Shown one piece after another: positions 1-64,000 of a stretch of 64,000 nt of DNA (position 1 is the first letter of the stretch; each line of letters starts with the position of its first letter). The notes under the pieces were generated by a model that searched no databases, was not told the origin of the DNA, and saw nothing but the letters and a program-made list of their open reading frames with translations. The translations under genes were made by a program, and so were the position numbers. Where the stretch lies: IMG/VR virus record IMGVR_UViG_3300020020_000026, positions 1 to 64,000 of that record; one strand, written 5' to 3'. The stretch is from a virus.

Positions 1-34
1 CTTGCATTTATTCCTATCGGTATTTATTATTATT

Positions 35-500
35 CCCCCCTGGCCCCGGTGGGCTCGCCCCGCCCCTGGGGTGCCCGCCCATTCGTTTCAATAGCTTAGT
101 CCTCATTTTAGAACCTCTGAATACTTAAACGCATCCACGGCCTTCCTACAGCCTCGATACCCCACCCTCTGCAACCCATTGATCTATATAGCTTATTTTG
201 ACCCATCTAAGCGCTGATTACGTGTCTAATACCTCAATGATATCAATAGGTTAGGCCAGTACCCCCATATGGAACTTGGGTAGAGAAAACTATTCTCTAG
301 GGTTCCACAATGAGGTTGTGTCCGAAGCGGCCCTAATGGAACAACAACTTTTAGTTTAGTGTTTAAATTATTGAATAATATCAATAACTTATTCAATGCT
401 ACTATTCCTAATATGGCATGAACGCAACCAGTAGAGCCATAGTGAATACGAGCAAATTAACTATGTATATCAGGTACATAGCCCTATTGCTCATGGTTTC
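35..500. other. Probable packaging/terminus (cos/pac) region with IHF-like sites
   Basis: Non-coding and AT-rich, directly downstream of the HNH gene. WATCAA-N4-TTR matches at 241-253 (TATCAATAGGTTA) and 379-391 (TATCAATAACTTA), near match at 86-98; GC-rich tract at 35-80. Confidence 0.5.
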
Positions 501-503
501 CTC

Positions 504-827
504 CTAGGGCAACCTAGACTTCCAGAAGGGGTGGTTTTGCTGATCTATAGGAAAACCATCCTCGCCTATGTCAGAACGGAACCCTCTCTGTTCCTGGAAC
601 TTCTTCCCTGATTCATGGCAGTTCCTGCAGAGCGATTGCAGGGCACCTAGCCAGAACTCGTTCCAGTTCCCCTTATGTGGAACCACATGGTCAGCGACGA
701 TGGCCGGAACCACTAAACCCTTTTGCAGACAGTACGCGCAAAGGGGATGTTCCTGCATCTGAAAATTATGACGCTTGCGCCAGCGCCCTAGCTGATACCA
801 ATCGCGATAATTCTGGGACCGCTTCAT
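504..827 (-). CDS. HNH endonuclease (HK97 gp74-like terminase-associated nuclease)
   Basis: PLCAYC...VADHVVPHKG...LQSLCRNCH motif; position next to the presumed terminus in an HK97-type phage. Confidence 0.85.
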   Translation of the reverse strand: MKRSQNYRDWYQLGRWRKRHNFQMQEHPLCAYCLQKGLVVPAIVADHVVPHKGNWNEFWLGALQSLCRNCHESGKKFQEQRGFRSDIGEDGFPIDQQNHPFWKSRLP

Positions 828-1024
828 CGTTTTAAGGCACCTCTGGTGCGTTATTTCGAGCGGAGGCTAGGGTGGCACAGGCGAAGCGCTTTAAGCGCCT
901 CTGTGAGTGCCGCCAGGGCAGGCACCGGAAAATCGACGCGGGGGATTGTGCTGTGCGCGCCGCTTTTTTGCACTGTCCTGGCGACCTGGGAGGCGAAGCA
1001 AAAACCAAGCTCCGCCATAACGAG

Positions 1025-1041
1025 TAGGACAACTTGTCCTA
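1025..1041. promoter_or_regulatory. 17-bp palindromic operator-like site TAGGAC-AACTT-GTCCTA
   Basis: Perfect 7-3-7 palindrome, extendable to 1021-1045; the same motif recurs at 23015 and 58939 and over early promoters. Confidence 0.65.
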
Positions 1042-1055
1042 TTCGAGGTGCTGAA

Positions 1056-1598
1056 TTAACCCAGAAATCGACGGTTCCCACGTTGACGCATAAGTGTTTC
1101 GCGCCTTCTGCGCAAGCTATCTCTGGTATGCCTCTCGGCTTCAGACACAAGATCGTCAGTGGCGATGCTGATCTTGACCATGGAACCCAGCATATCGATC
1201 AGCACCATTTCGCGGTCGCGGGCGCTCATTCCGGTGTGGATCACCACCCTATACTTTAGTGTACCTCGCAGCACAGACAGCTTTTCACCTGGTCGAAAGC
1301 GTGGAGGTTCGGGGAGCTGCACCAGACCTCCTAGCTCCTGGGAGCGCCATGACGCGATGACCTCATCAGACAATTTTGCGGGCGCTTCGCCTCGCATCAG
1401 AATTGTACGCACGCCGACTGTGTTTTTTATTTCTGACCAGTAGGGCGTTGCGACGACGAAAATGTAGCTTGGAAAAAGCGGTTTTATTTTTCCGGTTGGT
1501 GCTTTGAATTGCGGAAAATATGGTTCGTGTTCTGCAAGGTGTTCTGCAGCGAAGGCTTCACGTTGCGGATTTGTCTGCACCACAAACCATGCATTCAT
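1056..1598 (-). CDS. nusG: NusG-family transcription antitermination factor (NGN + KOW), probable late antiterminator
   Basis: MNAWFVVQTNPQRE...PLFPSYIFV...IKNTVGV (NGN) and FRPGEKLSVLRG (KOW). Start reassigned to ATG 1598; occupies the lambda Q position. Confidence 0.85.
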   Translation of the reverse strand: MNAWFVVQTNPQREAFAAEHLAEHEPYFPQFKAPTGKIKPLFPSYIFVVATPYWSEIKNTVGVRTILMRGEAPAKLSDEVIASWRSQELGGLVQLPEPPRFRPGEKLSVLRGTLKYRVVIHTGMSARDREMVLIDMLGSMVKISIATDDLVSEAERHTRDSLRRRRETLMRQRGNRRFLG

Positions 1599-1777
1599 TT
1601 TTTCTCTTCCAGGCACGAATGTTTTTTCATGTCGTCTGGAAGCGGCCCTTCGCACCCAAGCATGGTCATGATGGGACGCCCGGCAATGCGATGCGCCTGC
1701 ACCACTGAACAGTTCGGCGCGTGCGCCAGCGTTTTTCCTGGTTCTTTGTCGTCTTCAGTCAGCGCGATATTGATCAT
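1595..1777 (-). CDS. Small His/Cys protein (paralogue of 1774-1962)
   Basis: MINIALTEDD...AHAPNC...LPDDMKKHSCL; overlaps both neighbours by 4 nt. Confidence 0.65.
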   Translation of the reverse strand: MINIALTEDDKEPGKTLAHAPNCSVVQAHRIAGRPIMTMLGCEGPLPDDMKKHSCLEEKK

Positions 1778-1962
1778 CGCCGCCTTCCTCGCAGGCATGA
1801 ATGCACAACGCAATTATCCGGCAGTTGCGTGCCTTCTTCGTAATCCAGCGCTTTGACGGATCGCTTGTTGTCTTGATCCTGTTTCACCATTGGGCAGTCT
1901 GCCGCGTGAGCGGTGACGCCTCCGCCTTCCTCTTCGGTCAGCATCAATTTAAGCGTCGCCAT
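1774..1962 (-). CDS. Small His/Cys protein (paralogue of 1595-1777)
   Basis: MATLKLMLTEEE...AHAADC...LPDNCVVHSCL; GGAGG RBS upstream. Confidence 0.65.
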   Translation of the reverse strand: MATLKLMLTEEEGGGVTAHAADCPMVKQDQDNKRSVKALDYEEGTQLPDNCVVHSCLRGRRR

Positions 1963-2146
1963 TTTGCGCCTCCCTTGCGTAGTACTGTTTGCACCACTCA
2001 TCGATATCATCCTGAGTGAAGCCGCGCTTGGTCATGTCGCGTTCGAAGGTTTCGCGGTCGATCCTGTCGGACCCATAGAGCGATAAAAGCCGATCCATCA
2101 TCTCGAATTTGGTTTGCTTGGGTGCAGGCTGGTTACGTTTTTTCAT
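1949..2146 (-). CDS. Hypothetical protein
   Basis: MKKRNQPAPKQ..., GGAG RBS, overlaps neighbours. Confidence 0.55.
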   Translation of the reverse strand: MKKRNQPAPKQTKFEMMDRLLSLYGSDRIDRETFERDMTKRGFTQDDIDEWCKQYYAREAQNGDA

Positions 2147-3146
2147 TGGAGCTTCTCCAGTAATGATCGCCATGACGCAGGGCCATTTTCCATCGCTCTG
2201 TATCTCGATCAAATCTCTGCCAAGCCTCTGCTGTAATTTTATCGTATGACCCGTGAGCCGCCACAAGCTCCTGCAAATTAGGCGATTGCTTTTCCAGCGC
2301 CATCCATTCTGCTTCTGCTTTTTCCAGAGCCTCTTGTTGGGCACGCGCGTATAATTCAACGCGCTGCCTCTCGGCTATTTCGGCTCTGAATTTTTCCTTC
2401 TCGGCTTCTTCTTCGGCGCGAACCTTGTGCCACGCCTCTCGCATCAATTCCTTGTCGGCTTCTGTTTTAGCTTCCTTTCCTGCCCTGATTATATCCTCTT
2501 CCATTCTCGCTAATTCGGCTTCCTTGAGCCGCATCATCTCTTCCATTTCAGCTTTCCGCTTAGCTTCTTCCCTTGCGGCCAACTCAGCCGCCTGGGCCTG
2601 ACGGACAGACAATGGCGGATAGACCCAGCGACGCTGCGCACTATGCAGCACGATAGACTTGAACCTATCCTCATCCAGGTTGATTGAATCCCAATATCTG
2701 GACAGGTCTATTTCGAGCGTGCAAAGCCCGCGCGCGTGGATCAGCTCGATCTTTGATTTTGGCACGGGGTGCGTGACGTGAATTTCGATAGCAACATCCT
2801 CGTCGCCAAAGTGAGCCAGCACATCAGGACGAAGATCGCCTAGGGAGATTTCCTGCTCGGCGCTTAGCATAGCCCCAAAGGAATAGCCGTCAGGAAAAAA
2901 CACGCTCAGCTCATCGCAGATGATCTGCTTCGCGAACTTGTGCATGGCGGTTTCACGTCCACCTCCGCAATGGTCGCTGTGGTGCCGGAAGTGATGCTGC
3001 AACTTCTCGCCCTTAACGGCGACCAGCGACACCTGGCACTCCGGGCAGATGCAGTCGCAGGCCAGCCCTCGGACCACGCTTTGAACGGACACGATGCGCC
3101 GGTTATCGGCCCGCATTCCAAACGGAACTTTGATGTCGGCGGTCAT
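2133..3146 (-). CDS. CoiA-like PD-(D/E)XK nuclease with N-terminal Zn finger and C-terminal coiled coil
   Basis: CICPEC...HHFRH...C...ETAMHKFAK; RPDV...AIEIHVTH nuclease motif. Confidence 0.75.
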   Translation of the reverse strand: MTADIKVPFGMRADNRRIVSVQSVVRGLACDCICPECQVSLVAVKGEKLQHHFRHHSDHCGGGRETAMHKFAKQIICDELSVFFPDGYSFGAMLSAEQEISLGDLRPDVLAHFGDEDVAIEIHVTHPVPKSKIELIHARGLCTLEIDLSRYWDSINLDEDRFKSIVLHSAQRRWVYPPLSVRQAQAAELAAREEAKRKAEMEEMMRLKEAELARMEEDIIRAGKEAKTEADKELMREAWHKVRAEEEAEKEKFRAEIAERQRVELYARAQQEALEKAEAEWMALEKQSPNLQELVAAHGSYDKITAEAWQRFDRDTERWKMALRHGDHYWRSSNEKT

Positions 3147-3249
3147 TCAGTTCCTCGTTTTTTGCATAACTCGATTTTTCTCCGCCTTATTTCACGATCT
3201 TGCGGACCGTCCTTAAATACTTCAACAAAATCAACGGCACCGGGAAAGT

Positions 3250-3440
3250 AGGGACGATCAGGGACGTTCCGCTCCTATAGACCCTGAATCCGCTATATCA
3301 CCCTCTATACCCCTCTTTCTTCATTAAGGGTCTTCTTTAATATAGAACGTCCCTAACGTCCCTACTGTACCTAAGTACAGACCACTATTGGTTTTTTGTG
3401 AGGGACGATCACTTTCCGTAGCCGTCCCTCGACCGTCCCT
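3250..3440. repeat. Probable replication origin: AGGGACG iterons in both orientations
   Basis: AGGGACG at 3250, 3260, 3401; CGTCCCT at 3348, 3357, 3423, 3434; AT-rich core; directly after the primase-VirE stop. Confidence 0.65.
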
Positions 3441-5577
3441 AATTTGAGGGAGCTATGCCATTTCGCTCCCACATCCGCTGCCCTCCAGTGCCGCGTTTGG
3501 CCGCTCGACGCCATCCCAGGCTCGACATGATGGCCATGATCCGGTTCTGGTCGCGCTTGGGAAACTGGCCTATCCGATCCTTGACGATGAGGCCGGACTC
3601 CATAGCGGTCTGAAGCACTGTCGTTTTGGTGACGGTCTTGAGGTAGTCTTCGATGGGCTGCTCCCAGATATCGCTTTCGTAGCGCTTGGCCTGTTCCGGC
3701 ATTGCATGCTGTTTTTCGAATTCGGCTGTGGGCCACCATTGGGTGCCAGCACGAAAGAGGGCGACGGCTTCAGCAAAAAGTTGATCGCGGTCGCTCACCA
3801 ATTTTTCGACTGCGATCTTTACGGTTCGCACGGGCCAAAACCTTCGGCCGCCGGTCTCGTCGCGCAGATACTCGTCCTTATTTGTGGTGCCAACGAAAAT
3901 GCACTGGCGCGGTTCGACCGTTTCAGTTCGGCCATAAGGTGGACGAAAGCGCTCGACTGTTCGTGAGATAAAAGATTTTAGCAGCGACGCTTCGGCCTTC
4001 GACATAGCGTGCAGCTCTGCAACTTCGATCAGCCATTTGCCGCGCAGATGCTGTGACGTTTCCTTGCCTGCACCAATGTCCGGTAGGCTATCGCTGAACC
4101 AATCGTCGCCAGCGAGAACACGACACGCTGTTGATTTGAGTGTGCCCTGCTCGCCCTCAAGCACCAGCATATGATCGCCCTTGCATCCAGGCACAAAAAT
4201 GCGAGCGACAAGGCTGATGAAAAACATTCGACCGACGCCTGCCGCATACACTGAATTCTCTGCACCAAAATAAGTGTGCATGCATGTCTCAAGTCTCGGC
4301 ACGCCATCCCAGGCCAACCGATTGAGATAATCCCGCACCGGATGAAAACTGCACTGGCGTGATCGCACGTCGATACCCTGATGCACGGTGTCACGACCCA
4401 ATCGGCGCATGCCCTGCCATTGCAGATATTCCTGGACGACGGCCATGTCGGCATCGTTGACCTGGCGCACGACAAAGTCGGCATCCTCACGAAACAGCGG
4501 CTTCATCAGCATCGCGGTGCAGCTCATCTCATTGAACGCGAACGCATCGCGGAAGGCTTCATCCTTGCGTAGCGCGAGCAGCACGTTGCCGATGTTGCTC
4601 GCCATCTCGGTCTTGCTTCCCATTGCCTGTCCAGCCCATAATCCACTGTCTGCTTTTTCCGGCGGCTTCCAGTCCGCGCATCCGTTGATCAGCACATAGA
4701 GCTTCTCGACTGAGCCGCCGCTGACCATCCAATCCGACACGTCGCCCTTATCGGGCATTGCAGGCCAGTCGTGCCATAGCTCCAGGACGCGGACCCGCTT
4801 GGCTACGCCATAGAGCGAGCGCGCGATATCTTGCGCGTGATCCTGCCCAGGAAGGATCGGTCGCCCATCGGGATGAAACAGCAGTTCGCCGGTCTTGGGG
4901 TGCTTCTTCTGCGGGTCGCGATCAGGAACGATGACGATATCGTAATCCTTGAAATACTCTGACAGCTCATCGTGCCACTTGCCTGCGCCGCCAAGGTTGG
5001 TCGTCGCGGGAACGCCCATCGCCCATAAACGATCAGCATCCTTTTCGCCTTCAACGATCAGGACGACGCGGTCGGCCACCTCCAACAGCTCGGGGAATTT
5101 GTAGGGCACCTGACGGACGCCCTTGACGCTCCAGACCCATCCGCCTTTGATCTTGTCGGGCGGATCGGTCGGCAGTGGCCTGCGGCGCTGCCGGAAGTCT
5201 TTCGGCTCCATGCGGCAGACCTGGGAGAGCAAAGCGCCGCCCTCATCGCAGTAGTCGTAGGTCGCCACGATTTCGAAACGCTGGCGCGGAGCCTGGGCAG
5301 CTCCGCCGTCATGGGTCTCGAAGACGAAGCCCTTGCTCTTCAGCCACTCGAAGCGAGCGCCGCCCTTCAGCTTTGTCTCGCGCTCCACCAGGTCGAGCGC
5401 ACCGCCACCCTGGCTCTCCTGGTGGTCGTACCAAGTGCCCTTCACCAGATCGATGGACAGCGAGCCCTTGGAGCCGTAACGCCATTCCTTGTCGGAGGAG
5501 TACGCGGGGTTGGGATCACCAAAGAAGTGTTTGGCGAGCGGTCCAATGATGGCTGCAAATTCGGACGCTGCCGCCAT
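3439..5577 (-). CDS. DNA primase (TOPRIM) - VirE/VapE helicase fusion
   Basis: VLIVEGEKDAD...IVPDRD TOPRIM motif; LEGEQGTLKST Walker A; FVGTTN...DETGGRRFWPV VirE signature. Confidence 0.9.
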   Translation of the reverse strand: MAAASEFAAIIGPLAKHFFGDPNPAYSSDKEWRYGSKGSLSIDLVKGTWYDHQESQGGGALDLVERETKLKGGARFEWLKSKGFVFETHDGGAAQAPRQRFEIVATYDYCDEGGALLSQVCRMEPKDFRQRRRPLPTDPPDKIKGGWVWSVKGVRQVPYKFPELLEVADRVVLIVEGEKDADRLWAMGVPATTNLGGAGKWHDELSEYFKDYDIVIVPDRDPQKKHPKTGELLFHPDGRPILPGQDHAQDIARSLYGVAKRVRVLELWHDWPAMPDKGDVSDWMVSGGSVEKLYVLINGCADWKPPEKADSGLWAGQAMGSKTEMASNIGNVLLALRKDEAFRDAFAFNEMSCTAMLMKPLFREDADFVVRQVNDADMAVVQEYLQWQGMRRLGRDTVHQGIDVRSRQCSFHPVRDYLNRLAWDGVPRLETCMHTYFGAENSVYAAGVGRMFFISLVARIFVPGCKGDHMLVLEGEQGTLKSTACRVLAGDDWFSDSLPDIGAGKETSQHLRGKWLIEVAELHAMSKAEASLLKSFISRTVERFRPPYGRTETVEPRQCIFVGTTNKDEYLRDETGGRRFWPVRTVKIAVEKLVSDRDQLFAEAVALFRAGTQWWPTAEFEKQHAMPEQAKRYESDIWEQPIEDYLKTVTKTTVLQTAMESGLIVKDRIGQFPKRDQNRIMAIMSSLGWRRAAKRGTGGQRMWERNGIAPSN

Positions 5578-5590
5578 GACCGCCTCTCCC

Positions 5591-6004
5591 TTAGCGTGTC
5601 GGATTGCAGATGCGGGTGTGCTTTACGCAGTAGGGACGCGACGCAGACAGCTCGGCACCAGGAGCGCCGCAGTAGAAATCGCAACTCACCGAATCATGGG
5701 ACCATAGCGGGAAGCGGCACCGTGTATCGGTCAATTGCCAAATCGTGCAACTGTAATCCCTGTCTTTCACAGGCCCGGCCTTCGGCGCTCTAGGCATGGG
5801 CTTCCTGGCTTTGGCAAACACAACGGGTGGGGGCTTCGGCTTCTTGACCGCGCGCGGGACGAACCCGGATCGGTGCGCCCTGCCGATCACTGCATTGCGG
5901 GAGCAGCCCAGGTCGTTCGCAATTTCGGTAAAGCTCATGCCGTTCTTGTAGAGCGACAACAACCGCGATGCCCGCTCCTCGGTCCAGGCGAACTCGACTA
6001 CCAT
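5591..6004 (-). CDS. gcrA: GcrA-family transcriptional regulator
   Basis: WTEER...LYKNGMSFTEIANDLGCSRNAVIGRAHR and LTDTRCRFPL...FYCGAP...PYCVKH match both GcrA domains. Confidence 0.9.
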   Translation of the reverse strand: MVVEFAWTEERASRLLSLYKNGMSFTEIANDLGCSRNAVIGRAHRSGFVPRAVKKPKPPPVVFAKARKPMPRAPKAGPVKDRDYSCTIWQLTDTRCRFPLWSHDSVSCDFYCGAPGAELSASRPYCVKHTRICNPTR

Positions 6005-6540
6005 CCGGTCACTCTCAATCCTTTGTTGAACAACGGACTGACGCGCAGCGCCTGCTTGGGGTCGATCAGCGAGGCCGAGTATGACCAGATCGCGCAGGCG
6101 TCTCCCTCATTGTCGTTCCTCACGTTCCAGCCCAGCGCCTTGCATTGATCCATCACCGCCCGCTTTGCGTTGTCGCGCTGCATGTTGCGGAAGCCGGTGA
6201 AATGTTTGCGCACCTCACCGACGCCGCACTCGCTGATCTCGCCGACACCCCAGCGCCGGGCGCAGCCGCGAATGACGCCGTGCAGGCCAGCCAGGCGGTC
6301 GCGCACCTGGCGCGAGGTCTTGTTGAGCATGGCCTGGGGCGGCAGCATGCTTTCGATGACGACAATCTGCGGCGGGCTCTCGCGCACCATCTCCATCATC
6401 CACTGCAGCGCCTTGGCGAAGACCTGGTTCTGATCCTTGCCCTGGAAGGAGACGGTGCCAAACATCGGCGCATCGTCGCCGACACGGCCGCGCGCATAGC
6501 CAGTGGTCGTTGCAAGATCGATGGCGAGGATTTCGGTCAT
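5998..6540 (-). CDS. RuvC-like Holliday junction resolvase
   Basis: ILAIDLATTTG...VVIE...NDNEGDACAI RNase H-fold motifs; start at ATG 6540. Confidence 0.75.
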   Translation of the reverse strand: MTEILAIDLATTTGYARGRVGDDAPMFGTVSFQGKDQNQVFAKALQWMMEMVRESPPQIVVIESMLPPQAMLNKTSRQVRDRLAGLHGVIRGCARRWGVGEISECGVGEVRKHFTGFRNMQRDNAKRAVMDQCKALGWNVRNDNEGDACAIWSYSASLIDPKQALRVSPLFNKGLRVTGW

Positions 6541-6923
6541 CGTATTCCCCACCCAAGCACACTCATCCATTCGCGAGTTGGATGTGTCAGAAGCCACCAC
6601 ACGACCGGGCTCTCTTCGTTCACCAGTTGCTTTAGGTGGCGCGCATAGCTTTGTGCTTTTCTGCCGTAGACAATTTTACTTTTTGGGAAGCCATCAACGT
6701 CAATCCCGAGATTGATTTCCCTCCAGCGAAGTCGTTTGAGTTCGTTTTCCAGCTCCTTAATGCGGCGCTTCAGGTCCAGCCACATCTCGAAATTGTCACC
6801 GCATTGACTAAATCCCTCATTGTAATACGCAAGCCACAGAGTAGCTTGGCGCACATATTGCTCGGCCAGTTCCTGACTTCTTTGCCGATATTTCGCCGCC
6901 GCTATTTTTTGTTCTTCGCTCAT
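6537..6923 (-). CDS. Hypothetical protein
   Basis: MSEEQKIAAAKY... after GGAGG; coupled to the resolvase gene. Confidence 0.6.
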   Translation of the reverse strand: MSEEQKIAAAKYRQRSQELAEQYVRQATLWLAYYNEGFSQCGDNFEMWLDLKRRIKELENELKRLRWREINLGIDVDGFPKSKIVYGRKAQSYARHLKQLVNEESPVVWWLLTHPTREWMSVLGWGIR

Positions 6924-7114
6924 GTCAATAGCCTCCACCGCATCAATCTCAGCGATAATCGCGTCATCGCGGCTGAAAAGTGCGTCAGAGAAAGCTATAA
7001 GCTGACAAGACGATTGGTAAATAGCATCAGGTGCGTCATGTGCCGCTCTAGACGCGCAGACATGCAACAGGCTGCGTGTAATCCTGTGAGAAGCGTGAAT
7101 CACAGGAGACAAAA

Positions 7115-7744
7115 GTGTTAAAACCGAAAGCAAAATACCAGCGCTACCTGGAAGCGGATTGCTGGAAGATGACGCGGCGCGAGGCGCTGCAGCGCGCGAG
7201 CTATCTTTGCGAGCGATGCCATATGGCGCGAGCCACCCAGGTCCATCACAACGGCTATGCCAGCGTGGGGGTGGAGCGGCCCGAAGACCTGAAAGCGGTG
7301 TGCGACGCATGCCATCGCAAACTTCACGGCTTGGTCGAGGTGCCGAAGGCCGCGAATGACAACCAACAGATCGAGCTGCCAATGTTTCCATGGTCACGGC
7401 TCCCACCGGATGCGGTCGAGCGTGATGGGTCCATTGTACCCCCGGTCAAAAACAAACCAAGCGAAGGCAATGGCAGAGGAAGCGCGCCTGCCGTTCCAGC
7501 CGTCGCGGTGCATCATGGGCAACCGATTGGCAAAGACGTGGACCCGCGCGAGGCACCCCTCGTCCAACAGGTAAGAGCGCCTGACGCTTTCGAGGAACGC
7601 CAGCCGCAACAGGACAATCACCAGGGGCGCACGCTCCAGGCCGGTCGTGATGAACTTCTCGGCAAGCCGGAACGGCGGGTTAGTAACAACGGCATCGGCT
7701 TTGCCAACAAACTCGACCGCTGGCTGAAGGAAGTCGCGGATTGA
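7115..7744 (+). CDS. HNH endonuclease, antisense within the leftward operon
   Basis: YLEADCWK...CERC...QVHH..Y...E..EDL.AVCDACHRKLH; AGGAG RBS before GTG. The C-terminal half overlaps the MTase gene on the opposite strand. Confidence 0.75.
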   Translation: MLKPKAKYQRYLEADCWKMTRREALQRASYLCERCHMARATQVHHNGYASVGVERPEDLKAVCDACHRKLHGLVEVPKAANDNQQIELPMFPWSRLPPDAVERDGSIVPPVKNKPSEGNGRGSAPAVPAVAVHHGQPIGKDVDPREAPLVQQVRAPDAFEERQPQQDNHQGRTLQAGRDELLGKPERRVSNNGIGFANKLDRWLKEVAD

Positions 7745-7969
7745 GCTGTCGGGGCAACCGCGCGCGTTTAGGTCAGTAGCGATGACCTGATGCCCGGCGT
7801 GGCGCAATTCCTCCACGATGTTGCCGGTGCCGCAGCACGGTTCCCAGATGCGCAGCGGCAGGCGCTCGACCTTCATCAGGGCGCGGACTGCGACCGGGGA
7901 GGTATCATAGCAATCGTCCGCATGGTCGCGCGTGGGAGCGCGGCCAGCGTTGGCGGCCTTGTCCAGCAT
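7394..7969 (-). CDS. DNA amino-methyltransferase (N6-adenine type)
   Basis: IWEPCCGTG (SAM-binding motif I), VVTNPPF (motif IV), C-terminal AFAWFVFD. Confidence 0.85.
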   Translation of the reverse strand: MLDKAANAGRAPTRDHADDCYDTSPVAVRALMKVERLPLRIWEPCCGTGNIVEELRHAGHQVIATDLNARGCPDSSIRDFLQPAVEFVGKADAVVTNPPFRLAEKFITTGLERAPLVIVLLRLAFLESVRRSYLLDEGCLARVHVFANRLPMMHRDGWNGRRASSAIAFAWFVFDRGYNGPITLDRIRWEP

Positions 7970-8098
7970 ATTGATCAGCCTATGGAATCGGGCTTTGTCA
8001 GCAACACGACACAAGCCGCGATATGGCCCGAGTCCAAAGCCGAAGGCAAGTGTACAGAGGTGTAGCTTGTGAACTCCGGGGAAGGAAAATCGTCCGCC

Positions 8099-8126
8099 TT
8101 GACGAATCGGCCTATCAGTCTAAAAG
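8099..8126 (+). promoter_or_regulatory. Putative sigma70 promoter of the recombination operon
   Basis: TTGACG-N16-TAAAAG in the divergent intergenic region. Confidence 0.4.
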
Positions 8127-8158
8127 TGTGCAAAATTGCATAAACCTGAAAGCGCCGG

Positions 8159-9082
8159 ATGATCGAACGCCGCGAAGTCACGACGCGCGAGGCTTGGTTG
8201 TCCTGGCGCAAAGAGGACATAACAGCCTCGGTCGTTGGAGGTTTGTTTAACTGCCATCCGTACACGACAGCGCTCAGGCTCTACGCCGAAAAACGCGGCA
8301 CCGAATTCGTCTTCGAGGAAAACAACGCGATGCGTCGCGGCCGGTGGCTTGAACCAGCGGTTGGAAAGGCCGTCGAAGAGCTGCGCTCGGCGTGGCGTCT
8401 GGAGCCAGCCCGGCATTATCTGCGCGACCCCGATCTGCGCATTGGTGCAACGCCTGACTTCATCATTCACGGCGACCCGCGCGGCAAAGGCGTCCTGCAA
8501 ACCAAGACCGTCGCGCCTTCCGTTTATGCGCGCGAATGGAATGACGGCGCGGAAGTGCCGCTCTGGATCATTCTGCAAGCGACTGTCGAAGCCATGCTGT
8601 CTGAGGCGGACTTCGTTGCTGTCGCAGCTCTACTAGTAGACGCGCACAACATGGATTGCGTCATCCATGAAATGCCGCGTAACCCGGCCGCCGAAGAAAA
8701 AATAAAGCGGGCGGTCGGGGAATTTTGGCGCAACGTCGAGGAGGGCCGCGAGCCTGAGCCCGACTTTGCGCGCGATGCCGACACCGTCAAGGCGATGTGG
8801 AAGCGCGAGGCAACGCCGCCTGTCGAGATCGACCTGTCGAGCAACAACCGCATCCCATCCTTACTGGAGCAGCGCACCGCTCTCAACGCAATCATCAAGG
8901 ACCATGAGACCAAGATCGAGGCCATCGACACCGAAATCAAATTCGCGATGAAGGACGCGGCAGTGGCCACCGGCCTGAACGGTTGGCGAGTGACGTACAA
9001 GACCAGCCACTACAAGGAATACGTTGTGAAGGCGCGCGATACCCGCGTGCTGCGCGTGACTGACCAAAGGGATAAGGCATAA
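8159..9082 (+). CDS. YqaJ/lambda-exonuclease family recombination nuclease
   Basis: REAWLSWRKEDITAS...MRRGRWLEP...IGATPD...QTKT; upstream of RecT. Confidence 0.9.
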   Translation: MIERREVTTREAWLSWRKEDITASVVGGLFNCHPYTTALRLYAEKRGTEFVFEENNAMRRGRWLEPAVGKAVEELRSAWRLEPARHYLRDPDLRIGATPDFIIHGDPRGKGVLQTKTVAPSVYAREWNDGAEVPLWIILQATVEAMLSEADFVAVAALLVDAHNMDCVIHEMPRNPAAEEKIKRAVGEFWRNVEEGREPEPDFARDADTVKAMWKREATPPVEIDLSSNNRIPSLLEQRTALNAIIKDHETKIEAIDTEIKFAMKDAAVATGLNGWRVTYKTSHYKEYVVKARDTRVLRVTDQRDKA

Positions 9083-9450
9083 TGGGCAGGCGACCGAAGG
9101 CGACGACCGGCGTGATCACCGACGAGGAGATCGCCAAAATCCAGAACATGGCATGGGCCAATGCGCGCACCGCGTTCGAACAGGAGACCCAGCCGCAGCG
9201 CGAGCGCGAGGAGTTCGAACACTTCAAGCGCGCGGTCCGCACGGGCGACAGCGCCAAGATCAGCGAGGTGATCTTCCAGGCTCTGACCCGCGCCAACATC
9301 CGGGCCGACGTTGCGTTGCGTGAGTTTCTCGCTGAAGAGATCGATGCCGGTCGCACCGAAAAGCTGAACAACCAACTTAAGTTTTATCTGGTGCAGTATC
9401 TAGTGCATCCGTTGGTGCGTCCGCTGCAATCGTGGGTGCGCGAGACATAG
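9082..9450 (+). CDS. Hypothetical protein
   Basis: ORF coupled to the exonuclease stop (TAATG). Confidence 0.6.
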   Translation: MGRRPKATTGVITDEEIAKIQNMAWANARTAFEQETQPQREREEFEHFKRAVRTGDSAKISEVIFQALTRANIRADVALREFLAEEIDAGRTEKLNNQLKFYLVQYLVHPLVRPLQSWVRET

Positions 9451-9562
9451 CGGGGTGACTAGTGGGGACGGGGTGAACCCCTGAGCCAGGCCAGCCACCC
9501 TCCAGACGCGACGGCGGATTGGAGGGGCTCCCGTCCCATTTAATTCAACAGGAGACGACCAA

Positions 9563-10588
9563 ATGTCCGACACCACCGCAATGATCCCAAGCGACCGCAA
9601 GCCGCCTATCGTTGTGCTGCGCGAGCGCCTGGAGGCCCGCAAGGGCGAGCTGCAGAATGCCCTGACCGACATCAAGGCGGACCATTTCATCCGCGCACTG
9701 ATCACGTCCGCCCAGGTGAATCCGGACCTACAGGCCTGCAGCTTCCAGTCGCTATGGCTGGCCGCGATGCGCGCCTGCCGCGACAACCTTCTGCCTGACG
9801 GACGCGAGGGGGCGATTGTCCCCTACAAGACGAACGCCCAGTGGATTCCGATGTACCAGGGATTGCTGAAGCGCTTCCGCCAGTCCGGTATGGCGAAGTG
9901 GATCGCCGCCGATGTGGTCCGCGAGGGCGAGGTGTTCGAACACTGGGTTGACCAGTTCGGTGAACACTTCAAACACGTCCCGGAGGGCGACGAGAGCAAG
10001 CCGATCATCAAGGTCTATGCGGCGGCGCTGACGACCGATGGCGCGTTCTATTGCGCCGTGATGAGCATCACCGAGATCAACAAGGTCAAGGCGATGAGCC
10101 GCGCCAGCCGCGACGACAGTCCCTGGAAGCAGTGGCCGGGCGAGATGATGAAGAAGACCGCGCTGCGCCGCCTGAGCAAACTGCTCCCGGCCGGTCGCGA
10201 CTTCTTCGAGGAGGATGACGAGCCCGCCGCCATCAAAGAGCAGGGTCCAGCGCTCCAGATCGTGGAGCGCCAGGCCGGTGCCGCCAGCGCGCTCGATAGT
10301 TTTGCCGGGACGGCGCAAGAACCGCCAGCCCAGGAAGGCGGGGAGGTTTCGCGTCCCGCTGACCCGGCACCAACCGAAGCGACCGTTACCGACATTCAAG
10401 ACCCGCGCTCTATCGCATACGAGCGCGGCAGGATCGCCAAGCAGACAGGGGCGCAGCGTCGCGCAATGCCGGGGGAATACCGTGAAGAAGCGAACCGTGC
10501 GGAAGGCGAAGCGTGGCTCGCGGGCTACGACGGCAAAGAACTCGTCAACCCGGCGACCGGCGAAATCTATGGCAAAAGCGCCGATTGA
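9563..10588 (+). CDS. recT: RecT-family single-strand annealing protein
   Basis: LQACSFQSL...LLPDGREGAIVPY...MYQGLLK...SPWKQWPGEMMKKTALRRLSKLLP. Confidence 0.9.
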   Translation: MSDTTAMIPSDRKPPIVVLRERLEARKGELQNALTDIKADHFIRALITSAQVNPDLQACSFQSLWLAAMRACRDNLLPDGREGAIVPYKTNAQWIPMYQGLLKRFRQSGMAKWIAADVVREGEVFEHWVDQFGEHFKHVPEGDESKPIIKVYAAALTTDGAFYCAVMSITEINKVKAMSRASRDDSPWKQWPGEMMKKTALRRLSKLLPAGRDFFEEDDEPAAIKEQGPALQIVERQAGAASALDSFAGTAQEPPAQEGGEVSRPADPAPTEATVTDIQDPRSIAYERGRIAKQTGAQRRAMPGEYREEANRAEGEAWLAGYDGKELVNPATGEIYGKSAD

Positions 10589-10784
10589 AGGCATCGTCCT
10601 CCGCGAGCTGCGCACAACCGCTCAGGCCTGTGCGCAGCTTGGAGTGACGCGCTATCTACTTCTCAAACTCTGTCGAGAAGGAAAGTTGGACCGCGTCCGC
10701 TTCGGCGGCCAGACACGAATCACAGCGCGCTCATTGAATGCGCTTGTGGATGAGATGCTGACGAACCCAAGAAGGAGGCGCTGA
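10569..10784 (+). CDS. Excisionase-like HTH DNA-binding protein
   Basis: TTAQACAQLGVTRYLLLKLCREGKLDRVRFGGQTRI (HTH_17-like). Confidence 0.7.
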   Translation: MAKAPIEGIVLRELRTTAQACAQLGVTRYLLLKLCREGKLDRVRFGGQTRITARSLNALVDEMLTNPRRRR

Positions 10785-11188
10785 TGGCCGACAACAACAT
10801 CGAGGCGGAATTGCAGAACATCGCCAAGGTCGCGAAGAAGAACGGCAACGGCAACAACACTCCGCCAGCGCCGGAATTGCCAGCGGACCGCATGAAGGCC
10901 ATCGAGTACGGGCTGACAGCGTTCCAGCAAGTCGGCCATGAGCGCGACCAGTTGCGCAAGGACGCGGCCGATCTGCGCGACAAAATCTCCTCGCTGCAGA
11001 TCACCAACGAGGGCCTCAACTCCCAGCTCAGCGAACTGCAGTCGCACCTTCGCTCCGCTGTCATGATTCGCGATCAGGCGGTGGCTGACCGCATCAAATA
11101 CGAAGCACTGTTCATTTCTGTCCATGCCCAGATGCGCGCCTTCGCGGTTCCGGCTGAGCCGTACATCAAGGACCATGACACGGAGTGA
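10784..11188 (+). CDS. Coiled-coil hypothetical protein
   Basis: AGGAGG RBS; heptad-rich sequence. Confidence 0.7.
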   Translation: MADNNIEAELQNIAKVAKKNGNGNNTPPAPELPADRMKAIEYGLTAFQQVGHERDQLRKDAADLRDKISSLQITNEGLNSQLSELQSHLRSAVMIRDQAVADRIKYEALFISVHAQMRAFAVPAEPYIKDHDTE

Positions 11189-11588
11189 GGCGCAGGCCTC
11201 GATCAACCTCGCGCTGATGCTGGCTCTGGTCATCACCTACCTGATGCCCAGGGCAGAACGGCGCAAGGAGCCACCACCGCCGCAGCCTTCGGTGGCCGCG
11301 AAGCTGTTGCAGGAGCCGCTGCCAAAACTATCACCGGACCGTGAAATCCGGGAGATCGACTGGAGCATGTACCGGCCGCTGATACCCAGGAGCGTGATGA
11401 CGGAACGGATCATGCCGCTGCCGCCGTCAACCAGCGCGATGGCGATAGCGCGGCCGGTCTACAAGGACGACCCGGAAGAGGTCGCGCGCATTCCAAAGCA
11501 GCGATCCAGAGCGAGCGACGACATCTGCACCCGGCACAAGCTGAGAAAGGTGTGGGTCAGCAAGTACAAATGGAGATGTCTGCGATGA
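11175..11588 (+). CDS. Membrane-anchored Pro-rich protein with C-terminal Cys/His motif
   Basis: N-terminal hydrophobic segment LALMLALVITYL; ends DICTRH...WRC. Confidence 0.6.
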   Translation: MTRSEAQASINLALMLALVITYLMPRAERRKEPPPPQPSVAAKLLQEPLPKLSPDREIREIDWSMYRPLIPRSVMTERIMPLPPSTSAMAIARPVYKDDPEEVARIPKQRSRASDDICTRHKLRKVWVSKYKWRCLR

Positions 11589-11857
11589 CCGACGTAAAGA
11601 AACTTCACGAACTCCACAACCGTCTCGCGCCTGAGCTGGCGCTGAAGATCATAGGTGAAGTGAAGAAGGCGGGCGGCGATCCCAGTGACGTTATGATCGT
11701 TTTGCAGAGCGTGGTCACGGGAGTGATGGGCGGAATCATCATGATGGGGATGACTGAAGACCGGGCATTGGACGCGATGGTGGAGCGCGTCAAGGAACGA
11801 TTGAAGGTGATGCCGCGTGACGGAGAACACAGGCGTGGCGTGGACGCCCTACTATAA
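11585..11857 (+). CDS. Hypothetical protein
   Basis: GGAG RBS; coupled ORF MTDVKKLHEL. Confidence 0.6.
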   Translation: MTDVKKLHELHNRLAPELALKIIGEVKKAGGDPSDVMIVLQSVVTGVMGGIIMMGMTEDRALDAMVERVKERLKVMPRDGEHRRGVDALL

Positions 11858-12824
11858 GCCGAAGTTCTACCGGCACCTGAACCACCTTGTCATCAACGGG
11901 TTCTATGCCCGCACGCTTGACGCGGACGATCATGCGTTCATCGAATCCGTCAAGACGAAGGGCATCGCCAACGGCTCGCTGCCCAGCACAAACGCGGTGC
12001 TGATCGAGGAGCTGGGCTTCTGGGAATTCCCCTACGCCATCCAGCCAGGGATCGAGCGCCGGGTCGGCAAGCCGCCGCCCATCCCTGAGACCCCGGAGCA
12101 GCGCGAGCTGCGCAAGGCAAGGGTCGCCCGGTGGCACGCCCAGCGCGCCATCCGCAAGCAGGAGCGCGAGATTGCCGCCGCAGAGCTGAAGCGGGAAGAG
12201 CGCGAGCAGGCGGAGGCGATGCGGCGGCGCAAGGTGCGCGATGCCATCACCGACGCCGAATGGGATGCGGCGGCACCGAAGGAAGCACCGTTTGGCGCGA
12301 CGATAGACGGCAAGCATGTCCCACAGTGGAAGCTGGAGGAGCTTGGCATCAAAGTGCCACCAGTAACGCGCCCGTCGCGCTGGAAAAACCCCAACCCTGC
12401 GATGAAGCTGGCCCCGCACCAACTGGACGAAGCCAAGAAGCGCCTGGCGGCGGCCGAGAGGGCGATGGTGCGCAAGAGGCTGATCGCCGACGAGAAGAGT
12501 GAGGAGCGGCGCAGGCAGATAGCGGCGAGAAGGCAAGAGAACAAAGTCGCCAATGAGCAGCATCGGCGCGAGCGAATACTAGCGGAGGCTCGCGAAACCG
12601 TCGCCCGCGTCGCCAGGATGGAGCGCGAGTGGGATGGGCTGCCCAATGTTTCGGAAAACCTCCTGAAGGAGGCGATCCTGACCCTGCTCCACCGCTCGCC
12701 CGGTCAGACCTGGACGGGACCGGATATGGCACGGGCAATCGGTTGCACCGATGTCCAGCAAATGAACCGCTGTCTTGATGAGCTGGTGAAGAGCGGCAGA
12801 CTGGAGACAAGGACACCTAAATGA
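11817..12824 (+). CDS. Charged coiled-coil protein with C-terminal winged HTH
   Basis: KEAILTLLHRSPGQTWTGPDMARAIG...MNRCLDELVKSGRL. Confidence 0.65.
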   Translation: MTENTGVAWTPYYKPKFYRHLNHLVINGFYARTLDADDHAFIESVKTKGIANGSLPSTNAVLIEELGFWEFPYAIQPGIERRVGKPPPIPETPEQRELRKARVARWHAQRAIRKQEREIAAAELKREEREQAEAMRRRKVRDAITDAEWDAAAPKEAPFGATIDGKHVPQWKLEELGIKVPPVTRPSRWKNPNPAMKLAPHQLDEAKKRLAAAERAMVRKRLIADEKSEERRRQIAARRQENKVANEQHRRERILAEARETVARVARMEREWDGLPNVSENLLKEAILTLLHRSPGQTWTGPDMARAIGCTDVQQMNRCLDELVKSGRLETRTPK

Positions 12825-13027
12825 AGCGCATCACCTCCGAGAGCAAGCTGCCCGGCATGAAGGCGACCCGCGACTGGGAATCGCCGGATAATTTGAGCGA
12901 GCAGGCGAAGACCGCAGGCGCAGCCAAGCGCCGCGAGCGCGAGGAGCTGGCTAGAATGGACCGCGAGATCGAAGGCCTGGAGGGCCTACTGCGAACGATT
13001 GATCGAGGACGGAGGAGACTGAAATGA
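12821..13027 (+). CDS. Hypothetical protein
   Basis: Coupled ORF (ATGA overlap). Confidence 0.55.
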   Translation: MKRITSESKLPGMKATRDWESPDNLSEQAKTAGAAKRREREELARMDREIEGLEGLLRTIDRGRRRLK

Positions 13028-13269
13028 GCATCCCGGCAAGCGTCGTGAAGGACACGGCCGACATCCGCATGAAGTTGTTGGATATCTGGAAGCAGATAGA
13101 CGAGAAGAAGATCAGCTCGTCAGAGGCGCGGCTGCATATCAGCGTGGCGCGAGCGATCCTGGATACGCTCAAGGTCGAGATGGCGGCGGCTCACCTGGCG
13201 CAGCAATCGATTCCGTCCGTTCCGATCCTGACAGCGGGCGTGCCGATCCGGCGCACGCGAGACCAGTGA
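13024..13269 (+). CDS. Hypothetical protein
   Basis: GGAGGAG RBS; coupled ORF. Confidence 0.65.
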   Translation: MSIPASVVKDTADIRMKLLDIWKQIDEKKISSSEARLHISVARAILDTLKVEMAAAHLAQQSIPSVPILTAGVPIRRTRDQ

Positions 13270-13518
13270 TCAGCGTTTCTTCGGCCTGAAGATATCCGGC
13301 CGGATGTCCTCCGGACTCATGTCGAGTATCGCCGCGACCGACTGGACATGCTCAGGCGGCACCCGCTTCCATTGTTGGACGGCCTGATTGCTCAGGCCAA
13401 GCTCCCCCGCCAGCCGTGTAGCAAGGCCACGCTCGGCATAGATGCGGCGCATAACCCGGTCGCGCTGTTGCTCAGCAATCATCTCTAAACCCTGTTGCAT
13501 CAATCCAAAATAATCCAA
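13270..13518 (-). CDS. Cro/YdaS-like HTH regulator
   Basis: ATRLAGELGLSNQAVQQWKRVPPEHV...IRPDIF; exact start uncertain. Confidence 0.8.
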   Translation of the reverse strand: MDYFGLMQQGLEMIAEQQRDRVMRRIYAERGLATRLAGELGLSNQAVQQWKRVPPEHVQSVAAILDMSPEDIRPDIFRPKKR

Positions 13519-13541
13519 TCAAAATAAAAAACAAGACGGCA

Positions 13542-13570
13542 TTGCAAAACTAAAAAACCAAGCCTACCTT
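13542..13570 (+). promoter_or_regulatory. sigma70-type promoter divergent from the cro-like gene
   Basis: TTGCAA-N17-TACCTT with an A-rich upstream tract, followed by hairpin CCGGGA-ATGG-TCCCGG. Confidence 0.55.
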
Positions 13571-13623
13571 GTTTGTTAAGCCGGGAATGGTCCCGGTCGG
13601 GTCGAAACGGAGGGCATCCAAGG

Positions 13624-14010
13624 ATGACCGACACCACCAGCGACGGGATGATTCACGTCCCGTCTACTACGGCTGACTTGCAGCCGCCGCGTCCCGCCAA
13701 CCTCACGGTTGAAACCGCAAACTTCTTGCGGGCTCACTGGAACGAGGTTGTTGGGTTCTTCAAGGCGATCTCGGGCGAAAACCCGTCGATCCACGGCAGC
13801 ATCACGTTCGATGAAGCCGCCTGCATCTTCAAGATTCAGGAGATGGCCCGCGAGAACGGCTACGCGCTGCTTGGCGAAGTTCAGGCGAGCAAGCTGCGCC
13901 GCGTCGTGCGCTCTGCCTACAAGCAGACCACAAAGCAGTCGTTCAAGACGCTTGAAGCGCAGAACCGTAACCTGAAGCGCATCGCCGCACGCCCGCGCAT
14001 CGCGGGCTGA
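13624..14010 (+). CDS. Hypothetical protein
   Basis: GGAGG RBS before ATG 13624; followed by hairpin 14020-14043. Confidence 0.65.
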   Translation: MTDTTSDGMIHVPSTTADLQPPRPANLTVETANFLRAHWNEVVGFFKAISGENPSIHGSITFDEAACIFKIQEMARENGYALLGEVQASKLRRVVRSAYKQTTKQSFKTLEAQNRNLKRIAARPRIAG

Positions 14011-14081
14011 AGGTTACTACGGCGGGGGCGCAATCCCCCGCCGCCCTATCTCCTCCCACAAAAATCGAAAGGGGCACCGGC

Positions 14082-15080
14082 ATGTCAGCCGCAGAAGACA
14101 AAGTGATCCACAATCAATTCCCATCAATCGAGCAGCGCGCCGCGAAAGCAATGACCGACTACAAGGTTGGCATCGCAGACGAGGTTGCCGGAAAAGGCCG
14201 TGCAATCCGCGCTATCGTGGAATATGGCAGGGCGCTGCAGGAAGGCCGTAACAGGGATCGCAGCAACCGAAGGTTTGGCCAGTGGGTCACCGACAACGGG
14301 CTCGATGTCGGCAAGCCGTGGGACGACCGGCGCGAACGAACAGCAGCGATGGAGATCGCTAAGATTCCCGTTGACGGTACGCTACCGTCAACGACCTTCG
14401 ACGCCTGCCCATACACGACGCCAACCAATGTAATGAAATGGTATCGAAAAACGCTTGCGCCGAAGACCGATGAGGAACCGAAGCGCAAGAGCGCTGCCGA
14501 CAAGGCGCAGAGTAAGGGTGGCGACGATCTAGACGACCGCGCCGAATTCTTCGACTTGAAGCCACACTACAAGCAGGCTGAGATCGAGGAGCTGCTTGAT
14601 AAGAAGACACCGAAGAAAAAAATCGAAGAGATCACCGGCCTTAGCGACCGCCAGGTCCGTCACATCACGGAACGTGTCCGCGTCGAGCGCGCGGCTGTGG
14701 CGCGGGCATTATCCAGCGGGGCGCTGACCAAAGCTGAAGCTGACCTGTCGGAAAAATCAAAACTCACGCTGGCCGATGCCATCCGCATCCACAAAGCGAA
14801 GCTCGATAAGGCTTTCGAGCAACTCGTCAGCGACGAGGTGAAGAAGCGGATCGCTGCGGCAAACGACGCAGTTCGTGAGCGACTGAAGAAGGCCGATCAG
14901 GCAATCCTTCAGTTTGAGCGCGACCGTGGCAAGCGCGGCGTGTTCAGCAAACGCCAGTTCAAGCAACTGCAGATTTGCTGCCACCCGGATGCTTCCGCGA
15001 GCAAGGAGACGCGCGCTGAGTTGCTGCAAATTCTGGTCAAGTACGAAACCTATCTCGTTAACCCGGAGCTAAAACAATGA
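14082..15080 (+). CDS. Hypothetical protein with central HTH-like segment and C-terminal HPD motif
   Basis: KKKIEEITGLSDRQVRHI (HTH-like); LQICCHPD. Confidence 0.7.
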   Translation: MSAAEDKVIHNQFPSIEQRAAKAMTDYKVGIADEVAGKGRAIRAIVEYGRALQEGRNRDRSNRRFGQWVTDNGLDVGKPWDDRRERTAAMEIAKIPVDGTLPSTTFDACPYTTPTNVMKWYRKTLAPKTDEEPKRKSAADKAQSKGGDDLDDRAEFFDLKPHYKQAEIEELLDKKTPKKKIEEITGLSDRQVRHITERVRVERAAVARALSSGALTKAEADLSEKSKLTLADAIRIHKAKLDKAFEQLVSDEVKKRIAAANDAVRERLKKADQAILQFERDRGKRGVFSKRQFKQLQICCHPDASASKETRAELLQILVKYETYLVNPELKQ

Positions 15081-15352
15081 CCGGCATCACAAACCTTGAA
15101 GAGGAGCGTAGGCGACGAGCGTTGGCCGCCGCCGAAAGAGAAAGCGCGGCAGAGGACGAGCAGTTTGAAACGACCGTCGATCAAATCATTGACACGATGG
15201 TGTCGTCGCCTCTCTCGTTGGGCGAGATGCTTACGGCCGCATGCGTTGCGATGATCGATCTGCTTGAGATCAACGGCCACAGCCGCGCAGACGCGATCAA
15301 GACTGTAGCCGAGAAGATCGGTCTGTTTCGGGCGCGAAAGATGAAGCCATGA
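15077..15352 (+). CDS. Hypothetical protein
   Basis: GGAG RBS; coupled. Confidence 0.6.
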   Translation: MTGITNLEEERRRRALAAAERESAAEDEQFETTVDQIIDTMVSSPLSLGEMLTAACVAMIDLLEINGHSRADAIKTVAEKIGLFRARKMKP

Positions 15353-15636
15353 TCCTGCGCAAAAAGCCATATAGCGATGAGCGGGAGTATGAGGACTATC
15401 TCCACGACAGGGAGAACTGCGAAGGCCCGCTTCCATTGATGCGCTGGAGCAACGTCAGGCGCAATATGTTGCCGAGCAGCAAGTTTGTGACCTTTCATAC
15501 CCAGCTTGGACGAGAAGGCGGTCGCCGCTTTTCAAACGTTCGCATCGATGTCGAGTGGAATGATATCGTTCAATGCATCGAGAAGTTTGCAGAGTGCGGA
15601 AATGAGCAGGCCGTCCAATTAAAGACGAAGCTGTGA
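15349..15636 (+). CDS. Hypothetical protein
   Basis: Coupled ORF. Confidence 0.55.
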   Translation: MILRKKPYSDEREYEDYLHDRENCEGPLPLMRWSNVRRNMLPSSKFVTFHTQLGREGGRRFSNVRIDVEWNDIVQCIEKFAECGNEQAVQLKTKL

Positions 15637-15639
15637 ACC

Positions 15640-16500
15640 ATGGCACCCGTCCCCACCACCAGCCGCATCTTCGCGGACCGCTACCGGCGCGAGGCGACCC
15701 GCCTGGAGAAGCTGCACGCCAACAACCTCGCGCCAGGCACGACAACCTGGGGCACGGCAATGCAGGCGATGGAGGACCGGGTCGGCAGACTGCCCGGCCC
15801 GATCAAGCGAACGACAGCCATCCGCAACGCCGCGATCTATCTGCGGGAGAACCAGAAGGACAGCATGCACTTCATGCTGGGTCTCTACACCCGCAAGCGT
15901 TCGTCAGCCATGAGCTTCGGCACCATCAACTTCGGCACCCATCCGCTGGCTGGCGTCAGCGAGGACGGTGTCAGCGTGATGCGCCACACCATGCTGTGCC
16001 GCCGGGACGGGGGCGGCGGCTCCAAGGTCAACCAGAGCATCGGCTACATCTCGCGCCACGCGGTGCAGCGGCTGCACGAACGCGGCCGGGAGCTGACCAT
16101 CGAGACCGCGACCAAGATGTTCACCGCCATCGGCATGCTGGGCTTCATGCTCAGCTACGACACCAGGCACATTGACGGCGGAATGTGCCTGCGCCTGAAC
16201 GACGACATGCTGGCGGTCGGCGTCGTCCGCTTTGCTGTCGGCACCAGTTGCGACATCAACGACTCCTGCACGTTCTTCGAGGTGCGGACGTTCCTGTCGC
16301 TGGACGAGTTGGACAGCCGTCCCACTCAACGCAGGCAGGGCGAGGCCGCCTTCAACGCAGTGTGCGAATGGGTCAAGGGCGACCGGGATGTCGAAAGCAG
16401 CAAGGCCCTGTCGGAGAAAATCCCGACGCTGGAGTGGCGCGAGCATGATTTCATCCAGCAAACGGCGGTGAAGATTTCCAGGGAGAGCGCGCATGGGTGA
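15640..16500 (+). CDS. Hypothetical protein
   Basis: 286-aa ORF with phage-like high-GC3 codon use. Confidence 0.75.
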   Translation: MAPVPTTSRIFADRYRREATRLEKLHANNLAPGTTTWGTAMQAMEDRVGRLPGPIKRTTAIRNAAIYLRENQKDSMHFMLGLYTRKRSSAMSFGTINFGTHPLAGVSEDGVSVMRHTMLCRRDGGGGSKVNQSIGYISRHAVQRLHERGRELTIETATKMFTAIGMLGFMLSYDTRHIDGGMCLRLNDDMLAVGVVRFAVGTSCDINDSCTFFEVRTFLSLDELDSRPTQRRQGEAAFNAVCEWVKGDRDVESSKALSEKIPTLEWREHDFIQQTAVKISRESAHG

Positions 16501-16804
16501 TCTATTTGACTATGCGAAGGCTAAAGAAGGACGCGACGCCGGTATGGGGCTGGTCGAGGAACACAATAAGGACTTCGCGTACCAGTTCCTCCACGCGGTC
16601 ATCGCCCTCCCGGTCGGCTGGGTCGGCACCTGTGAAGACATTCGCCGCGTTTGGACCGGCATCGTGCCAAAGCATCACAATGCGTGGGGGTCGTGCTGGG
16701 GTGCCGCCAAGCGACGCGGCCTTTTAATCGAACTGCCCGACAAAGTTCCGATGACAGCCGTGAAGAGCCACGCCAGAAAAACCCATCTGCACAGGCGCGT
16801 TTGA
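16493..16804 (+). CDS. Hypothetical phage protein
   Basis: GGAG RBS; GRDAGM...HNAWG...SHAR pattern typical of small phage proteins. Confidence 0.7.
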   Translation: MGDLFDYAKAKEGRDAGMGLVEEHNKDFAYQFLHAVIALPVGWVGTCEDIRRVWTGIVPKHHNAWGSCWGAAKRRGLLIELPDKVPMTAVKSHARKTHLHRRV

Positions 16805-16805
16805 A

Positions 16806-17132
16806 ATGACCACCGTCCTCGCCGTCTACAATGCCAAGGGCTGTGTCGGTCGCTGCGACGCGAACTGTTACAACGCCAAGCACGCCAAGTGTACTTGCAT
16901 TTGCGGCGGAGAAAATCACAGCAAGGGTTTCGAGTGTGCAGAAGTCAACAACGTCAGATCAGTCGGACTAACCCCGGCCGCCCTGCTCGCATACGCGGCG
17001 GCGACCAATCGCGACGCGCGCGAGCTGACCGTGATCGACCGGCTCCATATCCGCAACGCCAGGCACGCCCGCAAGCGCGCCCGCGACAAGCTAATGCAGC
17101 CTGACCTGTTCGATGAGAGGATCGCGACATGA
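16806..17132 (+). CDS. Cys-rich (probable Zn-binding) protein
   Basis: GRCDANCYNAKHAKCTCICGGENH. Confidence 0.7.
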   Translation: MTTVLAVYNAKGCVGRCDANCYNAKHAKCTCICGGENHSKGFECAEVNNVRSVGLTPAALLAYAAATNRDARELTVIDRLHIRNARHARKRARDKLMQPDLFDERIAT

Positions 17133-17389
17133 CGGGTTACTCCATCATCCGGTGGCTGAGCGAGCAACCGCTCGACTGGCCAGAGGCGCACCTGAACCTG
17201 ATCGACGCGCTGCGCGAATACATCCGCGCCGAAGAAGCCCTCGCCAACGACTTGCTCGATGAGGGTTCGATCACGCGCGAGCAATACAACGAGGGAATGA
17301 TTTCAGTAGTGCCGATGCGGATGATGCTCGCGGACCTGGAGCGGCATGAGATCGATCCAACGCTGGGAGGATTCAAGGATGGCCGGTAG
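17129..17389 (+). CDS. Hypothetical protein
   Basis: GAGGA RBS; coupled. Confidence 0.65.
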   Translation: MTGYSIIRWLSEQPLDWPEAHLNLIDALREYIRAEEALANDLLDEGSITREQYNEGMISVVPMRMMLADLERHEIDPTLGGFKDGR

Positions 17390-17648
17390 ACGAAGAGAAG
17401 GACTCCACCATATCGATGCGGAAGTCGGTCGGCGCATCCGCGCTGCACGGCTCGACCAGGGAATGAGCCAGACTGCGCTGGGCCAAATCCTGAACGTCAG
17501 CTTCCAACAGATTCAAAAGTACGAAATGGGCGCAAACTCCGTCGCCCTCTGCCGCCTGCCCAGCCTATGCAAGGCGCTCAAAATGGAGGTTGCCGATCTG
17601 GTCAACGGCATAGACCGGGCTAAGCCGTTGAAAGGACCGGCAAAATAG
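17379..17648 (+). CDS. XRE-family HTH regulator (alphaproteobacterial type)
   Basis: IDAEVGRRIRAARLDQGMSQTALGQILNVSFQQIQKYEMGAN. Confidence 0.85.
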   Translation: MAGRRREGLHHIDAEVGRRIRAARLDQGMSQTALGQILNVSFQQIQKYEMGANSVALCRLPSLCKALKMEVADLVNGIDRAKPLKGPAK

Positions 17649-17665
17649 CCGACAAAATAAATCGC

Positions 17666-17703
17666 TACGTCCTGTTGACATATAGGCTCAATGGGCCTAT
17701 CTA
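17666..17703 (+). promoter_or_regulatory. Early sigma70 promoter with tandem 17-bp operator-like sites
   Basis: TTGACA(17675)-N17-TATCTA, overlapped by TACGTC-N5-GACATA (17666-17682) and TAGGCT-N5-GGCCTA (17683-17699). Confidence 0.75.
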
Positions 17704-17727
17704 CGTCCTGTAACAAGGAGACAGGAC

Positions 17728-18603
17728 ATGGCCCGCTTCGACGTTCACCGCCCCTCAGTCATCGATCCCAGCGACTACGAATACGTGTCGATGGAGTGCA
17801 TCAAGATCGAGAGCCTGGGCGACTGCCTCTTCATCCAGGCGCAGCGCGAGCGGCTCAGAGAACATATGGCCATGACCGGCGGCACCTACAGCGGCCACGA
17901 TCACGGGGGAAATTGTGGAGTCTGTGGCAACGCCAACGCGATCTACACCTCCCAGTTCTATCACAAGAAAACCAACAGCTACGTCCGGGTCGGCAGCGAG
18001 TGCGCCGAAAAGCTGGGCTGCTACGAGATGGAATCCTTCAAGAGCAAGTGCGCCAACTGGCTCGACGCCAAGGCCGGAAAGAACAAGGCCAAGGCCAAGT
18101 TGGAGGCCGCCGGAATCGGCGGGGCCTGGGCAGTCTTCGAGAAGAAGGAGGCCGCGACCAACGAGGAAGCCACGGTCCAGGACATTGTCGGCAAGCTGGT
18201 CAAGTACGGCTCGATCTCCGACAAACAGGAGAGCTACTTGGCCAAGCTGATGGACCGGATCGGCCGGGCTGGCGAGATCGCCGCCCAGCGCGCGGCAGAA
18301 ACGGCAGCGGCAGCTCCGGTGCCGGTGGTCGAGGGCCGGATGAAGGTCGAGGGCGAAGTCCTCACGGTCAAGGAGGTCCAGGGCTTCTACGGCAAGCAGA
18401 CCAAGATGCTGGTGAGACACGCCAGCGGCTGGAAGGTCTGGTCAACGGTCCCCGCCAACATCGTGGACGCTGGCATCGCCAGGGGCGACAGGGTCGAGTT
18501 CGTCGCAGCGATCAAAGTCTCAGACGACGATCCCAAGTTTGGGTTCGCCTCTCGGCCCGCTCAAGGCAAGGTGTTCAAAAAGGAAGAGGAGCAAGCAGCA
18601 TGA
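17728..18603 (+). CDS. Hypothetical protein with Cys motifs and C-terminal OB-fold-like domain
   Basis: CGVCG...VGSECA; beta-rich C-terminus GRMKVEGEVLTVK...GDRVEF; AAGGAG RBS. Confidence 0.75.
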   Translation: MARFDVHRPSVIDPSDYEYVSMECIKIESLGDCLFIQAQRERLREHMAMTGGTYSGHDHGGNCGVCGNANAIYTSQFYHKKTNSYVRVGSECAEKLGCYEMESFKSKCANWLDAKAGKNKAKAKLEAAGIGGAWAVFEKKEAATNEEATVQDIVGKLVKYGSISDKQESYLAKLMDRIGRAGEIAAQRAAETAAAAPVPVVEGRMKVEGEVLTVKEVQGFYGKQTKMLVRHASGWKVWSTVPANIVDAGIARGDRVEFVAAIKVSDDDPKFGFASRPAQGKVFKKEEEQAA

Positions 18604-18785
18604 TGATCTCAAGCGCAGCGGAGCGAGACGCAATCGGATATGCGCTCCGTCGAGCGCGGCGTGAGCGCTGTCCCGTTCTGGTCTACGTCCGCAACGGCGT
18701 CGTGTACGCGCGGGCGGAGTACGAGCCAGCGCCGGAAGGCGCGGTGGTGATCTTCAACACGGCAGAGGAGAATGCAAATGGCTAA
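18600..18785 (+). CDS. Hypothetical protein
   Basis: MMISSAAERDA...; GAGGAG RBS; coupled. Confidence 0.55.
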   Translation: MMISSAAERDAIGYALRRARRERCPVLVYVRNGVVYARAEYEPAPEGAVVIFNTAEENANG

Positions 18786-18999
18786 GCAGAAATATCGCGA
18801 GCTGGAGGCCGACGAGCTGGAGGCGCTCAAGGTATTCGCGGCCGAGAACGGCAAGAAGTGGAAGGACGTGCTGGCGTTCAAGTATTGGTACAACGCCCGC
18901 GTCTACCGCGCCAATGACGGCAAGGAGCGCCCGGCCCTGCACCGCCTGCGCAACGACCTGGGTCCGTCCTGGCTCGCTCAGTTCAAGCTGGTGGCGTGA
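18778..18999 (+). CDS. Small phage protein
   Basis: FAAENGKKWK...W...LRNDLGPSWL; GAGGAG RBS. Confidence 0.7.
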   Translation: MAKQKYRELEADELEALKVFAAENGKKWKDVLAFKYWYNARVYRANDGKERPALHRLRNDLGPSWLAQFKLVA

Positions 19000-19256
19000 T
19001 GGACGAGCCAACAACCTGGTCCGAAGAGAAGCTCGCCAAGTCCGACGAGCTGAAGCAGAAGCTGATCGAGCTGGCCGGTAAAGACCCGATCTTCATGCAG
19101 CAACTGATCGAGGCCATGATGGTCTGGTTCGCCTTCAGCGCAGCGCGCCAGAGCGAGCTGGATGCCTGCTTCATCCTCGACAGCATGGCGAAGCACGCGA
19201 AGCAATTCATGCTCGGCCCCAACCTGGTTGCTGAAGGAAAGCGACAGAACAAATGA
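18996..19256 (+). CDS. Hypothetical protein
   Basis: Coupled ORF. Confidence 0.6.
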   Translation: MMDEPTTWSEEKLAKSDELKQKLIELAGKDPIFMQQLIEAMMVWFAFSAARQSELDACFILDSMAKHAKQFMLGPNLVAEGKRQNK

Positions 19257-20332
19257 AAGCCGCGCCTACACTCTGCGATGACCTCTACCGGGCGAGCTAC
19301 AGCAAGGATCGCGTGCCCGGCTGGACCGACAACGCGAAGTGGCGCGATGCTCTGCGCCGGGCAAAAAAGTTCGTCCTGGACGACGAGATGAGTACCTTCC
19401 TGGGTGAGCTGGGCACCGCCGCCTTCACGCGGGACAAGCTGTCCCTGGTGGCGCGGACCAAGACCATCGAGCATCTGCGCATGGGCGCGCGACTGCCCGG
19501 CGAGATCGTCTGGGTCGAGTACAATCTCCAGAAGTCGATGACGCGCAGCAACGAGCTGCTCGGCCGCCCGTTCGATCCGTCGCAGACGCCAGAGAAAGAG
19601 GGCTGGCTCCTGATGCGGCATCCGCACCTGGAGACGGCGTTCATCTCGCACATCGTCACGCGAGACGTGGGCACGGACCACGGCGACGGATTCGATACCT
19701 GGACGTTCCCGGTCGCGCTCGCCTGGACTGCCGACATGGACACGGTGATCCCGTGGCGGCCGATTCCGCTCACCGGAGCATCCGCCGCGCCGTCCGAAGT
19801 CTGCACCGGCCTGATCGGCTACAAAACGGACCGCGCCGCAATCGTCTTCAGCGACATGATCCGCACGCCGGATGCCCCGGCGGCCCTGGCCAATCTGCTC
19901 CGCGAATGGGTCGGGGTGCAAAGGAGAATGTGGGCGTTCTTCGCCTGCATCAACGACCTCCCCGTCCTGGTGACGGAGGTTAAGGCGTCGCGCGGCTTCA
20001 TGGGCGCGCGGAACTACCGCAAGTTTTTAGACCATAAGACCGTCACCCTGACCGTGCCGCAGAAGCTGTACCGCAAGACCATCCGCGACGCCCTGGCGAT
20101 AGCGCACCGACGCGGCGGCCCGGTTCGGGGGCACTGGCGGCAAGACTGGCGCAATCCGCTGTCCCCGCTGTGCGATCACGACTTTGGAGCCGACGAGGCG
20201 CATATGTTCTGCAACCACTGCAAGGGCAAGAAAATCTGGATTCGGGACTTCATCCGGGGCGACACGTCGCGCGGGTTTGTCACGACGGACTTTCGGGTAA
20301 CCCACCCTGTGGACAACGATACGACCACTTGA
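19253..20332 (+). CDS. Hypothetical phage protein with C-terminal RGHWR motif
   Basis: 359 aa; VRGHWR...CDH...CNHC...WIRDFIRGD. Confidence 0.75.
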   Translation: MKAAPTLCDDLYRASYSKDRVPGWTDNAKWRDALRRAKKFVLDDEMSTFLGELGTAAFTRDKLSLVARTKTIEHLRMGARLPGEIVWVEYNLQKSMTRSNELLGRPFDPSQTPEKEGWLLMRHPHLETAFISHIVTRDVGTDHGDGFDTWTFPVALAWTADMDTVIPWRPIPLTGASAAPSEVCTGLIGYKTDRAAIVFSDMIRTPDAPAALANLLREWVGVQRRMWAFFACINDLPVLVTEVKASRGFMGARNYRKFLDHKTVTLTVPQKLYRKTIRDALAIAHRRGGPVRGHWRQDWRNPLSPLCDHDFGADEAHMFCNHCKGKKIWIRDFIRGDTSRGFVTTDFRVTHPVDNDTTT

Positions 20333-20357
20333 CATATAGGGTCAGGCGTCCTAAATA
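20320..20357 (+). promoter_or_regulatory. Early sigma70 promoter with tandem 17-bp operator-like sites
   Basis: TTGACA(20329)-N17-TAAATA; TACGAC-N5-GACATA (20320-20336) plus TAGGGT-N5-GTCCTA (20337-20353). Confidence 0.75.
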
Positions 20358-20384
20358 CTGGACATACAGCAAGGAGGAGAAAAG

Positions 20385-20789
20385 ATGGTGATGAAGTTAG
20401 GAAGCGGCACCGGGAGCCTGGTGAACCATGTACTGAGCCGGATGACCAAGGACCAGCCTGAGCCGCAACTGGGCGACGGCGCGACCTTGCTCCACTGGTC
20501 GGACCGCGAACCGGCGACCGTGATCCACGTCCAGGCGACCAAGCTGGGACTGGTGGTGGCGGTACGGGAAGATCACGCCCGGCGCACCGACGACCGGGGC
20601 TTCTGCGAATCGCAGGACTACGAGTACACCCCCAACCCGAATGGCCGCATCCACTACTTCCGCCTGGAGCCCGGCAAGGGCTGGCGCGAGATCACCCCAG
20701 GCAAGCGCCTCAACACCTACAAGCTGACCGGCAGCGGTCAGGGCCTCCGGATCGGCGAGCGCGAGAAGTACCATGATTTCTCGTTCTGA
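20385..20789 (+). CDS. Hypothetical phage early protein
   Basis: AAGGAGG RBS; GDGATLLHWSDR...LRIGEREKYHDFSF. Confidence 0.8.
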   Translation: MVMKLGSGTGSLVNHVLSRMTKDQPEPQLGDGATLLHWSDREPATVIHVQATKLGLVVAVREDHARRTDDRGFCESQDYEYTPNPNGRIHYFRLEPGKGWREITPGKRLNTYKLTGSGQGLRIGEREKYHDFSF

Positions 20790-20979
20790 CCGCAGGACTG
20801 AGGTCCAGAAGCTCCGAGAGCGCGCCAAGTTCGGCGGGTGCCGGTGGTTTCTCAAGTGCGACAACCCGGCGACAACGACCCGGCCGCACCCGGTACTAGG
20901 CGACGTGCCGATCTGCCAGCGGTGTGCCGACAAGATGACTGCAATCGAAAACGCAACCAAGGAAAGGAATGAGAAATGA
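20773..20979 (+). CDS. Small Zn-finger protein
   Basis: CRWFLKCDNPA...HPVLGDVPICQRC. Confidence 0.65.
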   Translation: MISRSDRRTEVQKLRERAKFGGCRWFLKCDNPATTTRPHPVLGDVPICQRCADKMTAIENATKERNEK

Positions 20980-21275
20980 CTGACATCACCTCGCTAGACT
21001 TACAGGCCGCATTTCTTGATCAAGAAGTCGCTGGCATGGCCAGGGGCAGAGCCTACTGCTTCGTCGCGGTGGTCGGCTATCCCAAGGGATGGAAACTGGG
21101 CGTCGCCTTCGCCAACGAGCAGGGCTACATCGCCACGACCAAGGATTTCAAGACCGAAGCGGAAGCGCGCGACTACGCCGAGCGGATGAACCAGCACATC
21201 GGACGTTCCGATGACGAATGCATGCGGATCGTGATCTCGACCATGGGCGGCCAGCGCTACCGCCGGGTGGCGTAA
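20976..21275 (+). CDS. Hypothetical protein
   Basis: AAGGA RBS; coupled. Confidence 0.7.
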   Translation: MTDITSLDLQAAFLDQEVAGMARGRAYCFVAVVGYPKGWKLGVAFANEQGYIATTKDFKTEAEARDYAERMNQHIGRSDDECMRIVISTMGGQRYRRVA

Positions 21276-21451
21276 TGGCAACCTGGACATTCGAGCTGGT
21301 CTGCCCGCGCTGCGGCAAGGAGAGCCAAAGCGTAAGCGAGAACAACGATCCGCCGCCGACAGTCAATTGCGGCGACTGCCTGATGGAGGCGGTCGAGATC
21401 GTGGAATTCGAGATCGTCCGCGCAACCGTAGACGCACAAGGAAAACTCTGA
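21275..21451 (+). CDS. Zinc-ribbon protein
   Basis: CPRC...CGDC; TAATG coupling. Confidence 0.65.
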   Translation: MATWTFELVCPRCGKESQSVSENNDPPPTVNCGDCLMEAVEIVEFEIVRATVDAQGKL

Positions 21452-21810
21452 TGACACCGCGCCAATACCATGAAGCGCTGAAGGAGCTGGGCCTAACCGT
21501 CGCCAGCCAGCGAACCGCGAAGCTTCTAGGCGTCAACATCCGGCAGAGCCAACGCTATGCCAGCGGTGATGCGGAAGTCCCGGAGGCTGTCGAGCGGCTC
21601 CTGCAGATGTATGCCCTGCACGGCACCAACGAGACCAGGAAGGTGGTGAAGTGCGGCGAAGAGGAAATCGAGCTAATCCATATCGAGGACAACCTGTGGG
21701 ACGCCAATTTCCCCTGGGGGACAGAGCGCGTCGTCAGCGATAGCAGCGAGCTAACCTCAACTGTTCGCGCCCGATTCAAGAAAAAGACGGCGGCGCTCGA
21801 TGCCGAATAA
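21451..21810 (+). CDS. HTH protein (XRE/Cro-like N-terminus)
   Basis: MTPRQYHEALKELGL...AKLLGVNIRQSQRYASGDAEVPEAVERLL. Confidence 0.75.
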   Translation: MTPRQYHEALKELGLTVASQRTAKLLGVNIRQSQRYASGDAEVPEAVERLLQMYALHGTNETRKVVKCGEEEIELIHIEDNLWDANFPWGTERVVSDSSELTSTVRARFKKKTAALDAE

Positions 21811-22288
21811 ACCGGACCTCCAGGCGCTGATCAGGAGCGCGTCGAAGAATGTGGAGATCATCTTCCGCAAGACCGGCGAGCTGCTCCCGATGTATCACGC
21901 GGTCACCAGCTACGGGCAGACGATGATCGTCCCGCAGCCCGATCCCAACAAGGACGTGTCGGTGGCGCTGATCAAGATGCTCTTCGCGGAGGAAGACGTT
22001 GCCTACTATTGCTTCATCGCCGAAGCCTGGATGCTTGCCGCCGTCAAAAATGTGCCTGCGGTGGACATCGAAAAGGTCGCGCGCCAGGGCCTGGAGTATC
22101 ACCCTGACCGGCGCGAGATCATCGCCTTCTCGGCCGAGAGCCGCGACGGCCAAGCGCAGACTGCCAGGCGCTTCATCCTGCGCCCGGAGATGGGCAAGCC
22201 AACGCTGTCGCCGCTGATCATGGACAACATGGAAGGGCGCACATCGGAAGGCCGGATGGTCGGACTGCTCACAAAGGAGAAACCGTGA
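21800..22288 (+). CDS. Hypothetical protein
   Basis: 162-aa ORF, YCFIAEAWM...HPDRRE. Confidence 0.7.
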   Translation: MPNKPDLQALIRSASKNVEIIFRKTGELLPMYHAVTSYGQTMIVPQPDPNKDVSVALIKMLFAEEDVAYYCFIAEAWMLAAVKNVPAVDIEKVARQGLEYHPDRREIIAFSAESRDGQAQTARRFILRPEMGKPTLSPLIMDNMEGRTSEGRMVGLLTKEKP

Positions 22289-22590
22289 TGAAGTGGATTG
22301 TTGCAACTGCATTGGTTCTCACTGCCTCCGCCGCATCGGCACAGGAGAATCGCGCCCGCTACTACTACGACGGCGAGCGGCACATTGGCCCGGCGCTATC
22401 CGGCACCATGTACGACGCGGCCGGTCGCAATGTCGGAAAGACCCGCACCCACAGCGACGGCTCGACAACGATCTACGGCAACGATGGCCGCGTCATGGGG
22501 CGCAGCTCGACCGACAGCCAGGGCACGACGATCTTCTACGACGCGGCCGGGCGCAAGACAGGCACCGCTGTCCCGAATGGTGCCCGGTGA
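22285..22590 (+). CDS. Secreted beta-hairpin repeat protein
   Basis: Signal peptide MKWIVATALVLTASAASA; YDAAGRxxG-like repeats x3. Confidence 0.75.
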   Translation: MMKWIVATALVLTASAASAQENRARYYYDGERHIGPALSGTMYDAAGRNVGKTRTHSDGSTTIYGNDGRVMGRSSTDSQGTTIFYDAAGRKTGTAVPNGAR

Positions 22591-22883
22591 TGCCGCTGGA
22601 TGAGGAATACATCGAGCGCCTGCAACGCGATCTGATCGCGCGCGGCAAGCTGATCGAGGCCGGGTGGGCTCGCATGCGCGCAATTGGCATCCCGCTCAGT
22701 GCGCCGCAGGCCCAGGTGGAATCAATGCGGACCGCGTTCTTCATGGGCGCGCACTATCTCTATCAAGTGCTTGAAGACCCAACAGAAGACGACGAGGGCC
22801 AGGTTCGGCTCATCGTCCAGGAGCTGGAGGCGTTCATAACGGAATTCTCGCTCCGTTATGTTCCATCAGACGGCACCGCATGA
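22590..22883 (+). CDS. Hypothetical protein
   Basis: MPLDEEY...GKLIEAGW...MRTAFFMGA; coupled. Confidence 0.7.
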   Translation: MPLDEEYIERLQRDLIARGKLIEAGWARMRAIGIPLSAPQAQVESMRTAFFMGAHYLYQVLEDPTEDDEGQVRLIVQELEAFITEFSLRYVPSDGTA

Positions 22884-23002
22884 ACTATCGGAAGCGCCAA
22901 CAGCTTGATGATGCAACCGGATTGGTCATCTTCGACTTTATCTTCACTATCATCTTCGTCCTGCTTATCATCGCCGCTGTTATTTTCTACGCGACCCTGT
23001 AA
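22880..23002 (+). CDS. 40-aa single-pass membrane peptide
   Basis: MNYRKRQQLDDATGLVIFDFIFTIIFVLLIIAAVIFYATL; ATGA overlap with the upstream gene. Confidence 0.55.
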   Translation: MNYRKRQQLDDATGLVIFDFIFTIIFVLLIIAAVIFYATL

Positions 23003-23045
23003 GGTCATCGACGGTAGGACAACCTGTCCTACTATCGATGAACTT
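23001..23045. promoter_or_regulatory. Extended inverted repeat centred on operator-like site TAGGAC-AACCT-GTCCTA (23015-23031)
   Basis: CATCGAcgGTAGGACA-ACC-TGTCCTACtaTCGATG, upstream of the PEP-CTERM gene. Confidence 0.65.
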
Positions 23046-23089
23046 TCGTTCATCAGCCAGATGCATCTGGCTCAACAGGAGTACTTCCA

Positions 23090-23881
23090 ATGTCGCTTAA
23101 GCATTTGTTAGGAGGGCTGGCCGTACTGGCCGCCACGACACTTCCCGCCAAGGCCGTCCTTCTTGGGAACGATGCCCAAGATTGGAACTTGGCAGGAGCG
23201 GCAACCCTGCAACTCACCAACGCAGTGCCGACAGGGCAGCAGACGAGCAACATCCCCTGCATCATCTGCGGTGCCCATCAGCCCCAACAGCCGAATTTGC
23301 TGGGATATAACTGGTTCGGCAACACCGGCAACGCTAACACGGTCAGCTTTTTCTCGACCGCTGCAGTACCAACTGGTCCGGGTGGACTTGCTCAGGATAC
23401 ACTCGGGACCGGCTACTCACTTCTGCCCGGCAGTCCGTTGTTGACGGCGTTGCAGGGCAACCTGTCGTTCACCATCGGCGTCGATGTGAACGATACCAAC
23501 ACGCCGCAGACGTTGGAGTCATTCTGGATTTTGAACCTGACTGACCACACCGTTTTGGCCGTGTTCTCGCCAAATCCTCTCGACGGTCAGCTACTGATCG
23601 CCGCGAACAACGGAACGGGTTTCCCCGATATGACTCTTAGCTTGTTGGGTGGCTCGCTGATCAATCTGTCGAACGTCGATCCGAATGATACGATCCTGTT
23701 CTTCGCAAGGATCACGGGCGCGAACGACGGGCCGGACTCCTTTTTTATAGTCCCGCAAGTGCAGGCCGTTCCGCTTGGACCGGCCGCCTGGTACTTCGGT
23801 GCCGGGTTGTTCGGACTTCTCGCACTCCAAAGGCGGCGTAAGCGCAAGCTGCTTGAACAGCAAGGCGCAGTCGCAGCGTAG
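23090..23881 (+). CDS. VPLPA/PEP-CTERM-type exosortase target surface protein
   Basis: Signal peptide; C-terminal AVPLGPAAWYFGAGLFGLLALQRRRKRK (motif + TM + basic tail); AGGAG RBS. Confidence 0.85.
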   Translation: MSLKHLLGGLAVLAATTLPAKAVLLGNDAQDWNLAGAATLQLTNAVPTGQQTSNIPCIICGAHQPQQPNLLGYNWFGNTGNANTVSFFSTAAVPTGPGGLAQDTLGTGYSLLPGSPLLTALQGNLSFTIGVDVNDTNTPQTLESFWILNLTDHTVLAVFSPNPLDGQLLIAANNGTGFPDMTLSLLGGSLINLSNVDPNDTILFFARITGANDGPDSFFIVPQVQAVPLGPAAWYFGAGLFGLLALQRRRKRKLLEQQGAVAA

Positions 23882-23891
23882 TAAGGAAGCT

Positions 23892-23931
23892 GGGCGGCGG
23901 ACCATCCCCCTGGCACCCGCCGCCCGGTTTT
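23892..23931 (+). terminator. Putative intrinsic terminator
   Basis: GGGCGGCGG...CCGCCGCCC stem followed by GGTTTT. Confidence 0.5.
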
Positions 23932-23943
23932 ATCAGGTGATAG

Positions 23944-24108
23944 ATGGACTTGGACAAAGTTGAGCGAGAACTACAGGCAATCGTGCGCAAAGATCAGTGG
24001 GACAAATGGTACGACAGCCTCCCTGCTGACTTGCGCGCGAAATTGTCACTCCACGACTTCAAGCGTCTCGGGGACTGTTTCAAGACTGCGTTTCGCGTTG
24101 ATGGCTAA
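23944..24108 (+). CDS. Small hypothetical protein
   Basis: MDLDKVERELQ...; AGGTG RBS. Confidence 0.55.
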   Translation: MDLDKVERELQAIVRKDQWDKWYDSLPADLRAKLSLHDFKRLGDCFKTAFRVDG

Positions 24109-24122
24109 ACAAGGAGACTGAC

Positions 24123-24413
24123 GTGACATCTATCGCCGCAATCGTGCTGGCTACGTTGCTCATCATCCCCGCATCGGCACAACAGTTGGGGGATCAGTGG
24201 AAGCACTCAAACAACAAGACCATTTACTTCAAAGATAAAATCACTGGCGATCATATCGGCTCCGGGTTCGTCGCCGGAAATCGCATCTACATGCGCGACC
24301 GTCACAACAAGCACTATGCGACGGTCATCAAGGAATCAGACGGCACAACGAAGTGGTTCGATCCCAGCGGCCAACCGCTCGACCCGAAGACGACGATGTT
24401 TCCGGTCCAATGA
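24123..24413 (+). CDS. Secreted beta-rich protein
   Basis: AAGGAG RBS; signal peptide ending ASA-QQ. Confidence 0.7.
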   Translation: MTSIAAIVLATLLIIPASAQQLGDQWKHSNNKTIYFKDKITGDHIGSGFVAGNRIYMRDRHNKHYATVIKESDGTTKWFDPSGQPLDPKTTMFPVQ

Positions 24414-24619
24414 GCGACATGACTCTGCGCGCGTTTCACAACGGGTTGCGCCTCCTGACCAGCCTCGACCGGCACGAACTGATCGATGGCGGCGTGATCC
24501 AGGAGGACGACGAGAAAGAGTGGGCGATCTTCCGTGAGAACCCGCACAAGTGGATGATCCTGGCGGACGACGATGAAGTCGCCGCATTGTGGGGCGTGAT
24601 GAAGAAGAGAGGCGCGTGA
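24410..24619 (+). CDS. Hypothetical protein
   Basis: MSDMTLRAFHNGLR...; coupled. Confidence 0.65.
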   Translation: MSDMTLRAFHNGLRLLTSLDRHELIDGGVIQEDDEKEWAIFRENPHKWMILADDDEVAALWGVMKKRGA

Positions 24620-24732
24620 TGCGTCTCGTCCTGGTGATCGCGCTGCTCCTGTCCGGTTGCTCCAGGCACTACGAGCGGACCGATCCAATCCCGCAGTTAT
24701 GCAAGGATTTGGGCAAGGGCGACTGCCGATAG
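24619..24732 (+). CDS. 37-aa lipoprotein
   Basis: MRLVLVIALLLSG-C lipobox; two further Cys; GAGG RBS. Confidence 0.7.
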   Translation: MRLVLVIALLLSGCSRHYERTDPIPQLCKDLGKGDCR

Positions 24733-24810
24733 CGGCGCGGCTCGCCCTATGTTTTCCGTGTCAAGCATTTTTTAAAATTCAAAATAATCATTATGCGTCA
24801 ATGGGCCATG

Positions 24811-24909
24811 TACGTCGTTTGGACGTATAGTCCAACTTCAGCAAAAGCCATTTGCTATAATGCCTTTGTCAGTTGGGATGAGCCCACCTGGCAGGCTGTT
24901 TGAAATTGT
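24811..24909 (+). promoter_or_regulatory. Operator-like site, -10 box and boxB/boxA-like leader
   Basis: TACGTC-GTTTG-GACGTA (24811-24827); TATAAT 24856-24861; hairpin TGGG-ATGAG-CCCA; GCTGTTTGAAATTGT 24895-24909. Confidence 0.55.
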
Positions 24910-24930
24910 AAACCAGAAAGGAAGTAACCA

Positions 24931-25077
24931 ATGGCTCACAAGCCAGTGGACGGCCCGGTCTATCTCGACTTCAAGGGATGGTTCTGGGTCGAGTGGATCG
25001 GCCAACGGTCGATCTATCACGGACCTTACCGCACGGAGGCTGACGCGAGAGCCAAGCACCAGGCGGTGAAGTCATGA
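24931..25077 (+). CDS. Small hypothetical protein
   Basis: MAHKPVDGPVYLDFKGWFW...HGPYRTEADA; AAGGA RBS. Confidence 0.65.
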   Translation: MAHKPVDGPVYLDFKGWFWVEWIGQRSIYHGPYRTEADARAKHQAVKS

Positions 25078-25553
25078 AGCACGTTGCGGACGACGGCGGT
25101 CGAAAGGCCGCCGGGTTCAAGGGCACGACCGGCGACTGCGTGGCTCGCTCCATCGCAATCGCCGCGCAGCGATCCTACAGCGAAGTCTATGACGAGCTGG
25201 CAGCGATCAACGCGCGCATGCCCAAGAGCAAGCGCCGCCGGAAGAAAGGTGCCGTAGGCAAGAAGACTGCCGCCCACGGCATCTACACCAGGAGCAAGCT
25301 GTTCAAGGACTACATGATCGGCTTGGGGTTCGCCTGGACGGCGACGATGCAGATCGGCAGCGGATGCAAGGTGCATCTGAAGGCCGACGAGCTGCCGCCT
25401 GGACGGATCATCGTCGCGCTCAGCAAGCACTACGCTGCCGTGATCGACGGTGAGCTGCACGACACCTACGACTGTTCACGCGGCGAGACCCGCTGCGTGT
25501 ACGGCTACTGGAAACAAAAAAAGGCCCCGGACGCGAATCCGGAGCCGATGTAA
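25074..25553 (+). CDS. Hypothetical protein with Cys-His-Asp (papain-like/peptidase-like) motif
   Basis: GDCVARSIAIA...SKHYAAVIDGELHDTYD. Confidence 0.7.
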   Translation: MKHVADDGGRKAAGFKGTTGDCVARSIAIAAQRSYSEVYDELAAINARMPKSKRRRKKGAVGKKTAAHGIYTRSKLFKDYMIGLGFAWTATMQIGSGCKVHLKADELPPGRIIVALSKHYAAVIDGELHDTYDCSRGETRCVYGYWKQKKAPDANPEPM

Positions 25554-25581
25554 GGGGTCGTCAAGCCTCAAGCCTAACTCA

Positions 25582-25610
25582 GCCCCGCACCCAGTTGCAA
25601 GGTGCGGGGC
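25582..25610. terminator. Hairpin between convergent genes
   Basis: GCCCCGCACC-N9-GGTGCGGGGC. Confidence 0.6.
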
Positions 25611-25660
25611 CTTCTCATGACCGCCGCCTGATTGGGGTCAGCACGGCCTAGCCATGATGC

Positions 25661-25765
25661 CTATCGCGGCGGGTTGGTCGGGTTGGGGTTCGGGTTCGGA
25701 TTGGGGTTCGGGCTTGGATTCGGGTTCGGGTTGCCCGGATCGCCAGGCCTTTGCGCATTGCCCAT
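25661..25765 (-). CDS. 34-aa Asn-Pro repeat micropeptide
   Basis: MGNAQRPGDPGNPNPNPSPNPNPNPNPNPTNPPR; AGGA RBS; variation among repeats falls mainly at third codon positions in this frame. Confidence 0.55.
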   Translation of the reverse strand: MGNAQRPGDPGNPNPNPSPNPNPNPNPNPTNPPR

Positions 25766-25803
25766 GGGCTTCGTCCTGTTCTGGTTGTGGGGTGACCAGG
25801 ACA

Positions 25804-25828
25804 AACTCCCCAGCCAGACACCCGTTCC
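25804..25828 (-). promoter_or_regulatory. EcfG/sigmaT-type (general stress response) promoter
   Basis: GGAAC-N17-GTT about 40 nt upstream of the micropeptide ATG. Confidence 0.5.
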
Positions 25829-25948
25829 CAGGCCAGCGCCGCCCCATGGTGCGCTGCAGCGGACCCCTGGCTAGGGTCATACCGGCCTACCCAGAAAAAC
25901 GCGCCAGCGGCCCTCTCCCAGGCCCCAACTATTTTCAATAAATCGGCA

Positions 25949-25986
25949 TACGTCCTATTGACGTATAGGCTGTTATGCCCTATCTC
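25949..25986 (+). promoter_or_regulatory. Early sigma70 promoter with tandem 17-bp operator-like sites
   Basis: TTGACG(25958)-N17-TATCTC; TACGTC-N5-GACGTA (25949-25965) plus TAGGCT-N5-GCCCTA (25966-25982). Confidence 0.75.
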
Positions 25987-26014
25987 TCTGGTGTCAGGAG
26001 AGAGGAGAAGGGAA

Positions 26015-26149
26015 ATGGCCCGCTACGAAGAAATCCGCGCTGAGCTGGGACGGCTCTACGTTCTCGCGCTCGCCGCCGCCGGGTATGAGGCCCGGATCGC
26101 CAGACTGGAGGCGGAGGCCGCAGTCATTCTTCACCTGGAGGGAATTTGA
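26015..26149 (+). CDS. Small hypothetical protein
   Basis: GAGGAG RBS; MARYEEIRAELG. Confidence 0.65.
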   Translation: MARYEEIRAELGRLYVLALAAAGYEARIARLEAEAAVILHLEGI

Positions 26150-26150
26150 G

Positions 26151-26342
26151 ATGCACAAGAAGATCATGGCCGCCCACAGCGCCGGTTGGTTTGACGGTGC
26201 GGGTGGCAAGCCGATGGCCGCCAGCAAAGTCCCAGGATTCGCTGCCTGCGTCGCCGCCTACACGGCGGGCTGGGCCAAGGGCTGGCTCGATATGGCCAAG
26301 TACAAGGCCTTCACCGCGACGCTCGCCCCGAAGGGAGCCTGA
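26151..26342 (+). CDS. Small hypothetical protein
   Basis: GGAGG RBS; GWFDG...AYTAGWAKGW. Confidence 0.65.
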   Translation: MHKKIMAAHSAGWFDGAGGKPMAASKVPGFAACVAAYTAGWAKGWLDMAKYKAFTATLAPKGA

Positions 26343-26343
26343 C

Positions 26344-26538
26344 GTGAGAGCCCTCGAAAAAATCCTCGCCAGCGATCTGCCGGTCGCGCGCAAGATTTCA
26401 AAGCTGCAAATCCTGGCGCTCCGCGCCTTTCCAAGCAGCCCGTTCCAGAAGGCAGTGATCGCCGCCTACCAGGAGCTGGAAAGGTCAAACGTGCCGGGTC
26501 GGTCGGAGGGAGGCTCAGTTTACCGCCCGGCACGCTGA
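26344..26538 (+). CDS. Small hypothetical protein
   Basis: GGGAG RBS, GTG start. Confidence 0.6.
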   Translation: MRALEKILASDLPVARKISKLQILALRAFPSSPFQKAVIAAYQELERSNVPGRSEGGSVYRPAR

Positions 26539-26586
26539 CGGCAGAGGAAGAGGAGACTACCCCTGCAATGAAATATTTCGTGATCG

Positions 26587-26624
26587 TAGGCCCCATTGCC
26601 CTATACGTCCCCAGGACGTATATC
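26587..26624 (+). promoter_or_regulatory. Early sigma70 promoter with tandem 17-bp operator-like sites
   Basis: TTGCCC(26596)-N17-TATATC; TAGGCC-N5-GCCCTA (26587-26603) plus TACGTC-N5-GACGTA (26604-26620). Confidence 0.7.
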
Positions 26625-26651
26625 TCTGGTGTCAGGAAAGAGGAGAGAGAA

Positions 26652-26912
26652 ATGGCGAAGAAGGAAAAAGGCTGGACCGTCTATCACGCCGGTTCGACTA
26701 TGTGGGTCAAGGACTACGCGGTGAAGTCTGCCGCCGAGAAGTACGCGGCCAAGATGGGCGCGGGGTACGCGGTCACGGACGCGGTCACCTACGCCTTCAA
26801 GGTCGTCCACATGGTCGAGAAGACCAACATGATGTCCGGAGGCAAGTACATGGAGGCCTCCAACACCCCTGGCTACATGAGCCCCGCCTCCGAAGCCTAC
26901 TGGAGCATGTGA
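26652..26912 (+). CDS. Small phage early protein
   Basis: GAGGAG RBS; C-terminal NTPGYMSPASEAYWSM. Confidence 0.75.
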   Translation: MAKKEKGWTVYHAGSTMWVKDYAVKSAAEKYAAKMGAGYAVTDAVTYAFKVVHMVEKTNMMSGGKYMEASNTPGYMSPASEAYWSM

Positions 26913-27097
26913 TGGCAAAGAAGGAAAAAATCGACGCGGTCGCGCTGGAGAGCGCGGCCATCGCGGCCGGTGTCTCGGAGGAGTGGCTGGGCATGTGGCG
27001 TCGCGGCGGACTGAGCAACGAGGCTCTCGCCACTCTGACATACGGCAGCAAGGCAATCCAAGCTGCCATCGATCTCAGCCACGTCAGGAGCAAGTGA
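26912..27097 (+). CDS. Small hypothetical protein
   Basis: TGATG coupling; GGAG RBS. Confidence 0.6.
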   Translation: MAKKEKIDAVALESAAIAAGVSEEWLGMWRRGGLSNEALATLTYGSKAIQAAIDLSHVRSK

Positions 27098-27348
27098 TGG
27101 ATACCTACCAGGAGAAAGTGAACCGCTGGCGGATCATCCGCCACGAAGAGCTGCCCGAAGAACACAAGGCCGCGTACCGGCTGGAAGGGATCGATCCGGA
27201 CGACAACTGGTCGCTGATCTGGTCGTTCGAAACCGAAGAGGCCGCGATCAAGTGCCTCGCCGACTGCAACGAGACAAAGGCGAAGTGGCAGACCTACCGC
27301 CTGGTCGATGGTGGCAAGGCGGAATTCATCGAAAGGGGAATCTGGTGA
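27097..27348 (+). CDS. Small hypothetical protein
   Basis: AGGAG RBS; TGATG coupling. Confidence 0.65.
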   Translation: MDTYQEKVNRWRIIRHEELPEEHKAAYRLEGIDPDDNWSLIWSFETEEAAIKCLADCNETKAKWQTYRLVDGGKAEFIERGIW

Positions 27349-27566
27349 GATCGAAGCTCTACGCCACCTACGGCTTCTACAAAGTCTGGCAGCGCCCGCT
27401 CAACAAGGGCAAGGGCTTCCGCTTCGAGGTCCGCAAAGGCAACAGCGTCCTCGGAAGTTTCATGAGCCTGCTCACCGCGATGGAGGACGCAAAGGCCCGC
27501 ATGAACGCCTTCTGGGACGAGCAGGCCCGCGTCTACAACGAGCTGAAAGCGAAGGGAGAACTCTAG
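27345..27566 (+). CDS. Small hypothetical protein
   Basis: GTGA coupling; last + strand gene. Confidence 0.6.
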   Translation: MRSKLYATYGFYKVWQRPLNKGKGFRFEVRKGNSVLGSFMSLLTAMEDAKARMNAFWDEQARVYNELKAKGEL

Positions 27567-27910
27567 CCCACTGGCGGCTTTTTCACGGGGGTGCCAGGAG
27601 CGGGGACGGGAGCGTCGGGGAAGGCTAGAGCGAGGGGAGCGGCGGGAATAGCGGTGGGGATGCCGCGCTTGGCGGATTCATCGGTACTGCTCTCTTTCAC
27701 GGTCGTGCAATTCCAGCCGTGTATCCTGCACCATGCGCCCATCGGCGGAGCCGTGAGGTCGTTGCCAGCGTAGTCGGGATGGGGCCGCGCTTCATATTCG
27801 CACGGCGGCAGATTCAGCGTATGACCCACGTCCCGCTTGTCTTCGTCCTCTTCGGTCCTGGGCTTGGCCACCTTCCTGGTGGACGGCCGGGCGAATTGTC
27901 TAGGGTCCAT
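27563..27910 (-). CDS. Hypothetical protein
   Basis: AGGAG RBS; MDPRQFARP...WCRIHGWNC. Confidence 0.55.
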   Translation of the reverse strand: MDPRQFARPSTRKVAKPRTEEDEDKRDVGHTLNLPPCEYEARPHPDYAGNDLTAPPMGAWCRIHGWNCTTVKESSTDESAKRGIPTAIPAAPLALAFPDAPVPAPGTPVKKPPVG

Positions 27911-28121
27911 GTCCCTCTCCTTTTGATGCAGCGGCAATCTTTGCCAGCCCGTCCTCGACAGCTTGCTCGATTTTACCGATAGGACAAAGTTGCGGCCCAA
28001 ACGTCGGCGGCACGTCGAACCAGTGGTGCGTATTGCACTGGAAGCACTTCCGCGCCGAGCCACTCGCAGACATCGGATTGTTCGACACGAAGAACTCAAC
28101 GATCTCGCACTTCATGGTCAC
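27900..28121 (-). CDS. Small Cys/His protein
   Basis: C...CNTHHW...CPIG; follows the lysis genes. Confidence 0.55.
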   Translation of the reverse strand: MTMKCEIVEFFVSNNPMSASGSARKCFQCNTHHWFDVPPTFGPQLCPIGKIEQAVEDGLAKIAAASKGEGHGP

Positions 28122-28178
28122 CTACGTTCCGGCCGCATGATATCCGGCGTCGGCCTCAGTCTCAAATTGTAGTCTTCG

Positions 28179-28424
28179 TCACGTACTGATGACTCCGCTG
28201 GCCGCGACGACCCGAAAGGGAAGCGGCATGCCGAGAAGCAGCGCGACGATCATGTATAGCGCGATCAGCGCCACGATGACCATGAACACCTTCTGGATTT
28301 GATCCGGGATCGGAAAGCCGAGCCAGTTCATCAGCCAGAGGACGATCAGGCCGATCAGGACCAGGATCGCGACCGCGATTGCGATGTTGATGATGCCTAG
28401 AAGGACTGCGCCAAGCGAACCCAT
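28179..28424 (-). CDS. Two-TM membrane protein (holin candidate)
   Basis: Two long hydrophobic segments; AGGAG RBS; next to the endolysins. Confidence 0.7.
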   Translation of the reverse strand: MGSLGAVLLGIINIAIAVAILVLIGLIVLWLMNWLGFPIPDQIQKVFMVIVALIALYMIVALLLGMPLPFRVVAASGVIST

Positions 28425-28436
28425 GGGCCTCTCCTA

Positions 28437-29069
28437 TTATGTGACCTGAACACCGTTGACGGTGATGATAACGTCCCCCTCGACCTCTATGTCGATGCGC
28501 GGGACGACTGCGGTTACCGGCGGCGGCTCGACCTCTTCGCCGTCAAGCGTGCCGCCCAGCTCGTTCGCCAGCGCCTCGCAGATGTCATCGAAATTGTCCA
28601 GGTACAGCTCCGCATCGGTTTCGGAGTCCACGAAGCAGACCTCCAGCAATACACAGGGCATCTCTGTGTTATTCAGCACGTAGAGGTCGGTCCGTTTTTT
28701 GGGGCCGCGATCCAGGAGCGAACCGGCCTCGGCGATTGCCGCCGACAGCCGCGCCGCCAGCGAGGACTGCGTGACGTAGAGAACCTCGCAGCCCCTGGGC
28801 GCGTCGGTCTGTTCGAAGGCATTGAAGTGGACCGAAATATCCAATTCCCGCGTCGCGTCGTTATGGGCGTCGGTTATGCGTTCCAAATTCTCCGACTGGC
28901 TGACGGAGACGTTGTCATGAAACACAAAAACCTCAACGCCGCGCTTCTTCAGCTCGTCCGCCAGGCGGTCGGTGACCTTGCGGGCCTCGTCCACCTCGTC
29001 AAGGATGCCGTGCGCGCCGCGAACCTTGAGGCCGTGGCCTGACGAGATAAAAATCGATTTATAGGTCAT
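28437..29069 (-). CDS. N-acetylmuramoyl-L-alanine amidase (Amidase_3)
   Basis: ISSGHG...E...ISVHFNA...VLLEVCFVD zinc-amidase motifs. Confidence 0.9.
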   Translation of the reverse strand: MTYKSIFISSGHGLKVRGAHGILDEVDEARKVTDRLADELKKRGVEVFVFHDNVSVSQSENLERITDAHNDATRELDISVHFNAFEQTDAPRGCEVLYVTQSSLAARLSAAIAEAGSLLDRGPKKRTDLYVLNNTEMPCVLLEVCFVDSETDAELYLDNFDDICEALANELGGTLDGEEVEPPPVTAVVPRIDIEVEGDVIITVNGVQVT

Positions 29070-29625
29070 CGTTAACCTCCACCTTCTGCGGCATCGGGTC
29101 GGGCAGCGGCACGATCACCTTGTCCGGTTTACCGTCGTAGTCCTCGTCCGCGATGTTCTGGAAGAGCAGCGCCTCGCTCGCGCGCCTGCGCACAAGCCCG
29201 GCGAGAACTTTGCCGCCGCCCTTATTCCATTTGTGGAATTCCAGCGCCGCGCCATCGAAGTTCTTCGCGTTGACCTTCTTGAGCAGGGTCGAGCCAGCCA
29301 AGGCACCGGACCCGCAATTGTATGCGAAGCTCACCAGGGCATCGAACTGCCATTGCGCCAGCTTCACCTTGACCAGGCGCTTCACGTCGGCCTCGAAGAC
29401 GCGCATGTCCAGGCGAAAGGCTGCGTCGCATTGCGCCATCGACCACACCGTGCCGCTGGCGATCCGGTGACCGTTCTCACTCGTCGTGCCCCATCCGATG
29501 GTCATGACGCCAGCGGGACATTTGTACGCCGCGTAGCGATCCGGCCCGCACTTCTTCATGCAGTTTTCGAAATGCTTCACCAGATTCGCGCCAGCGCGCG
29601 ACAGCGACAGACTTTCGTTTGGCAT
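29059..29625 (-). CDS. Phage lysozyme (GH24) endolysin
   Basis: FE...YKCPAGVMTIGWG...QFDALVSFAYNCG...GLVRRRASEALLF. Confidence 0.9.
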   Translation of the reverse strand: MPNESLSLSRAGANLVKHFENCMKKCGPDRYAAYKCPAGVMTIGWGTTSENGHRIASGTVWSMAQCDAAFRLDMRVFEADVKRLVKVKLAQWQFDALVSFAYNCGSGALAGSTLLKKVNAKNFDGAALEFHKWNKGGGKVLAGLVRRRASEALLFQNIADEDYDGKPDKVIVPLPDPMPQKVEVNDDL

Positions 29626-29629
29626 CTGG

Positions 29630-29863
29630 TTATCTCTGCGCCGGGGCCGGGACGATGCACTGGCTCAACAGCTTCTGCACCTCGGCCTGCATCTGCACGA
29701 ACAGCTTCACATTGTCCTGGCGCTGCGAATTGAACATGGACGACTGGTAGTACAGCAACCCGATCAGCGAGAAGCTGACGACGATCAACGCCAGCACCAA
29801 CGGCATGCCCTTCATCGCGTCGAGAAAACTCAACGCGGCCTGGCCTCCTGGGATGTTGCTCAT
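29630..29863 (-). CDS. Single-TM protein in the lysis cluster
   Basis: PLVLALIVVSFSLIGLLYY hydrophobic segment. Confidence 0.65.
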   Translation of the reverse strand: MSNIPGGQAALSFLDAMKGMPLVLALIVVSFSLIGLLYYQSSMFNSQRQDNVKLFVQMQAEVQKLLSQCIVPAPAQR

Positions 29864-30147
29864 GGCGGTGGCTTCCCTAGGTCGCGGGTTAAGAGGGTAA
29901 CGATGCGTTCGATTGAGGTTTCATTCTTTTTGATGCTCTGCTCCAGCACCGTGATTCGGTTTTGCATTTCCTGCATTCTGGCCACCGTATATTCGGCACC
30001 GCGATGTTCCATGATGTAGACTCGCGTTTCTAAACGCACCGAATATGCGAGGATCGCTGCGGCGGCTGTACCCAGCGCGACCGCCTGCGCAATGAGGAAA
30101 ATAGCCAAGGCCTGGTTCTGGTGAAACCAGCTCTTGAACTCTGTCAT
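29860..30147 (-). CDS. Single-TM coiled-coil protein in the lysis cluster
   Basis: N-terminal TM followed by coiled coil. Confidence 0.65.
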   Translation of the reverse strand: MTEFKSWFHQNQALAIFLIAQAVALGTAAAAILAYSVRLETRVYIMEHRGAEYTVARMQEMQNRITVLEQSIKKNETSIERIVTLLTRDLGKPPP

Positions 30148-30269
30148 GCGGGCGGAGGAGCTAGCCCGTCCTCACTGTCACCCTTTTCGGGGAACGGTGG
30201 GGGTGGCACGACCGGCGGCTTTGGTGGCGCGGGGATCGGCGGCGTTGGCTCTTGTGGCTCGTTCTGCAT
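30144..30269 (-). CDS. Pro-rich small protein
   Basis: MQNEPQEPTPPIPAPP...; GAGG RBS; coupled to the next gene. Confidence 0.45.
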   Translation of the reverse strand: MQNEPQEPTPPIPAPPKPPVVPPPPFPEKGDSEDGLAPPPA

Positions 30270-30372
30270 GGTACGGCCCTCTCTGCTGATTAAACGGGGT
30301 GCGGGGTATCCAGGCACGCAACGCTGCGGCAATTTTCGCCCGCCGTTCCTCGCAGGAGCGGCAAGCCATCAC
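30178..30372 (-). CDS. Small protein (MACxxCxxRR type)
   Basis: Coupled to 30369-30815; overlaps 30144-30269 in another frame. Confidence 0.4.
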   Translation of the reverse strand: MMACRSCEERRAKIAAALRAWIPRTPFNQQRGPYHAERATRANAADPRATKAAGRATPTVPRKG

Positions 30373-30815
30373 GGACCGGCGACCGTCCCAATCAGGACCG
30401 CAACGTCTCCGTCTTCTATTGCAATAAGCCTGTTGCCGCCCGGCGGCAGCGTGCCGGGTTCTGGAATCAACTCGTCCAGCGCGGTCATGAACTCCGCGTC
30501 GCCGCAGCCCAGCACCAGGTTGCCGTGCAGCTCCTGCGCGTTGACTGTACTCTTGCCCTGCCGCAGCAACGATGAGGCCTGCAAGATCATGGCCGCCTCG
30601 TTAATCTCCAGTCCAAGCTGAATATTGTCGCCGGGGTATGCCGCGATTGTTGGGACGACAGCGCCGTTCTGCTCAAACGTCGTGATGCCTTGGGCAATGC
30701 CCACATAAGACGAGCCAATCAAATCATACAGCGTCTCCAGGTCGGGAGAGGTGCCGTTATATTCGGTTACGACCATGTTGCCGTGCGGCGGAACCTGGCT
30801 CAGCGTCCCGATCAT
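30369..30815 (-). CDS. Hypothetical protein
   Basis: AAGGA RBS; coupled. Confidence 0.65.
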   Translation of the reverse strand: MIGTLSQVPPHGNMVVTEYNGTSPDLETLYDLIGSSYVGIAQGITTFEQNGAVVPTIAAYPGDNIQLGLEINEAAMILQASSLLRQGKSTVNAQELHGNLVLGCGDAEFMTALDELIPEPGTLPPGGNRLIAIEDGDVAVLIGTVAGP

Positions 30816-31201
30816 GCCTTGTCCTTCAGCCGGGCCATCACCTCCGCGATGATCTCTTCTTTGAACCGCTGCTTTTCCTCTTTCTCTCTTTGTTGGTTAG
30901 CAACCACCGCCTCTTCACTCCTTTTTTTGTTCACTACCGCCTCCGCCTCAAGCCTCTCCTTCTCGACAAGCCAGGCGTCGTAATAGCTTTGGTACTCCGA
31001 GAAATCGTGGATGACCTCGTTCGGCTTGCGGGATATCGCGCCGGTTTCAGCATTGACGTTAGTCAGGAACTCGACTGAGCCGATGGTGTTGGACCACTGC
31101 ACAGCGTGCTTGCCCTCGGCAACCAGGGCTGAGCAATCGATCCGACAGGCGAACCCATCGACCAGCATCGTATTGTCCCTAGCGACTATTGTGGCGCGCA
31201 T
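30812..31201 (-). CDS. Tail-fibre-associated (assembly-like) protein
   Basis: MRATIV...HAVQW...GSVEF...DAW; GGAGG RBS; follows the fibre genes. Confidence 0.6.
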   Translation of the reverse strand: MRATIVARDNTMLVDGFACRIDCSALVAEGKHAVQWSNTIGSVEFLTNVNAETGAISRKPNEVIHDFSEYQSYYDAWLVEKERLEAEAVVNKKRSEEAVVANQQREKEEKQRFKEEIIAEVMARLKDKA

Positions 31202-31493
31202 CGATAAGCCTCCCCTGCTCGCTGGCCAAGTTAACAGCATCCTTCACGCCAGCGACGACACCGTTGCGGAATGTTTCTATGGCCGCGCCAGCCTGGCGGG
31301 TTTGCTGGGCGTTCTCGATCAACAGCATCGGCAACAGCGCGACCGCGCAGCGCCAGTCGTCAATCATTTCTTCGGTCTGTGGGTTCTTGCCGATGACGCG
31401 CGTCCACCATGGGCACTTATGGCAGACCGTCGAGGTATCCACCTTGTGCAACGGGCAGATCGTGCCTTCGTCAGCGTGTGGAATTCTTACCAT
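31179..31493 (-). CDS. Conserved Cys-rich phage protein of fibre clusters
   Basis: CPL...CHKCPWW...GKNPQT...DWRCAVALLPMLLIEN...FRN. Confidence 0.75.
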   Translation of the reverse strand: MVRIPHADEGTICPLHKVDTSTVCHKCPWWTRVIGKNPQTEEMIDDWRCAVALLPMLLIENAQQTRQAGAAIETFRNGVVAGVKDAVNLASEQGRLIDARHNSR

Positions 31494-32519
31494 TTAGTTT
31501 TTGCTCCGCACATTAAGGGCCTCTAGCTCTTCGACCCTTGCCTTGAGTTCTTTGACCGCGTTGACCAGCGCAAACAAGATAGGGCCGGTATCAAGCGAAC
31601 GCAGATCGGTCACCTCAACGCCATTGATGAATGCCGTCGATAGTTTCACCGTCTCAGGCATTGACACTTCAGCCTCCTGCGCAATGAGGCCGATGTATTC
31701 CTTCTGATCGACGGCCGCGCCGTAGTGCATCGACGTGTCGTATGGCGCTACACCAATATCCTTCCGCATTGGCAACGGCTTGCCATCGTCACCCAGCTTC
31801 ATCGGATTACTGGGATGCAGATCAGTCTCGTTGCCCTTGAATGTGAAGCGGACAGGCCGCAGCGCCGCAACAGCATCGAGGCTGTTGGTGTAGTCACCAA
31901 TGACGTTCTTGATGCGTGCATCGGAGTAGGCAATGAATGGACCGCCAACTGTGGTGTAACAATAGTCCCCACGGAAATCCATGAAGTAGGAACCACCATA
32001 ATTAAGACGAATGCCTGCCCATACACCGGGGATGTGTTCGCCCGAAATAGCGCACGCTACACCAGGGCTAAAGCTCGCAACTGTCACCCCATAGCCGCTG
32101 CCGTACCAACCGTCACCCTGCACACCCAGACCCTGAGTGCCGCAATAAACTACCCCTGCTGATTGGAGATAAGAGGTTCCGTAAACGGAAGGGGCCGTCA
32201 AGCTGCCCGACATCGTGTCGCCAGTCTTCGCCACCCTAGAGCTAGCGTGTGACGCACCCCACGCACTGGCGCGAGTTTCTACATAGGAAGTGTTCGCGAT
32301 GTTATCGTTGCCGACTGTTGGTGGAGTCGGCACCGTCGAGTCTGATGCAAGAGCCAGCGGACCCGTCATCGTGTCGCCAGCCTTCGAAACCTTTGTATTG
32401 ATATCGATTCCGATGATGACCCACTTCTCTCCGTCCCACTTATAAGAGGGAATGCCAGCAATAGGCGTCGCTGGATAGGTCTGATCGATAGTTGGCGATG
32501 CTGGAAAATCGAACGCCAT
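31494..32519 (-). CDS. Tail fibre/spike with C-terminal intramolecular chaperone (peptidase S74)
   Basis: YSDARIKN...LRPVRF...GLIAQE...LVNAVKELKARVEELE; N-terminal MAFDFPASP...WDGEKW. Confidence 0.85.
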   Translation of the reverse strand: MAFDFPASPTIDQTYPATPIAGIPSYKWDGEKWVIIGIDINTKVSKAGDTMTGPLALASDSTVPTPPTVGNDNIANTSYVETRASAWGASHASSRVAKTGDTMSGSLTAPSVYGTSYLQSAGVVYCGTQGLGVQGDGWYGSGYGVTVASFSPGVACAISGEHIPGVWAGIRLNYGGSYFMDFRGDYCYTTVGGPFIAYSDARIKNVIGDYTNSLDAVAALRPVRFTFKGNETDLHPSNPMKLGDDGKPLPMRKDIGVAPYDTSMHYGAAVDQKEYIGLIAQEAEVSMPETVKLSTAFINGVEVTDLRSLDTGPILFALVNAVKELKARVEELEALNVRSKN

Positions 32520-32525
32520 CAGATA

Positions 32526-33143
32526 TCAGTCCTTGCTCGCCAGTATGACATCAATATACGCCATGTTCATCGTAATCGCGTGGGTATGCCCCCAGTTTGC
32601 ACCGGCAAATCCGGTATACGTCCCGTAAACACCAGCGCCGCCACTGTCGCCATACAGCGTGTAGCTGGCACCGGAAGCATTCGGGAGTTCGTAATAGTGC
32701 TGATGGTAAGTGAGTTCGTTGCCGTCGATGGAGTGATAGCCAACAGTGCTTTGCGCCATCACTGTCGAGAACCCATTGACGCCGCCCGCCACGCCGCCCG
32801 ATCCGCTGACGACTCGCAACGCCCTGTCGTTCTGGGTGACTATCTTCGTCCAGCCGGTCGGCGCTGCCGCCATGTAGAACGGCAAGACGGTGCCCGCAGC
32901 AAAGCCGCCGGGCTTGTTGTCAACGTATTGCTTTGTCGATGCCTGCAACGCGCTCGCGGGGTCGGCGGGCAGCACCAGCGGACCCGTCATCGTGTCGCCA
33001 GCCTTTTGCACGTAGCCGGTGGAAAGGTTCACTCCTGTTGTAGCCCACTTTTCGCCGTCCCAAGTGTATTGCGGCTGACCCGCAGCCGGGGACGCCGGGT
33101 GCTTCGTGCCGATACTTGGAGAGGAAGGAAAGTCGAGCGCCAT
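32526..33143 (-). CDS. Short tail fibre with tail-collar-like C-terminal domain
   Basis: MALDFPSSP...YTWDGEKW; KAGDTMTGPL; GTVLPF...APTGW. Confidence 0.8.
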   Translation of the reverse strand: MALDFPSSPSIGTKHPASPAAGQPQYTWDGEKWATTGVNLSTGYVQKAGDTMTGPLVLPADPASALQASTKQYVDNKPGGFAAGTVLPFYMAAAPTGWTKIVTQNDRALRVVSGSGGVAGGVNGFSTVMAQSTVGYHSIDGNELTYHQHYYELPNASGASYTLYGDSGGAGVYGTYTGFAGANWGHTHAITMNMAYIDVILASKD

Positions 33144-33149
33144 GCTACC

Positions 33150-34535
33150 TCAATAGGGTGCAGTCGGAGGTGTGAAGTTGGCAGTCCACCGCGCTATGCC
33201 TTTGCTGATGCGAAGCTCGTCCACCAGGCCGTGCGACCACTGCTGTCCGCCGCCAGTGAGATTCCATGCACCGAGTAGCGGTGCATGGTCGATATAAGTC
33301 GGAAGAACGCCATTTATTGCCGTGTTAATTGTTTGCTGAAGCACGCCGTCCTTAAACCCATAAAAGACGCCGTCCTTGCGGACAACGGCGCGATGCGCCC
33401 ATACACTGAGCGAGTATGTACCCAGCGAAAGGTCATTCACGATATTCCATGACGCCTGGTCGCTGGAGCTATAAAAGCGAATGTATCCGGCGGCCTGACG
33501 ATAGAACAGGAATGGTTGATAAGTTATTCCTGCACCGGACCGCACTATTATCGGACGGTTTTCTGCATCTGATGGCCAGTCCCACCAATCAATCGTGAAG
33601 TCGCCACCACCGAAATTCCAATCGTCGTCAGCCGGTATAGAAACGTAAAGGTTTGCAGTATTGAAATACGTCGAGGCGCTCCCGAATTTTGCGGTAGGTC
33701 CATAACCGTATGAGTTGCCGCCTGTATTCGGTTTTGCATATGGCGAACTGTCCACAAACACTGTGCCCACGGCATTGGTCGGGTTGTCGAAGTGATACAG
33801 ACCAACTGTATGATAAGCGGAACGATCTGGTGGGGCCGGTCCGTAGGCGCGCGACGGGGGCGTAAAGTTGGTTGTCCAACGCGCGATGCCCTTGCTGATG
33901 CGAATCTCGTCCATGTAGCCGTGAAACCCGACTCCGGACCAATGGCCGAGTGTCAGAAGTTGGTTCGCGGGGGCCGCCAGCAATGCGGCCGATGAACTCC
34001 ACGTTGCCGTCTGCACGCCGTTCTTGAAGTGATAGAACGTGCTGCCGTTGCGCACGACCGCGTAGTGAACCCATACGTTCAGATCAATCGACCCGCAGAT
34101 TGGTCCGCCAGCGATATCCCACGACGATCCGTTGCTAGACATATAAGTCTGATAGCGACCATCGTTCGTGGCGTGATTTAGGAGAAACCCCTGAACGGCA
34201 TTGTCGGCCTGCCTCCTGAAGGAAGCAGACGAGAGGGTCGAGCTAAGCCGGTATTCCCACCAATCGACCGTGAAGTCGCCACTGCCGAAGTCGAAGTCTG
34301 GGGTGTTCTTGACGAACATATAACTAGCGTTGCCGCCAGGGAAATATAGAGACGAGGTGCCGAATTTCTTTATCGAGGTATTGATCGACGCGCCGCACGG
34401 GGTCGCGACGCGCGGTGTCCCGCCAATCGAAGCGTCCATGAAGCGCGTGTCGTCAAAGTGCAGCAACAACTTTGTGTAGGCGTCGTTGCCAAACTCTTTT
34501 TGCCCCGCCAGCGTAACCGTAGTGCCGGGCATCAT
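33150..34535 (-). CDS. Tandem LamG/ConA-like domain virion protein
   Basis: Two repeats of LLHFD...FGSGDFT.DWW...W.H.AVVR...DE.RISKGIARWT.NFTPP. Confidence 0.85.
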   Translation of the reverse strand: MMPGTTVTLAGQKEFGNDAYTKLLLHFDDTRFMDASIGGTPRVATPCGASINTSIKKFGTSSLYFPGGNASYMFVKNTPDFDFGSGDFTVDWWEYRLSSTLSSASFRRQADNAVQGFLLNHATNDGRYQTYMSSNGSSWDIAGGPICGSIDLNVWVHYAVVRNGSTFYHFKNGVQTATWSSSAALLAAPANQLLTLGHWSGVGFHGYMDEIRISKGIARWTTNFTPPSRAYGPAPPDRSAYHTVGLYHFDNPTNAVGTVFVDSSPYAKPNTGGNSYGYGPTAKFGSASTYFNTANLYVSIPADDDWNFGGGDFTIDWWDWPSDAENRPIIVRSGAGITYQPFLFYRQAAGYIRFYSSSDQASWNIVNDLSLGTYSLSVWAHRAVVRKDGVFYGFKDGVLQQTINTAINGVLPTYIDHAPLLGAWNLTGGGQQWSHGLVDELRISKGIARWTANFTPPTAPY

Positions 34536-36628
34536 TATTTAAAGTCCGGAGAATGCGTGCAGTAAACAGTACTCGCGTTTGACGCGAGATAGGAAATTAC
34601 GTCGATCCCGCTAAGCGTCAACGTCGGCTTCACGCCACCGGAAAACTTGTAGGAGCTTCCCCAGGTCGTAATCGTCCCGGCCGCGCCCGGCGAAATGATG
34701 AAGAGGCCTTTTTGTCCAGCCTTGACGTTGGTTGGATTGGCAATGGTCCGCCCGGCACCACCCATCGTCCAGGTGAAATCAAAACCCAACGAAAAATTCG
34801 GCGTGACGGTCGAGGCGCTTTCCGTCAGCGCGACAGGGGCTGCCGCGCCCCACACCGTGTCGATAGACAGATATTTACCCGGCGCGTTGTTCGCTTGATA
34901 TTCCGCGACGGTCGCTATCGGCAGATTCGGATACGGCGCGGCCATCACCCACTGCGATGATGTGCCGTCGTTGTAGTAGATATAGAGCAACCCCGTGTCG
35001 CTCTCCCACCACAGCGCACCGGCTACCGGCGACACTGGTGGCGTGTCGCTGATAACGATTGATGCACCGCCGCTGGACGCTGCCCAAGAGAGCGAGCCAG
35101 CGGTTGCGCCAGCGGTTAGAACCTTGCCGTTGTTTGTCGTGCCGGTTGCAGGGACGTGCAAATTGCCGTCGCCGGTCGGGTGAACGTAATTGTTCGCGCC
35201 GGTCGCAACGCCATCGAGCTTGGTCTTGTCCGCGCCGGTCATGAACCCGGCAGCGCCCGCCGCGACCACGTTGGCGTGGGCCGTCCCGCCGGTCCCGGCA
35301 TGGGACGCAGCGAGTTTCTCGCTGTCGAGTTCCTGGATCGCCGCCTGCACGTCGGTCGCGGCGATGTTGCCAACCGGCGTAGACGGCACAAGGCTTGCTG
35401 ACGAAACAACGCCCGCCGGTCCCTGCGCGCCGACATCGCCCCTTGGAATCGTCAGGTTCAGGGTCTGGGCGGGCGAGGTGCCGGTGATGGTCGAGGCGGC
35501 GGCGCTGCCTGGTGCGCCGGTTGTTACTGTGCCGATGGCCAGCACGTTCGGCGGACCCGTTGCACCTGTGCTGCCGGTCGAGCCGGTGTTGCCGGTGTCG
35601 CCCTTGACGCCCTGAGTGCCCTGCAAGCCGCTTGGGATGCCAAGGTTCAGCGTCTGGTTTGGACTTGTGCCGGTAATGGTCGAGGTCGCAGCACCGCCTG
35701 GCGCGACCGTAGTGACCGTCCCGATGGCCAGCGTATTGGACGGTCCTGCCGGTCCCTGCCCGCCGGTACTGCCGGTCGGCCCTTGAATGCCTTGACTGCC
35801 GGTGTCGCCCTTGACGCCCTGAATGCCCTGCAAGCCACTGGGAATACCAAGGTTGAGGGTCTGGTTCGGGCTGGTGCCGGTGATTGTCGAGGTCGCGGCT
35901 CCACCGGGAGCAACGGTGGTGACGGTGCCGACAGCCAGCGTATTTGATGGTCCTGTCGGTCCCTGCCCGCCGGTACTGCCGGTCGGTCCCGGCTCTCCTT
36001 GCTCTCCCTGCGGCCCGGTATCGCCAGGAATGCCTTGCGGCCCCGTTGGCCCCGGCGGCCCCGGAGAGGCGGCCACCCATTGCGAACTGTTGTCGTCGCT
36101 GTAGAAGATGTACAACTGACCGCTATCGCTCTCCCACCACAGCGAACCGGAAATTGGCGAATCCGGTAGTTCGTCTGAAACCGTGATGGTCGAGCCGCCG
36201 CCGCCGCCAGCGACCCACCCGGCATCCTTCCTGCCATAGATCAGGCCATCGATTGGTGCGTCTTCAACGATGCCCTGCGGGCCTGTCGGCCCTGGCTCTC
36301 CCTGCGGCCCCCTCGGCCCCATATCGCCGGGGATGCCTTGCGGACCCGTCTCGCCTACTGCGCCTTCCGCGCCCGTCTCGCCCATCGGTCCGCGCGGACC
36401 TTGGATCGAGCCACCCAGCACGATTGTATTGGTGTGCAGCGTCGGCACGACCAGAGGCTCGACCGAGACACCTACGGTGGTTTTGAAGCGCGGCGTCGGC
36501 GGCTCAGCCGGGGTCTTAGTTGGGGCACCTACGGTGGTTTTGGAGTGCCGCGTCGGCTCGTCCGGTGGCTTGGTCGAGCCCCCAACGGTGGTCTTGCCCC
36601 TACCCCTTAACCCCTTGCGTTTTGCCAT
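34535..36628 (-). CDS. Collagen-like tail fibre protein
   Basis: G-X-Y runs; DAPIDGLIYGRKDAGW; two GxLWWESDxGxLYIxYxD..SQWV motifs. Confidence 0.85.
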   Translation of the reverse strand: MAKRKGLRGRGKTTVGGSTKPPDEPTRHSKTTVGAPTKTPAEPPTPRFKTTVGVSVEPLVVPTLHTNTIVLGGSIQGPRGPMGETGAEGAVGETGPQGIPGDMGPRGPQGEPGPTGPQGIVEDAPIDGLIYGRKDAGWVAGGGGGSTITVSDELPDSPISGSLWWESDSGQLYIFYSDDNSSQWVAASPGPPGPTGPQGIPGDTGPQGEQGEPGPTGSTGGQGPTGPSNTLAVGTVTTVAPGGAATSTITGTSPNQTLNLGIPSGLQGIQGVKGDTGSQGIQGPTGSTGGQGPAGPSNTLAIGTVTTVAPGGAATSTITGTSPNQTLNLGIPSGLQGTQGVKGDTGNTGSTGSTGATGPPNVLAIGTVTTGAPGSAAASTITGTSPAQTLNLTIPRGDVGAQGPAGVVSSASLVPSTPVGNIAATDVQAAIQELDSEKLAASHAGTGGTAHANVVAAGAAGFMTGADKTKLDGVATGANNYVHPTGDGNLHVPATGTTNNGKVLTAGATAGSLSWAASSGGASIVISDTPPVSPVAGALWWESDTGLLYIYYNDGTSSQWVMAAPYPNLPIATVAEYQANNAPGKYLSIDTVWGAAAPVALTESASTVTPNFSLGFDFTWTMGGAGRTIANPTNVKAGQKGLFIISPGAAGTITTWGSSYKFSGGVKPTLTLSGIDVISYLASNASTVYCTHSPDFK
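35580..35990 (-). repeat. Approximately 200-bp internal direct repeat in the fibre gene (two close copies; a degenerate third follows)
   Basis: GPSNTLAxGTVTTVAPGGAATSTITGTSPNQTLNLGIPSGLQG occurs twice; boundaries approximate. Confidence 0.8.
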
Positions 36629-36639
36629 TCGCGCAAAAC

Positions 36640-37542
36640 TTAGTTCTTACTCGCGAGAATGACATCGATGTATTGAATGCTCATCGTGATCGGGTGGGTA
36701 TGACCGTAATTGTTGCCTTGGTAATCCGTGACCATTCCATAAAAGGCGGCAGCGCCACTTACGGCGGACACCGTTAAGTCGGCCCCGAAACCATTTGGGA
36801 TCACATAGTTGTGGGCGTGTCTGGTCATTTCGTTGTAGTCAACGGAGTGATAGCCAACCACGCTCTGCGCCATCACCGATGAGAACGGATAGATGCCCGC
36901 AGCACTGCCACCGGCTCCGCTGACGACGCGCAGCGCCTTGTCGTTCTGCGTCGTGAGCTTGGTCCAAGCAGTCGGGGCCGATGCCTGGTAGAACAGCATG
37001 ACCGTGCCAGCCGGGACCAGCGCCACTCCCGGCGTGCCTTGAATACCCTGCGGACCTTGCGGCCCGGTCGGACCAGTCGGTCCAACGGGGCCAACCGGAC
37101 CCTCTACAGTCGAAGCTGCGCCAACCGGCCCAACGTCGCCAGCGACACCCAAAGTCCAATTGTCGAACTCCCCCGATCCAACCGCACGATCAAGAGAAAC
37201 TTGTAGTTCCTTGACAGCGAATGTCGTGACGAGGCCTTCCATGTAATTGGCAGGCGCGTTTTTCGACACCGCGCGCACGCGGACGCCAGGCGAATAGGCG
37301 AGGTTCTCTTCGTTGAGGACCAGGGTAACGATTCCGGCCGCAGCAATCGTCGCGGTGGTACTGCTGGTCGCCAGAAAGCCCGCACCGTCCGCACCAGCGG
37401 CACCCGGTGTACCAGGCGGCCCCATCGGACCCACCAAGCCCTGAGCGCCGTCGTCACCGGCCTCGCCCTTCGGGCCGCGCGGCCCCTGGAGCGAGCTTCC
37501 AAGGGCGATGGTGTCGGTGAGCGGATTGATTTCTGTGGTCAT
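36640..37542 (-). CDS. Collagen-containing tail fibre with tail-collar-like C-terminus
   Basis: G-X-Y runs; C-terminus paralogous to 32526-33143. Confidence 0.8.
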   Translation of the reverse strand: MTTEINPLTDTIALGSSLQGPRGPKGEAGDDGAQGLVGPMGPPGTPGAAGADGAGFLATSSTTATIAAAGIVTLVLNEENLAYSPGVRVRAVSKNAPANYMEGLVTTFAVKELQVSLDRAVGSGEFDNWTLGVAGDVGPVGAASTVEGPVGPVGPTGPTGPQGPQGIQGTPGVALVPAGTVMLFYQASAPTAWTKLTTQNDKALRVVSGAGGSAAGIYPFSSVMAQSVVGYHSVDYNEMTRHAHNYVIPNGFGADLTVSAVSGAAAFYGMVTDYQGNNYGHTHPITMSIQYIDVILASKN

Positions 37543-37937
37543 CGCGTCGGCCCAATCGTATTGATGAAGTTGCCGCGCCAGAGGTCTTGATAAAGACCGT
37601 CAGGGGTTTTGATGATCAGGCTATGCTCGTAGGTGCCCTGGGGAATTCGTTGCAGCTCCGCGCGCAGGATGATCACCGCAAATTCCCAGAGCCCCGCCGT
37701 CTCCTGATCTTCCGGGTCGTAAATATCGATGCCGCTTTCGGTGACCAACAGCCCTGCGCTGCTGTTCAGGTCCAGAAACACCTGGTTGTCTGGCGCATTC
37801 TTGCGAATCATCATCCGCAGCGAGCATCCGGTGAAGTCGTAATAGACCGGCGGAATTGCGGTGCCTAGTTGATAGCGAAACGCCTGCGCGTAATCGGCAT
37901 CGGTCCACGTTTCGATGGTCACCGTGAATGCTGTCAT
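37539..37937 (-). CDS. Fibre adaptor/baseplate-associated protein
   Basis: YDFTGCSLRMMIR...GTYEHSL...LWRG Ig-like adaptor pattern. Confidence 0.65.
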   Translation of the reverse strand: MTAFTVTIETWTDADYAQAFRYQLGTAIPPVYYDFTGCSLRMMIRKNAPDNQVFLDLNSSAGLLVTESGIDIYDPEDQETAGLWEFAVIILRAELQRIPQGTYEHSLIIKTPDGLYQDLWRGNFINTIGPTR

Positions 37938-38365
37938 TTGCGTTGTGCCGCCGTGATGAAAAAGTCATCGACATCCTCGACGCCAGCATCAAGAAGGGTT
38001 TTGCTGACGCGATCATCGTTGCGGCGCAGCGATGCAGAAAACCGCCACACCGCCTCAGACTTGCGGTCCACAAACGCAAACACATCGACGCCGCGCTCAG
38101 CCAGCTCCAGGTGAGCCTGGAGCAGGCTCACCGTCTCTGGCACCCGCCTGCGCGCAACGGTTCGATCCGCCTTCTCGACCAGATCGCGGACCTCGACGCC
38201 GTAATGCAGCATCTCCTCCTTGGGATCGTAATACAGCATATGCGACATCGCGACATCGAGCGGCAACTGCCTTGAGATGTTGCTCATCTCCGTAGGCGTG
38301 ACCGGCATCTGAAGCATTTGCCTCGGACGCCTGGCCAGTTGGTCTTTGACGCTTGTTATGGCCAT
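37934..38365 (-). CDS. Hypothetical protein (possible fibre chaperone)
   Basis: ORF directly after the main fibre gene; ends VDDFFITAAQ. Confidence 0.6.
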   Translation of the reverse strand: MAITSVKDQLARRPRQMLQMPVTPTEMSNISRQLPLDVAMSHMLYYDPKEEMLHYGVEVRDLVEKADRTVARRRVPETVSLLQAHLELAERGVDVFAFVDRKSEAVWRFSASLRRNDDRVSKTLLDAGVEDVDDFFITAAQRK

Positions 38366-38368
38366 GGC

Positions 38369-39580
38369 TTACAGCCCATGCCTCACGCCGTCGATAACCA
38401 CTGACGCCGCGCCGCTGCCAACGAGGTGGTGAACGTCAAAGATGGCCTGATCGCCCTCATTGTAGTATCCGATACAGGATACGCAGGCAGAGTTGCCCTG
38501 GTTGCCTGAGTGCTGCGCGTTGTTTTGCGAAAAGTAACCAGCGGGGCCGGTGATACGAACACTGTAGGCGCTCTCCGATGTCACACCGCCATAACCCGGC
38601 ATGTATCCGCTATCCATGCACATGGTCCACCAGCCGGTTTCGCCAGCACCGCATGTGAACACGCCGTCCTGGAAGTACGACGTTCGCATCGTGTTTCTGA
38701 GGTTCATGTAGCTTGGCGCGGCGCGGACCCAGGTGCTTTCCGGGACCGAGAAGAAGCCGCTCCAGCAAGCGAAGCCAGCCGCGTACTGCGGATAGCGCAC
38801 GCTCAGCATCTGCATCTTGGAGCCGTCGAAGATCACCCAAAGGATCGCGCCGGGCCTGATATCACCGTTCTGCAAATGCGCGCCGTCTGGCCAGGTAAGG
38901 TAGTAATTGCCAACGGAGTCGATTTGCAGGGTGGTTGTGGTGGTGTTGGCATGCACCGCCATGATCAGGAACGGGTCGCCAGCAACGAGTGACGTGATCG
39001 TCGGATTGAAGGTGGCATACAAGTTGTTCGGTCCGCCGCCCGCGACCGCATAAGGAATTTTCGTCGTGTAGTTGTTGATGGTCGAGCTTACGCCGGGAGG
39101 GCCATTCCAGTTCTCGATCTGCCAGCCCGCGCCGTCGAAATTCAGGTTGAGGATTTCGCCGGTCAGGAAGTCGCCGCTCTGGCACGCCGCGCCGTTGGCG
39201 CGAATGATCGGCCACGCGCCCAGGTCATTGAGAGCTAGCGTGCTGGCACCAACGCAGTCGTATGCGACCTTGATCCGCACCACCATTCCAAAGAACAGGG
39301 CTATTGGAGAAGGGTTGAGCGTTGCCACCAGCGCGCTCGCCGTGCCGGTGTCGAGCGCCGCATGGGTGAGCCACGGGTTGCGCTGCGTCGCCTGCCAAAG
39401 TTGCTGGAGGTTGTCGTTTGTCGGCACCATCCCGGCAAACTTGACGCTGTTGACGATCTCGCGCTGGGTAAACTCGATGCTCTCTGCCGGGATGATCGAG
39501 CCCTGGATGCCAGCGGATGGATTGCCGTTGATATAAGGTCCATCCACGCTGTTGATGCCATACGGCGGATTGTACTTAAT
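38369..39580 (-). CDS. Baseplate-proximal tail fibre protein; probable ATT start
   Basis: AGGAGG-CAACA-ATT AAG TAC AAT CCG CCG TAT GGC; PYINGNP...GSIIPAESIE..QREI...LQQL; follows the gp48-like gene. Confidence 0.8.
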   Translation of the reverse strand: MKYNPPYGINSVDGPYINGNPSAGIQGSIIPAESIEFTQREIVNSVKFAGMVPTNDNLQQLWQATQRNPWLTHAALDTGTASALVATLNPSPIALFFGMVVRIKVAYDCVGASTLALNDLGAWPIIRANGAACQSGDFLTGEILNLNFDGAGWQIENWNGPPGVSSTINNYTTKIPYAVAGGGPNNLYATFNPTITSLVAGDPFLIMAVHANTTTTTLQIDSVGNYYLTWPDGAHLQNGDIRPGAILWVIFDGSKMQMLSVRYPQYAAGFACWSGFFSVPESTWVRAAPSYMNLRNTMRTSYFQDGVFTCGAGETGWWTMCMDSGYMPGYGGVTSESAYSVRITGPAGYFSQNNAQHSGNQGNSACVSCIGYYNEGDQAIFDVHHLVGSGAASVVIDGVRHGL

Positions 39581-39598
39581 TGTTGCCTCCTATTTGAT

Positions 39599-40312
39599 TC
39601 ATGGCGTGCCCTGCATCGGCCCGCCCAGTGACAGTGCAGTGAAGTCTGGGACGATGTCGGTGTGCGCCGGTTTCCAGCGTTCAAGCAAGCAAACGATCTC
39701 GGTCGGAATGCCAAACTCAAGGTGATGATCGACGCCAACCTCGCCGCCGCCAGGTCCAGCGCGAAACCACCGCAAGCTGATCTGCCCGATGTTGACGGTC
39801 CAGACGAAGCGCATCTCTGGCGGTCCGAGATACCAGCGAAAATTGTCTTCAGGAAACGGACGGGTGTCGCCAACCCTGCTGACGCCGCTCATATACGGCG
39901 CGTACTCTCGAATGACGACATCCGGGTATCCAACCCAGTCCAACAGGTCGATAAAGAACTGCCGCGATTGGCCCCCGATCATCGTCATGATCAGGACCAA
40001 CAGCTTCTGGCGCTCCGCAATCGACGTGGCCGATGGGAAGCAATCGTCGGGAAGCCCCCAGTTGCGTTCCCAGTCGGGGAGCAATTCCGTCGTCAGACGC
40101 GGATCGCTTTCCCGGTCCAGGAGATCGCAAGCCCTGCTGTCGAAAAAGCCCCAGTATTGCGCCAGCCCGTTGCAGGCCCGCTCCAGCGTCGAGCCGGGGT
40201 TCTTCGGCCACGCCTGCCCTTGCGGCAACAATGTCAGGAAAGCCTCGGCGTAGTCGTCCCCTGTTCGGCAAACGTGCCGGTCGCGCGGGAGAGGCTTGTC
40301 TGGGACTGTCAT
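39599..40312 (-). CDS. Baseplate protein (Mu gp48/YmfQ-like)
   Basis: LLPQGQAWP...ESDPRLTTELLPDWERNWGLPD...KPAHT. Confidence 0.9.
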   Translation of the reverse strand: MTVPDKPLPRDRHVCRTGDDYAEAFLTLLPQGQAWPKNPGSTLERACNGLAQYWGFFDSRACDLLDRESDPRLTTELLPDWERNWGLPDDCFPSATSIAERQKLLVLIMTMIGGQSRQFFIDLLDWVGYPDVVIREYAPYMSGVSRVGDTRPFPEDNFRWYLGPPEMRFVWTVNIGQISLRWFRAGPGGGEVGVDHHLEFGIPTEIVCLLERWKPAHTDIVPDFTALSLGGPMQGTP

Positions 40313-41388
40313 AGAAACATGAGGTTACCGAGAACTGCCATGTAGCCCGGCGCTGGCATGATGTCGTCCTCGGCGTTGACGAGATGGAAGGAGGTCACGT
40401 TCGGCGTGTTCATGATCGCTGACGACTTCCAGGCCGCGAAGATCGTCTGGCCAGGCGTCGCCAGCCGAAGCAGCATATCCTCCAGGCTCTTCTCGATTTC
40501 GGCTTGAACCGACAAGCCGCCAGGCAACAGGTTATCGACCGTGACATGGACCGGGTGCGGAATCGGTGACATGACGAAGATATCTTTCACCGCGACCGGC
40601 CGCATGATGTCGAGGTAAGCCGCAACGTCATCGATGTCCTGTTGCAGCGGGAAGCCGCTGTTGTAGGAACGCAGCTCGTCCATCATGAAGCGCACGGTGA
40701 CGGTGCCGATCCCCATCTCCAGTGGATAGCACCAGGCCCGCGTGACGCCAGGCACGGCGAGCGCCCAGTTGATGTAGTCGTGCGCCGCCCCGCCCATCGG
40801 CGGCTGTCGAATGCGGTGCAAGACGCGGGCGCGGAGGTCGTCGTCGTTCTCGACATCGACGCCGCCGGTCATCTCTACGACGGTCACCGTATTATCGACG
40901 CCGGGGATGGTCTCGTTCAAATCCAGGATGTCGCCCGTGGCGCGATTGCCGAGAGCCCCGGCCGACAGCGCCCGCGCCGTTGTTTCGGTCGCCGCCAGGC
41001 TGACGGTGGTTTCCGCCGTGACCTCGTAATTCATTTCGTCGGTGCCGGTCAGCCGCGCTCCCACCGGAATAACGGTGCCCTCGGTCCCGGTGAACGCGAC
41101 GACACCCTCCGCGAAGGTTGCCTGCTTGCGGCCGATGGTGCCGTCAGAATTGACCAGCCAGATCGCGCCGTGCCGATCCAGCCACTCCGTCTCTGCGGTG
41201 TCGGGCAGAAGCTGCAGCGCCAGCCAGTCGATGTATTGCAGATTGAGGTGGGCAAGCGCGCCCTGGGCGTCAGACAGGACGCGAAGCACTGAGTTTGGAA
41301 CGCTGGCGTCGGCACCAGGAAGCGACGCCCGGATGTTGTCCCGGACGAGCGATCTGATTTCACGAAGGCTCGGGGTACTCCAAGGCAT
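40309..41388 (-). CDS. Baseplate J-like wedge protein (Mu gp47)
   Basis: LLPDTAETEWLDRH...GGVDVENDDDLRAR...GGAAHDYINWAL. Confidence 0.9.
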   Translation of the reverse strand: MPWSTPSLREIRSLVRDNIRASLPGADASVPNSVLRVLSDAQGALAHLNLQYIDWLALQLLPDTAETEWLDRHGAIWLVNSDGTIGRKQATFAEGVVAFTGTEGTVIPVGARLTGTDEMNYEVTAETTVSLAATETTARALSAGALGNRATGDILDLNETIPGVDNTVTVVEMTGGVDVENDDDLRARVLHRIRQPPMGGAAHDYINWALAVPGVTRAWCYPLEMGIGTVTVRFMMDELRSYNSGFPLQQDIDDVAAYLDIMRPVAVKDIFVMSPIPHPVHVTVDNLLPGGLSVQAEIEKSLEDMLLRLATPGQTIFAAWKSSAIMNTPNVTSFHLVNAEDDIMPAPGYMAVLGNLMFL

Positions 41389-41389
41389 G

Positions 41390-41896
41390 TCAGGCTCTTT
41401 CGATATCGTTCCAGAGGATTTGGAATCGCATTTCTACCGGCCTGTTCGGGCCGCGATAGATCACGACAGCCGCCTCGATACGCTCGACGCTGCCGCGCCA
41501 GACCTCGACATCGAAGCTGGTCGCAATCCGGTTGTCTACAAAGGGCTGGATTGCCTCCCTGATGTACTGCTCGACACGGACGACGGTCGCGCCTTCCGGG
41601 TCTTCCGGCCCCACGATCTTGGAGCGCCTCAACAGCCACAGCTTGGTGCCTATCGGCCAGCCGTTGAACAAATCCTCCGCCTCCAGGTCGCCCCACCATC
41701 CGGCGCGGTCGGTGCTGTCCGGATCGGGCAGGATGTCGTCAGGAGACGCGAGCCGGTTCGTTCCAAGCGCGACGATGACAGCCGTCGCCAGCGCCTGGGT
41801 GTCGTCCAGCGTTCCGTCATCGAGCAGAAGCCAGTCGATGGGAATCGAGTATCTTGGAAAGGCGTCCGGGCTTTGAAGCAGACGGATATCTGGCAT
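41390..41896 (-). CDS. Baseplate protein (Mu gp46-like)
   Basis: LATAVIVALGT...RAGWWGD...IGTKLWLLRRSK. Confidence 0.9.
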   Translation of the reverse strand: MPDIRLLQSPDAFPRYSIPIDWLLLDDGTLDDTQALATAVIVALGTNRLASPDDILPDPDSTDRAGWWGDLEAEDLFNGWPIGTKLWLLRRSKIVGPEDPEGATVVRVEQYIREAIQPFVDNRIATSFDVEVWRGSVERIEAAVVIYRGPNRPVEMRFQILWNDIERA

Positions 41897-42918
41897 TATG
41901 TCGTCACCCTGATGAAGTCTTTGGCGCGGATGACTCCGCTGACATTGAGGTTGCCGGTTATGTTGAGGTCGCCAGTGATGAAGATGCCGTCCTCGGTGAT
42001 CCTGATCTTGTCCTCAAGCGCCCGCTTGCGCGTGAGGAAAGCTTCCTGCTCTGCGCTGAGCGGCGGCGGCGATCTCTTGACGTACTCGGCAACATCAGCG
42101 TCGTCGCCCGGCGGCGGCATGGCCGTGCCAGCAAGCCACGTTCCATCGGTCGGCTTGTAAGCCTCCTTGGTGATGCGGAGGTTGCCGATGATATGCACGT
42201 CGCCGTCGAAGTAGTGCGCCCCGGCCTTGCGCTTGATTGCGGTGCCCTCCATCGCCAGCGTCTTGCCCGCCTTGGCTGAGATGTCCGCGTCGTGCGCCAT
42301 GTCCATCTTCTTCTCGCCGAGATCGAGAAACCGCTTGCTCTCCTTCTCGGCCTTTTCATAGCGCTGCTTCTGGCCGGTCTTCTTCTGGTTTCCGCCGCTG
42401 GACGATGACGACGAACTGCCAGTGCCACCGCTGTCGCCCTCGGCATACTGGGTGGGTCCAGCCCCTTGCTGCTGTTGCTGTTGCTGCTCGACCTTGTGCA
42501 GCGCGATCCTGATCTTCTTGTTGTCCAGCCCGGTCAGGAAAGCGCCGTCCTTGTTGAAGTGGAATTGCTGTTGCTGGTGGTCGAAGAACGCCACGTCTCC
42601 AGGCTTCAGCTCCTTCAACCGAAAGCGCCGGTCGTCCATCACGGTCGCGACCGGAAACGATCTGTTGCCGCCCAGGAACGACAGGTAGGCCTCGGCGCAT
42701 TGTTCTATCACGCCGCCTTTGCCCTTGGTCGCTGGCATGACGACGGAGGTGAAGCCGTAATTCTGCGGGCTTTCGATCTTCGAGCGGTTCTCGCCGCCCA
42801 TGAACATTCCCTTCATCTCTTGCATCAAGGGATTGTCGCTGACCGAATCGACCAGAGCGCGAGCCCCGCCGCTGGTGTAAGCGGTGAACGCCTGTTGCAG
42901 TGGGTTTTGACGATGCAT
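41896..42918 (-). CDS. Baseplate spike (Mu gp45/gpV-like)
   Basis: QNYGFTS...GGNRSFPV...DDRRFRLKELKPGDVAFFD. Confidence 0.85.
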   Translation of the reverse strand: MHRQNPLQQAFTAYTSGGARALVDSVSDNPLMQEMKGMFMGGENRSKIESPQNYGFTSVVMPATKGKGGVIEQCAEAYLSFLGGNRSFPVATVMDDRRFRLKELKPGDVAFFDHQQQQFHFNKDGAFLTGLDNKKIRIALHKVEQQQQQQQGAGPTQYAEGDSGGTGSSSSSSSGGNQKKTGQKQRYEKAEKESKRFLDLGEKKMDMAHDADISAKAGKTLAMEGTAIKRKAGAHYFDGDVHIIGNLRITKEAYKPTDGTWLAGTAMPPPGDDADVAEYVKRSPPPLSAEQEAFLTRKRALEDKIRITEDGIFITGDLNITGNLNVSGVIRAKDFIRVTT

Positions 42919-42930
42919 TAAGCCCCCTCT

Positions 42931-44037
42931 TTATGTGCTGACTGTCGGGTCGGGCGGTGGCGATCCTGGCCCTTGCTGCGGGTTTCCAAGCTGGTAGAGC
43001 TTGTCGCCCAGCATCCACGGCAGGACGCACTCAAGCACTGTAATCGTGCCGCCCCTGGTGTCCTGGGTGAAGGTCGCGGTCTGTATCTTCATGCCCATGT
43101 TCAATGGGCACATTGGCGAATAGATCATGACGTTATCGCCGGTCTGCCAAAGCGCGCCACCATCGCGCAGCCAGCCTTGCACCGTGACGTTGCAGCGGAT
43201 TTGCGTGCCGTCAGCCTGCAGCGCCTCGTAGTTGGCGCGCATCTGCGCCTCGGCGGCGTTCTTTGCCGGTTGCTCCAGGACGATCTCCTTGAAGCGATAC
43301 CATCCCTTGAGGGCACCCTTTGTCCTGGCCATGATCGCGTTAACCGCAGCGCCAAACCTGTTGTCGCTAACGGCATATTGCCCGTGCAGCTTGTAGAGGC
43401 TGTACATCAGTTCGTTGGAGAAGATGCACGTCATCTTCAGGATGTTCTGGCCTTCGGTCAGTTGCTGCACGACAGGCATCGAATGTTCGCCAATCAGCAG
43501 CAAGTTGCCGAGATGGTCCGATCCCAGCGTCGCGTTACGCATGCGCGCGACTTTGTCGAGGAAGTCGAACACCAGCTCGCCAGGCTGCGATTGCAGCCGC
43601 TCAAATTTGGTCAGGTCCACCTTGCCGATGACCTTGAGCATTCCGCCTGCATCGGTCACGGCCTTCATGGCCGACTGGATAACGGTCATGTTGTCGAAAT
43701 TATTCTTGTTGTCCTCGCTGGGAATGCTGGACGTAGACGCCGCCCATTGCTTACCGACACCTGACAACTGCACCCCGTGTTCGGTGCCAGCGTAGCCAAC
43801 TTGCCGCTGGGTGATGATTCCGGTCACCGCGAGCTGGCCGCCAAGTCTGATTTCGCACGGGTCGCCAGGTTTGAATTTCAATTCGCGATATAGAAAATTC
43901 GAATGGGTGCCTTCAGCCGCAGTGAACCGGAATGTTGGCCACCCCTCCTGCCACCGATGCTGGACGTAAACCGATTCCCAGTCCTGAAACGATACGCCGC
44001 TAACAGTAAGCTGCGCGACCTCATGCGGGTTCGGCAT
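42931..44037 (-). CDS. Baseplate hub (Mu gp44/gpP-like)
   Basis: FQDWESVYV...PGDPCEIRLGGQLAVTG...VTVQGW...LW; position. Confidence 0.85.
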   Translation of the reverse strand: MPNPHEVAQLTVSGVSFQDWESVYVQHRWQEGWPTFRFTAAEGTHSNFLYRELKFKPGDPCEIRLGGQLAVTGIITQRQVGYAGTEHGVQLSGVGKQWAASTSSIPSEDNKNNFDNMTVIQSAMKAVTDAGGMLKVIGKVDLTKFERLQSQPGELVFDFLDKVARMRNATLGSDHLGNLLLIGEHSMPVVQQLTEGQNILKMTCIFSNELMYSLYKLHGQYAVSDNRFGAAVNAIMARTKGALKGWYRFKEIVLEQPAKNAAEAQMRANYEALQADGTQIRCNVTVQGWLRDGGALWQTGDNVMIYSPMCPLNMGMKIQTATFTQDTRGGTITVLECVLPWMLGDKLYQLGNPQQGPGSPPPDPTVST

Positions 44038-44038
44038 T

Positions 44039-44710
44039 TCAGAACGCCAGGGCTCGTCCCTCGCGTGGCGCGAAGGCGGGATGCACGACTTTATTCTCTG
44101 CTCTTAACTGGTCGGCCCGCCCTGCGGTGTCGTACAGCCGGTGCGACAGAACCAGGGTCGGACGCGGCTTGGCGAATCGATAGGACAGCATTTGCGGAAG
44201 CGGATGAGCCGTCTGGTACAGGTGGAATGTCACGGCAGCGTGCAGCGTGACCAGCGCTCGATACGCCACCAGCACCATCTCGTCGGCGGCAGTCTCTTCG
44301 GCCGGGTTGAATGCTGCGTTGACCTCGTCCCGCACCTTATCGACATCCTGTCGGCTGACGAACGTCATATCGACAATGTTCATCGACATATGCTGCAAAG
44401 CGAAACAGACGCAGCCGTTCTTGAGCAGTGTCGCGACCAGGGAGTACGGATTTTCCAGAAGAATGCGCTCCCGGATATGATTGAACTCGCTCAGCGTCGC
44501 CCCGGTCGCCCGCGCCAGCTCGAAGCATTCGGACAGCTTTTCACCGATAGTATTGTTGGCGATGTAGCTTTCCGCCCCCGCCTTGATGTCCCCGCAAGCA
44601 CGCCGCAGAGCTGAGCCAGACATTCCCTTCTGGTCGTTCGATGTCGCGAGCAGCAAATCGGCAACAAGAGTTACAATAGCTGCGCCCTCGCTGATGTCCT
44701 GATGGATCAT
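44039..44710 (-). CDS. Mu gpN C-terminal-like protein
   Basis: PTLVLSHRLYDTAGRADQLRAENKVVHPAF. Confidence 0.75.
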   Translation of the reverse strand: MIHQDISEGAAIVTLVADLLLATSNDQKGMSGSALRRACGDIKAGAESYIANNTIGEKLSECFELARATGATLSEFNHIRERILLENPYSLVATLLKNGCVCFALQHMSMNIVDMTFVSRQDVDKVRDEVNAAFNPAEETAADEMVLVAYRALVTLHAAVTFHLYQTAHPLPQMLSYRFAKPRPTLVLSHRLYDTAGRADQLRAENKVVHPAFAPREGRALAF

Positions 44711-45354
44711 GCTCCGACTTGCCCCTGGCTGGCTTCGTGGGCCTTCTTCAGCTCAGACGCGATCCAGCCTTTGTTCGCCTCGTTGAGCTGACTGACCGCA
44801 TAATAGACCCCAGCCTTGCTGTTGCGTTCGCCGGTCGCGGGGGCTTTGCCGTATTCGGTAAAGCTCATATCGAATGAGCAATAGCCACCCTGCCGGTTTT
44901 CCTCCGTGACACGATAGCGCGTGCAGACCGCCTCGATCAGCCCAAGCAGCGGCAACTGAAGAATGGCCGGGCCTTCTGTTTCCAGCGCCAGGATCAGCGC
45001 ATCGCGCGCCGTGATGTAGTTCTTCTTCTGCAAAACACTTTCGCCCTCTCTCGGATAGACGACGATGTAGCCGCGCACGGTGAACTCGCGCTGGCGGCGG
45101 CCCATATCCTCGGCATACGGCAAGTCGCGCTTCGGGAATTCATGCGACACGATGCGACGTGCAGATTCGCGCACTGCTGTATCGACATGAAACCGCGCGT
45201 TGCGAAACTTGGCTGGCATCCACCGGCCGCGCCAGGCCTTGCCGGACTCCAGCTCCAGAATCTTGGTGGCTCTGGCGGGCCTCAACCCTTTGCCGGATGC
45301 GACGGGTTGAGAAAGCTGTTGCGGCTGCATTGCTGGAGGAAGGACTGGAGGCAT
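44707..45354 (-). CDS. DNA circularisation protein N-terminal domain (Mu gpN-like)
   Basis: AKFRNARF...HEFPKRDLPYAEDMGR...RDALILALETEGPAILQLP. Confidence 0.85.
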   Translation of the reverse strand: MPPVLPPAMQPQQLSQPVASGKGLRPARATKILELESGKAWRGRWMPAKFRNARFHVDTAVRESARRIVSHEFPKRDLPYAEDMGRRQREFTVRGYIVVYPREGESVLQKKNYITARDALILALETEGPAILQLPLLGLIEAVCTRYRVTEENRQGGYCSFDMSFTEYGKAPATGERNSKAGVYYAVSQLNEANKGWIASELKKAHEASQGQVGA

Positions 45355-45364
45355 GAGGGGTTAC

Positions 45365-47782
45365 CTAGATGTTCTGATACAAATAATTGTCGGCGGTGTC
45401 GTAGGCGTTCGGCCCGCTCTGGGTGTTCTGACCGGCCTCTGATCTTTGCAGCGGCGTGTTCTGGAACAGCTTCGCGCGAGCCGATCCCTTTGGCTTGGCA
45501 GGCGCTCCAACATCCACCTTAACAGTACCGTCAGCCCTAACTGACGTTGTGTCCGAGAGAGCCTTGCGGTCGAGCGCCTCACGGTCCAGGTCGCCCGGCG
45601 TGAATGGCGCGGCTTCCGGCGGTCCCGTGGGAGCATCGCCCGGCGTAAAGACCGGAGCCTCCGGTATCCCGGCGACCTTGGATTCCTGCGCGGCCTTGCT
45701 TTGCGCGTAGCGCTTCGCGCCCTGCGGCGTGAGCTGGGTGTGAAGATGCTTGCCGGTCGCGTAGCCGACTGGATTGCGCACCTCATCTCTGAATTTGTAG
45801 TCCCGGCCCTCGACCATGCCGTGCCTCGCGAATATTTCGCGCTGCTTGGCCATCGCGGCATCGACCTGAGCCGTCGTCCTGGCCCGCGTGTCGAATGCCA
45901 GGGCCTTGGCATGGGCTGAATTCGGGTTTCTCTTTGTCAGCCTGTGATCTGGGCCGCGATAGCCGGATGTCGTCGTCATCCCGGCTTCCTGTACCTCGCC
46001 CATGATCGACTTCAGACCGGCAATCCGGTCCTTCATGCTGCCGGTGAATGGAGCCGAATCAGTTGGAGCTGAAGCTGCGCCACTAGGAGCTGGAGCCGCG
46101 CTCGGAGCCGTGCCGCCACTGCTGGGAGCTGGAGCCGCGCTCGGCGTGCCGCCGCCGCCGCTGGGAGCCGCAGTGTCGCCGCCGGTCGCCGGGGCCGCCG
46201 GTCCGCTCGGAGCTGCCGTTGTGCTGCCGCTGGAGGGTGGCTCGGACGACGGCGAAGAAGGAGCCGCAGTGCCGCCGCTGGTCGGAGCGCCGGTCGGAGC
46301 GCCGCCGGTCGGACTGCCTGCGCCGCTGCCGGTGCCTCCGCCACCAGGTGGCGAATAGCTGGCCTTCTGGACGCCGCCGCCCTGGCTTCCAGTCGAGCGA
46401 TCCTCCATCCGCTCGAAGTAGTTGTTCAGCCTGTCGAGCTGGCCGGTCAGCTTCTCGGTCTGCTCGGTGTTTTGTCCGGTCTCGTCAATCAGCTCGTCGG
46501 TCGTAAAGCTGGCGGGCTGAAGCAGAGGATTCGTCTCGCCGGGCGGCGTGTAGCTTTGCGGGGTCGCGCCCGGCATGTCTGGCTGGGTCGCATCACTGCT
46601 CTTCAAGGCTCCTAGCTTGTTGAGCCCTTGAATAACCGTGATGACCTGGCCAAGCAGCGGGATACCCTTCAGCAATTCAACGAGGTTGACCCCAAGCCCA
46701 GGGAGCTGTTCATCGATGTAGGTGATGCCCCTGCCGATAGCGCCGAAGAGATCATCCGCAAGCCTCAACGCCCCAAGCAACACCGGCAATCCAGCGGAGA
46801 GGGCCGAGAACGTGATGCCCTTCAACTTGAGACTTATTTCGCCCCAGATTTCCGAAACACGTTTACCAGACGCCGCGACCTCCGCCATCTCCCTGGCCTT
46901 CTCAGGGCTAACCGGCTTCAGCTCCAGCTCCATGCCTTCGCGCGTCTGGCCGAAATCTCCCCAGAATTGATTTGCGAGAGCCGCCGCTACGCTCTTGCCC
47001 CAACCGGCTTCCAGGGCTTGCTTCTCTAGCGCTTTGCCGTACTGCGCGATCATCTGCCGCGCCTTGGCGGGCTCGACGGCGGCTAGCTGGTTTACCCAGT
47101 TGGCATCGACGCCCTGGCTGATCAGCTTCTGACGGAGCTGCGAATTATTCTTGTACAAATCGAACTGCGCGGCCTGGATGCCCTGGAAACTTCGAGTGAT
47201 CAACTCGGCCGAATGCCCAAACGCCTTCGCCTGATCCTGTGCATACTTCAGCTCGGCAAAGCTCATGCCCAGCGTGCGCGCCGTCCTGCCAAGCTGGTCC
47301 ATCTCCTTGGCGAACTTGAACACCGATATGCCGTAGGCGACGGCGACCAGGCCGATAGCCGCAACGCCAATGGCAAGCCTGCCAAGGCCGACAACCGCAG
47401 CCTGCGAGACGCCGGGGATATTCTTCATCGACTCGCCAAGGCGGTTAACGCCTTCGGCTGCGTCCCACAGCCCCACCGCCAGCCTGGGCAAACCAGAGAG
47501 GCCTTGCTGGGCCGCGTTCCCCATCTGGGCCAGCGAACGGCCGGTGTCAGCAGCGTTGCGCGACAGGGCGCTCAGCTCTGTGCTGATCGTTCGCAGCCTG
47601 GGTCCAGCGGTCAGTGCTGCGTTACCCAGAGCGGTCGCGCTGGCGGTAGCCTGCGTAAAGCTGGTCGTCATCTGACCGGCGGTCTGGGTCAGGTTCACCA
47701 GCTCGGTGCGAATTTTCGCGAGCCCAGTGGACGCATTGTCCACCAGGTTTACTGTCAATCTTAGTTCTTCAAACTCAGCCAT
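45365..47782 (-). CDS. Tape-measure-like protein 2 with peptidase M15-like domain
   Basis: MAEFEELRLTV helical N-terminus; TSGYRG...SAHAKALAFD...HLH. Confidence 0.75.
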   Translation of the reverse strand: MAEFEELRLTVNLVDNASTGLAKIRTELVNLTQTAGQMTTSFTQATASATALGNAALTAGPRLRTISTELSALSRNAADTGRSLAQMGNAAQQGLSGLPRLAVGLWDAAEGVNRLGESMKNIPGVSQAAVVGLGRLAIGVAAIGLVAVAYGISVFKFAKEMDQLGRTARTLGMSFAELKYAQDQAKAFGHSAELITRSFQGIQAAQFDLYKNNSQLRQKLISQGVDANWVNQLAAVEPAKARQMIAQYGKALEKQALEAGWGKSVAAALANQFWGDFGQTREGMELELKPVSPEKAREMAEVAASGKRVSEIWGEISLKLKGITFSALSAGLPVLLGALRLADDLFGAIGRGITYIDEQLPGLGVNLVELLKGIPLLGQVITVIQGLNKLGALKSSDATQPDMPGATPQSYTPPGETNPLLQPASFTTDELIDETGQNTEQTEKLTGQLDRLNNYFERMEDRSTGSQGGGVQKASYSPPGGGGTGSGAGSPTGGAPTGAPTSGGTAAPSSPSSEPPSSGSTTAAPSGPAAPATGGDTAAPSGGGGTPSAAPAPSSGGTAPSAAPAPSGAASAPTDSAPFTGSMKDRIAGLKSIMGEVQEAGMTTTSGYRGPDHRLTKRNPNSAHAKALAFDTRARTTAQVDAAMAKQREIFARHGMVEGRDYKFRDEVRNPVGYATGKHLHTQLTPQGAKRYAQSKAAQESKVAGIPEAPVFTPGDAPTGPPEAAPFTPGDLDREALDRKALSDTTSVRADGTVKVDVGAPAKPKGSARAKLFQNTPLQRSEAGQNTQSGPNAYDTADNYLYQNI

Positions 47783-50628
47783 CAGATTGACATCGCTTCC
47801 GGTTCAGCCACCTTCGTTGTTCTCGAAGTCTCGGTGTCCTTGAACGCACCACTGCCCTCGACCTCGACCTTAGTGCCAGTCGGCCCGGTAACCTCGGCCT
47901 TCAGCTTTCCTTTGACATCCGGCTTCTGCGAATCGGTGAGCGCGCTGCGGTCGAGTGTTGCGCGATCTGGCTCTTTCTTATTTGCAGCGACAGCGGCAGC
48001 GGCGGCGGCTGCGTCGGCGGCGGCGATCTCCTGCTCTCGCTTCTGTCTCCATGCAGCGGAGCCAGCGTAATCCAGATCGTTAAAACGCTCTTTGTTGATA
48101 TTGACGCCAACCCCACCTCGCTCGTAATTCGGGTCTCCCCTGCTGCCCTGGTCGGTGTGGCTTTTAATGACGTTGCTGCCGCCAACCGCTTGATCGACCA
48201 GCTTGTTCATAGCTGCAGCGTAGGCCGGGTCTTTCATCAGCTCTAGATGCTTAGCCAGGTGCCCGTGTTTAACCGGCCCATAGAAGCTCTCGGACGGGCT
48301 TCTTCCCAGTATCATCTCCCTAAGCGTTTTCGGCGGCAGACCTCTCTTCGCACGAGACTCGTTAACCATCTCAGTCCGGTTCATCAGGCTTTCAACAACG
48401 GCTGGACCAGCTCCGGGATTTTCGGCGCTGAGAATCGCACCCACCAATTTTCTGGTTTCCGGGTCTTCCAATTGCTTCTTAAATCCAGCGCGCTTCGCAG
48501 CCAGAAACGCCGCCCCACCACCGCCGCTGGGAGTAGTCGCAACGCCCTCGACCCTAGCGGGACCGGCCTTGTCACCCGTCGCGACGTTGCCTTCCGCCGC
48601 TCGCTTCGCGCGCACCTCCGCGACCGTCGCGTCGCTCGCGTAGCGCAAGTCCATTCCTTTGACGCTGCGCGGCTTGACGCCGTACTGGTCGGCAAACCAT
48701 GCGGTGTTCGTCTTCGGATCGTATGACCCCGGCACGATGGTCATGACGTGACCGCCGGTCTGGCCCTTGGGAGCGCGCCCGCTGTAGCTTGCGATCATGC
48801 TGCCGAAGGGACGGTTCGGATTGTTGATGTCCGCCGCCTTCTGCGCTTCACCCCAATCATTCCAGTTGGTGGCAACCTTGCTGTTCGCAGTCGGCGGCTT
48901 GAAGCCTGCCGACATCACGTACTTGGTGGCGACGATCCCGCAGGCCGGGCCACTCATCTTGTAGCCCTTGGTGTCGAACAGCTTCTTCAGCCCGGCGGTG
49001 TCACCCGCGCGACCCAGCCGCTCGACCTCCTTCATCGTCTCGGGATCGATGCCCTTGCCAGCCTGATCGACCATCCCCGCAGGACCACCAGGACCAGCGG
49101 GACCAGAGGAACCAACCCCATAGCCGCCCGTACTTGCGCCGCCGTAACCTCCTCCGCCGCCGTAGCCGCCGCCTGCGCTGGCACCAATGCCGCCTCCACC
49201 AGCGCCACCACCCGTGCCCTCCATGCGCTCAAAGAAAAGATTGAGCCTTTCGAGCTGACCGGTGTTCCTCTCGGTCTCGGTCGAATTGCGGTCGGTCTCC
49301 TCGCCCAGGGTGAAGCTGGCGCGCTGGAATAGCGGACGCCCTCCACCCTCATCGCCGCCGTCGTAGCTCTGTTTGCGCCAGAACGGTTGCTGGTTCGGGC
49401 GCGTGCGGTTCGGACGAGGCGCGGGTGCGGGCTCCGCGTCGCTCTTTTGACTACCGTACCGAGAGAGCCCGTCAAGCAAAGTGATTGCTGGGCCAAGGCC
49501 CGGCACCAGCTTCAGGATGTCAACGAAGTTGACCCCGATCTTTTTCAGGTGCGCATTGACCCAGCCGATGGCCTTTCCGATGCCGGTAATGATCGGATCG
49601 ATAAGTCTCAGCAACCCCAGCAAAGCCGGAAGACCGGCAGAGAGAGCCGAGAATGTCATCTTCTCCAGCTTGAGACTGATCTCGCCCCAGATAATGGAAA
49701 CCTCTTTGCTCTGGTCCTCGACCCTCTTGTACTCAGCCGCCTTCGCCGGATCGTCAGCCAGCTTGATCGCCAGCTCCATATCCTCGGCGTTCTGCCCGTA
49801 CTCCTGATAAAACTGGTTCATCAGGGCGGCGGCATTGCTTGCGCTCGCGCCCCTTGCCAGTGCCTGCTTCTCAAGCGCCTTGCCATAGCGCGCGATCATC
49901 TCGCGAGCCCTGGTCGGATCGGCCAGCATGAGCTGATTGATCCAGCCCGCATCAACGCCCTGCGCCAGCAACTTCGCCCGGAGCTGAGAATTGTTTTTGT
50001 AGAGGTCGAACTGCGCAGCCTGGATGCCTGCGTAGCTGCGGATAACGCCCTCGGCCGTGTAGCCGAATGAGGTCGCCTGATCTTGCGCGCTCTTCAATTG
50101 GGCAAAGCTGATGCCCAGGGAGCGCGCCGTTCGGCCAAGCTCGACCATCTCTCTTGAGAACCGGAAGACCGACACGCCGTAAGCCGCAATCGCAACGCCA
50201 ACAGCGGCGACGCCAAGAACAACACCGCCGATGGCGAGTACCGCAATCCGCGACGCTGGCACCAGCTCTCCCAGCGCAGAGCCCATGACTTGGACGCCCT
50301 GCGCCGCGTCATACAGGCCGACAGCCATCCGTGGCAGTCCGCCGATTCCGCGATTGACCGAAAGGGCCATCTGAGCCAGCGCCTGGCCGGTCTGGGCGGC
50401 GTGACGCTGCAGATCACGCATCGCCTGATTGGCGGTGCGAACGTGAGGTGCCGCGTTTAGCGCAGCGGTGCCAAAGTTGGTGACACCGCCAGACGCACTT
50501 CGCAGCCCTGTCGCCGCATTCGCCGCCGCTACACCCAGCCCGCCGATCTCACCGCGCAGTCTTGCAAGCCCCGCAGACGCGCTGTCTGCGAGGGTGACGG
50601 TAAGACGTAGTTCTTCAAACTCCGCCAT
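47782..50628 (-). CDS. Tape-measure-like protein 1 with CHAP/NlpC-like and SleB-like hydrolase domains
   Basis: MAEFEELRLTV; ACGIVATKYV...WNDWG...GHV; ILSAEN...AVVESLMNR; follows the tail chaperones. Confidence 0.75.
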   Translation of the reverse strand: MAEFEELRLTVTLADSASAGLARLRGEIGGLGVAAANAATGLRSASGGVTNFGTAALNAAPHVRTANQAMRDLQRHAAQTGQALAQMALSVNRGIGGLPRMAVGLYDAAQGVQVMGSALGELVPASRIAVLAIGGVVLGVAAVGVAIAAYGVSVFRFSREMVELGRTARSLGISFAQLKSAQDQATSFGYTAEGVIRSYAGIQAAQFDLYKNNSQLRAKLLAQGVDAGWINQLMLADPTRAREMIARYGKALEKQALARGASASNAAALMNQFYQEYGQNAEDMELAIKLADDPAKAAEYKRVEDQSKEVSIIWGEISLKLEKMTFSALSAGLPALLGLLRLIDPIITGIGKAIGWVNAHLKKIGVNFVDILKLVPGLGPAITLLDGLSRYGSQKSDAEPAPAPRPNRTRPNQQPFWRKQSYDGGDEGGGRPLFQRASFTLGEETDRNSTETERNTGQLERLNLFFERMEGTGGGAGGGGIGASAGGGYGGGGGYGGASTGGYGVGSSGPAGPGGPAGMVDQAGKGIDPETMKEVERLGRAGDTAGLKKLFDTKGYKMSGPACGIVATKYVMSAGFKPPTANSKVATNWNDWGEAQKAADINNPNRPFGSMIASYSGRAPKGQTGGHVMTIVPGSYDPKTNTAWFADQYGVKPRSVKGMDLRYASDATVAEVRAKRAAEGNVATGDKAGPARVEGVATTPSGGGGAAFLAAKRAGFKKQLEDPETRKLVGAILSAENPGAGPAVVESLMNRTEMVNESRAKRGLPPKTLREMILGRSPSESFYGPVKHGHLAKHLELMKDPAYAAAMNKLVDQAVGGSNVIKSHTDQGSRGDPNYERGGVGVNINKERFNDLDYAGSAAWRQKREQEIAAADAAAAAAAVAANKKEPDRATLDRSALTDSQKPDVKGKLKAEVTGPTGTKVEVEGSGAFKDTETSRTTKVAEPEAMSI

Positions 50629-50812
50629 CGTCCATCGTCGCGCGCTCGCGTTTCTTCTGATGCGCTAGTTCGATGGTGCGCTCCAGGTGGACGCGAACCT
50701 CCGATGCAGGCATCTCAAGAAAAACGACGGGCGAGATTTTGTAGAAGTCAGCGAGCCGATAGCAGTCGAGGACCGTAGTCCCTACCACGCTGTCGGGTCC
50801 GGGATAAAAAAA
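50615..50812 (-). CDS. Tail chaperone GT extension reached by -1 frameshift
   Basis: T7 slippery run (A7 at 50806-50812 on +); -1 frame reads YPGPDSVVGTTVLDCYRLADFYK...DGGV*. Confidence 0.75.
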   Translation of the reverse strand, partial: FFYPGPDSVVGTTVLDCYRLADFYKISPVVFLEMPASEVRVHLERTIELAHQKKRERATMDDGGV

Positions 50813-51207
50813 CCGCGTAACCGATAGGCGCAGCTATTCCAGTCCCGTGGGTCCATCGCCTCGATGAACGGAGGTAGAATGCCGGATAGCGCCGACATCA
50901 TCGTCGTCATCTTGCGCTCCAGGATGACAACGTCGCCGTCCTGGTTGACGTGACACGGATTGCCATAGCGGTTGATGTCGCCGCCGGTCGGCTCGCGGAA
51001 CGACAGCTCATGCACCGTCTCCGCACCCTGGCGGACGCCGCGATGCAACAGCTTCACCTTGACCGGCCAAAGGTCTTTCGGCTGCTCAAGAACTTCCGGC
51101 TCTTCCGGCATCGGAGGCAGTTGATGCACGGGCTCGGGCGCGGGCGTCTCGGGGAGAGGCTCGGCGCGTTGCTTGACGAACCCCTCCCGGTTGCTTGGCT
51201 TGTTCAT
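50782..51207 (-). CDS. Tail assembly chaperone (Mu gp41-like)
   Basis: ELSFREPTGGDI...IEAMDPRDW...FF; lies between tube and TMP. Confidence 0.85.
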   Translation of the reverse strand: MNKPSNREGFVKQRAEPLPETPAPEPVHQLPPMPEEPEVLEQPKDLWPVKVKLLHRGVRQGAETVHELSFREPTGGDINRYGNPCHVNQDGDVVILERKMTTMMSALSGILPPFIEAMDPRDWNSCAYRLRGFFIPDPTAW

Positions 51208-51231
51208 ACCCTCTCCTCTTGTCGAACGAAC

Positions 51232-51633
51232 TTATCGAGCGAATTGCTGGACCGGCGACACCGGGTTGTCGATGGCCATCTCCTCGCACCACAGGCCCTC
51301 CCAGCGCACGCGCACCTGGCCGTCGCGGGCGTTGGCTTCAAGCGCCGCCTTGCACGTTGCGCCAATCAGGCTGTACTGCCAACCGTTGGCGAGCTGCGCG
51401 ACGACGTTGACATCCGTGGCCCCGTCGAGGTCTTCGAGGGCGAGCCCCCGCGTTGTCGAGATGTCACCCTCGATGAAAGGCACCCTCGGCAACTCTTGAT
51501 AACCATGAACGCCATCCTGGCCAGCGAGCATCGTCCGCTCGACAGGCGAAGGGCTGACAGTGAAGTTGCCGCGCAGCGCCATCATCTGCGAGCCAACGTA
51601 CAGGTATGCAATACCCGCGAATCTCTGTGCGAT
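51232..51633 (-). CDS. Tail tube protein (Mu gpM-like); probable ATC start
   Basis: AGGAGG-CTACA-ATC GCA CAG AGA TTC GCG GGT ATT; GQDGVHGYQELPRVPFIEG...LANG. Confidence 0.85.
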   Translation of the reverse strand: MAQRFAGIAYLYVGSQMMALRGNFTVSPSPVERTMLAGQDGVHGYQELPRVPFIEGDISTTRGLALEDLDGATDVNVVAQLANGWQYSLIGATCKAALEANARDGQVRVRWEGLWCEEMAIDNPVSPVQQFAR

Positions 51634-51684
51634 TGTAGCCTCCTATTGTTTCGGAAGTGTCAGCGTAAGAAAGCGACGCGGGGA

Positions 51685-53253
51685 TTAACCCGCGCCACCG
51701 GCAGCAAGACGAACACCAGCTTCGCCGATGTCTCGGTCTACCCCACGGTCGTACTGGAGGCGGAACTGACTTAACACGGCAAACACACGTAATTGGTTAA
51801 TCAGGTCCGGTGGATAGAGGACGTTGACGCGATTTGGGTTGTTCGGATCGCGCTCGACAATCAGGTTGTTCTTGAACGCGCGGGTGTCCTCGACCAGCCC
51901 GTTGTACTCATCCATCCGGTATTCCGCGACCAGTTCGGCCTTGAGAATGCCCGGCGTGACGATGGCCTGGCCGGGGCCGAAGCGGGTGCCGTCGTTGGCC
52001 AGCTTGTGCCTCGGGAATTTCGAGGTGATCGCCTGACGCTGATTGCGCATCAAGCGGGCGAGCGTCGCCAGCGTTGTCACCAGCTCGTAGGCGTCGTCGC
52101 CCTGGCCGTACAGGTTGAGCTGGTAGGTCGTCGTTTCCCGAAGGATCATCGGGGCACCTTCGCTGCCCATCTCCTGGGTCGCGATGCCGTAGCCTGCGAG
52201 AGTGTTCAGCTCCTGCCGGTTAAAGCGTTCGTGCAGCGGCGGGGCCAGGATGCCGGTGAGCGCCAGCGTCTGCAGCGGGCGCGCGGGATCGTTGGTCAGG
52301 CCGCGAGCGGCCTTGGCTGTGTAGGCCGCCGTCCACTCGTAGACCGGCGACGGGGCATCCAGCTCGACGCCCATGATGGAGGTCACGCCGGAATTCCTGG
52401 TTTCGCCAAACGCGATCATGCTGGCGTAGTCGCCGCGCTTGGCCGAGAAGATGTGACCATAGAGCTGGCGCATCCAGCCCCAGCGGCCACTGTCACCGAA
52501 ACCGTACTCGGTTTCCCAGGCGTTCAGGCTGGTGCTGTCGGTGAACGGCAGAGCAACGTATTCGAAATTGCGTTCGCCAAGATTGGAGATCGCAGTATCG
52601 AAAACCGGCACGCTCGCGCCGCCTGACATCATGCCAAGGGTGGAATAGGCGACGGTGATACCCTTCGGAAGCTCTTCGCTGCCGATGCGGCCGTAGTGGC
52701 TGTCGCGCATATCGATGTCGTTGCCGGAAGTGCCCTTCCAATTGCACGTCAACGTGCAAACGGTCGGGCCACCCACCGATGTCACCGGCAGATCGAAGTC
52801 CTCGTTGATCGCGGCGGAGATCGCGACATGGATTTGGTTGACGGTGTCGGCCGCGCCGATGTTGACCGGCACATGGTGGCCGCCGATGTAGAGGTGGATG
52901 GTTCCCGCCTCATGGCCACCCGCGTCCGCCGTCACGGTAATCGTGCCCGTGGCTGGGGTGCCAGCGACAGGCTCCGCGACCGGAAGGCCCCAGACTTCGT
53001 GCGCGAAATTGTTGGCGAAGAACGCCTGGAACATCAGCGCCAGGTGCGAGCCCTGGCCAAACTGCTTGTTGGCCTGGGCCTGCGTGCCAATCGGAATCGG
53101 CACATTTGGCACGCCCACGCCATCGGCGGTCATGATGCCGACAAGCAGGGCGGGCTGGCGGATCGTCCAGATGCCAGCCTTGGATGGATCGACCTCCACC
53201 CAGTAGAGCGGCAATTTCCAGTTAGCGGGAATACCGGCGAAAGAGACGGGCAT
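51685..53253 (-). CDS. Tail sheath protein (Mu gpL-like)
   Basis: PLYWVEVD...FGQGSHL...DPARPLQTL...KFPRHKLANDGT...PPDLINQLRVFA. Confidence 0.95.
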   Translation of the reverse strand: MPVSFAGIPANWKLPLYWVEVDPSKAGIWTIRQPALLVGIMTADGVGVPNVPIPIGTQAQANKQFGQGSHLALMFQAFFANNFAHEVWGLPVAEPVAGTPATGTITVTADAGGHEAGTIHLYIGGHHVPVNIGAADTVNQIHVAISAAINEDFDLPVTSVGGPTVCTLTCNWKGTSGNDIDMRDSHYGRIGSEELPKGITVAYSTLGMMSGGASVPVFDTAISNLGERNFEYVALPFTDSTSLNAWETEYGFGDSGRWGWMRQLYGHIFSAKRGDYASMIAFGETRNSGVTSIMGVELDAPSPVYEWTAAYTAKAARGLTNDPARPLQTLALTGILAPPLHERFNRQELNTLAGYGIATQEMGSEGAPMILRETTTYQLNLYGQGDDAYELVTTLATLARLMRNQRQAITSKFPRHKLANDGTRFGPGQAIVTPGILKAELVAEYRMDEYNGLVEDTRAFKNNLIVERDPNNPNRVNVLYPPDLINQLRVFAVLSQFRLQYDRGVDRDIGEAGVRLAAGGAG

Positions 53254-53301
53254 ATTGCTCTCCTTGTGTCAGTTGAAGCTGTCCACGGATTTAATGCGGG
53301 C

Positions 53302-53766
53302 CTAGGCAGCGCCCGGCGGCGGGGTCTGCGGCGACTGTGCAGGCTTGTTGCCGTTCTTCTGCCCAACCTCCCGCTGCTGTTCGGCCTTCTTCGGCTTGTT
53401 CGCTTCCGCCTGCTCGCGCGGGTTCAGGCTTTCATCGACGGGCTTCGACTGGGCTGTGCCCGGCCCTTCAGTGCGGACAGAGCCATCCCTGATGCGGCGG
53501 AACGTAAAGCTGTCGTTCGGCCACTCGACGGATTGATTCAGCTCGGCCTTGAAGCGGGTGCCGCTGGAGTGCCGCATCGTTGCGCGGACGGACTCGTTCG
53601 CAGCGAAGACCTTGAGCGTCTTCGGCGGCCCTTCGATCACACGCAGGCGTTTTTCGCGTGCCTCGCGGATCGCCTTGCGCGGGTTCTCAGCGGCCTTCTC
53701 TTGAGCCTGGTCCGGGGCGTTCTCGGCCACGGATGCGGGAGCTGGATTGTTTTTGGGGTCGGCCAT
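53302..53766 (-). CDS. Small neck/tail protein (Mu gp38-like position)
   Basis: EWPNDSFTFRRIRDGSV; precedes the sheath gene. Confidence 0.65.
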   Translation of the reverse strand: MADPKNNPAPASVAENAPDQAQEKAAENPRKAIREAREKRLRVIEGPPKTLKVFAANESVRATMRHSSGTRFKAELNQSVEWPNDSFTFRRIRDGSVRTEGPGTAQSKPVDESLNPREQAEANKPKKAEQQREVGQKNGNKPAQSPQTPPPGAA

Positions 53767-54418
53767 GGCCTTCATCCTTCTGTGCTGATGGGTCAAATTC
53801 GTAGACAGTGGTGACGCGCTGCACTTCATCCGCTGGCGGCATGGTGCCGTCCGTCGCAAGCGGCACGACCTCCTCATGTATCAAGAGGAAGTCGTCCACG
53901 ATGATTGGCGTGTAGTCGGCTCGATATCGAAGCGTCTGCTCATACCGCAGCTCGCTCATCGGCGTTTCGTTGTTGAGCGGCGGATGATCCACGAACCGCC
54001 AGGAGCCGTTCCCCAATCCCTCGATCCGCACGTTGTCGGGGTTGCCGATGCCGCCCGGATAGGCGCGGGTGTCGATCATGTTCATCAGGTACTGGTCGCG
54101 CCAGAGCCGGTTCATGATCACCCAGTAGGCTTGATTGAGTTTCTCCTGGGTCGCCTCCGGGTCGTTGTTGACGATGACCACTGAGAACCCCAGCGTCAGG
54201 CTGTGAACGAACTCGATATCGCCATGGTTCGGGTCGCCGTCCGGTGCCATGTCCTCCTTGACGAGATAGAGAGCCAGAAGAGGAAGATGGTTCGTCATGG
54301 TCTGAAGCTGGCGGCTCTTGCGCACGGTGAAGCCGGAAAAGAACGGCGCGGTCACCAGCTTGTCCAACAGCATGTCGCGAATCACGTAGCCGTAGCTCTG
54401 CACCTCGGTGATGGTCAT
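53687..54418 (-). CDS. Tail terminator/completion protein
   Basis: Position before the sheath gene; LPLLALYLVKEDM. Confidence 0.6.
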   Translation of the reverse strand: MTITEVQSYGYVIRDMLLDKLVTAPFFSGFTVRKSRQLQTMTNHLPLLALYLVKEDMAPDGDPNHGDIEFVHSLTLGFSVVIVNNDPEATQEKLNQAYWVIMNRLWRDQYLMNMIDTRAYPGGIGNPDNVRIEGLGNGSWRFVDHPPLNNETPMSELRYEQTLRYRADYTPIIVDDFLLIHEEVVPLATDGTMPPADEVQRVTTVYEFDPSAQKDEGHGRPQKQSSSRIRGRERPGPGSREGR

Positions 54419-54780
54419 GACGGCTTCGCAGTCAGAACCTTGCGAAGAACCAGCGTCGTCTCGCCGCCGCCGTTGCTCTCGGTGTCGGTGATTTCGAACG
54501 TGCCAAGCGCCGCACCCGCATCGGTGTCGGCGGGAATGGTCACCTGGTCAAGTTGCTCGGGCATCACCGGGAATTCAGCGTCGCGGATATCGACAATGGT
54601 TTGCTGATCGGAAGTGATCGCGCCATCCATCGCCGCCACGTCAACCGGCCGCGTGTCGTAAATCCCGCGCGCGGTATACGCAGGCACGCCCGGCTGCGAG
54701 GCGCGCGGCGTGATGATGATCGCCCGCGCGAAGGTGTCGTAGTTCGGCAGGTAGACCAGCGTTGAGAAATTTATTGCCAC
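54415..54780 (-). CDS. Head-tail joining protein (lambda FII-like)
   Basis: GTG start; ARGIYD...PEQLDQVTI...NGGGETTLVL. Confidence 0.65.
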   Translation of the reverse strand: MAINFSTLVYLPNYDTFARAIIITPRASQPGVPAYTARGIYDTRPVDVAAMDGAITSDQQTIVDIRDAEFPVMPEQLDQVTIPADTDAGAALGTFEITDTESNGGGETTLVLRKVLTAKPS

Positions 54781-55127
54781 TCGATTGCCTCCATGCACAT
54801 CGTCTTCATGCGGGAGAACAGTTGCTCGACCAGGACCGGCCGCAGGATCGGCCGCTTGACGCCAGCTATGCGACGCGGGGCGTTGCGCCGGGTCGCCGTG
54901 CCCTTGCTCACGCGCGGTCCGCGCGACCGGCGCGAACGCGGATAGACCAGCGTCGTCACCGACATCCAGCCGCTCTCATCGACCTTCGGGAATTTCCGCT
55001 TCATGTCCTCGCGCTGCCAGTCGAGGAAAACGGCAGGCAACTTGTCGTCCAGCTTGTTGATGCGTTCCTGCATGTCGGCAAATTGCTTCAACAGCCCGGC
55101 GGACTCGACCTTGACCTCGAATGCCAT
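54771..55127 (-). CDS. Neck/virion morphogenesis protein
   Basis: Basic protein ending KRPILRP; neck gene position. Confidence 0.6.
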   Translation of the reverse strand: MAFEVKVESAGLLKQFADMQERINKLDDKLPAVFLDWQREDMKRKFPKVDESGWMSVTTLVYPRSRRSRGPRVSKGTATRRNAPRRIAGVKRPILRPVLVEQLFSRMKTMCMEAIEWQ

Positions 55128-55129
55128 GG

Positions 55130-55753
55130 CTAGACCCAGAGCCTGGTGTAGTGCCCAAGCAAATTTGCGACGGTCTCCTTGGCCTGCGAGCTGACGCTTC
55201 CGCCGCTGTTGCCACTGGAGCCGCCGCTGCTCGGGTTGTGAAACATCACGCGGCTTTCCTTGTGCGAGATCATGCGCACGCCCGTGAGCGCCGCTGACGC
55301 CTGCTCGCTCTTCGACGCGCCAACCAACAGGCTGCAGCAATGCTTCAGCGCGTAGGGAGCCTCTTGCGGCAGATCAAAGCCGCCAGTGTAGGTGACAACG
55401 ACCGGCTCGTTGTGACTGGAGAAGATCGAGAGTTTCCCCGATCCTTCTTCTAACTCCCAGTCGATATTGGCGAGGCCTGCAGTAGTAACGCTTTCGATGT
55501 CGTCCTCCTTCACAGGCCAGTGCGTCAGGAAGCAGCGCCGGGTGCCTTGCTCTCGCCATGTCTCCCGCACTTTCTGGCGCGCGAACACGCGGTTCGCCAT
55601 CTCAGAAACAACTGCGGAGTTAACTTCGATCAGCCACGTCAGTTGCTCGTCGCTGGCGGCGTCGTTGATGCCAAGCGCTGTCTTCGCCTCTGCCAAGGTC
55701 ATCAGCTTGAAGTCGTCCGCTGGGGTTAGGACTTTGACGGTGACATCCGCCAT
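55130..55753 (-). CDS. Head-tail connector (gp6-like)
   Basis: LMTLAEAKTALGI...VVVTYTGGF..P. Confidence 0.8.
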   Translation of the reverse strand: MADVTVKVLTPADDFKLMTLAEAKTALGINDAASDEQLTWLIEVNSAVVSEMANRVFARQKVRETWREQGTRRCFLTHWPVKEDDIESVTTAGLANIDWELEEGSGKLSIFSSHNEPVVVTYTGGFDLPQEAPYALKHCCSLLVGASKSEQASAALTGVRMISHKESRVMFHNPSSGGSSGNSGGSVSSQAKETVANLLGHYTRLWV

Positions 55754-55755
55754 CG

Positions 55756-57168
55756 CTACCTCGCCTCAATTTGGAACTGTTCAAAGAAGTCGCGCATCTG
55801 CAGCGGCGGCCCTTCCCGGCCATCCGCCAGGATCGGGATCGCGGTGAAATTGGCGCGGTCGATCTGCCACTTCTGGATCATGCCGGAAGCACCGGCCGGT
55901 CCCCGCTCGCCCTTCTCGCCAGCGAAGCCGCGCTCGCCCTTCGGACCCATCTTCCCCTGGCTTACCAGGAGCTGCCAGCCTGGGCCGGGGCACGGCCCTG
56001 GGGACGCCGTCTTGGCAATGAACGAAGAGCCATTGACAGCCACGATGTCCAACTCTTTGTAAGTTTCCGAATCGGAGAACAGCCCGCGAACGCGAGGGGA
56101 ACATCCGTCCACGCCCCCGCGCGCGAGGCATACCCAATCCTTGCCGCTTTCCGGCGGTTCGGCGGTGTCCTTGGTCGCCTGGTAGGTCGCCCCGGACTTG
56201 GTGACGACGTTCCCCGCATAATGAACGCCCGGCTCCCAGACTTTGACGGACGGCAGCATGCCGACAGGGCCACGCTCGCCGCGCTCACCGGGTTGGCCGG
56301 GCTCCCCGCGCGCACCGGGCAACCCCGGCTCGCCACGCAAGCCCATTTTCCCGATTACGCCGGGCAGGCCCTGATCGCCTTTCTCGCCTTTCTCGCCACG
56401 TTCGCCCTTGATGCTTAAGCCGGGCAGGCCCTGCTCGCCGCGATCCCCCTTCTCGCCGCGCTCGCCGGGTCCGCCCTGAAGGCCCTGGTCGCCCTTGACG
56501 CTGAGCCCCGGAATGCCGGGCTCACCCCGGTCACCCTTTTCGCCCCTCTCGCCCCTCTCACCGGCCGGTCCCTTGATGCTGAGCCCCGTATCGCCTTTGA
56601 TGGTCAGCCCCGGCTCGCCCCTCGGGCCGCGCTCTCCCTGCTTGCCCATGAGCCCCGGAGGCCCCGCTTCGCCCCGGTCGCCACGCTCGCCCTTGATCGA
56701 CAGGCCTGGTGAACCCTGATCGCCCTGCGGTCCCCGCTCGCCCTTCTCGCCGATCAAACCCTGGAGGCCCTGCGGCCCCGCCTGCCCGTCTATTCCGGCT
56801 GGCCCTTCCGGACCTACCGGCCCTGGCTCGCCGCGCTCTCCCTGGGCACCCGGCAGCCCCTGGGGGCCGATCTCGCCAGGATTTCCAGGCGCACCGTCTG
56901 CACCGGACTTGATGGTCGCAAGCTTCTCGCCCAGCGCCCGGTCAACCTTGGCCTGCAGATCGACAACGATGGCCTTCAGCTCGGCCACGGTCGCCCGCGC
57001 CTGCGCCTCGATCAGCTCGCGCTCCTTGTCCCACTGCTTGCGGTGCTGGTGGATGACGTGAGCGAGCGCGTCGCGCAGCGCGTCAATGGTCGCTTCTGGT
57101 ATGTGCATCGGCGCGGGAAAGGGCCTCGGTGAGGGAGGTGATGATTCTGAGTTCTGTGGCAACGGCAT
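55756..57168 (-). CDS. Collagen-like head/neck fibre protein
   Basis: Coiled coil, long G-X-Y tract, then WEPGVHYAGNVV...W and PGPCPGPGWQL domains. Confidence 0.85.
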   Translation of the reverse strand: MPLPQNSESSPPSPRPFPAPMHIPEATIDALRDALAHVIHQHRKQWDKERELIEAQARATVAELKAIVVDLQAKVDRALGEKLATIKSGADGAPGNPGEIGPQGLPGAQGERGEPGPVGPEGPAGIDGQAGPQGLQGLIGEKGERGPQGDQGSPGLSIKGERGDRGEAGPPGLMGKQGERGPRGEPGLTIKGDTGLSIKGPAGERGERGEKGDRGEPGIPGLSVKGDQGLQGGPGERGEKGDRGEQGLPGLSIKGERGEKGEKGDQGLPGVIGKMGLRGEPGLPGARGEPGQPGERGERGPVGMLPSVKVWEPGVHYAGNVVTKSGATYQATKDTAEPPESGKDWVCLARGGVDGCSPRVRGLFSDSETYKELDIVAVNGSSFIAKTASPGPCPGPGWQLLVSQGKMGPKGERGFAGEKGERGPAGASGMIQKWQIDRANFTAIPILADGREGPPLQMRDFFEQFQIEAR

Positions 57169-58570
57169 CGCTATGGTCCTTTGCCGTGATGAATTTTTTC
57201 ACAGGCGGCTCGTCCTTTTCCGGCTCTTCTTTCTCGCCAGGCTTCGGCTGGTCGAGCTTTGGAGCCAGGGCCGGTGGCGCACCAGCCGCGCCTGGAGCTG
57301 CAGGCATGGCCGGGATCGCTGCAGCCGCGCTGAGCGGGACAACCTGTTGCTGCACGCGCGGCTCGTCGCCATGCTCGACAGCGTCCAGGCTCTCGGAGGC
57401 CCGCGCCTCGTTCGGGGAAAAGATGCCGCCCTGCACCGCCTGGGCGAGCGCCCCGATCCGCTCCTTGAACGCGGACCTGAGCAGCGCCTTGGTGTCGAAT
57501 TCCAGGTACTCATCGGGCTGACCCTTCAGCCCAAACAGCAACCCATAGGCGTCCTCGATATGGTTGAGCGCAAAGCCCAGGCCTGACGATATCCATTGCA
57601 TCATCAGTGCTTCGGTCGAGCCGACACCCGTGCCGCTGATACCAAGCACCGCCATCGGAATCCGGAAGGCCAGGGCGATGCGCTCTTCCGGCACCTTCAT
57701 CATGTTGGCCAGCTCGGCGTCCCGCGAAGGCGCGGACAGCATCGCGGGCTTCAGGCCGCCGGTCAGGATCGGCGTGCCGCCAGCCTTCAGTCCCTTCGAC
57801 TGCTCTTCCCAGCGGTCGCGAATGAACTGCACCTGGTCCTTGTCCAGGATCAGGTCGGTGGTCAGCACCGCGCTCGGCCTGGCCTGGTTCATGTAGAACT
57901 GAATTTGCTGATCGTTGATCGCCTTCGACAGCATGATGTCCTGCATCGCTGAGCCAAGCGGCGTGTCCCCGACAATCGGATAGGGATAGCGGCGGCGCGA
58001 TGAGTGCAGACGGACGTGCAGCACGTCGCGCTGCGGGACGACCAGTTGCTCCTTCACCTGGCGGTCGATGATGCTGTTGCCCGCGAGCGTGTAGAAAACG
58101 TCGCCGGTCGGAGCAACCTGGGGATACGACATGGCCGAATCCATCAGGTGCAGCTCGTCAATCTCGTAACGCTCGTTGCGCAGCGCCAGCGCATAAGCAT
58201 TGCCGTCATAGTACAGGTTGCGCGTCAGGTTCATCATGAAGTCTGACGGCGTCTGATAGCCGTTCGGAAAACGCAGGATGCGGGAAAGCGCGCTGGTGGT
58301 AACGCGGTCGCGCCCGTCTTTGTCGTTTGCACGCCAATGATCGCCGGGGCACATCGCAACCGTCTGGGCGTATGCCGACAGGCACGCCTCGACTATTGCG
58401 GATGTGTCGTATCCGGCGGGATTGATGCCGCTCTGCCACCAATTCCACGGCGAGTCGGCAGGCAACCAGCCGCCGGTCACCGGGAGATGGTAGGGGCCTC
58501 GGTGAACTTCGCCCTCGCCAGCGGCCTTAAGCTGGCGAGGAGCAAAGATTCGCGAGAGAAAGTTGGCCAC
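57083..58570 (-). CDS. Portal protein (HK97 family)
   Basis: PNGYQT...GNAY...DVLHVR...F.NQARPSAVL...IALAFRIP...SPNEARASESL. Confidence 0.95.
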   Translation of the reverse strand: MANFLSRIFAPRQLKAAGEGEVHRGPYHLPVTGGWLPADSPWNWWQSGINPAGYDTSAIVEACLSAYAQTVAMCPGDHWRANDKDGRDRVTTSALSRILRFPNGYQTPSDFMMNLTRNLYYDGNAYALALRNERYEIDELHLMDSAMSYPQVAPTGDVFYTLAGNSIIDRQVKEQLVVPQRDVLHVRLHSSRRRYPYPIVGDTPLGSAMQDIMLSKAINDQQIQFYMNQARPSAVLTTDLILDKDQVQFIRDRWEEQSKGLKAGGTPILTGGLKPAMLSAPSRDAELANMMKVPEERIALAFRIPMAVLGISGTGVGSTEALMMQWISSGLGFALNHIEDAYGLLFGLKGQPDEYLEFDTKALLRSAFKERIGALAQAVQGGIFSPNEARASESLDAVEHGDEPRVQQQVVPLSAAAAIPAMPAAPGAAGAPPALAPKLDQPKPGEKEEPEKDEPPVKKFITAKDHSDAVATELRIITSLTEALSRADAHTRSDH

Positions 58571-58573
58571 CGA

Positions 58574-58909
58574 TCAGGACTGCGGCGTCGTGGCTCGGGT
58601 CTGATAGCCAGGCGTGCCAGGAGCAGGCTTGGCCTCCATCTGCTTCCGCCGCTCCTCGTCCTGCTGCTTCTTCTTGGCGGCGGCCTGCTGCGGATCGCCT
58701 GACCCCGGCGGCTGGAAGATCGCGTCAAGCTTGGCCTGATCGTTCTCCTCCTGCGTTGGGGTCGGCGTTTCGTGATCGTAGGCCTGCTTCACGATCTCTT
58801 CCTTGGGGCGCGGCTCGTTGAACTGGTACGGCTGCGTCCGCGCAGGATCGTTGGGACCGCTCACATCGCGGCCGTGACGCTGGTTCTGGTCTTGCTTCTG
58901 GTCGGCCAT
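58574..58909 (-). CDS. Hydrophilic hypothetical protein
   Basis: AGGAG RBS; PTPTQEEND...YQTR. Confidence 0.7.
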   Translation of the reverse strand: MADQKQDQNQRHGRDVSGPNDPARTQPYQFNEPRPKEEIVKQAYDHETPTPTQEENDQAKLDAIFQPPGSGDPQQAAAKKKQQDEERRKQMEAKPAPGTPGYQTRATTPQS

Positions 58910-58938
58910 TTCAATCTCCTGGGTTGATCTTGATCGAG

Positions 58939-58955
58939 TAGGACACTATGTCCTG
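58939..58955. promoter_or_regulatory. Operator-like site TAGGAC-ACTAT-GTCCTG
   Basis: Same motif and same CGAG 5' flank as the 1025 site. Confidence 0.55.
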
Positions 58956-58960
58956 CCGTT

Positions 58961-59015
58961 GGCGAGGCGAGGCCCGGTACGGCCCGGTACGGTCAGGCGA
59001 GGCGAGGCAGGGCAG
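58961..59015. repeat. GGNNN pentamer array (11 units)
   Basis: GGCGA GGCGA GGCCC GGTAC GGCCC GGTAC GGTCA GGCGA GGCGA GGCAG GGCAG. Confidence 0.8.
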
Positions 59016-59023
59016 GCATGTTT

Positions 59024-59054
59024 GGAAGGAGGGGTTCGCCCCTCCTTCCTTTTT
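59024..59054 (+). terminator. Hairpin after the capsid gene (U-tract on + strand)
   Basis: GGAAGGAGGGG-TTCG-CCCCTCCTTCC-TTTTT. Confidence 0.65.
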
Positions 59055-59058
59055 CAGT

Positions 59059-61155
59059 CTACCAGGTCACGCCCGCCACGAATGAAACGACACCAGCGCG
59101 GCGCATCGTCCAGTTCATCGGCAGGATGAGTCGAAGCGCCAGTGAATCCGTCTGGAACATCGAGACGGCGGGAGCCGCGACAACGCCAGGGGTTCCGGCG
59201 GTGCCGATATGCGCAGGCGAGGTGTCCTCCATGTGTAGCGTAGCTTGGTCGCTGATCTCAAACCTCGGATTGTCGCCAGAGATCGAGACGTAGTCGGCCG
59301 CGTCGAGGCACAGCACCGTACCGAGAGGCACGGTCCCGCTCTTGATCACCGGATAGCCCATCAACCGATTGTTGTTGATGTCCGTTGCGAACGGGAAGAG
59401 CCCGCCCGGCACCGGAGGCTGCACGAACCCAATCGACAGCGCCTGTTGCGGGTTCATGATGAAGACCATCGAGCGGACGTTGCCGTTGGTCGCCGTCAGG
59501 ATCGAACCGGACAGCCCCTTGAGATCGCCAACGAGGGCGTTGAAGCCGCCGCCTGCGGTCGGGGTCAGGCCGACAACGCCGTTGCGCAGACCGGCGGGAC
59601 GAATGGTCGTCGCCGGGTTGGCGTCGAGCAGGATGGTGTCGATGGCGATCTGCGTGTCTTCCTGGATGGCATTGCGCAGAAGGCCTTCGATGGCGGGCAC
59701 GGAATGCTCGTCCATCTCCCTCGTCCAAGTCGTAATCACGGCCATCTTTTTCGGAACCATCGAAGTGGTCGTGAACGCGGCCTGACGCACCGGGATCGGA
59801 GCGCCTTCACCGACGAACGAACCGGCCACGGTCGGCGTCGCCGCTCGGGTCGGCACGTTGATCTTGCCGTTGCGGCCGAAGCTGAGCTTGAGGCCCATCG
59901 CTGACAGCGACGGGTAGACCGAAGACGGCAGAAGGCTCGGCATCAGATCGGCATTGATCTGTTGCACCAGCTCGGCCGCCCAGCCAGCGACGGTCGTCAT
60001 CGCCGGGGCGGTCGCCGCCTTCAGCGTGAGATCGCAGATGACCTTGGTGGCTTCATCTTCGCCGTAAATCTTCTGGCGAATCTGATCGATGGTAAAGCCA
60101 GCGAAGTCCGGAGCCTTGGACAGCGCCTTGATCGTACCGGCGCGGACCAGGAACTCGATGGGGTCGATCTTCTTGGCCGGGAGGTTGAACGGCCGGGCGC
60201 TAGCGGTCGCGCGCAGGGCCACCTTGGTCTTGCCGTTGCCGTTGCCGTTGTCCTCGCTGGACTGTGCGGCCATCTGGGCCTCCGAATCTTCCAGGGCCTT
60301 GAGCGCCAGCACCTGATCGCTGATGCGCTTGTTCAGCTCCTGGGTGGTCGCGAGATCGGCCTCGGTGACGTTCTCGTCGTCAACCTTTTCCAGATGCTCG
60401 TTCAGTTGGTCCCGCAGCGCGACAATGCGCTGTTGGGTAGCTTCGATGCGTTTCGTAAGGGGTGACATTGTCACTGTCCTTGTGTTCGGTTTCGACTTGG
60501 CTTGCCCGCCGTTGAGACCGCGACGTTCGGCGCTCTGGTCTTTCTCGTTGCCATGCCCGGCAAAGACCATTGCGACGGTGTCGCGGGAAATCTTGAGCGA
60601 TTTTGCAATCGCCAGTGCGTTCGGGTTGGCCGGGATCGCGACCAGGGAGGTCTCGACCAGCTCGGCCTGTTTGAATCGGTAGCCGCCGCTGCCGTCCTTG
60701 GTGATCGGCTCCGCCACTCGCGGCAGGAAGCCGACGCTGACCGCCTTCAGAATGTCGGCCTCGATCAGCCGGTGGATTTCATCGATCCGTTCGGAGGTGC
60801 CCAGCGGCGCTAGGCGCAGCTCGCCGCGCAGCTCGCCGTCCGCGACTTTCAGATTGTGCCACTTGCCGATTGGAAAGTTCGGATTGTGGTTGAACAGCGC
60901 GACCGGATTGCGCTTGAAGTTGACCAAGTCCCAGCCCTCGGCCTCGATGATGTCGCCCATGCGGTCCGGGCTAGCGTCCGACAGGATGAAGGTCAGCCCG
61001 CCGACATCGGAAACGTGCGTCTTGCGGACGACCTTCTTGGCGGCGCGCTCGTCCCATTGCAGGGCGCACGCCTCCTCGTCCCCGCCATCGCTGACGCAAT
61101 GCTCCATGAATTCTTCGCGGGTATCGAAATCGTCCGGAGAGGCTTTGGTCTTCAT
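59059..61155 (-). CDS. HK97-type prohead protease - major capsid protein fusion
   Basis: DRMGDII...NPVALFNH...PIGKW...AVSVGF...ELVETSLVAIPANPNA (S78 protease); coiled coil; FVGEGAPIPV...SMFQTD (capsid). Confidence 0.95.
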   Translation of the reverse strand: MKTKASPDDFDTREEFMEHCVSDGGDEEACALQWDERAAKKVVRKTHVSDVGGLTFILSDASPDRMGDIIEAEGWDLVNFKRNPVALFNHNPNFPIGKWHNLKVADGELRGELRLAPLGTSERIDEIHRLIEADILKAVSVGFLPRVAEPITKDGSGGYRFKQAELVETSLVAIPANPNALAIAKSLKISRDTVAMVFAGHGNEKDQSAERRGLNGGQAKSKPNTRTVTMSPLTKRIEATQQRIVALRDQLNEHLEKVDDENVTEADLATTQELNKRISDQVLALKALEDSEAQMAAQSSEDNGNGNGKTKVALRATASARPFNLPAKKIDPIEFLVRAGTIKALSKAPDFAGFTIDQIRQKIYGEDEATKVICDLTLKAATAPAMTTVAGWAAELVQQINADLMPSLLPSSVYPSLSAMGLKLSFGRNGKINVPTRAATPTVAGSFVGEGAPIPVRQAAFTTTSMVPKKMAVITTWTREMDEHSVPAIEGLLRNAIQEDTQIAIDTILLDANPATTIRPAGLRNGVVGLTPTAGGGFNALVGDLKGLSGSILTATNGNVRSMVFIMNPQQALSIGFVQPPVPGGLFPFATDINNNRLMGYPVIKSGTVPLGTVLCLDAADYVSISGDNPRFEISDQATLHMEDTSPAHIGTAGTPGVVAAPAVSMFQTDSLALRLILPMNWTMRRAGVVSFVAGVTW

Positions 61156-61172
61156 GACTCAATCTCCTGGTT

Positions 61173-61448
61173 CTATTTCGTGCGGCACTTCAGCGTGCAA
61201 GTTTGTTCGCGCGTGCGCCCGGCCGCAGTCGTGATCCGGTTGATCAGTGCGTAATTTTCGCCAGCCGATCCGCCTGACAGCCAGATCGTCGTTGTGCTGT
61301 CGTCAAACATATCGACGCCTTTGCTGACTCCGGTTGGCACGGTCCACGTCGAGGTGCTGATGACATCGCCAGCCAGCGGCTTGGTCCAATCAACGACGTA
61401 GTCCAGTACTTCGTCCGGGTCTTTCGGGTCGTCCCAGCTCTTCGCCAT
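61173..61448 (-). CDS. Small virion adaptor protein
   Basis: KDPDEVLDYVVDW...IWLSGG..G..Y...NRITTAAGRT. Confidence 0.75.
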   Translation of the reverse strand: MAKSWDDPKDPDEVLDYVVDWTKPLAGDVISTSTWTVPTGVSKGVDMFDDSTTTIWLSGGSAGENYALINRITTAAGRTREQTCTLKCRTK

Positions 61449-61459
61449 TCGCTATTCTC

Positions 61460-63049
61460 CTAAGCTGCGACCGGCAGACCGCCGCCTCCGACATCGATGT
61501 CGCGGTCGTCTGCCGCGACGGTGATCACCCGGCTTGCTGCCGTGACGACGAGAGTCCGGTTGCTCGCCGCGACGGCGATGATCCGGCCGCTTGCCGTGAT
61601 TTCCATCGTGCGGTCGCTGGCGGCGACAGTGATAATCTGGCCGACAGTAGTCGGCGTGACGAACACCTCGCCCAGACCGGACACCGTGGCTGGCTGCGCC
61701 TGCAGGACACCGAAGCCTTCCTGCCGTTGCGTGCCGTAGACCGTGGCCGGTCGCGCGGCTGGTGCGCCAACGCCAACCGATCCGGATATGCCCTGGCCTG
61801 CGACGGCGGCCACGCCCGCGTGTGCTGCGCCCGCGCCTGTCCACGCGCCCGCGCCCGTGCCGCTGACCAGGGCCACTGAGGCGACGAGCGTGCCGCTGGC
61901 GATCCATCGTATTGAGCCGGTGCCGGTGACCGTGTGGGGCGCGGCGACCAGGGTGCCGGTGCCGTGCCACCTGGCTGAGCCAAACCCACCCAGCAATGCC
62001 TTCGCCGATACCAGGGTGCCGGTGCCAAACGACACCGACAGGCCGGTGGCTGCAATGATCGAGTGCTGCGTCGCGAGCGCGACTGTGCCGGTCGATGACG
62101 ACTTGCCGCTGCCGGTGACGACCGAAGGCTGCGCAATGACTGTGCCGATTCCGGCACCGACAATACCGCCACCACCGGAGACGACAGAGGCTTGCGCAAC
62201 CAGGGTGCCGGTGCCGGTCGATGACGACTTGCCGACAAACGCAGCGGTGTCCGCCGCTTCAATCGCCGCCAGGGTGGCGCGAAATTCGACCTTGCCTATG
62301 AAGCTCGCGGCATCGGCCGTCTCGACGGCCACCAGCGGACCGCTGAAGACCGTATTGACAACGCTACCGGAGAAACTTGCGACATCCGCCGCTTCGATCC
62401 TTGCCAGCGTGCCGGTGACGATGACCTTGCCAGCGAACGCGGCGGTGTCTGCCGCCTCCGTTGCCGCCAGCGGCCCCCGGACCTCGACCTTGCCCGCGAA
62501 TGTCGCGGCGTCTGACGCCTCAACAGCAACAAGCGGGCCGGTAGCGACGGCAGCCGCCCCGCTGCCGAGAAAGAGCGCTGTATCGGCCCCTTCGGTAACC
62601 GCCAGCGAACCGACGACGGAACTTATGCCGGTGAGGCTTGCGGTGTCCGCTGCCTCGATAACGGCAAGCGTGCCGCGCGTCTCTATCTTGCCTGCGAAGC
62701 TTGCCGTATCCCCGGCTTCGAGAACGACCAGGGGGCCGCGTACCTCGACCTTGCCTGCGAGGCTCGCGATGTCAGCCGCCTCGACAACCGCCAGCGTCCC
62801 GCGTGTCTCGACCGTGCCGGTGAATACCGCGCTGTCGGCCGCTTCGGTGACGGCCAGGGTGCCGCTTGTCCGGACCTCGCCCGCGAGGCTCGCAGTATCC
62901 GCCGCCTCCGCTGCCACCAGGGTGCCGGTGACTGCGGCAGCGACTTCTCCAACGACGCCGGAAAGCTCGACCCAGGAGACAACGACGCGAGTGTCCCCGG
63001 CCACCGCCGGGGCACCGGCTCGCCCAAAGAACAGTTTGAATTGAGCCAT
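61460..63049 (-). CDS. Ala/Gly/Thr-rich repeat protein (probable head fibre/decoration)
   Basis: About 11 repeats of ~21 aa (GTLAVxEAADTASFAGKV), a second ~21-aa repeat type, and C-terminal 9-aa repeats. Confidence 0.75.
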   Translation of the reverse strand: MAQFKLFFGRAGAPAVAGDTRVVVSWVELSGVVGEVAAAVTGTLVAAEAADTASLAGEVRTSGTLAVTEAADSAVFTGTVETRGTLAVVEAADIASLAGKVEVRGPLVVLEAGDTASFAGKIETRGTLAVIEAADTASLTGISSVVGSLAVTEGADTALFLGSGAAAVATGPLVAVEASDAATFAGKVEVRGPLAATEAADTAAFAGKVIVTGTLARIEAADVASFSGSVVNTVFSGPLVAVETADAASFIGKVEFRATLAAIEAADTAAFVGKSSSTGTGTLVAQASVVSGGGGIVGAGIGTVIAQPSVVTGSGKSSSTGTVALATQHSIIAATGLSVSFGTGTLVSAKALLGGFGSARWHGTGTLVAAPHTVTGTGSIRWIASGTLVASVALVSGTGAGAWTGAGAAHAGVAAVAGQGISGSVGVGAPAARPATVYGTQRQEGFGVLQAQPATVSGLGEVFVTPTTVGQIITVAASDRTMEITASGRIIAVAASNRTLVVTAASRVITVAADDRDIDVGGGGLPVAA

Positions 63050-63052
63050 CGG

Positions 63053-63367
63053 CTAGGCCGTAGTCGGAATGGACAGAACGAAGTCCGCCCACTCCTTCGG
63101 CACCGTCTGATCTATGCCAACGATGCTCACGACATCCGCATTCATCTCGGTTGCCGACAGCGTGATCTTGACCAGCACCGATCCCGCTGGCGTGACCACC
63201 GGCAACGTCGCCAGGTCCGTCAACGCGCCGCCGTCCTTGCTCACCTTCCAATCGCCGCTGGCAATCGCTGGATCGACTTTGAAGCTCGCACCGTCAGACG
63301 TGCTGGCAAGCGCAACGTATAGAACAAAGTCCTCATTCTTGACCGGCGGGTTATACGGCGCTGCCAT
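63053..63367 (-). CDS. Small virion-associated protein
   Basis: GDWKVSKDGGA...LSATEMNAD; in the structural operon. Confidence 0.7.
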   Translation of the reverse strand: MAAPYNPPVKNEDFVLYVALASTSDGASFKVDPAIASGDWKVSKDGGALTDLATLPVVTPAGSVLVKITLSATEMNADVVSIVGIDQTVPKEWADFVLSIPTTA

Positions 63368-63370
63368 TGG

Positions 63371-64000
63371 CTACATCCCTATCCCAAACATCGCCTGCGA
63401 TTGCGTGCCTTCGCCGTAACTGATCACCCAGATTTCGCCGCGCCCGCCGTTGCCGCCGTTGCCCGCAAAACCGCCATTGGTGCCTGCGCCGCCCCCACCG
63501 CCACCACCGCCGGGAGCGCCGCCGTCGCCACCGACGCCCGTCACAGGACTGCCTGAGCCGCCGCCACCGCCGCCCGATCCGGGATAACCATAGCCGGGAT
63601 AACCCGGAGCGCCGTTGCCGCCTGTCGTGCCACCCGCCGCCGCCAAGCCCAGACGATTTCGCCCGCCAGCACCGCCTGCCCAGTCGCCCGGCGTGCCCTT
63701 GCCACCACCACCGCCACCGCCAGCGCCGCCAGCCACCGCGTCGCCACCAATAAATCCCACTGAACCAGCCCCCGGCGATGCCCCGCCGCCCGCGCCGCCG
63801 AAGGGTCCGACGTTATTGGTGCCGTTTGTCGAGCCGCTGACGACGCCACCGTTGAAGCCCGCAGCACCCTGCGTACCTGTGCCTAGTCCGCCATTGCTGG
63901 CCAGCCCCGCGCCGCCACCACCGCATATCGTTGCGGTCAGCGATCCGCCCGCACCACCGCCGCCGTTGTACGCTGTGAGGTCAACGCCATTGATGGAGAA
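63371..64000 (-). CDS. Glycine-rich protein (partial; 5' end outside the window)
   Basis: GGGGGG runs and C-terminal GGNGGRGEIWVISY; frame stays open to the window edge. Confidence 0.7.
   Translation of the reverse strand, partial: FSINGVDLTAYNGGGGAGGSLTATICGGGGAGLASNGGLGTGTQGAAGFNGGVVSGSTNGTNNVGPFGGAGGGASPGAGSVGFIGGDAVAGGAGGGGGGGKGTPGDWAGGAGGRNRLGLAAAGGTTGGNGAPGYPGYGYPGSGGGGGGSGSPVTGVGGDGGAPGGGGGGGGAGTNGGFAGNGGNGGRGEIWVISYGEGTQSQAMFGIGM

Follow-up and report, generated by a model that had tools for sequence, protein, structure and literature searches.

Near-cognate start codons in bacteria and phages

The AUU start codons of infC and pcnB are sensitive to IF3, and that of infC is autoregulatory and conserved among orthologues. 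Both infC (IF3) and pcnB of E. coli are named as cases of AUU initiation in a study reporting that AUA, AUC, AUU and CUG initiate at 1–2% of AUG in that species, and that an AUC-started protein bore an N-terminal Met (bioRxiv 10.1101/063800). In Staphylococcus aureus, the AUU and AUA starts described all have extended Shine-Dalgarno sequences (SDs), with an output of about 10–30% of that of AUG; retapamulin ribosome profiling located those of cvfC1 (AUU), ccpN (AUA) and citZ (AUA), and these starts are conserved among staphylococci (PMC13009471). Weakened start codons have been described as tending toward compensation by a stronger SD (Belinky, Rogozin and Koonin 2017, PMC5622118). Among cultured phages, a non-canonical start has been annotated for orf28 of Streptococcus phage TP-J34 (AUU), where the authors re-sequenced the region to exclude an error (PMC3952083), and for ORF35 of Ralstonia phage RsoM1USA (GTC; PMC6389784).

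We analysed an uncultured soil phage, the 82-kb record IMGVR_UViG_3300020020_000026, of which positions 1–64,000 form the 64,000-nucleotide stretch called the window. Its tail tube and tail fibre genes resemble infC and pcnB in that a near-cognate AUH codon would be the sole start, with an SD at working distance and probably a lowered output, although here the start is placed from sequence. Unlike infC, whose AUU is conserved and autoregulatory, they have ATH codons that are absent from the relatives of both families; they are also virion structural genes with no evident regulator. A weak start codon combined with an unusually strong SD is what they share with cvfC1, ccpN and citZ as reported, but those starts are mapped and conserved, whereas the ATH starts of the tube and fibre are inferred from sequence and lineage-specific, and the host group differs. 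In agreement with the trend of Belinky et al., SDs are stronger in tube relatives that begin with GTG or TTG than in those that begin with ATG; that study concerns AUG, GUG and UUG only, whereas the present series reaches AUC and AUU and one exact leader. The genes of TP-J34 and RsoM1USA are likewise annotated with non-canonical starts, but as described they are single cases without a shared leader or recurrence across phages.

The probable tube and fibre initiation sites

A 17-mer, AATAGGAGGCWACAATY, is common to the two start sites on the minus strand. The tube region reads AATAGGAGGCTACA-ATC GCA CAG AGA TTC GCG GGT ATT and the fibre region AATAGGAGGCAACA-ATT AAG TAC AAT CCG CCG TAT GGC. Our analysis agreed with the original prediction that both ATH codons lie in this shared sequence, that each is preceded by a perfect AGGAGG at a functional spacing, and that the first canonical in-frame codon of each gene lies downstream and lacks an SD (Table 1). 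The in-frame TAG noted upstream is indeed present (51645–51643 at the tube), but it is not an independent feature, because it is part of AATAGGAGG and is automatically in frame at such a spacing. When the tube and fibre sequences were read directly, no ATG, GTG or TTG was found in any frame between the stop codon of the upstream gene and the ATH codon. That stop is the TAA of the sheath gene (51687–51685), 51 nt upstream of the ATC, and the TGA of the gp48-like gene (39601–39599), 18 nt upstream of the ATT, each in the same frame as the codon that follows.

Table 1. Positions of the genes and initiation elements in the window
Feature	Position	Strand	Details
Tail sheath gene	51685..53253	-	phrog_165, E 1.6e-157; Pfam Phage_sheath_1, Phage_sheath_1C
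Tube initiation unit, AATAGGAGGCTACA-ATC	51631..51647	-	SD AGGAGG 51644-51639, 5-nt spacer, ATC 51633-51631
Tail tube gene	51232..51633	-	133 codons from ATC plus stop; PF10618, phrog_185
First canonical in-frame tube codon, ATG	51583..51585	-	16 codons downstream of ATC, without SD
Mu gp48-like baseplate wedge gene	39599..40312	-	PF10076, phrog_203
Fibre initiation unit, AATAGGAGGCAACA-ATT	39578..39594	-	SD AGGAGG 39591-39586, 5-nt spacer, ATT 39580-39578
Tail fibre gene, probable Mu gp49 position	38369..39580	-	403 codons from ATT plus stop; PHROG matches
First canonical in-frame fibre codon, GTG	39545..39547	-	11 codons downstream of ATT, without SD; start in public gene call

The shared context goes beyond coincidence, and the earlier argument that independent sequencing errors are unlikely was upheld. 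With up to 3 mismatches allowed, the 16-nt core was expected 0.34 times in the window and was found twice, both times with 0 mismatches. The tube and fibre leaders were the most alike (13/14) of the 1275 pairs formed by 51 gene-start leaders of the 82-kb record, the runner-up pair agreeing at 11/14, and only these two ORF 5′ ends in the whole record have a full AGGAGG without a canonical start at 3–10 nt. The SD/anti-SD duplex of both units was −10.2 kcal/mol, and their SDs are nearly the strongest of the genome; beside the 27 scored structural genes with canonical starts, the tube SD ties for second place. It pairs weakly with a CUUCC further upstream (z of the region −2.18). The fibre site was reproduced with 0 differences in Logan contigs, an independent assembly, from runs X1 and X2 of the source sample, over 39400–40875 and 39532–40361; in the listed contig pieces the fibre site lies inside and the tube site outside.

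The tube protein belongs to the Mu-type Tail_tube family (PF10618, E 7e-28; 97.2 bits against a cut-off of 23), its residues 3–117 matching the profile at full length (2–116 of 117). A weak match was found to the solved tube protein 9khy (residues 7–92 to profile 6–92, E 0.013). The gene adjoins those of the tail assembly chaperone and of the sheath, whose residues 1–499 match profile positions 1–493 of 493. No Pfam family matched the fibre, but residues 2–81 match phrog_17588 (profile 2–79), and phrog_1858 and phrog_4900 (tail fibre/tail) also match. These matches and its position behind gp47/gp48-type baseplate genes fit the Mu gp49 position. The N-terminal 50–80 residues of the fibre are common to otherwise different proteins.

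Homologues carry N-termini of the predicted kind, MAQ[RK]FAG in the tube and MKYN[PQ]PYG in the fibre (MKYN[PQ]PYGI in the 403-aa homologues), and they place the starts at the ATC and ATT positions, away from the downstream ATG 51585 and GTG 39547. The LRGN(F) marker lies 19–21 residues from the N-terminus in 116 of the 120 best tube homologues and at 19 in the ATC-started protein. At the ATC position, 77 of 80 IMG/VR tube loci have a canonical codon (ATG 67, GTG 6, TTG 4); two others have an ATG two codons further upstream and one is too short to read. All 6 tube loci in GTDB genomes have ATG, and the nine fibre relatives have ATG (7), TTG (1) or GTG (1) at the ATT position. Since the Pfam alignment, the LRGN(F) marker and the canonical codons of the relatives (tube and fibre) coincide, the start placement is conserved. 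The start codons themselves are not: ATH occurs in none of 83 tube relatives (77 from IMG/VR and 6 from GTDB) and in none of the 9 fibre relatives. When metagenomes were searched with the pattern GGAG-N3-10-ATH and then AQxFAGxA, it matched 6 times, never in a tube gene. In tube codons 2–16, comparison with the 13 nearest relatives showed 4–11 synonymous and 0–1 non-synonymous differences, which indicates that the N-terminal extension is under purifying selection; a start at ATG 51585 would delete 16 conserved residues.

Weaker start codons are accompanied by stronger SDs among the tube relatives. Over 65 unique tube leaders, the mean SD duplex was about −9.4 kcal/mol for non-ATG starts and −7.7 kcal/mol for ATG (one-sided Mann-Whitney p 0.0017, n=9 vs 56; these are related sequences in small numbers). 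One relative with 95% amino acid identity (L006) has the TAGGAGGCTACA leader as in the window, followed by TTG.

The same leader in other phages

The exact 17-mer is present in 20 IMG/VR contigs, whose leader identity is by construction because the search used the exact 17-mer; none of 401 genomes from the genus to which the best prophage relative belongs contained it. In four of the 20 contigs (L106, L109, L123 and L118; GC 0.58–0.63), all from records unrelated to the phage of the window, it heads a real ORF without a nearby canonical start. These ORFs fall into three other virion-protein families (L106, L109/L123 and L118), and in all three the homologues begin at the position of the ATY codon. 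Among the 120 best homologues in the L106 family, 100 begin M-A-x-[YF]-N-K, and 140 of 150 listed relatives of L118 align from within the first 10 residues. Of 34 loci in the L109/L123 family, 32 combine ATG with other leaders; the two members that carry this leader are the only ones with ATY. A 19/19-nt block, the leader plus the first two bases of the start codon, is identical in L109 (ATC) and L123 (ATT), although identity falls to 78% in the coding sequences and the DNA upstream is unrelated. The unit heads one virion gene in each of these four phages; the functions differ and do not form a tail set.

The 14-mer leader followed by ATG, GTG or TTG was found in 108 IMG/VR contigs; 63 of the 80 contigs listed have ATG. 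Among the high-GC contigs listed, gene starts behind the leader were ATY in 4, ATG in 7, TTG in 4 and GTG in 2 (related sequences and small numbers).

Interpretation and alternatives

We consider it likely that the tube and fibre genes use real near-cognate initiation, enabled by an optimal SD leader. The tube would be translated from AUC and the fibre from AUU, giving proteins that begin MAQRFAG... and MKYNPPYG.... Initiation would be ordinary and SD-directed, presumably with fMet-tRNA; the leader AAUAGGAGGCWACA, with its perfect 6-nt SD and 5-nt spacer, would set the P site on AUH and offset the weak codon-anticodon pairing. The ATH codons may be recent, lineage-specific substitutes for ATG, GTG or TTG, and we propose that the strong leader makes them tolerable and perhaps lets them serve to reduce output. 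The leader-plus-ATY unit may act likewise in other high-GC soil phages. From the start position, the conserved N-termini, a leader that is both strong and recurrent, and the lack of an alternative start we infer initiation at the ATH codons, together with whatever efficiency and benefit it may have. Such tolerance or compensation, a trade-off between start codon and SD, agrees with the data better than a regulatory switch does. Several observations weigh on the other side. The leader lacks specificity for ATY, as canonical starts follow the same 14-mer elsewhere, and a start as inefficient as in E. coli (1–2%) would hardly suit a tube protein needed in very many copies. The absence of the exact 17-mer from the 401 genus genomes and the position of the tube site outside the listed contig pieces also count against it. 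In addition, as ATH is absent from the relatives of both families, its persistence under selection is unproven for the tube and fibre.

A somewhat unlikely alternative, compatible with near-cognate initiation, is that the leader and ATY were copied together between gene starts and phages by short-patch recombination at module boundaries, with ATY hitch-hiking. Exactly the same 17 nt stand before five gene families in five unrelated records, the flanks being dissimilar, and the restriction of ATY to the two leader-bearing members of the L109 family points the same way. The fibre of the window is also a swapped module, matching the phages of the nearest tube relatives only over residues 1–50 (56–60% identity). 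However, 17 nt is very short for recombination, the exact-match search itself produces the identity, and the same data would also follow from convergence on a single optimal leader.

Recent loss of the start codons is unlikely. The ATH codons would then be deleterious or a knock-down in a defective or low-fitness variant, perhaps a prophage, making little or no full-length tube and fibre or truncated forms from ATG 51585 and GTG 39547. Such a variant is suggested by the singleton status of ATH in both families, by the closest genome match, which is a prophage in a Bradyrhizobium genome, by the weakness of near-cognate starts in E. coli, and by ATG relatives in the same sample, where a loose end of run X2 at 51621 carries an L069-like leader and ATG. 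But the structural module is compact, without broken frames and with family matches at full length. This disfavours neutral decay, as hits on two start codons should bring many stop codons elsewhere. The leaders before the two ATH codons are also the genome's most similar pair and nearly its strongest, four other phage records have the leader with ATY at conserved starts, and the downstream starts, having no SD, would remove residues under purifying selection.

The original prediction saw deliberate control of tail assembly through IF3 or a phage factor, so that the shared sequence would serve as the operator of a phage- or host-derived factor, or would sense IF3 levels, and would time or limit tail assembly. 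The status of the two leaders as the most similar pair of the genome, the IF3-sensitive AUU starts of infC and pcnB and the conserved 19/19 block of L109 and L123 speak for it, but we regard it as very unlikely. The record encodes no IF3 domain and no tRNA genes, ATH is not conserved, the identity between tube and fibre stops at 17 nt, and no RNA structure common to the two sites was found, the fibre region folding like shuffles (z 0.05). Elsewhere the unit heads single virion genes of varying function, and the leader is common with ATG, GTG or TTG.

An artefact in which true ATG codons were miscalled as C and T, for example by a motif-dependent error after GGAGGC, is extremely improbable: although depth was only about 8-fold in the source runs and the Logan contigs break near the tube start, at 51583, the independent assembly of two runs agrees at the fibre site, two errors exactly at start-codon third positions are very unlikely, four further assemblies, made from different samples, contain the unit, C and T versions both being represented, and the leader does not generally corrupt the next G, because 108 contigs have it before a canonical start.

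If the tube and fibre start at ATC and ATT, gene finders shorten both proteins: the public call for the fibre (P0121, 392 aa, from GTG 39547) leaves out 11 conserved residues, and 16 would be missing from the tube. Other uncultured phages are probably affected by this annotation error too. The finding by itself reveals no new regulatory system. Rather, the AUC start of a major virion protein made in high copy would argue that, in some hosts, the start codon can largely be replaced by an optimal SD leader, and the trade-off between start codon and SD, already known for GUG and UUG, would then extend further. With a single exact leader recurring before AUC or AUU in unrelated phages, studies of initiation fidelity gain a compact element that can be tested directly. 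We suggest, tentatively, that AAUAGGAGGCWACA might be a "licensing" leader of high-GC soil phages, with which start-codon identity would be nearly free, AUC and AUU would be regular starts of virion genes, and the unit would perhaps be mobile as a block. If this is true, a whole class of phage structural genes would be systematically mis-annotated, and SD-dominated initiation could override start-codon proofreading in some hosts.

Structural module and the two probable ATH start sites

The window covers the first 64 kb of a soil metagenome virus record in IMG/VR (82,286 bp in all) and has a GC content of about 60%. Between about 63.4 and 34.5 kb on its minus strand, Pfam and PHROG matches revealed a compact myovirus structural module. 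The tube protein has its best genome relative, at 94% aa identity, in a prophage of Bradyrhizobium sp. SRL28, which makes a Bradyrhizobium-like host likely.

Genes of the structural module, with positions where available
Feature	Position	Strand	Remarks
Protease/major-head fusion	59059-61155	minus	698 aa; phrog_80 head maturation protease (residues 62-298) and phrog_617 major head protein (residues 36-698)
Portal		minus	Pfam/PHROG matches
Sheath	51685-53253	minus	
Tube	listed after sheath	minus	starts at ATC
Tail assembly chaperone		minus	Pfam/PHROG matches
Two tape-measure-like genes		minus	Pfam/PHROG matches
Baseplate hub		minus	Pfam/PHROG matches
Baseplate wedge gene (phrog_6) and Mu gp48-like baseplate gene		minus	Pfam/PHROG matches
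Fibre gene, then more fibre-like genes		minus	fibre starts at ATT

Two long tail genes in tandem (45365-47782 and 47782-50628, minus) both have an M-A-E-F-E N-terminus. One has a weak tape-measure family match and the other a match to a 'lytic tail protein' family, and the two look like paralogues.

On the minus strand we have identified AATAGGAGGCTACA-ATC at 51647-51631 in the tube gene and AATAGGAGGCAACA-ATT at 39594-39578 in the fibre gene. This confirms the original observation of two tail genes with ATC or ATT (here ATH) at their start in a shared 17-nt unit, which consists of a 14-nt leader with an AGGAGG Shine-Dalgarno (SD), including a 5-nt spacer, and the start codon. As also predicted, the nearest downstream canonical in-frame codon is ATG 51585 in the tube gene, 16 codons on, and GTG 39547 in the fibre gene, 11 codons on. 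Between the stop of the upstream gene and ATH, neither gene has an ATG, GTG or TTG in any frame. Each gene is in frame with the preceding one, whose stop lies 51 nt (tube) or 18 nt (fibre) before ATH. The in-frame TAG that had been pointed out near both starts is present, but given the spacing it is merely a piece of AATAGGAGG.

Among the 1275 pairs from the 51 gene starts of the record, the tube and fibre leaders are the most alike (13/14), and no other ORF 5' end in the record combines a full AGGAGG with the lack of a canonical start. When every strong SD at an ORF 5' end was scanned, these two were the only ATH starts in the phage genome; a third AGGAGG-N5-ATC (55496-55509) was rejected as a gene start, being internal to a 207-aa ORF. 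Ranked with 27 structural genes that have canonical starts, the SD/anti-SD duplexes of the two ATH leaders tie for second in strength, at -10.2 kcal/mol each.

An 11-bp GC-rich hairpin lies at 51672-51699 (minus), with the sheath stop TAA in its loop and UUUCUU after it. The 117-nt region containing it folds better than shuffles (z -2.18) and received no call in a terminator scan. Lying between sheath and tube, this hairpin could act as an attenuator or stabilise the mRNA.

Start positions and start codons in homologues

The ATC-started tube protein aligns by residues 3-117 to positions 2-116 of the 117 in the Pfam Tail_tube profile, and PHROG 185 gives a similar result. The conserved LRGN(F) marker lies at 19 in the ATC-started protein and 19-21 residues from the N-terminus in 116 of its 120 best homologues. 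Among the remaining four, the marker is at 9 in one and was unscored in three (two LRGD variants, and one with an insertion whose value of 8 is unconfirmed). Against the 13 nearest relatives, tube codons 2-16 show 4-11 synonymous and 0-1 non-synonymous changes, so selection acts on this N-terminal extension. A solved tube protein of 118 residues (9khy) aligns weakly (E 0.013), its residue 7 falling at profile position 6. Fibre residues 1-81 match phrog_17588 from position 2, and two 403-aa fibre homologues start MKYNPPYGI and MKYNQPYGI. The homologue N-termini, proposed originally as a check, thus agree with the predicted starts, and these alignments place the beginning of both coding regions at the ATH codons. 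A public call of the fibre gene (P0121) begins at GTG, 11 residues short. The protein database also has three tube homologues (P0090, P0101 and P0109) whose calls are about 11 residues short N-terminally; they may be contig-end fragments or more missed unusual starts.

The start codons themselves are not conserved, as relatives of both genes lack ATH at that position. A canonical codon was found at the tube start position in 77 of 80 IMG/VR loci (ATG 67, GTG 6, TTG 4); of the other three, two begin two codons upstream, at an ATG, and the third is too short to read. GTDB tube loci have ATG in 6/6, and nine fibre relatives have ATG (7), TTG (1) or GTG (1). In 241 million metagenome records, GGAG-N3-10-ATH with AQxFAGxA after it had six matches, none in a tube gene. 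With nucleotide identity to even the nearest relatives at only about 82-86%, judged from tube codons 17-133, the changes to ATH cannot be dated. The exact tube leader with any start codon was found in IMG/VR only in the contig of L006, a tube relative with the same TAGGAGGCTACA leader followed by TTG, while the exact fibre leader with any start codon had no match there. Across 65 unique tube leaders, SD/anti-SD pairing is stronger in the nine without ATG than in the 56 with it (one-sided Mann-Whitney p 0.0017, indicative only because the leader sequences are related).

The leader and the unit in other phages

The 14-mer leader is followed by ATG, GTG or TTG in 108 IMG/VR contigs, which shows that it is a common strong initiation region and not specific to ATC or ATT (ATY). 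Among the 80 of these contigs listed there are 73 real gene starts (ATG 62, TTG 9, GTG 2); those listed with a GC content of at least 0.55 have ATG 7, TTG 4 and GTG 2. Weak codons thus follow the leader unusually often in high-GC phages, in numbers that are small and partly redundant.

The exact 17-mer AATAGGAGGCWACAATY was found in 20 IMG/VR contigs and in none of 401 genomes of the genus of the best prophage relative. In four contigs (L106, L109, L123 and L118; GC 0.58-0.63) it heads a real ORF with no canonical start for at least 13 codons. In six others the ORF after it has at most 18 codons, which fits chance. The other ten (L104, L105, L108, L111-L115, L121 and L122; GC 0.43-0.50) are one family with ATG directly after ATT; these read ...ACA ATT ATG TAC..., and their evident start is the ATG at 8-nt spacing.

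The products of the four ORFs are virion-type proteins (phrog_644 and phrog_6121). In the L106 family, 100 of the best 120 homologues have an M-A-x-[YF]-N-K N-terminus. The L109/L123 family has ATG in 32 of 34 loci, every one behind another leader; one more locus, whose match starts at residue 55, was left out. In the L118 family, 140 of the 150 relatives listed align from within the first 10 residues. By these alignments, homologues in each of the three families start at the codon where the unit places ATY. Over 594 nt, L109 (ATC) and L123 (ATT) have 78% identity, and their upstream DNA is unrelated, yet they share a 19/19-nt block that spans the leader and start-codon positions one and two. 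That ATY has persisted in this pair suggests that selection does not, at least, act against it there.

The records of these four genes have one ATY gene each and almost nothing in common with the window's phage. An open frame at about 23041-23880 (plus) matches the L123 record, G009, over 261 residues at 43% identity, and is one of very few proteins common to these otherwise unrelated phages.

Proposed initiation and alternative explanations

Real near-cognate initiation at both genes is likely on this comparative evidence, and SD-dominated initiation at a near-cognate codon is its simplest account. In E. coli, AUC, AUU, AUA and CUG reach 1-2% of AUG, with N-terminal Met (excerpt of bioRxiv 10.1101/063800). 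In S. aureus, every AUU/AUA start has an extended SD, and output is about 10-30% (excerpt of PMC13009471). Stronger SDs tend to offset weak starts (excerpt of PMC5622118). Stop read-through giving fusions is implausible, as there are two stops in series; for a sheath-tube fusion, moreover, the two are separate proteins in all relatives. Termination-reinitiation was rejected as a shared mechanism: the records G008 and G010 have no ORF of at least 60 codons whose end lies in the 120 nt before the unit, so coupling to an upstream gene is not common to the six cases.

The unit may also have spread by being copied as a cassette. Of the original interpretation, the missing canonical starts, a shared context beyond chance and the unlikelihood of independent sequencing errors stand; its dedicated switch, controlling tail assembly through IF3 or a phage factor, has no positive support. 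Neither the window nor the full record (82,286 bp) encodes a tRNA or tmRNA, and IF3_N and IF3_C domains are missing from the record, so a phage-encoded helper was rejected, and folding analysis found no RNA structure common to the tube and fibre sites. Decay or knock-out of the start codons is disfavoured, since the structural module is intact, the leaders are special and the unit recurs in other phages.

A sequencing or assembly artefact is also disfavoured, for the fibre site alone by an independent assembly of two runs that covers it without differences, and for the unit by its occurrence in other samples in both the C and the T form. The tube site is absent from the assembly pieces listed for the source-sample runs. 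A piece from another run (X4, 39501-39743) has four differences from the window. A contig of run X2, from the same soil sample, matches the window to about 51621 and then switches to a different leader with ATG, resembling the tube locus L069, so the sample also contains a close relative whose tube gene starts canonically.

Near-cognate starts with a strong SD, as here, are known in infC and pcnB (excerpt of bioRxiv 10.1101/063800) and in S. aureus cvfC1 and ccpN (excerpt of PMC13009471), and TP-J34 orf28 is a single phage annotation of such a start (excerpt of PMC3952083). We found in print, supplementary files aside, no systematic account of phage virion genes that begin at ATH after a fixed leader. 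What is new is that two tail genes, the high-copy tube among them, share one leader with ATC or ATT, and that the exact leader and ATC/ATT unit recurs in unrelated soil phages. Under near-cognate initiation, the weak start codon would be either just tolerated or serve to limit output.
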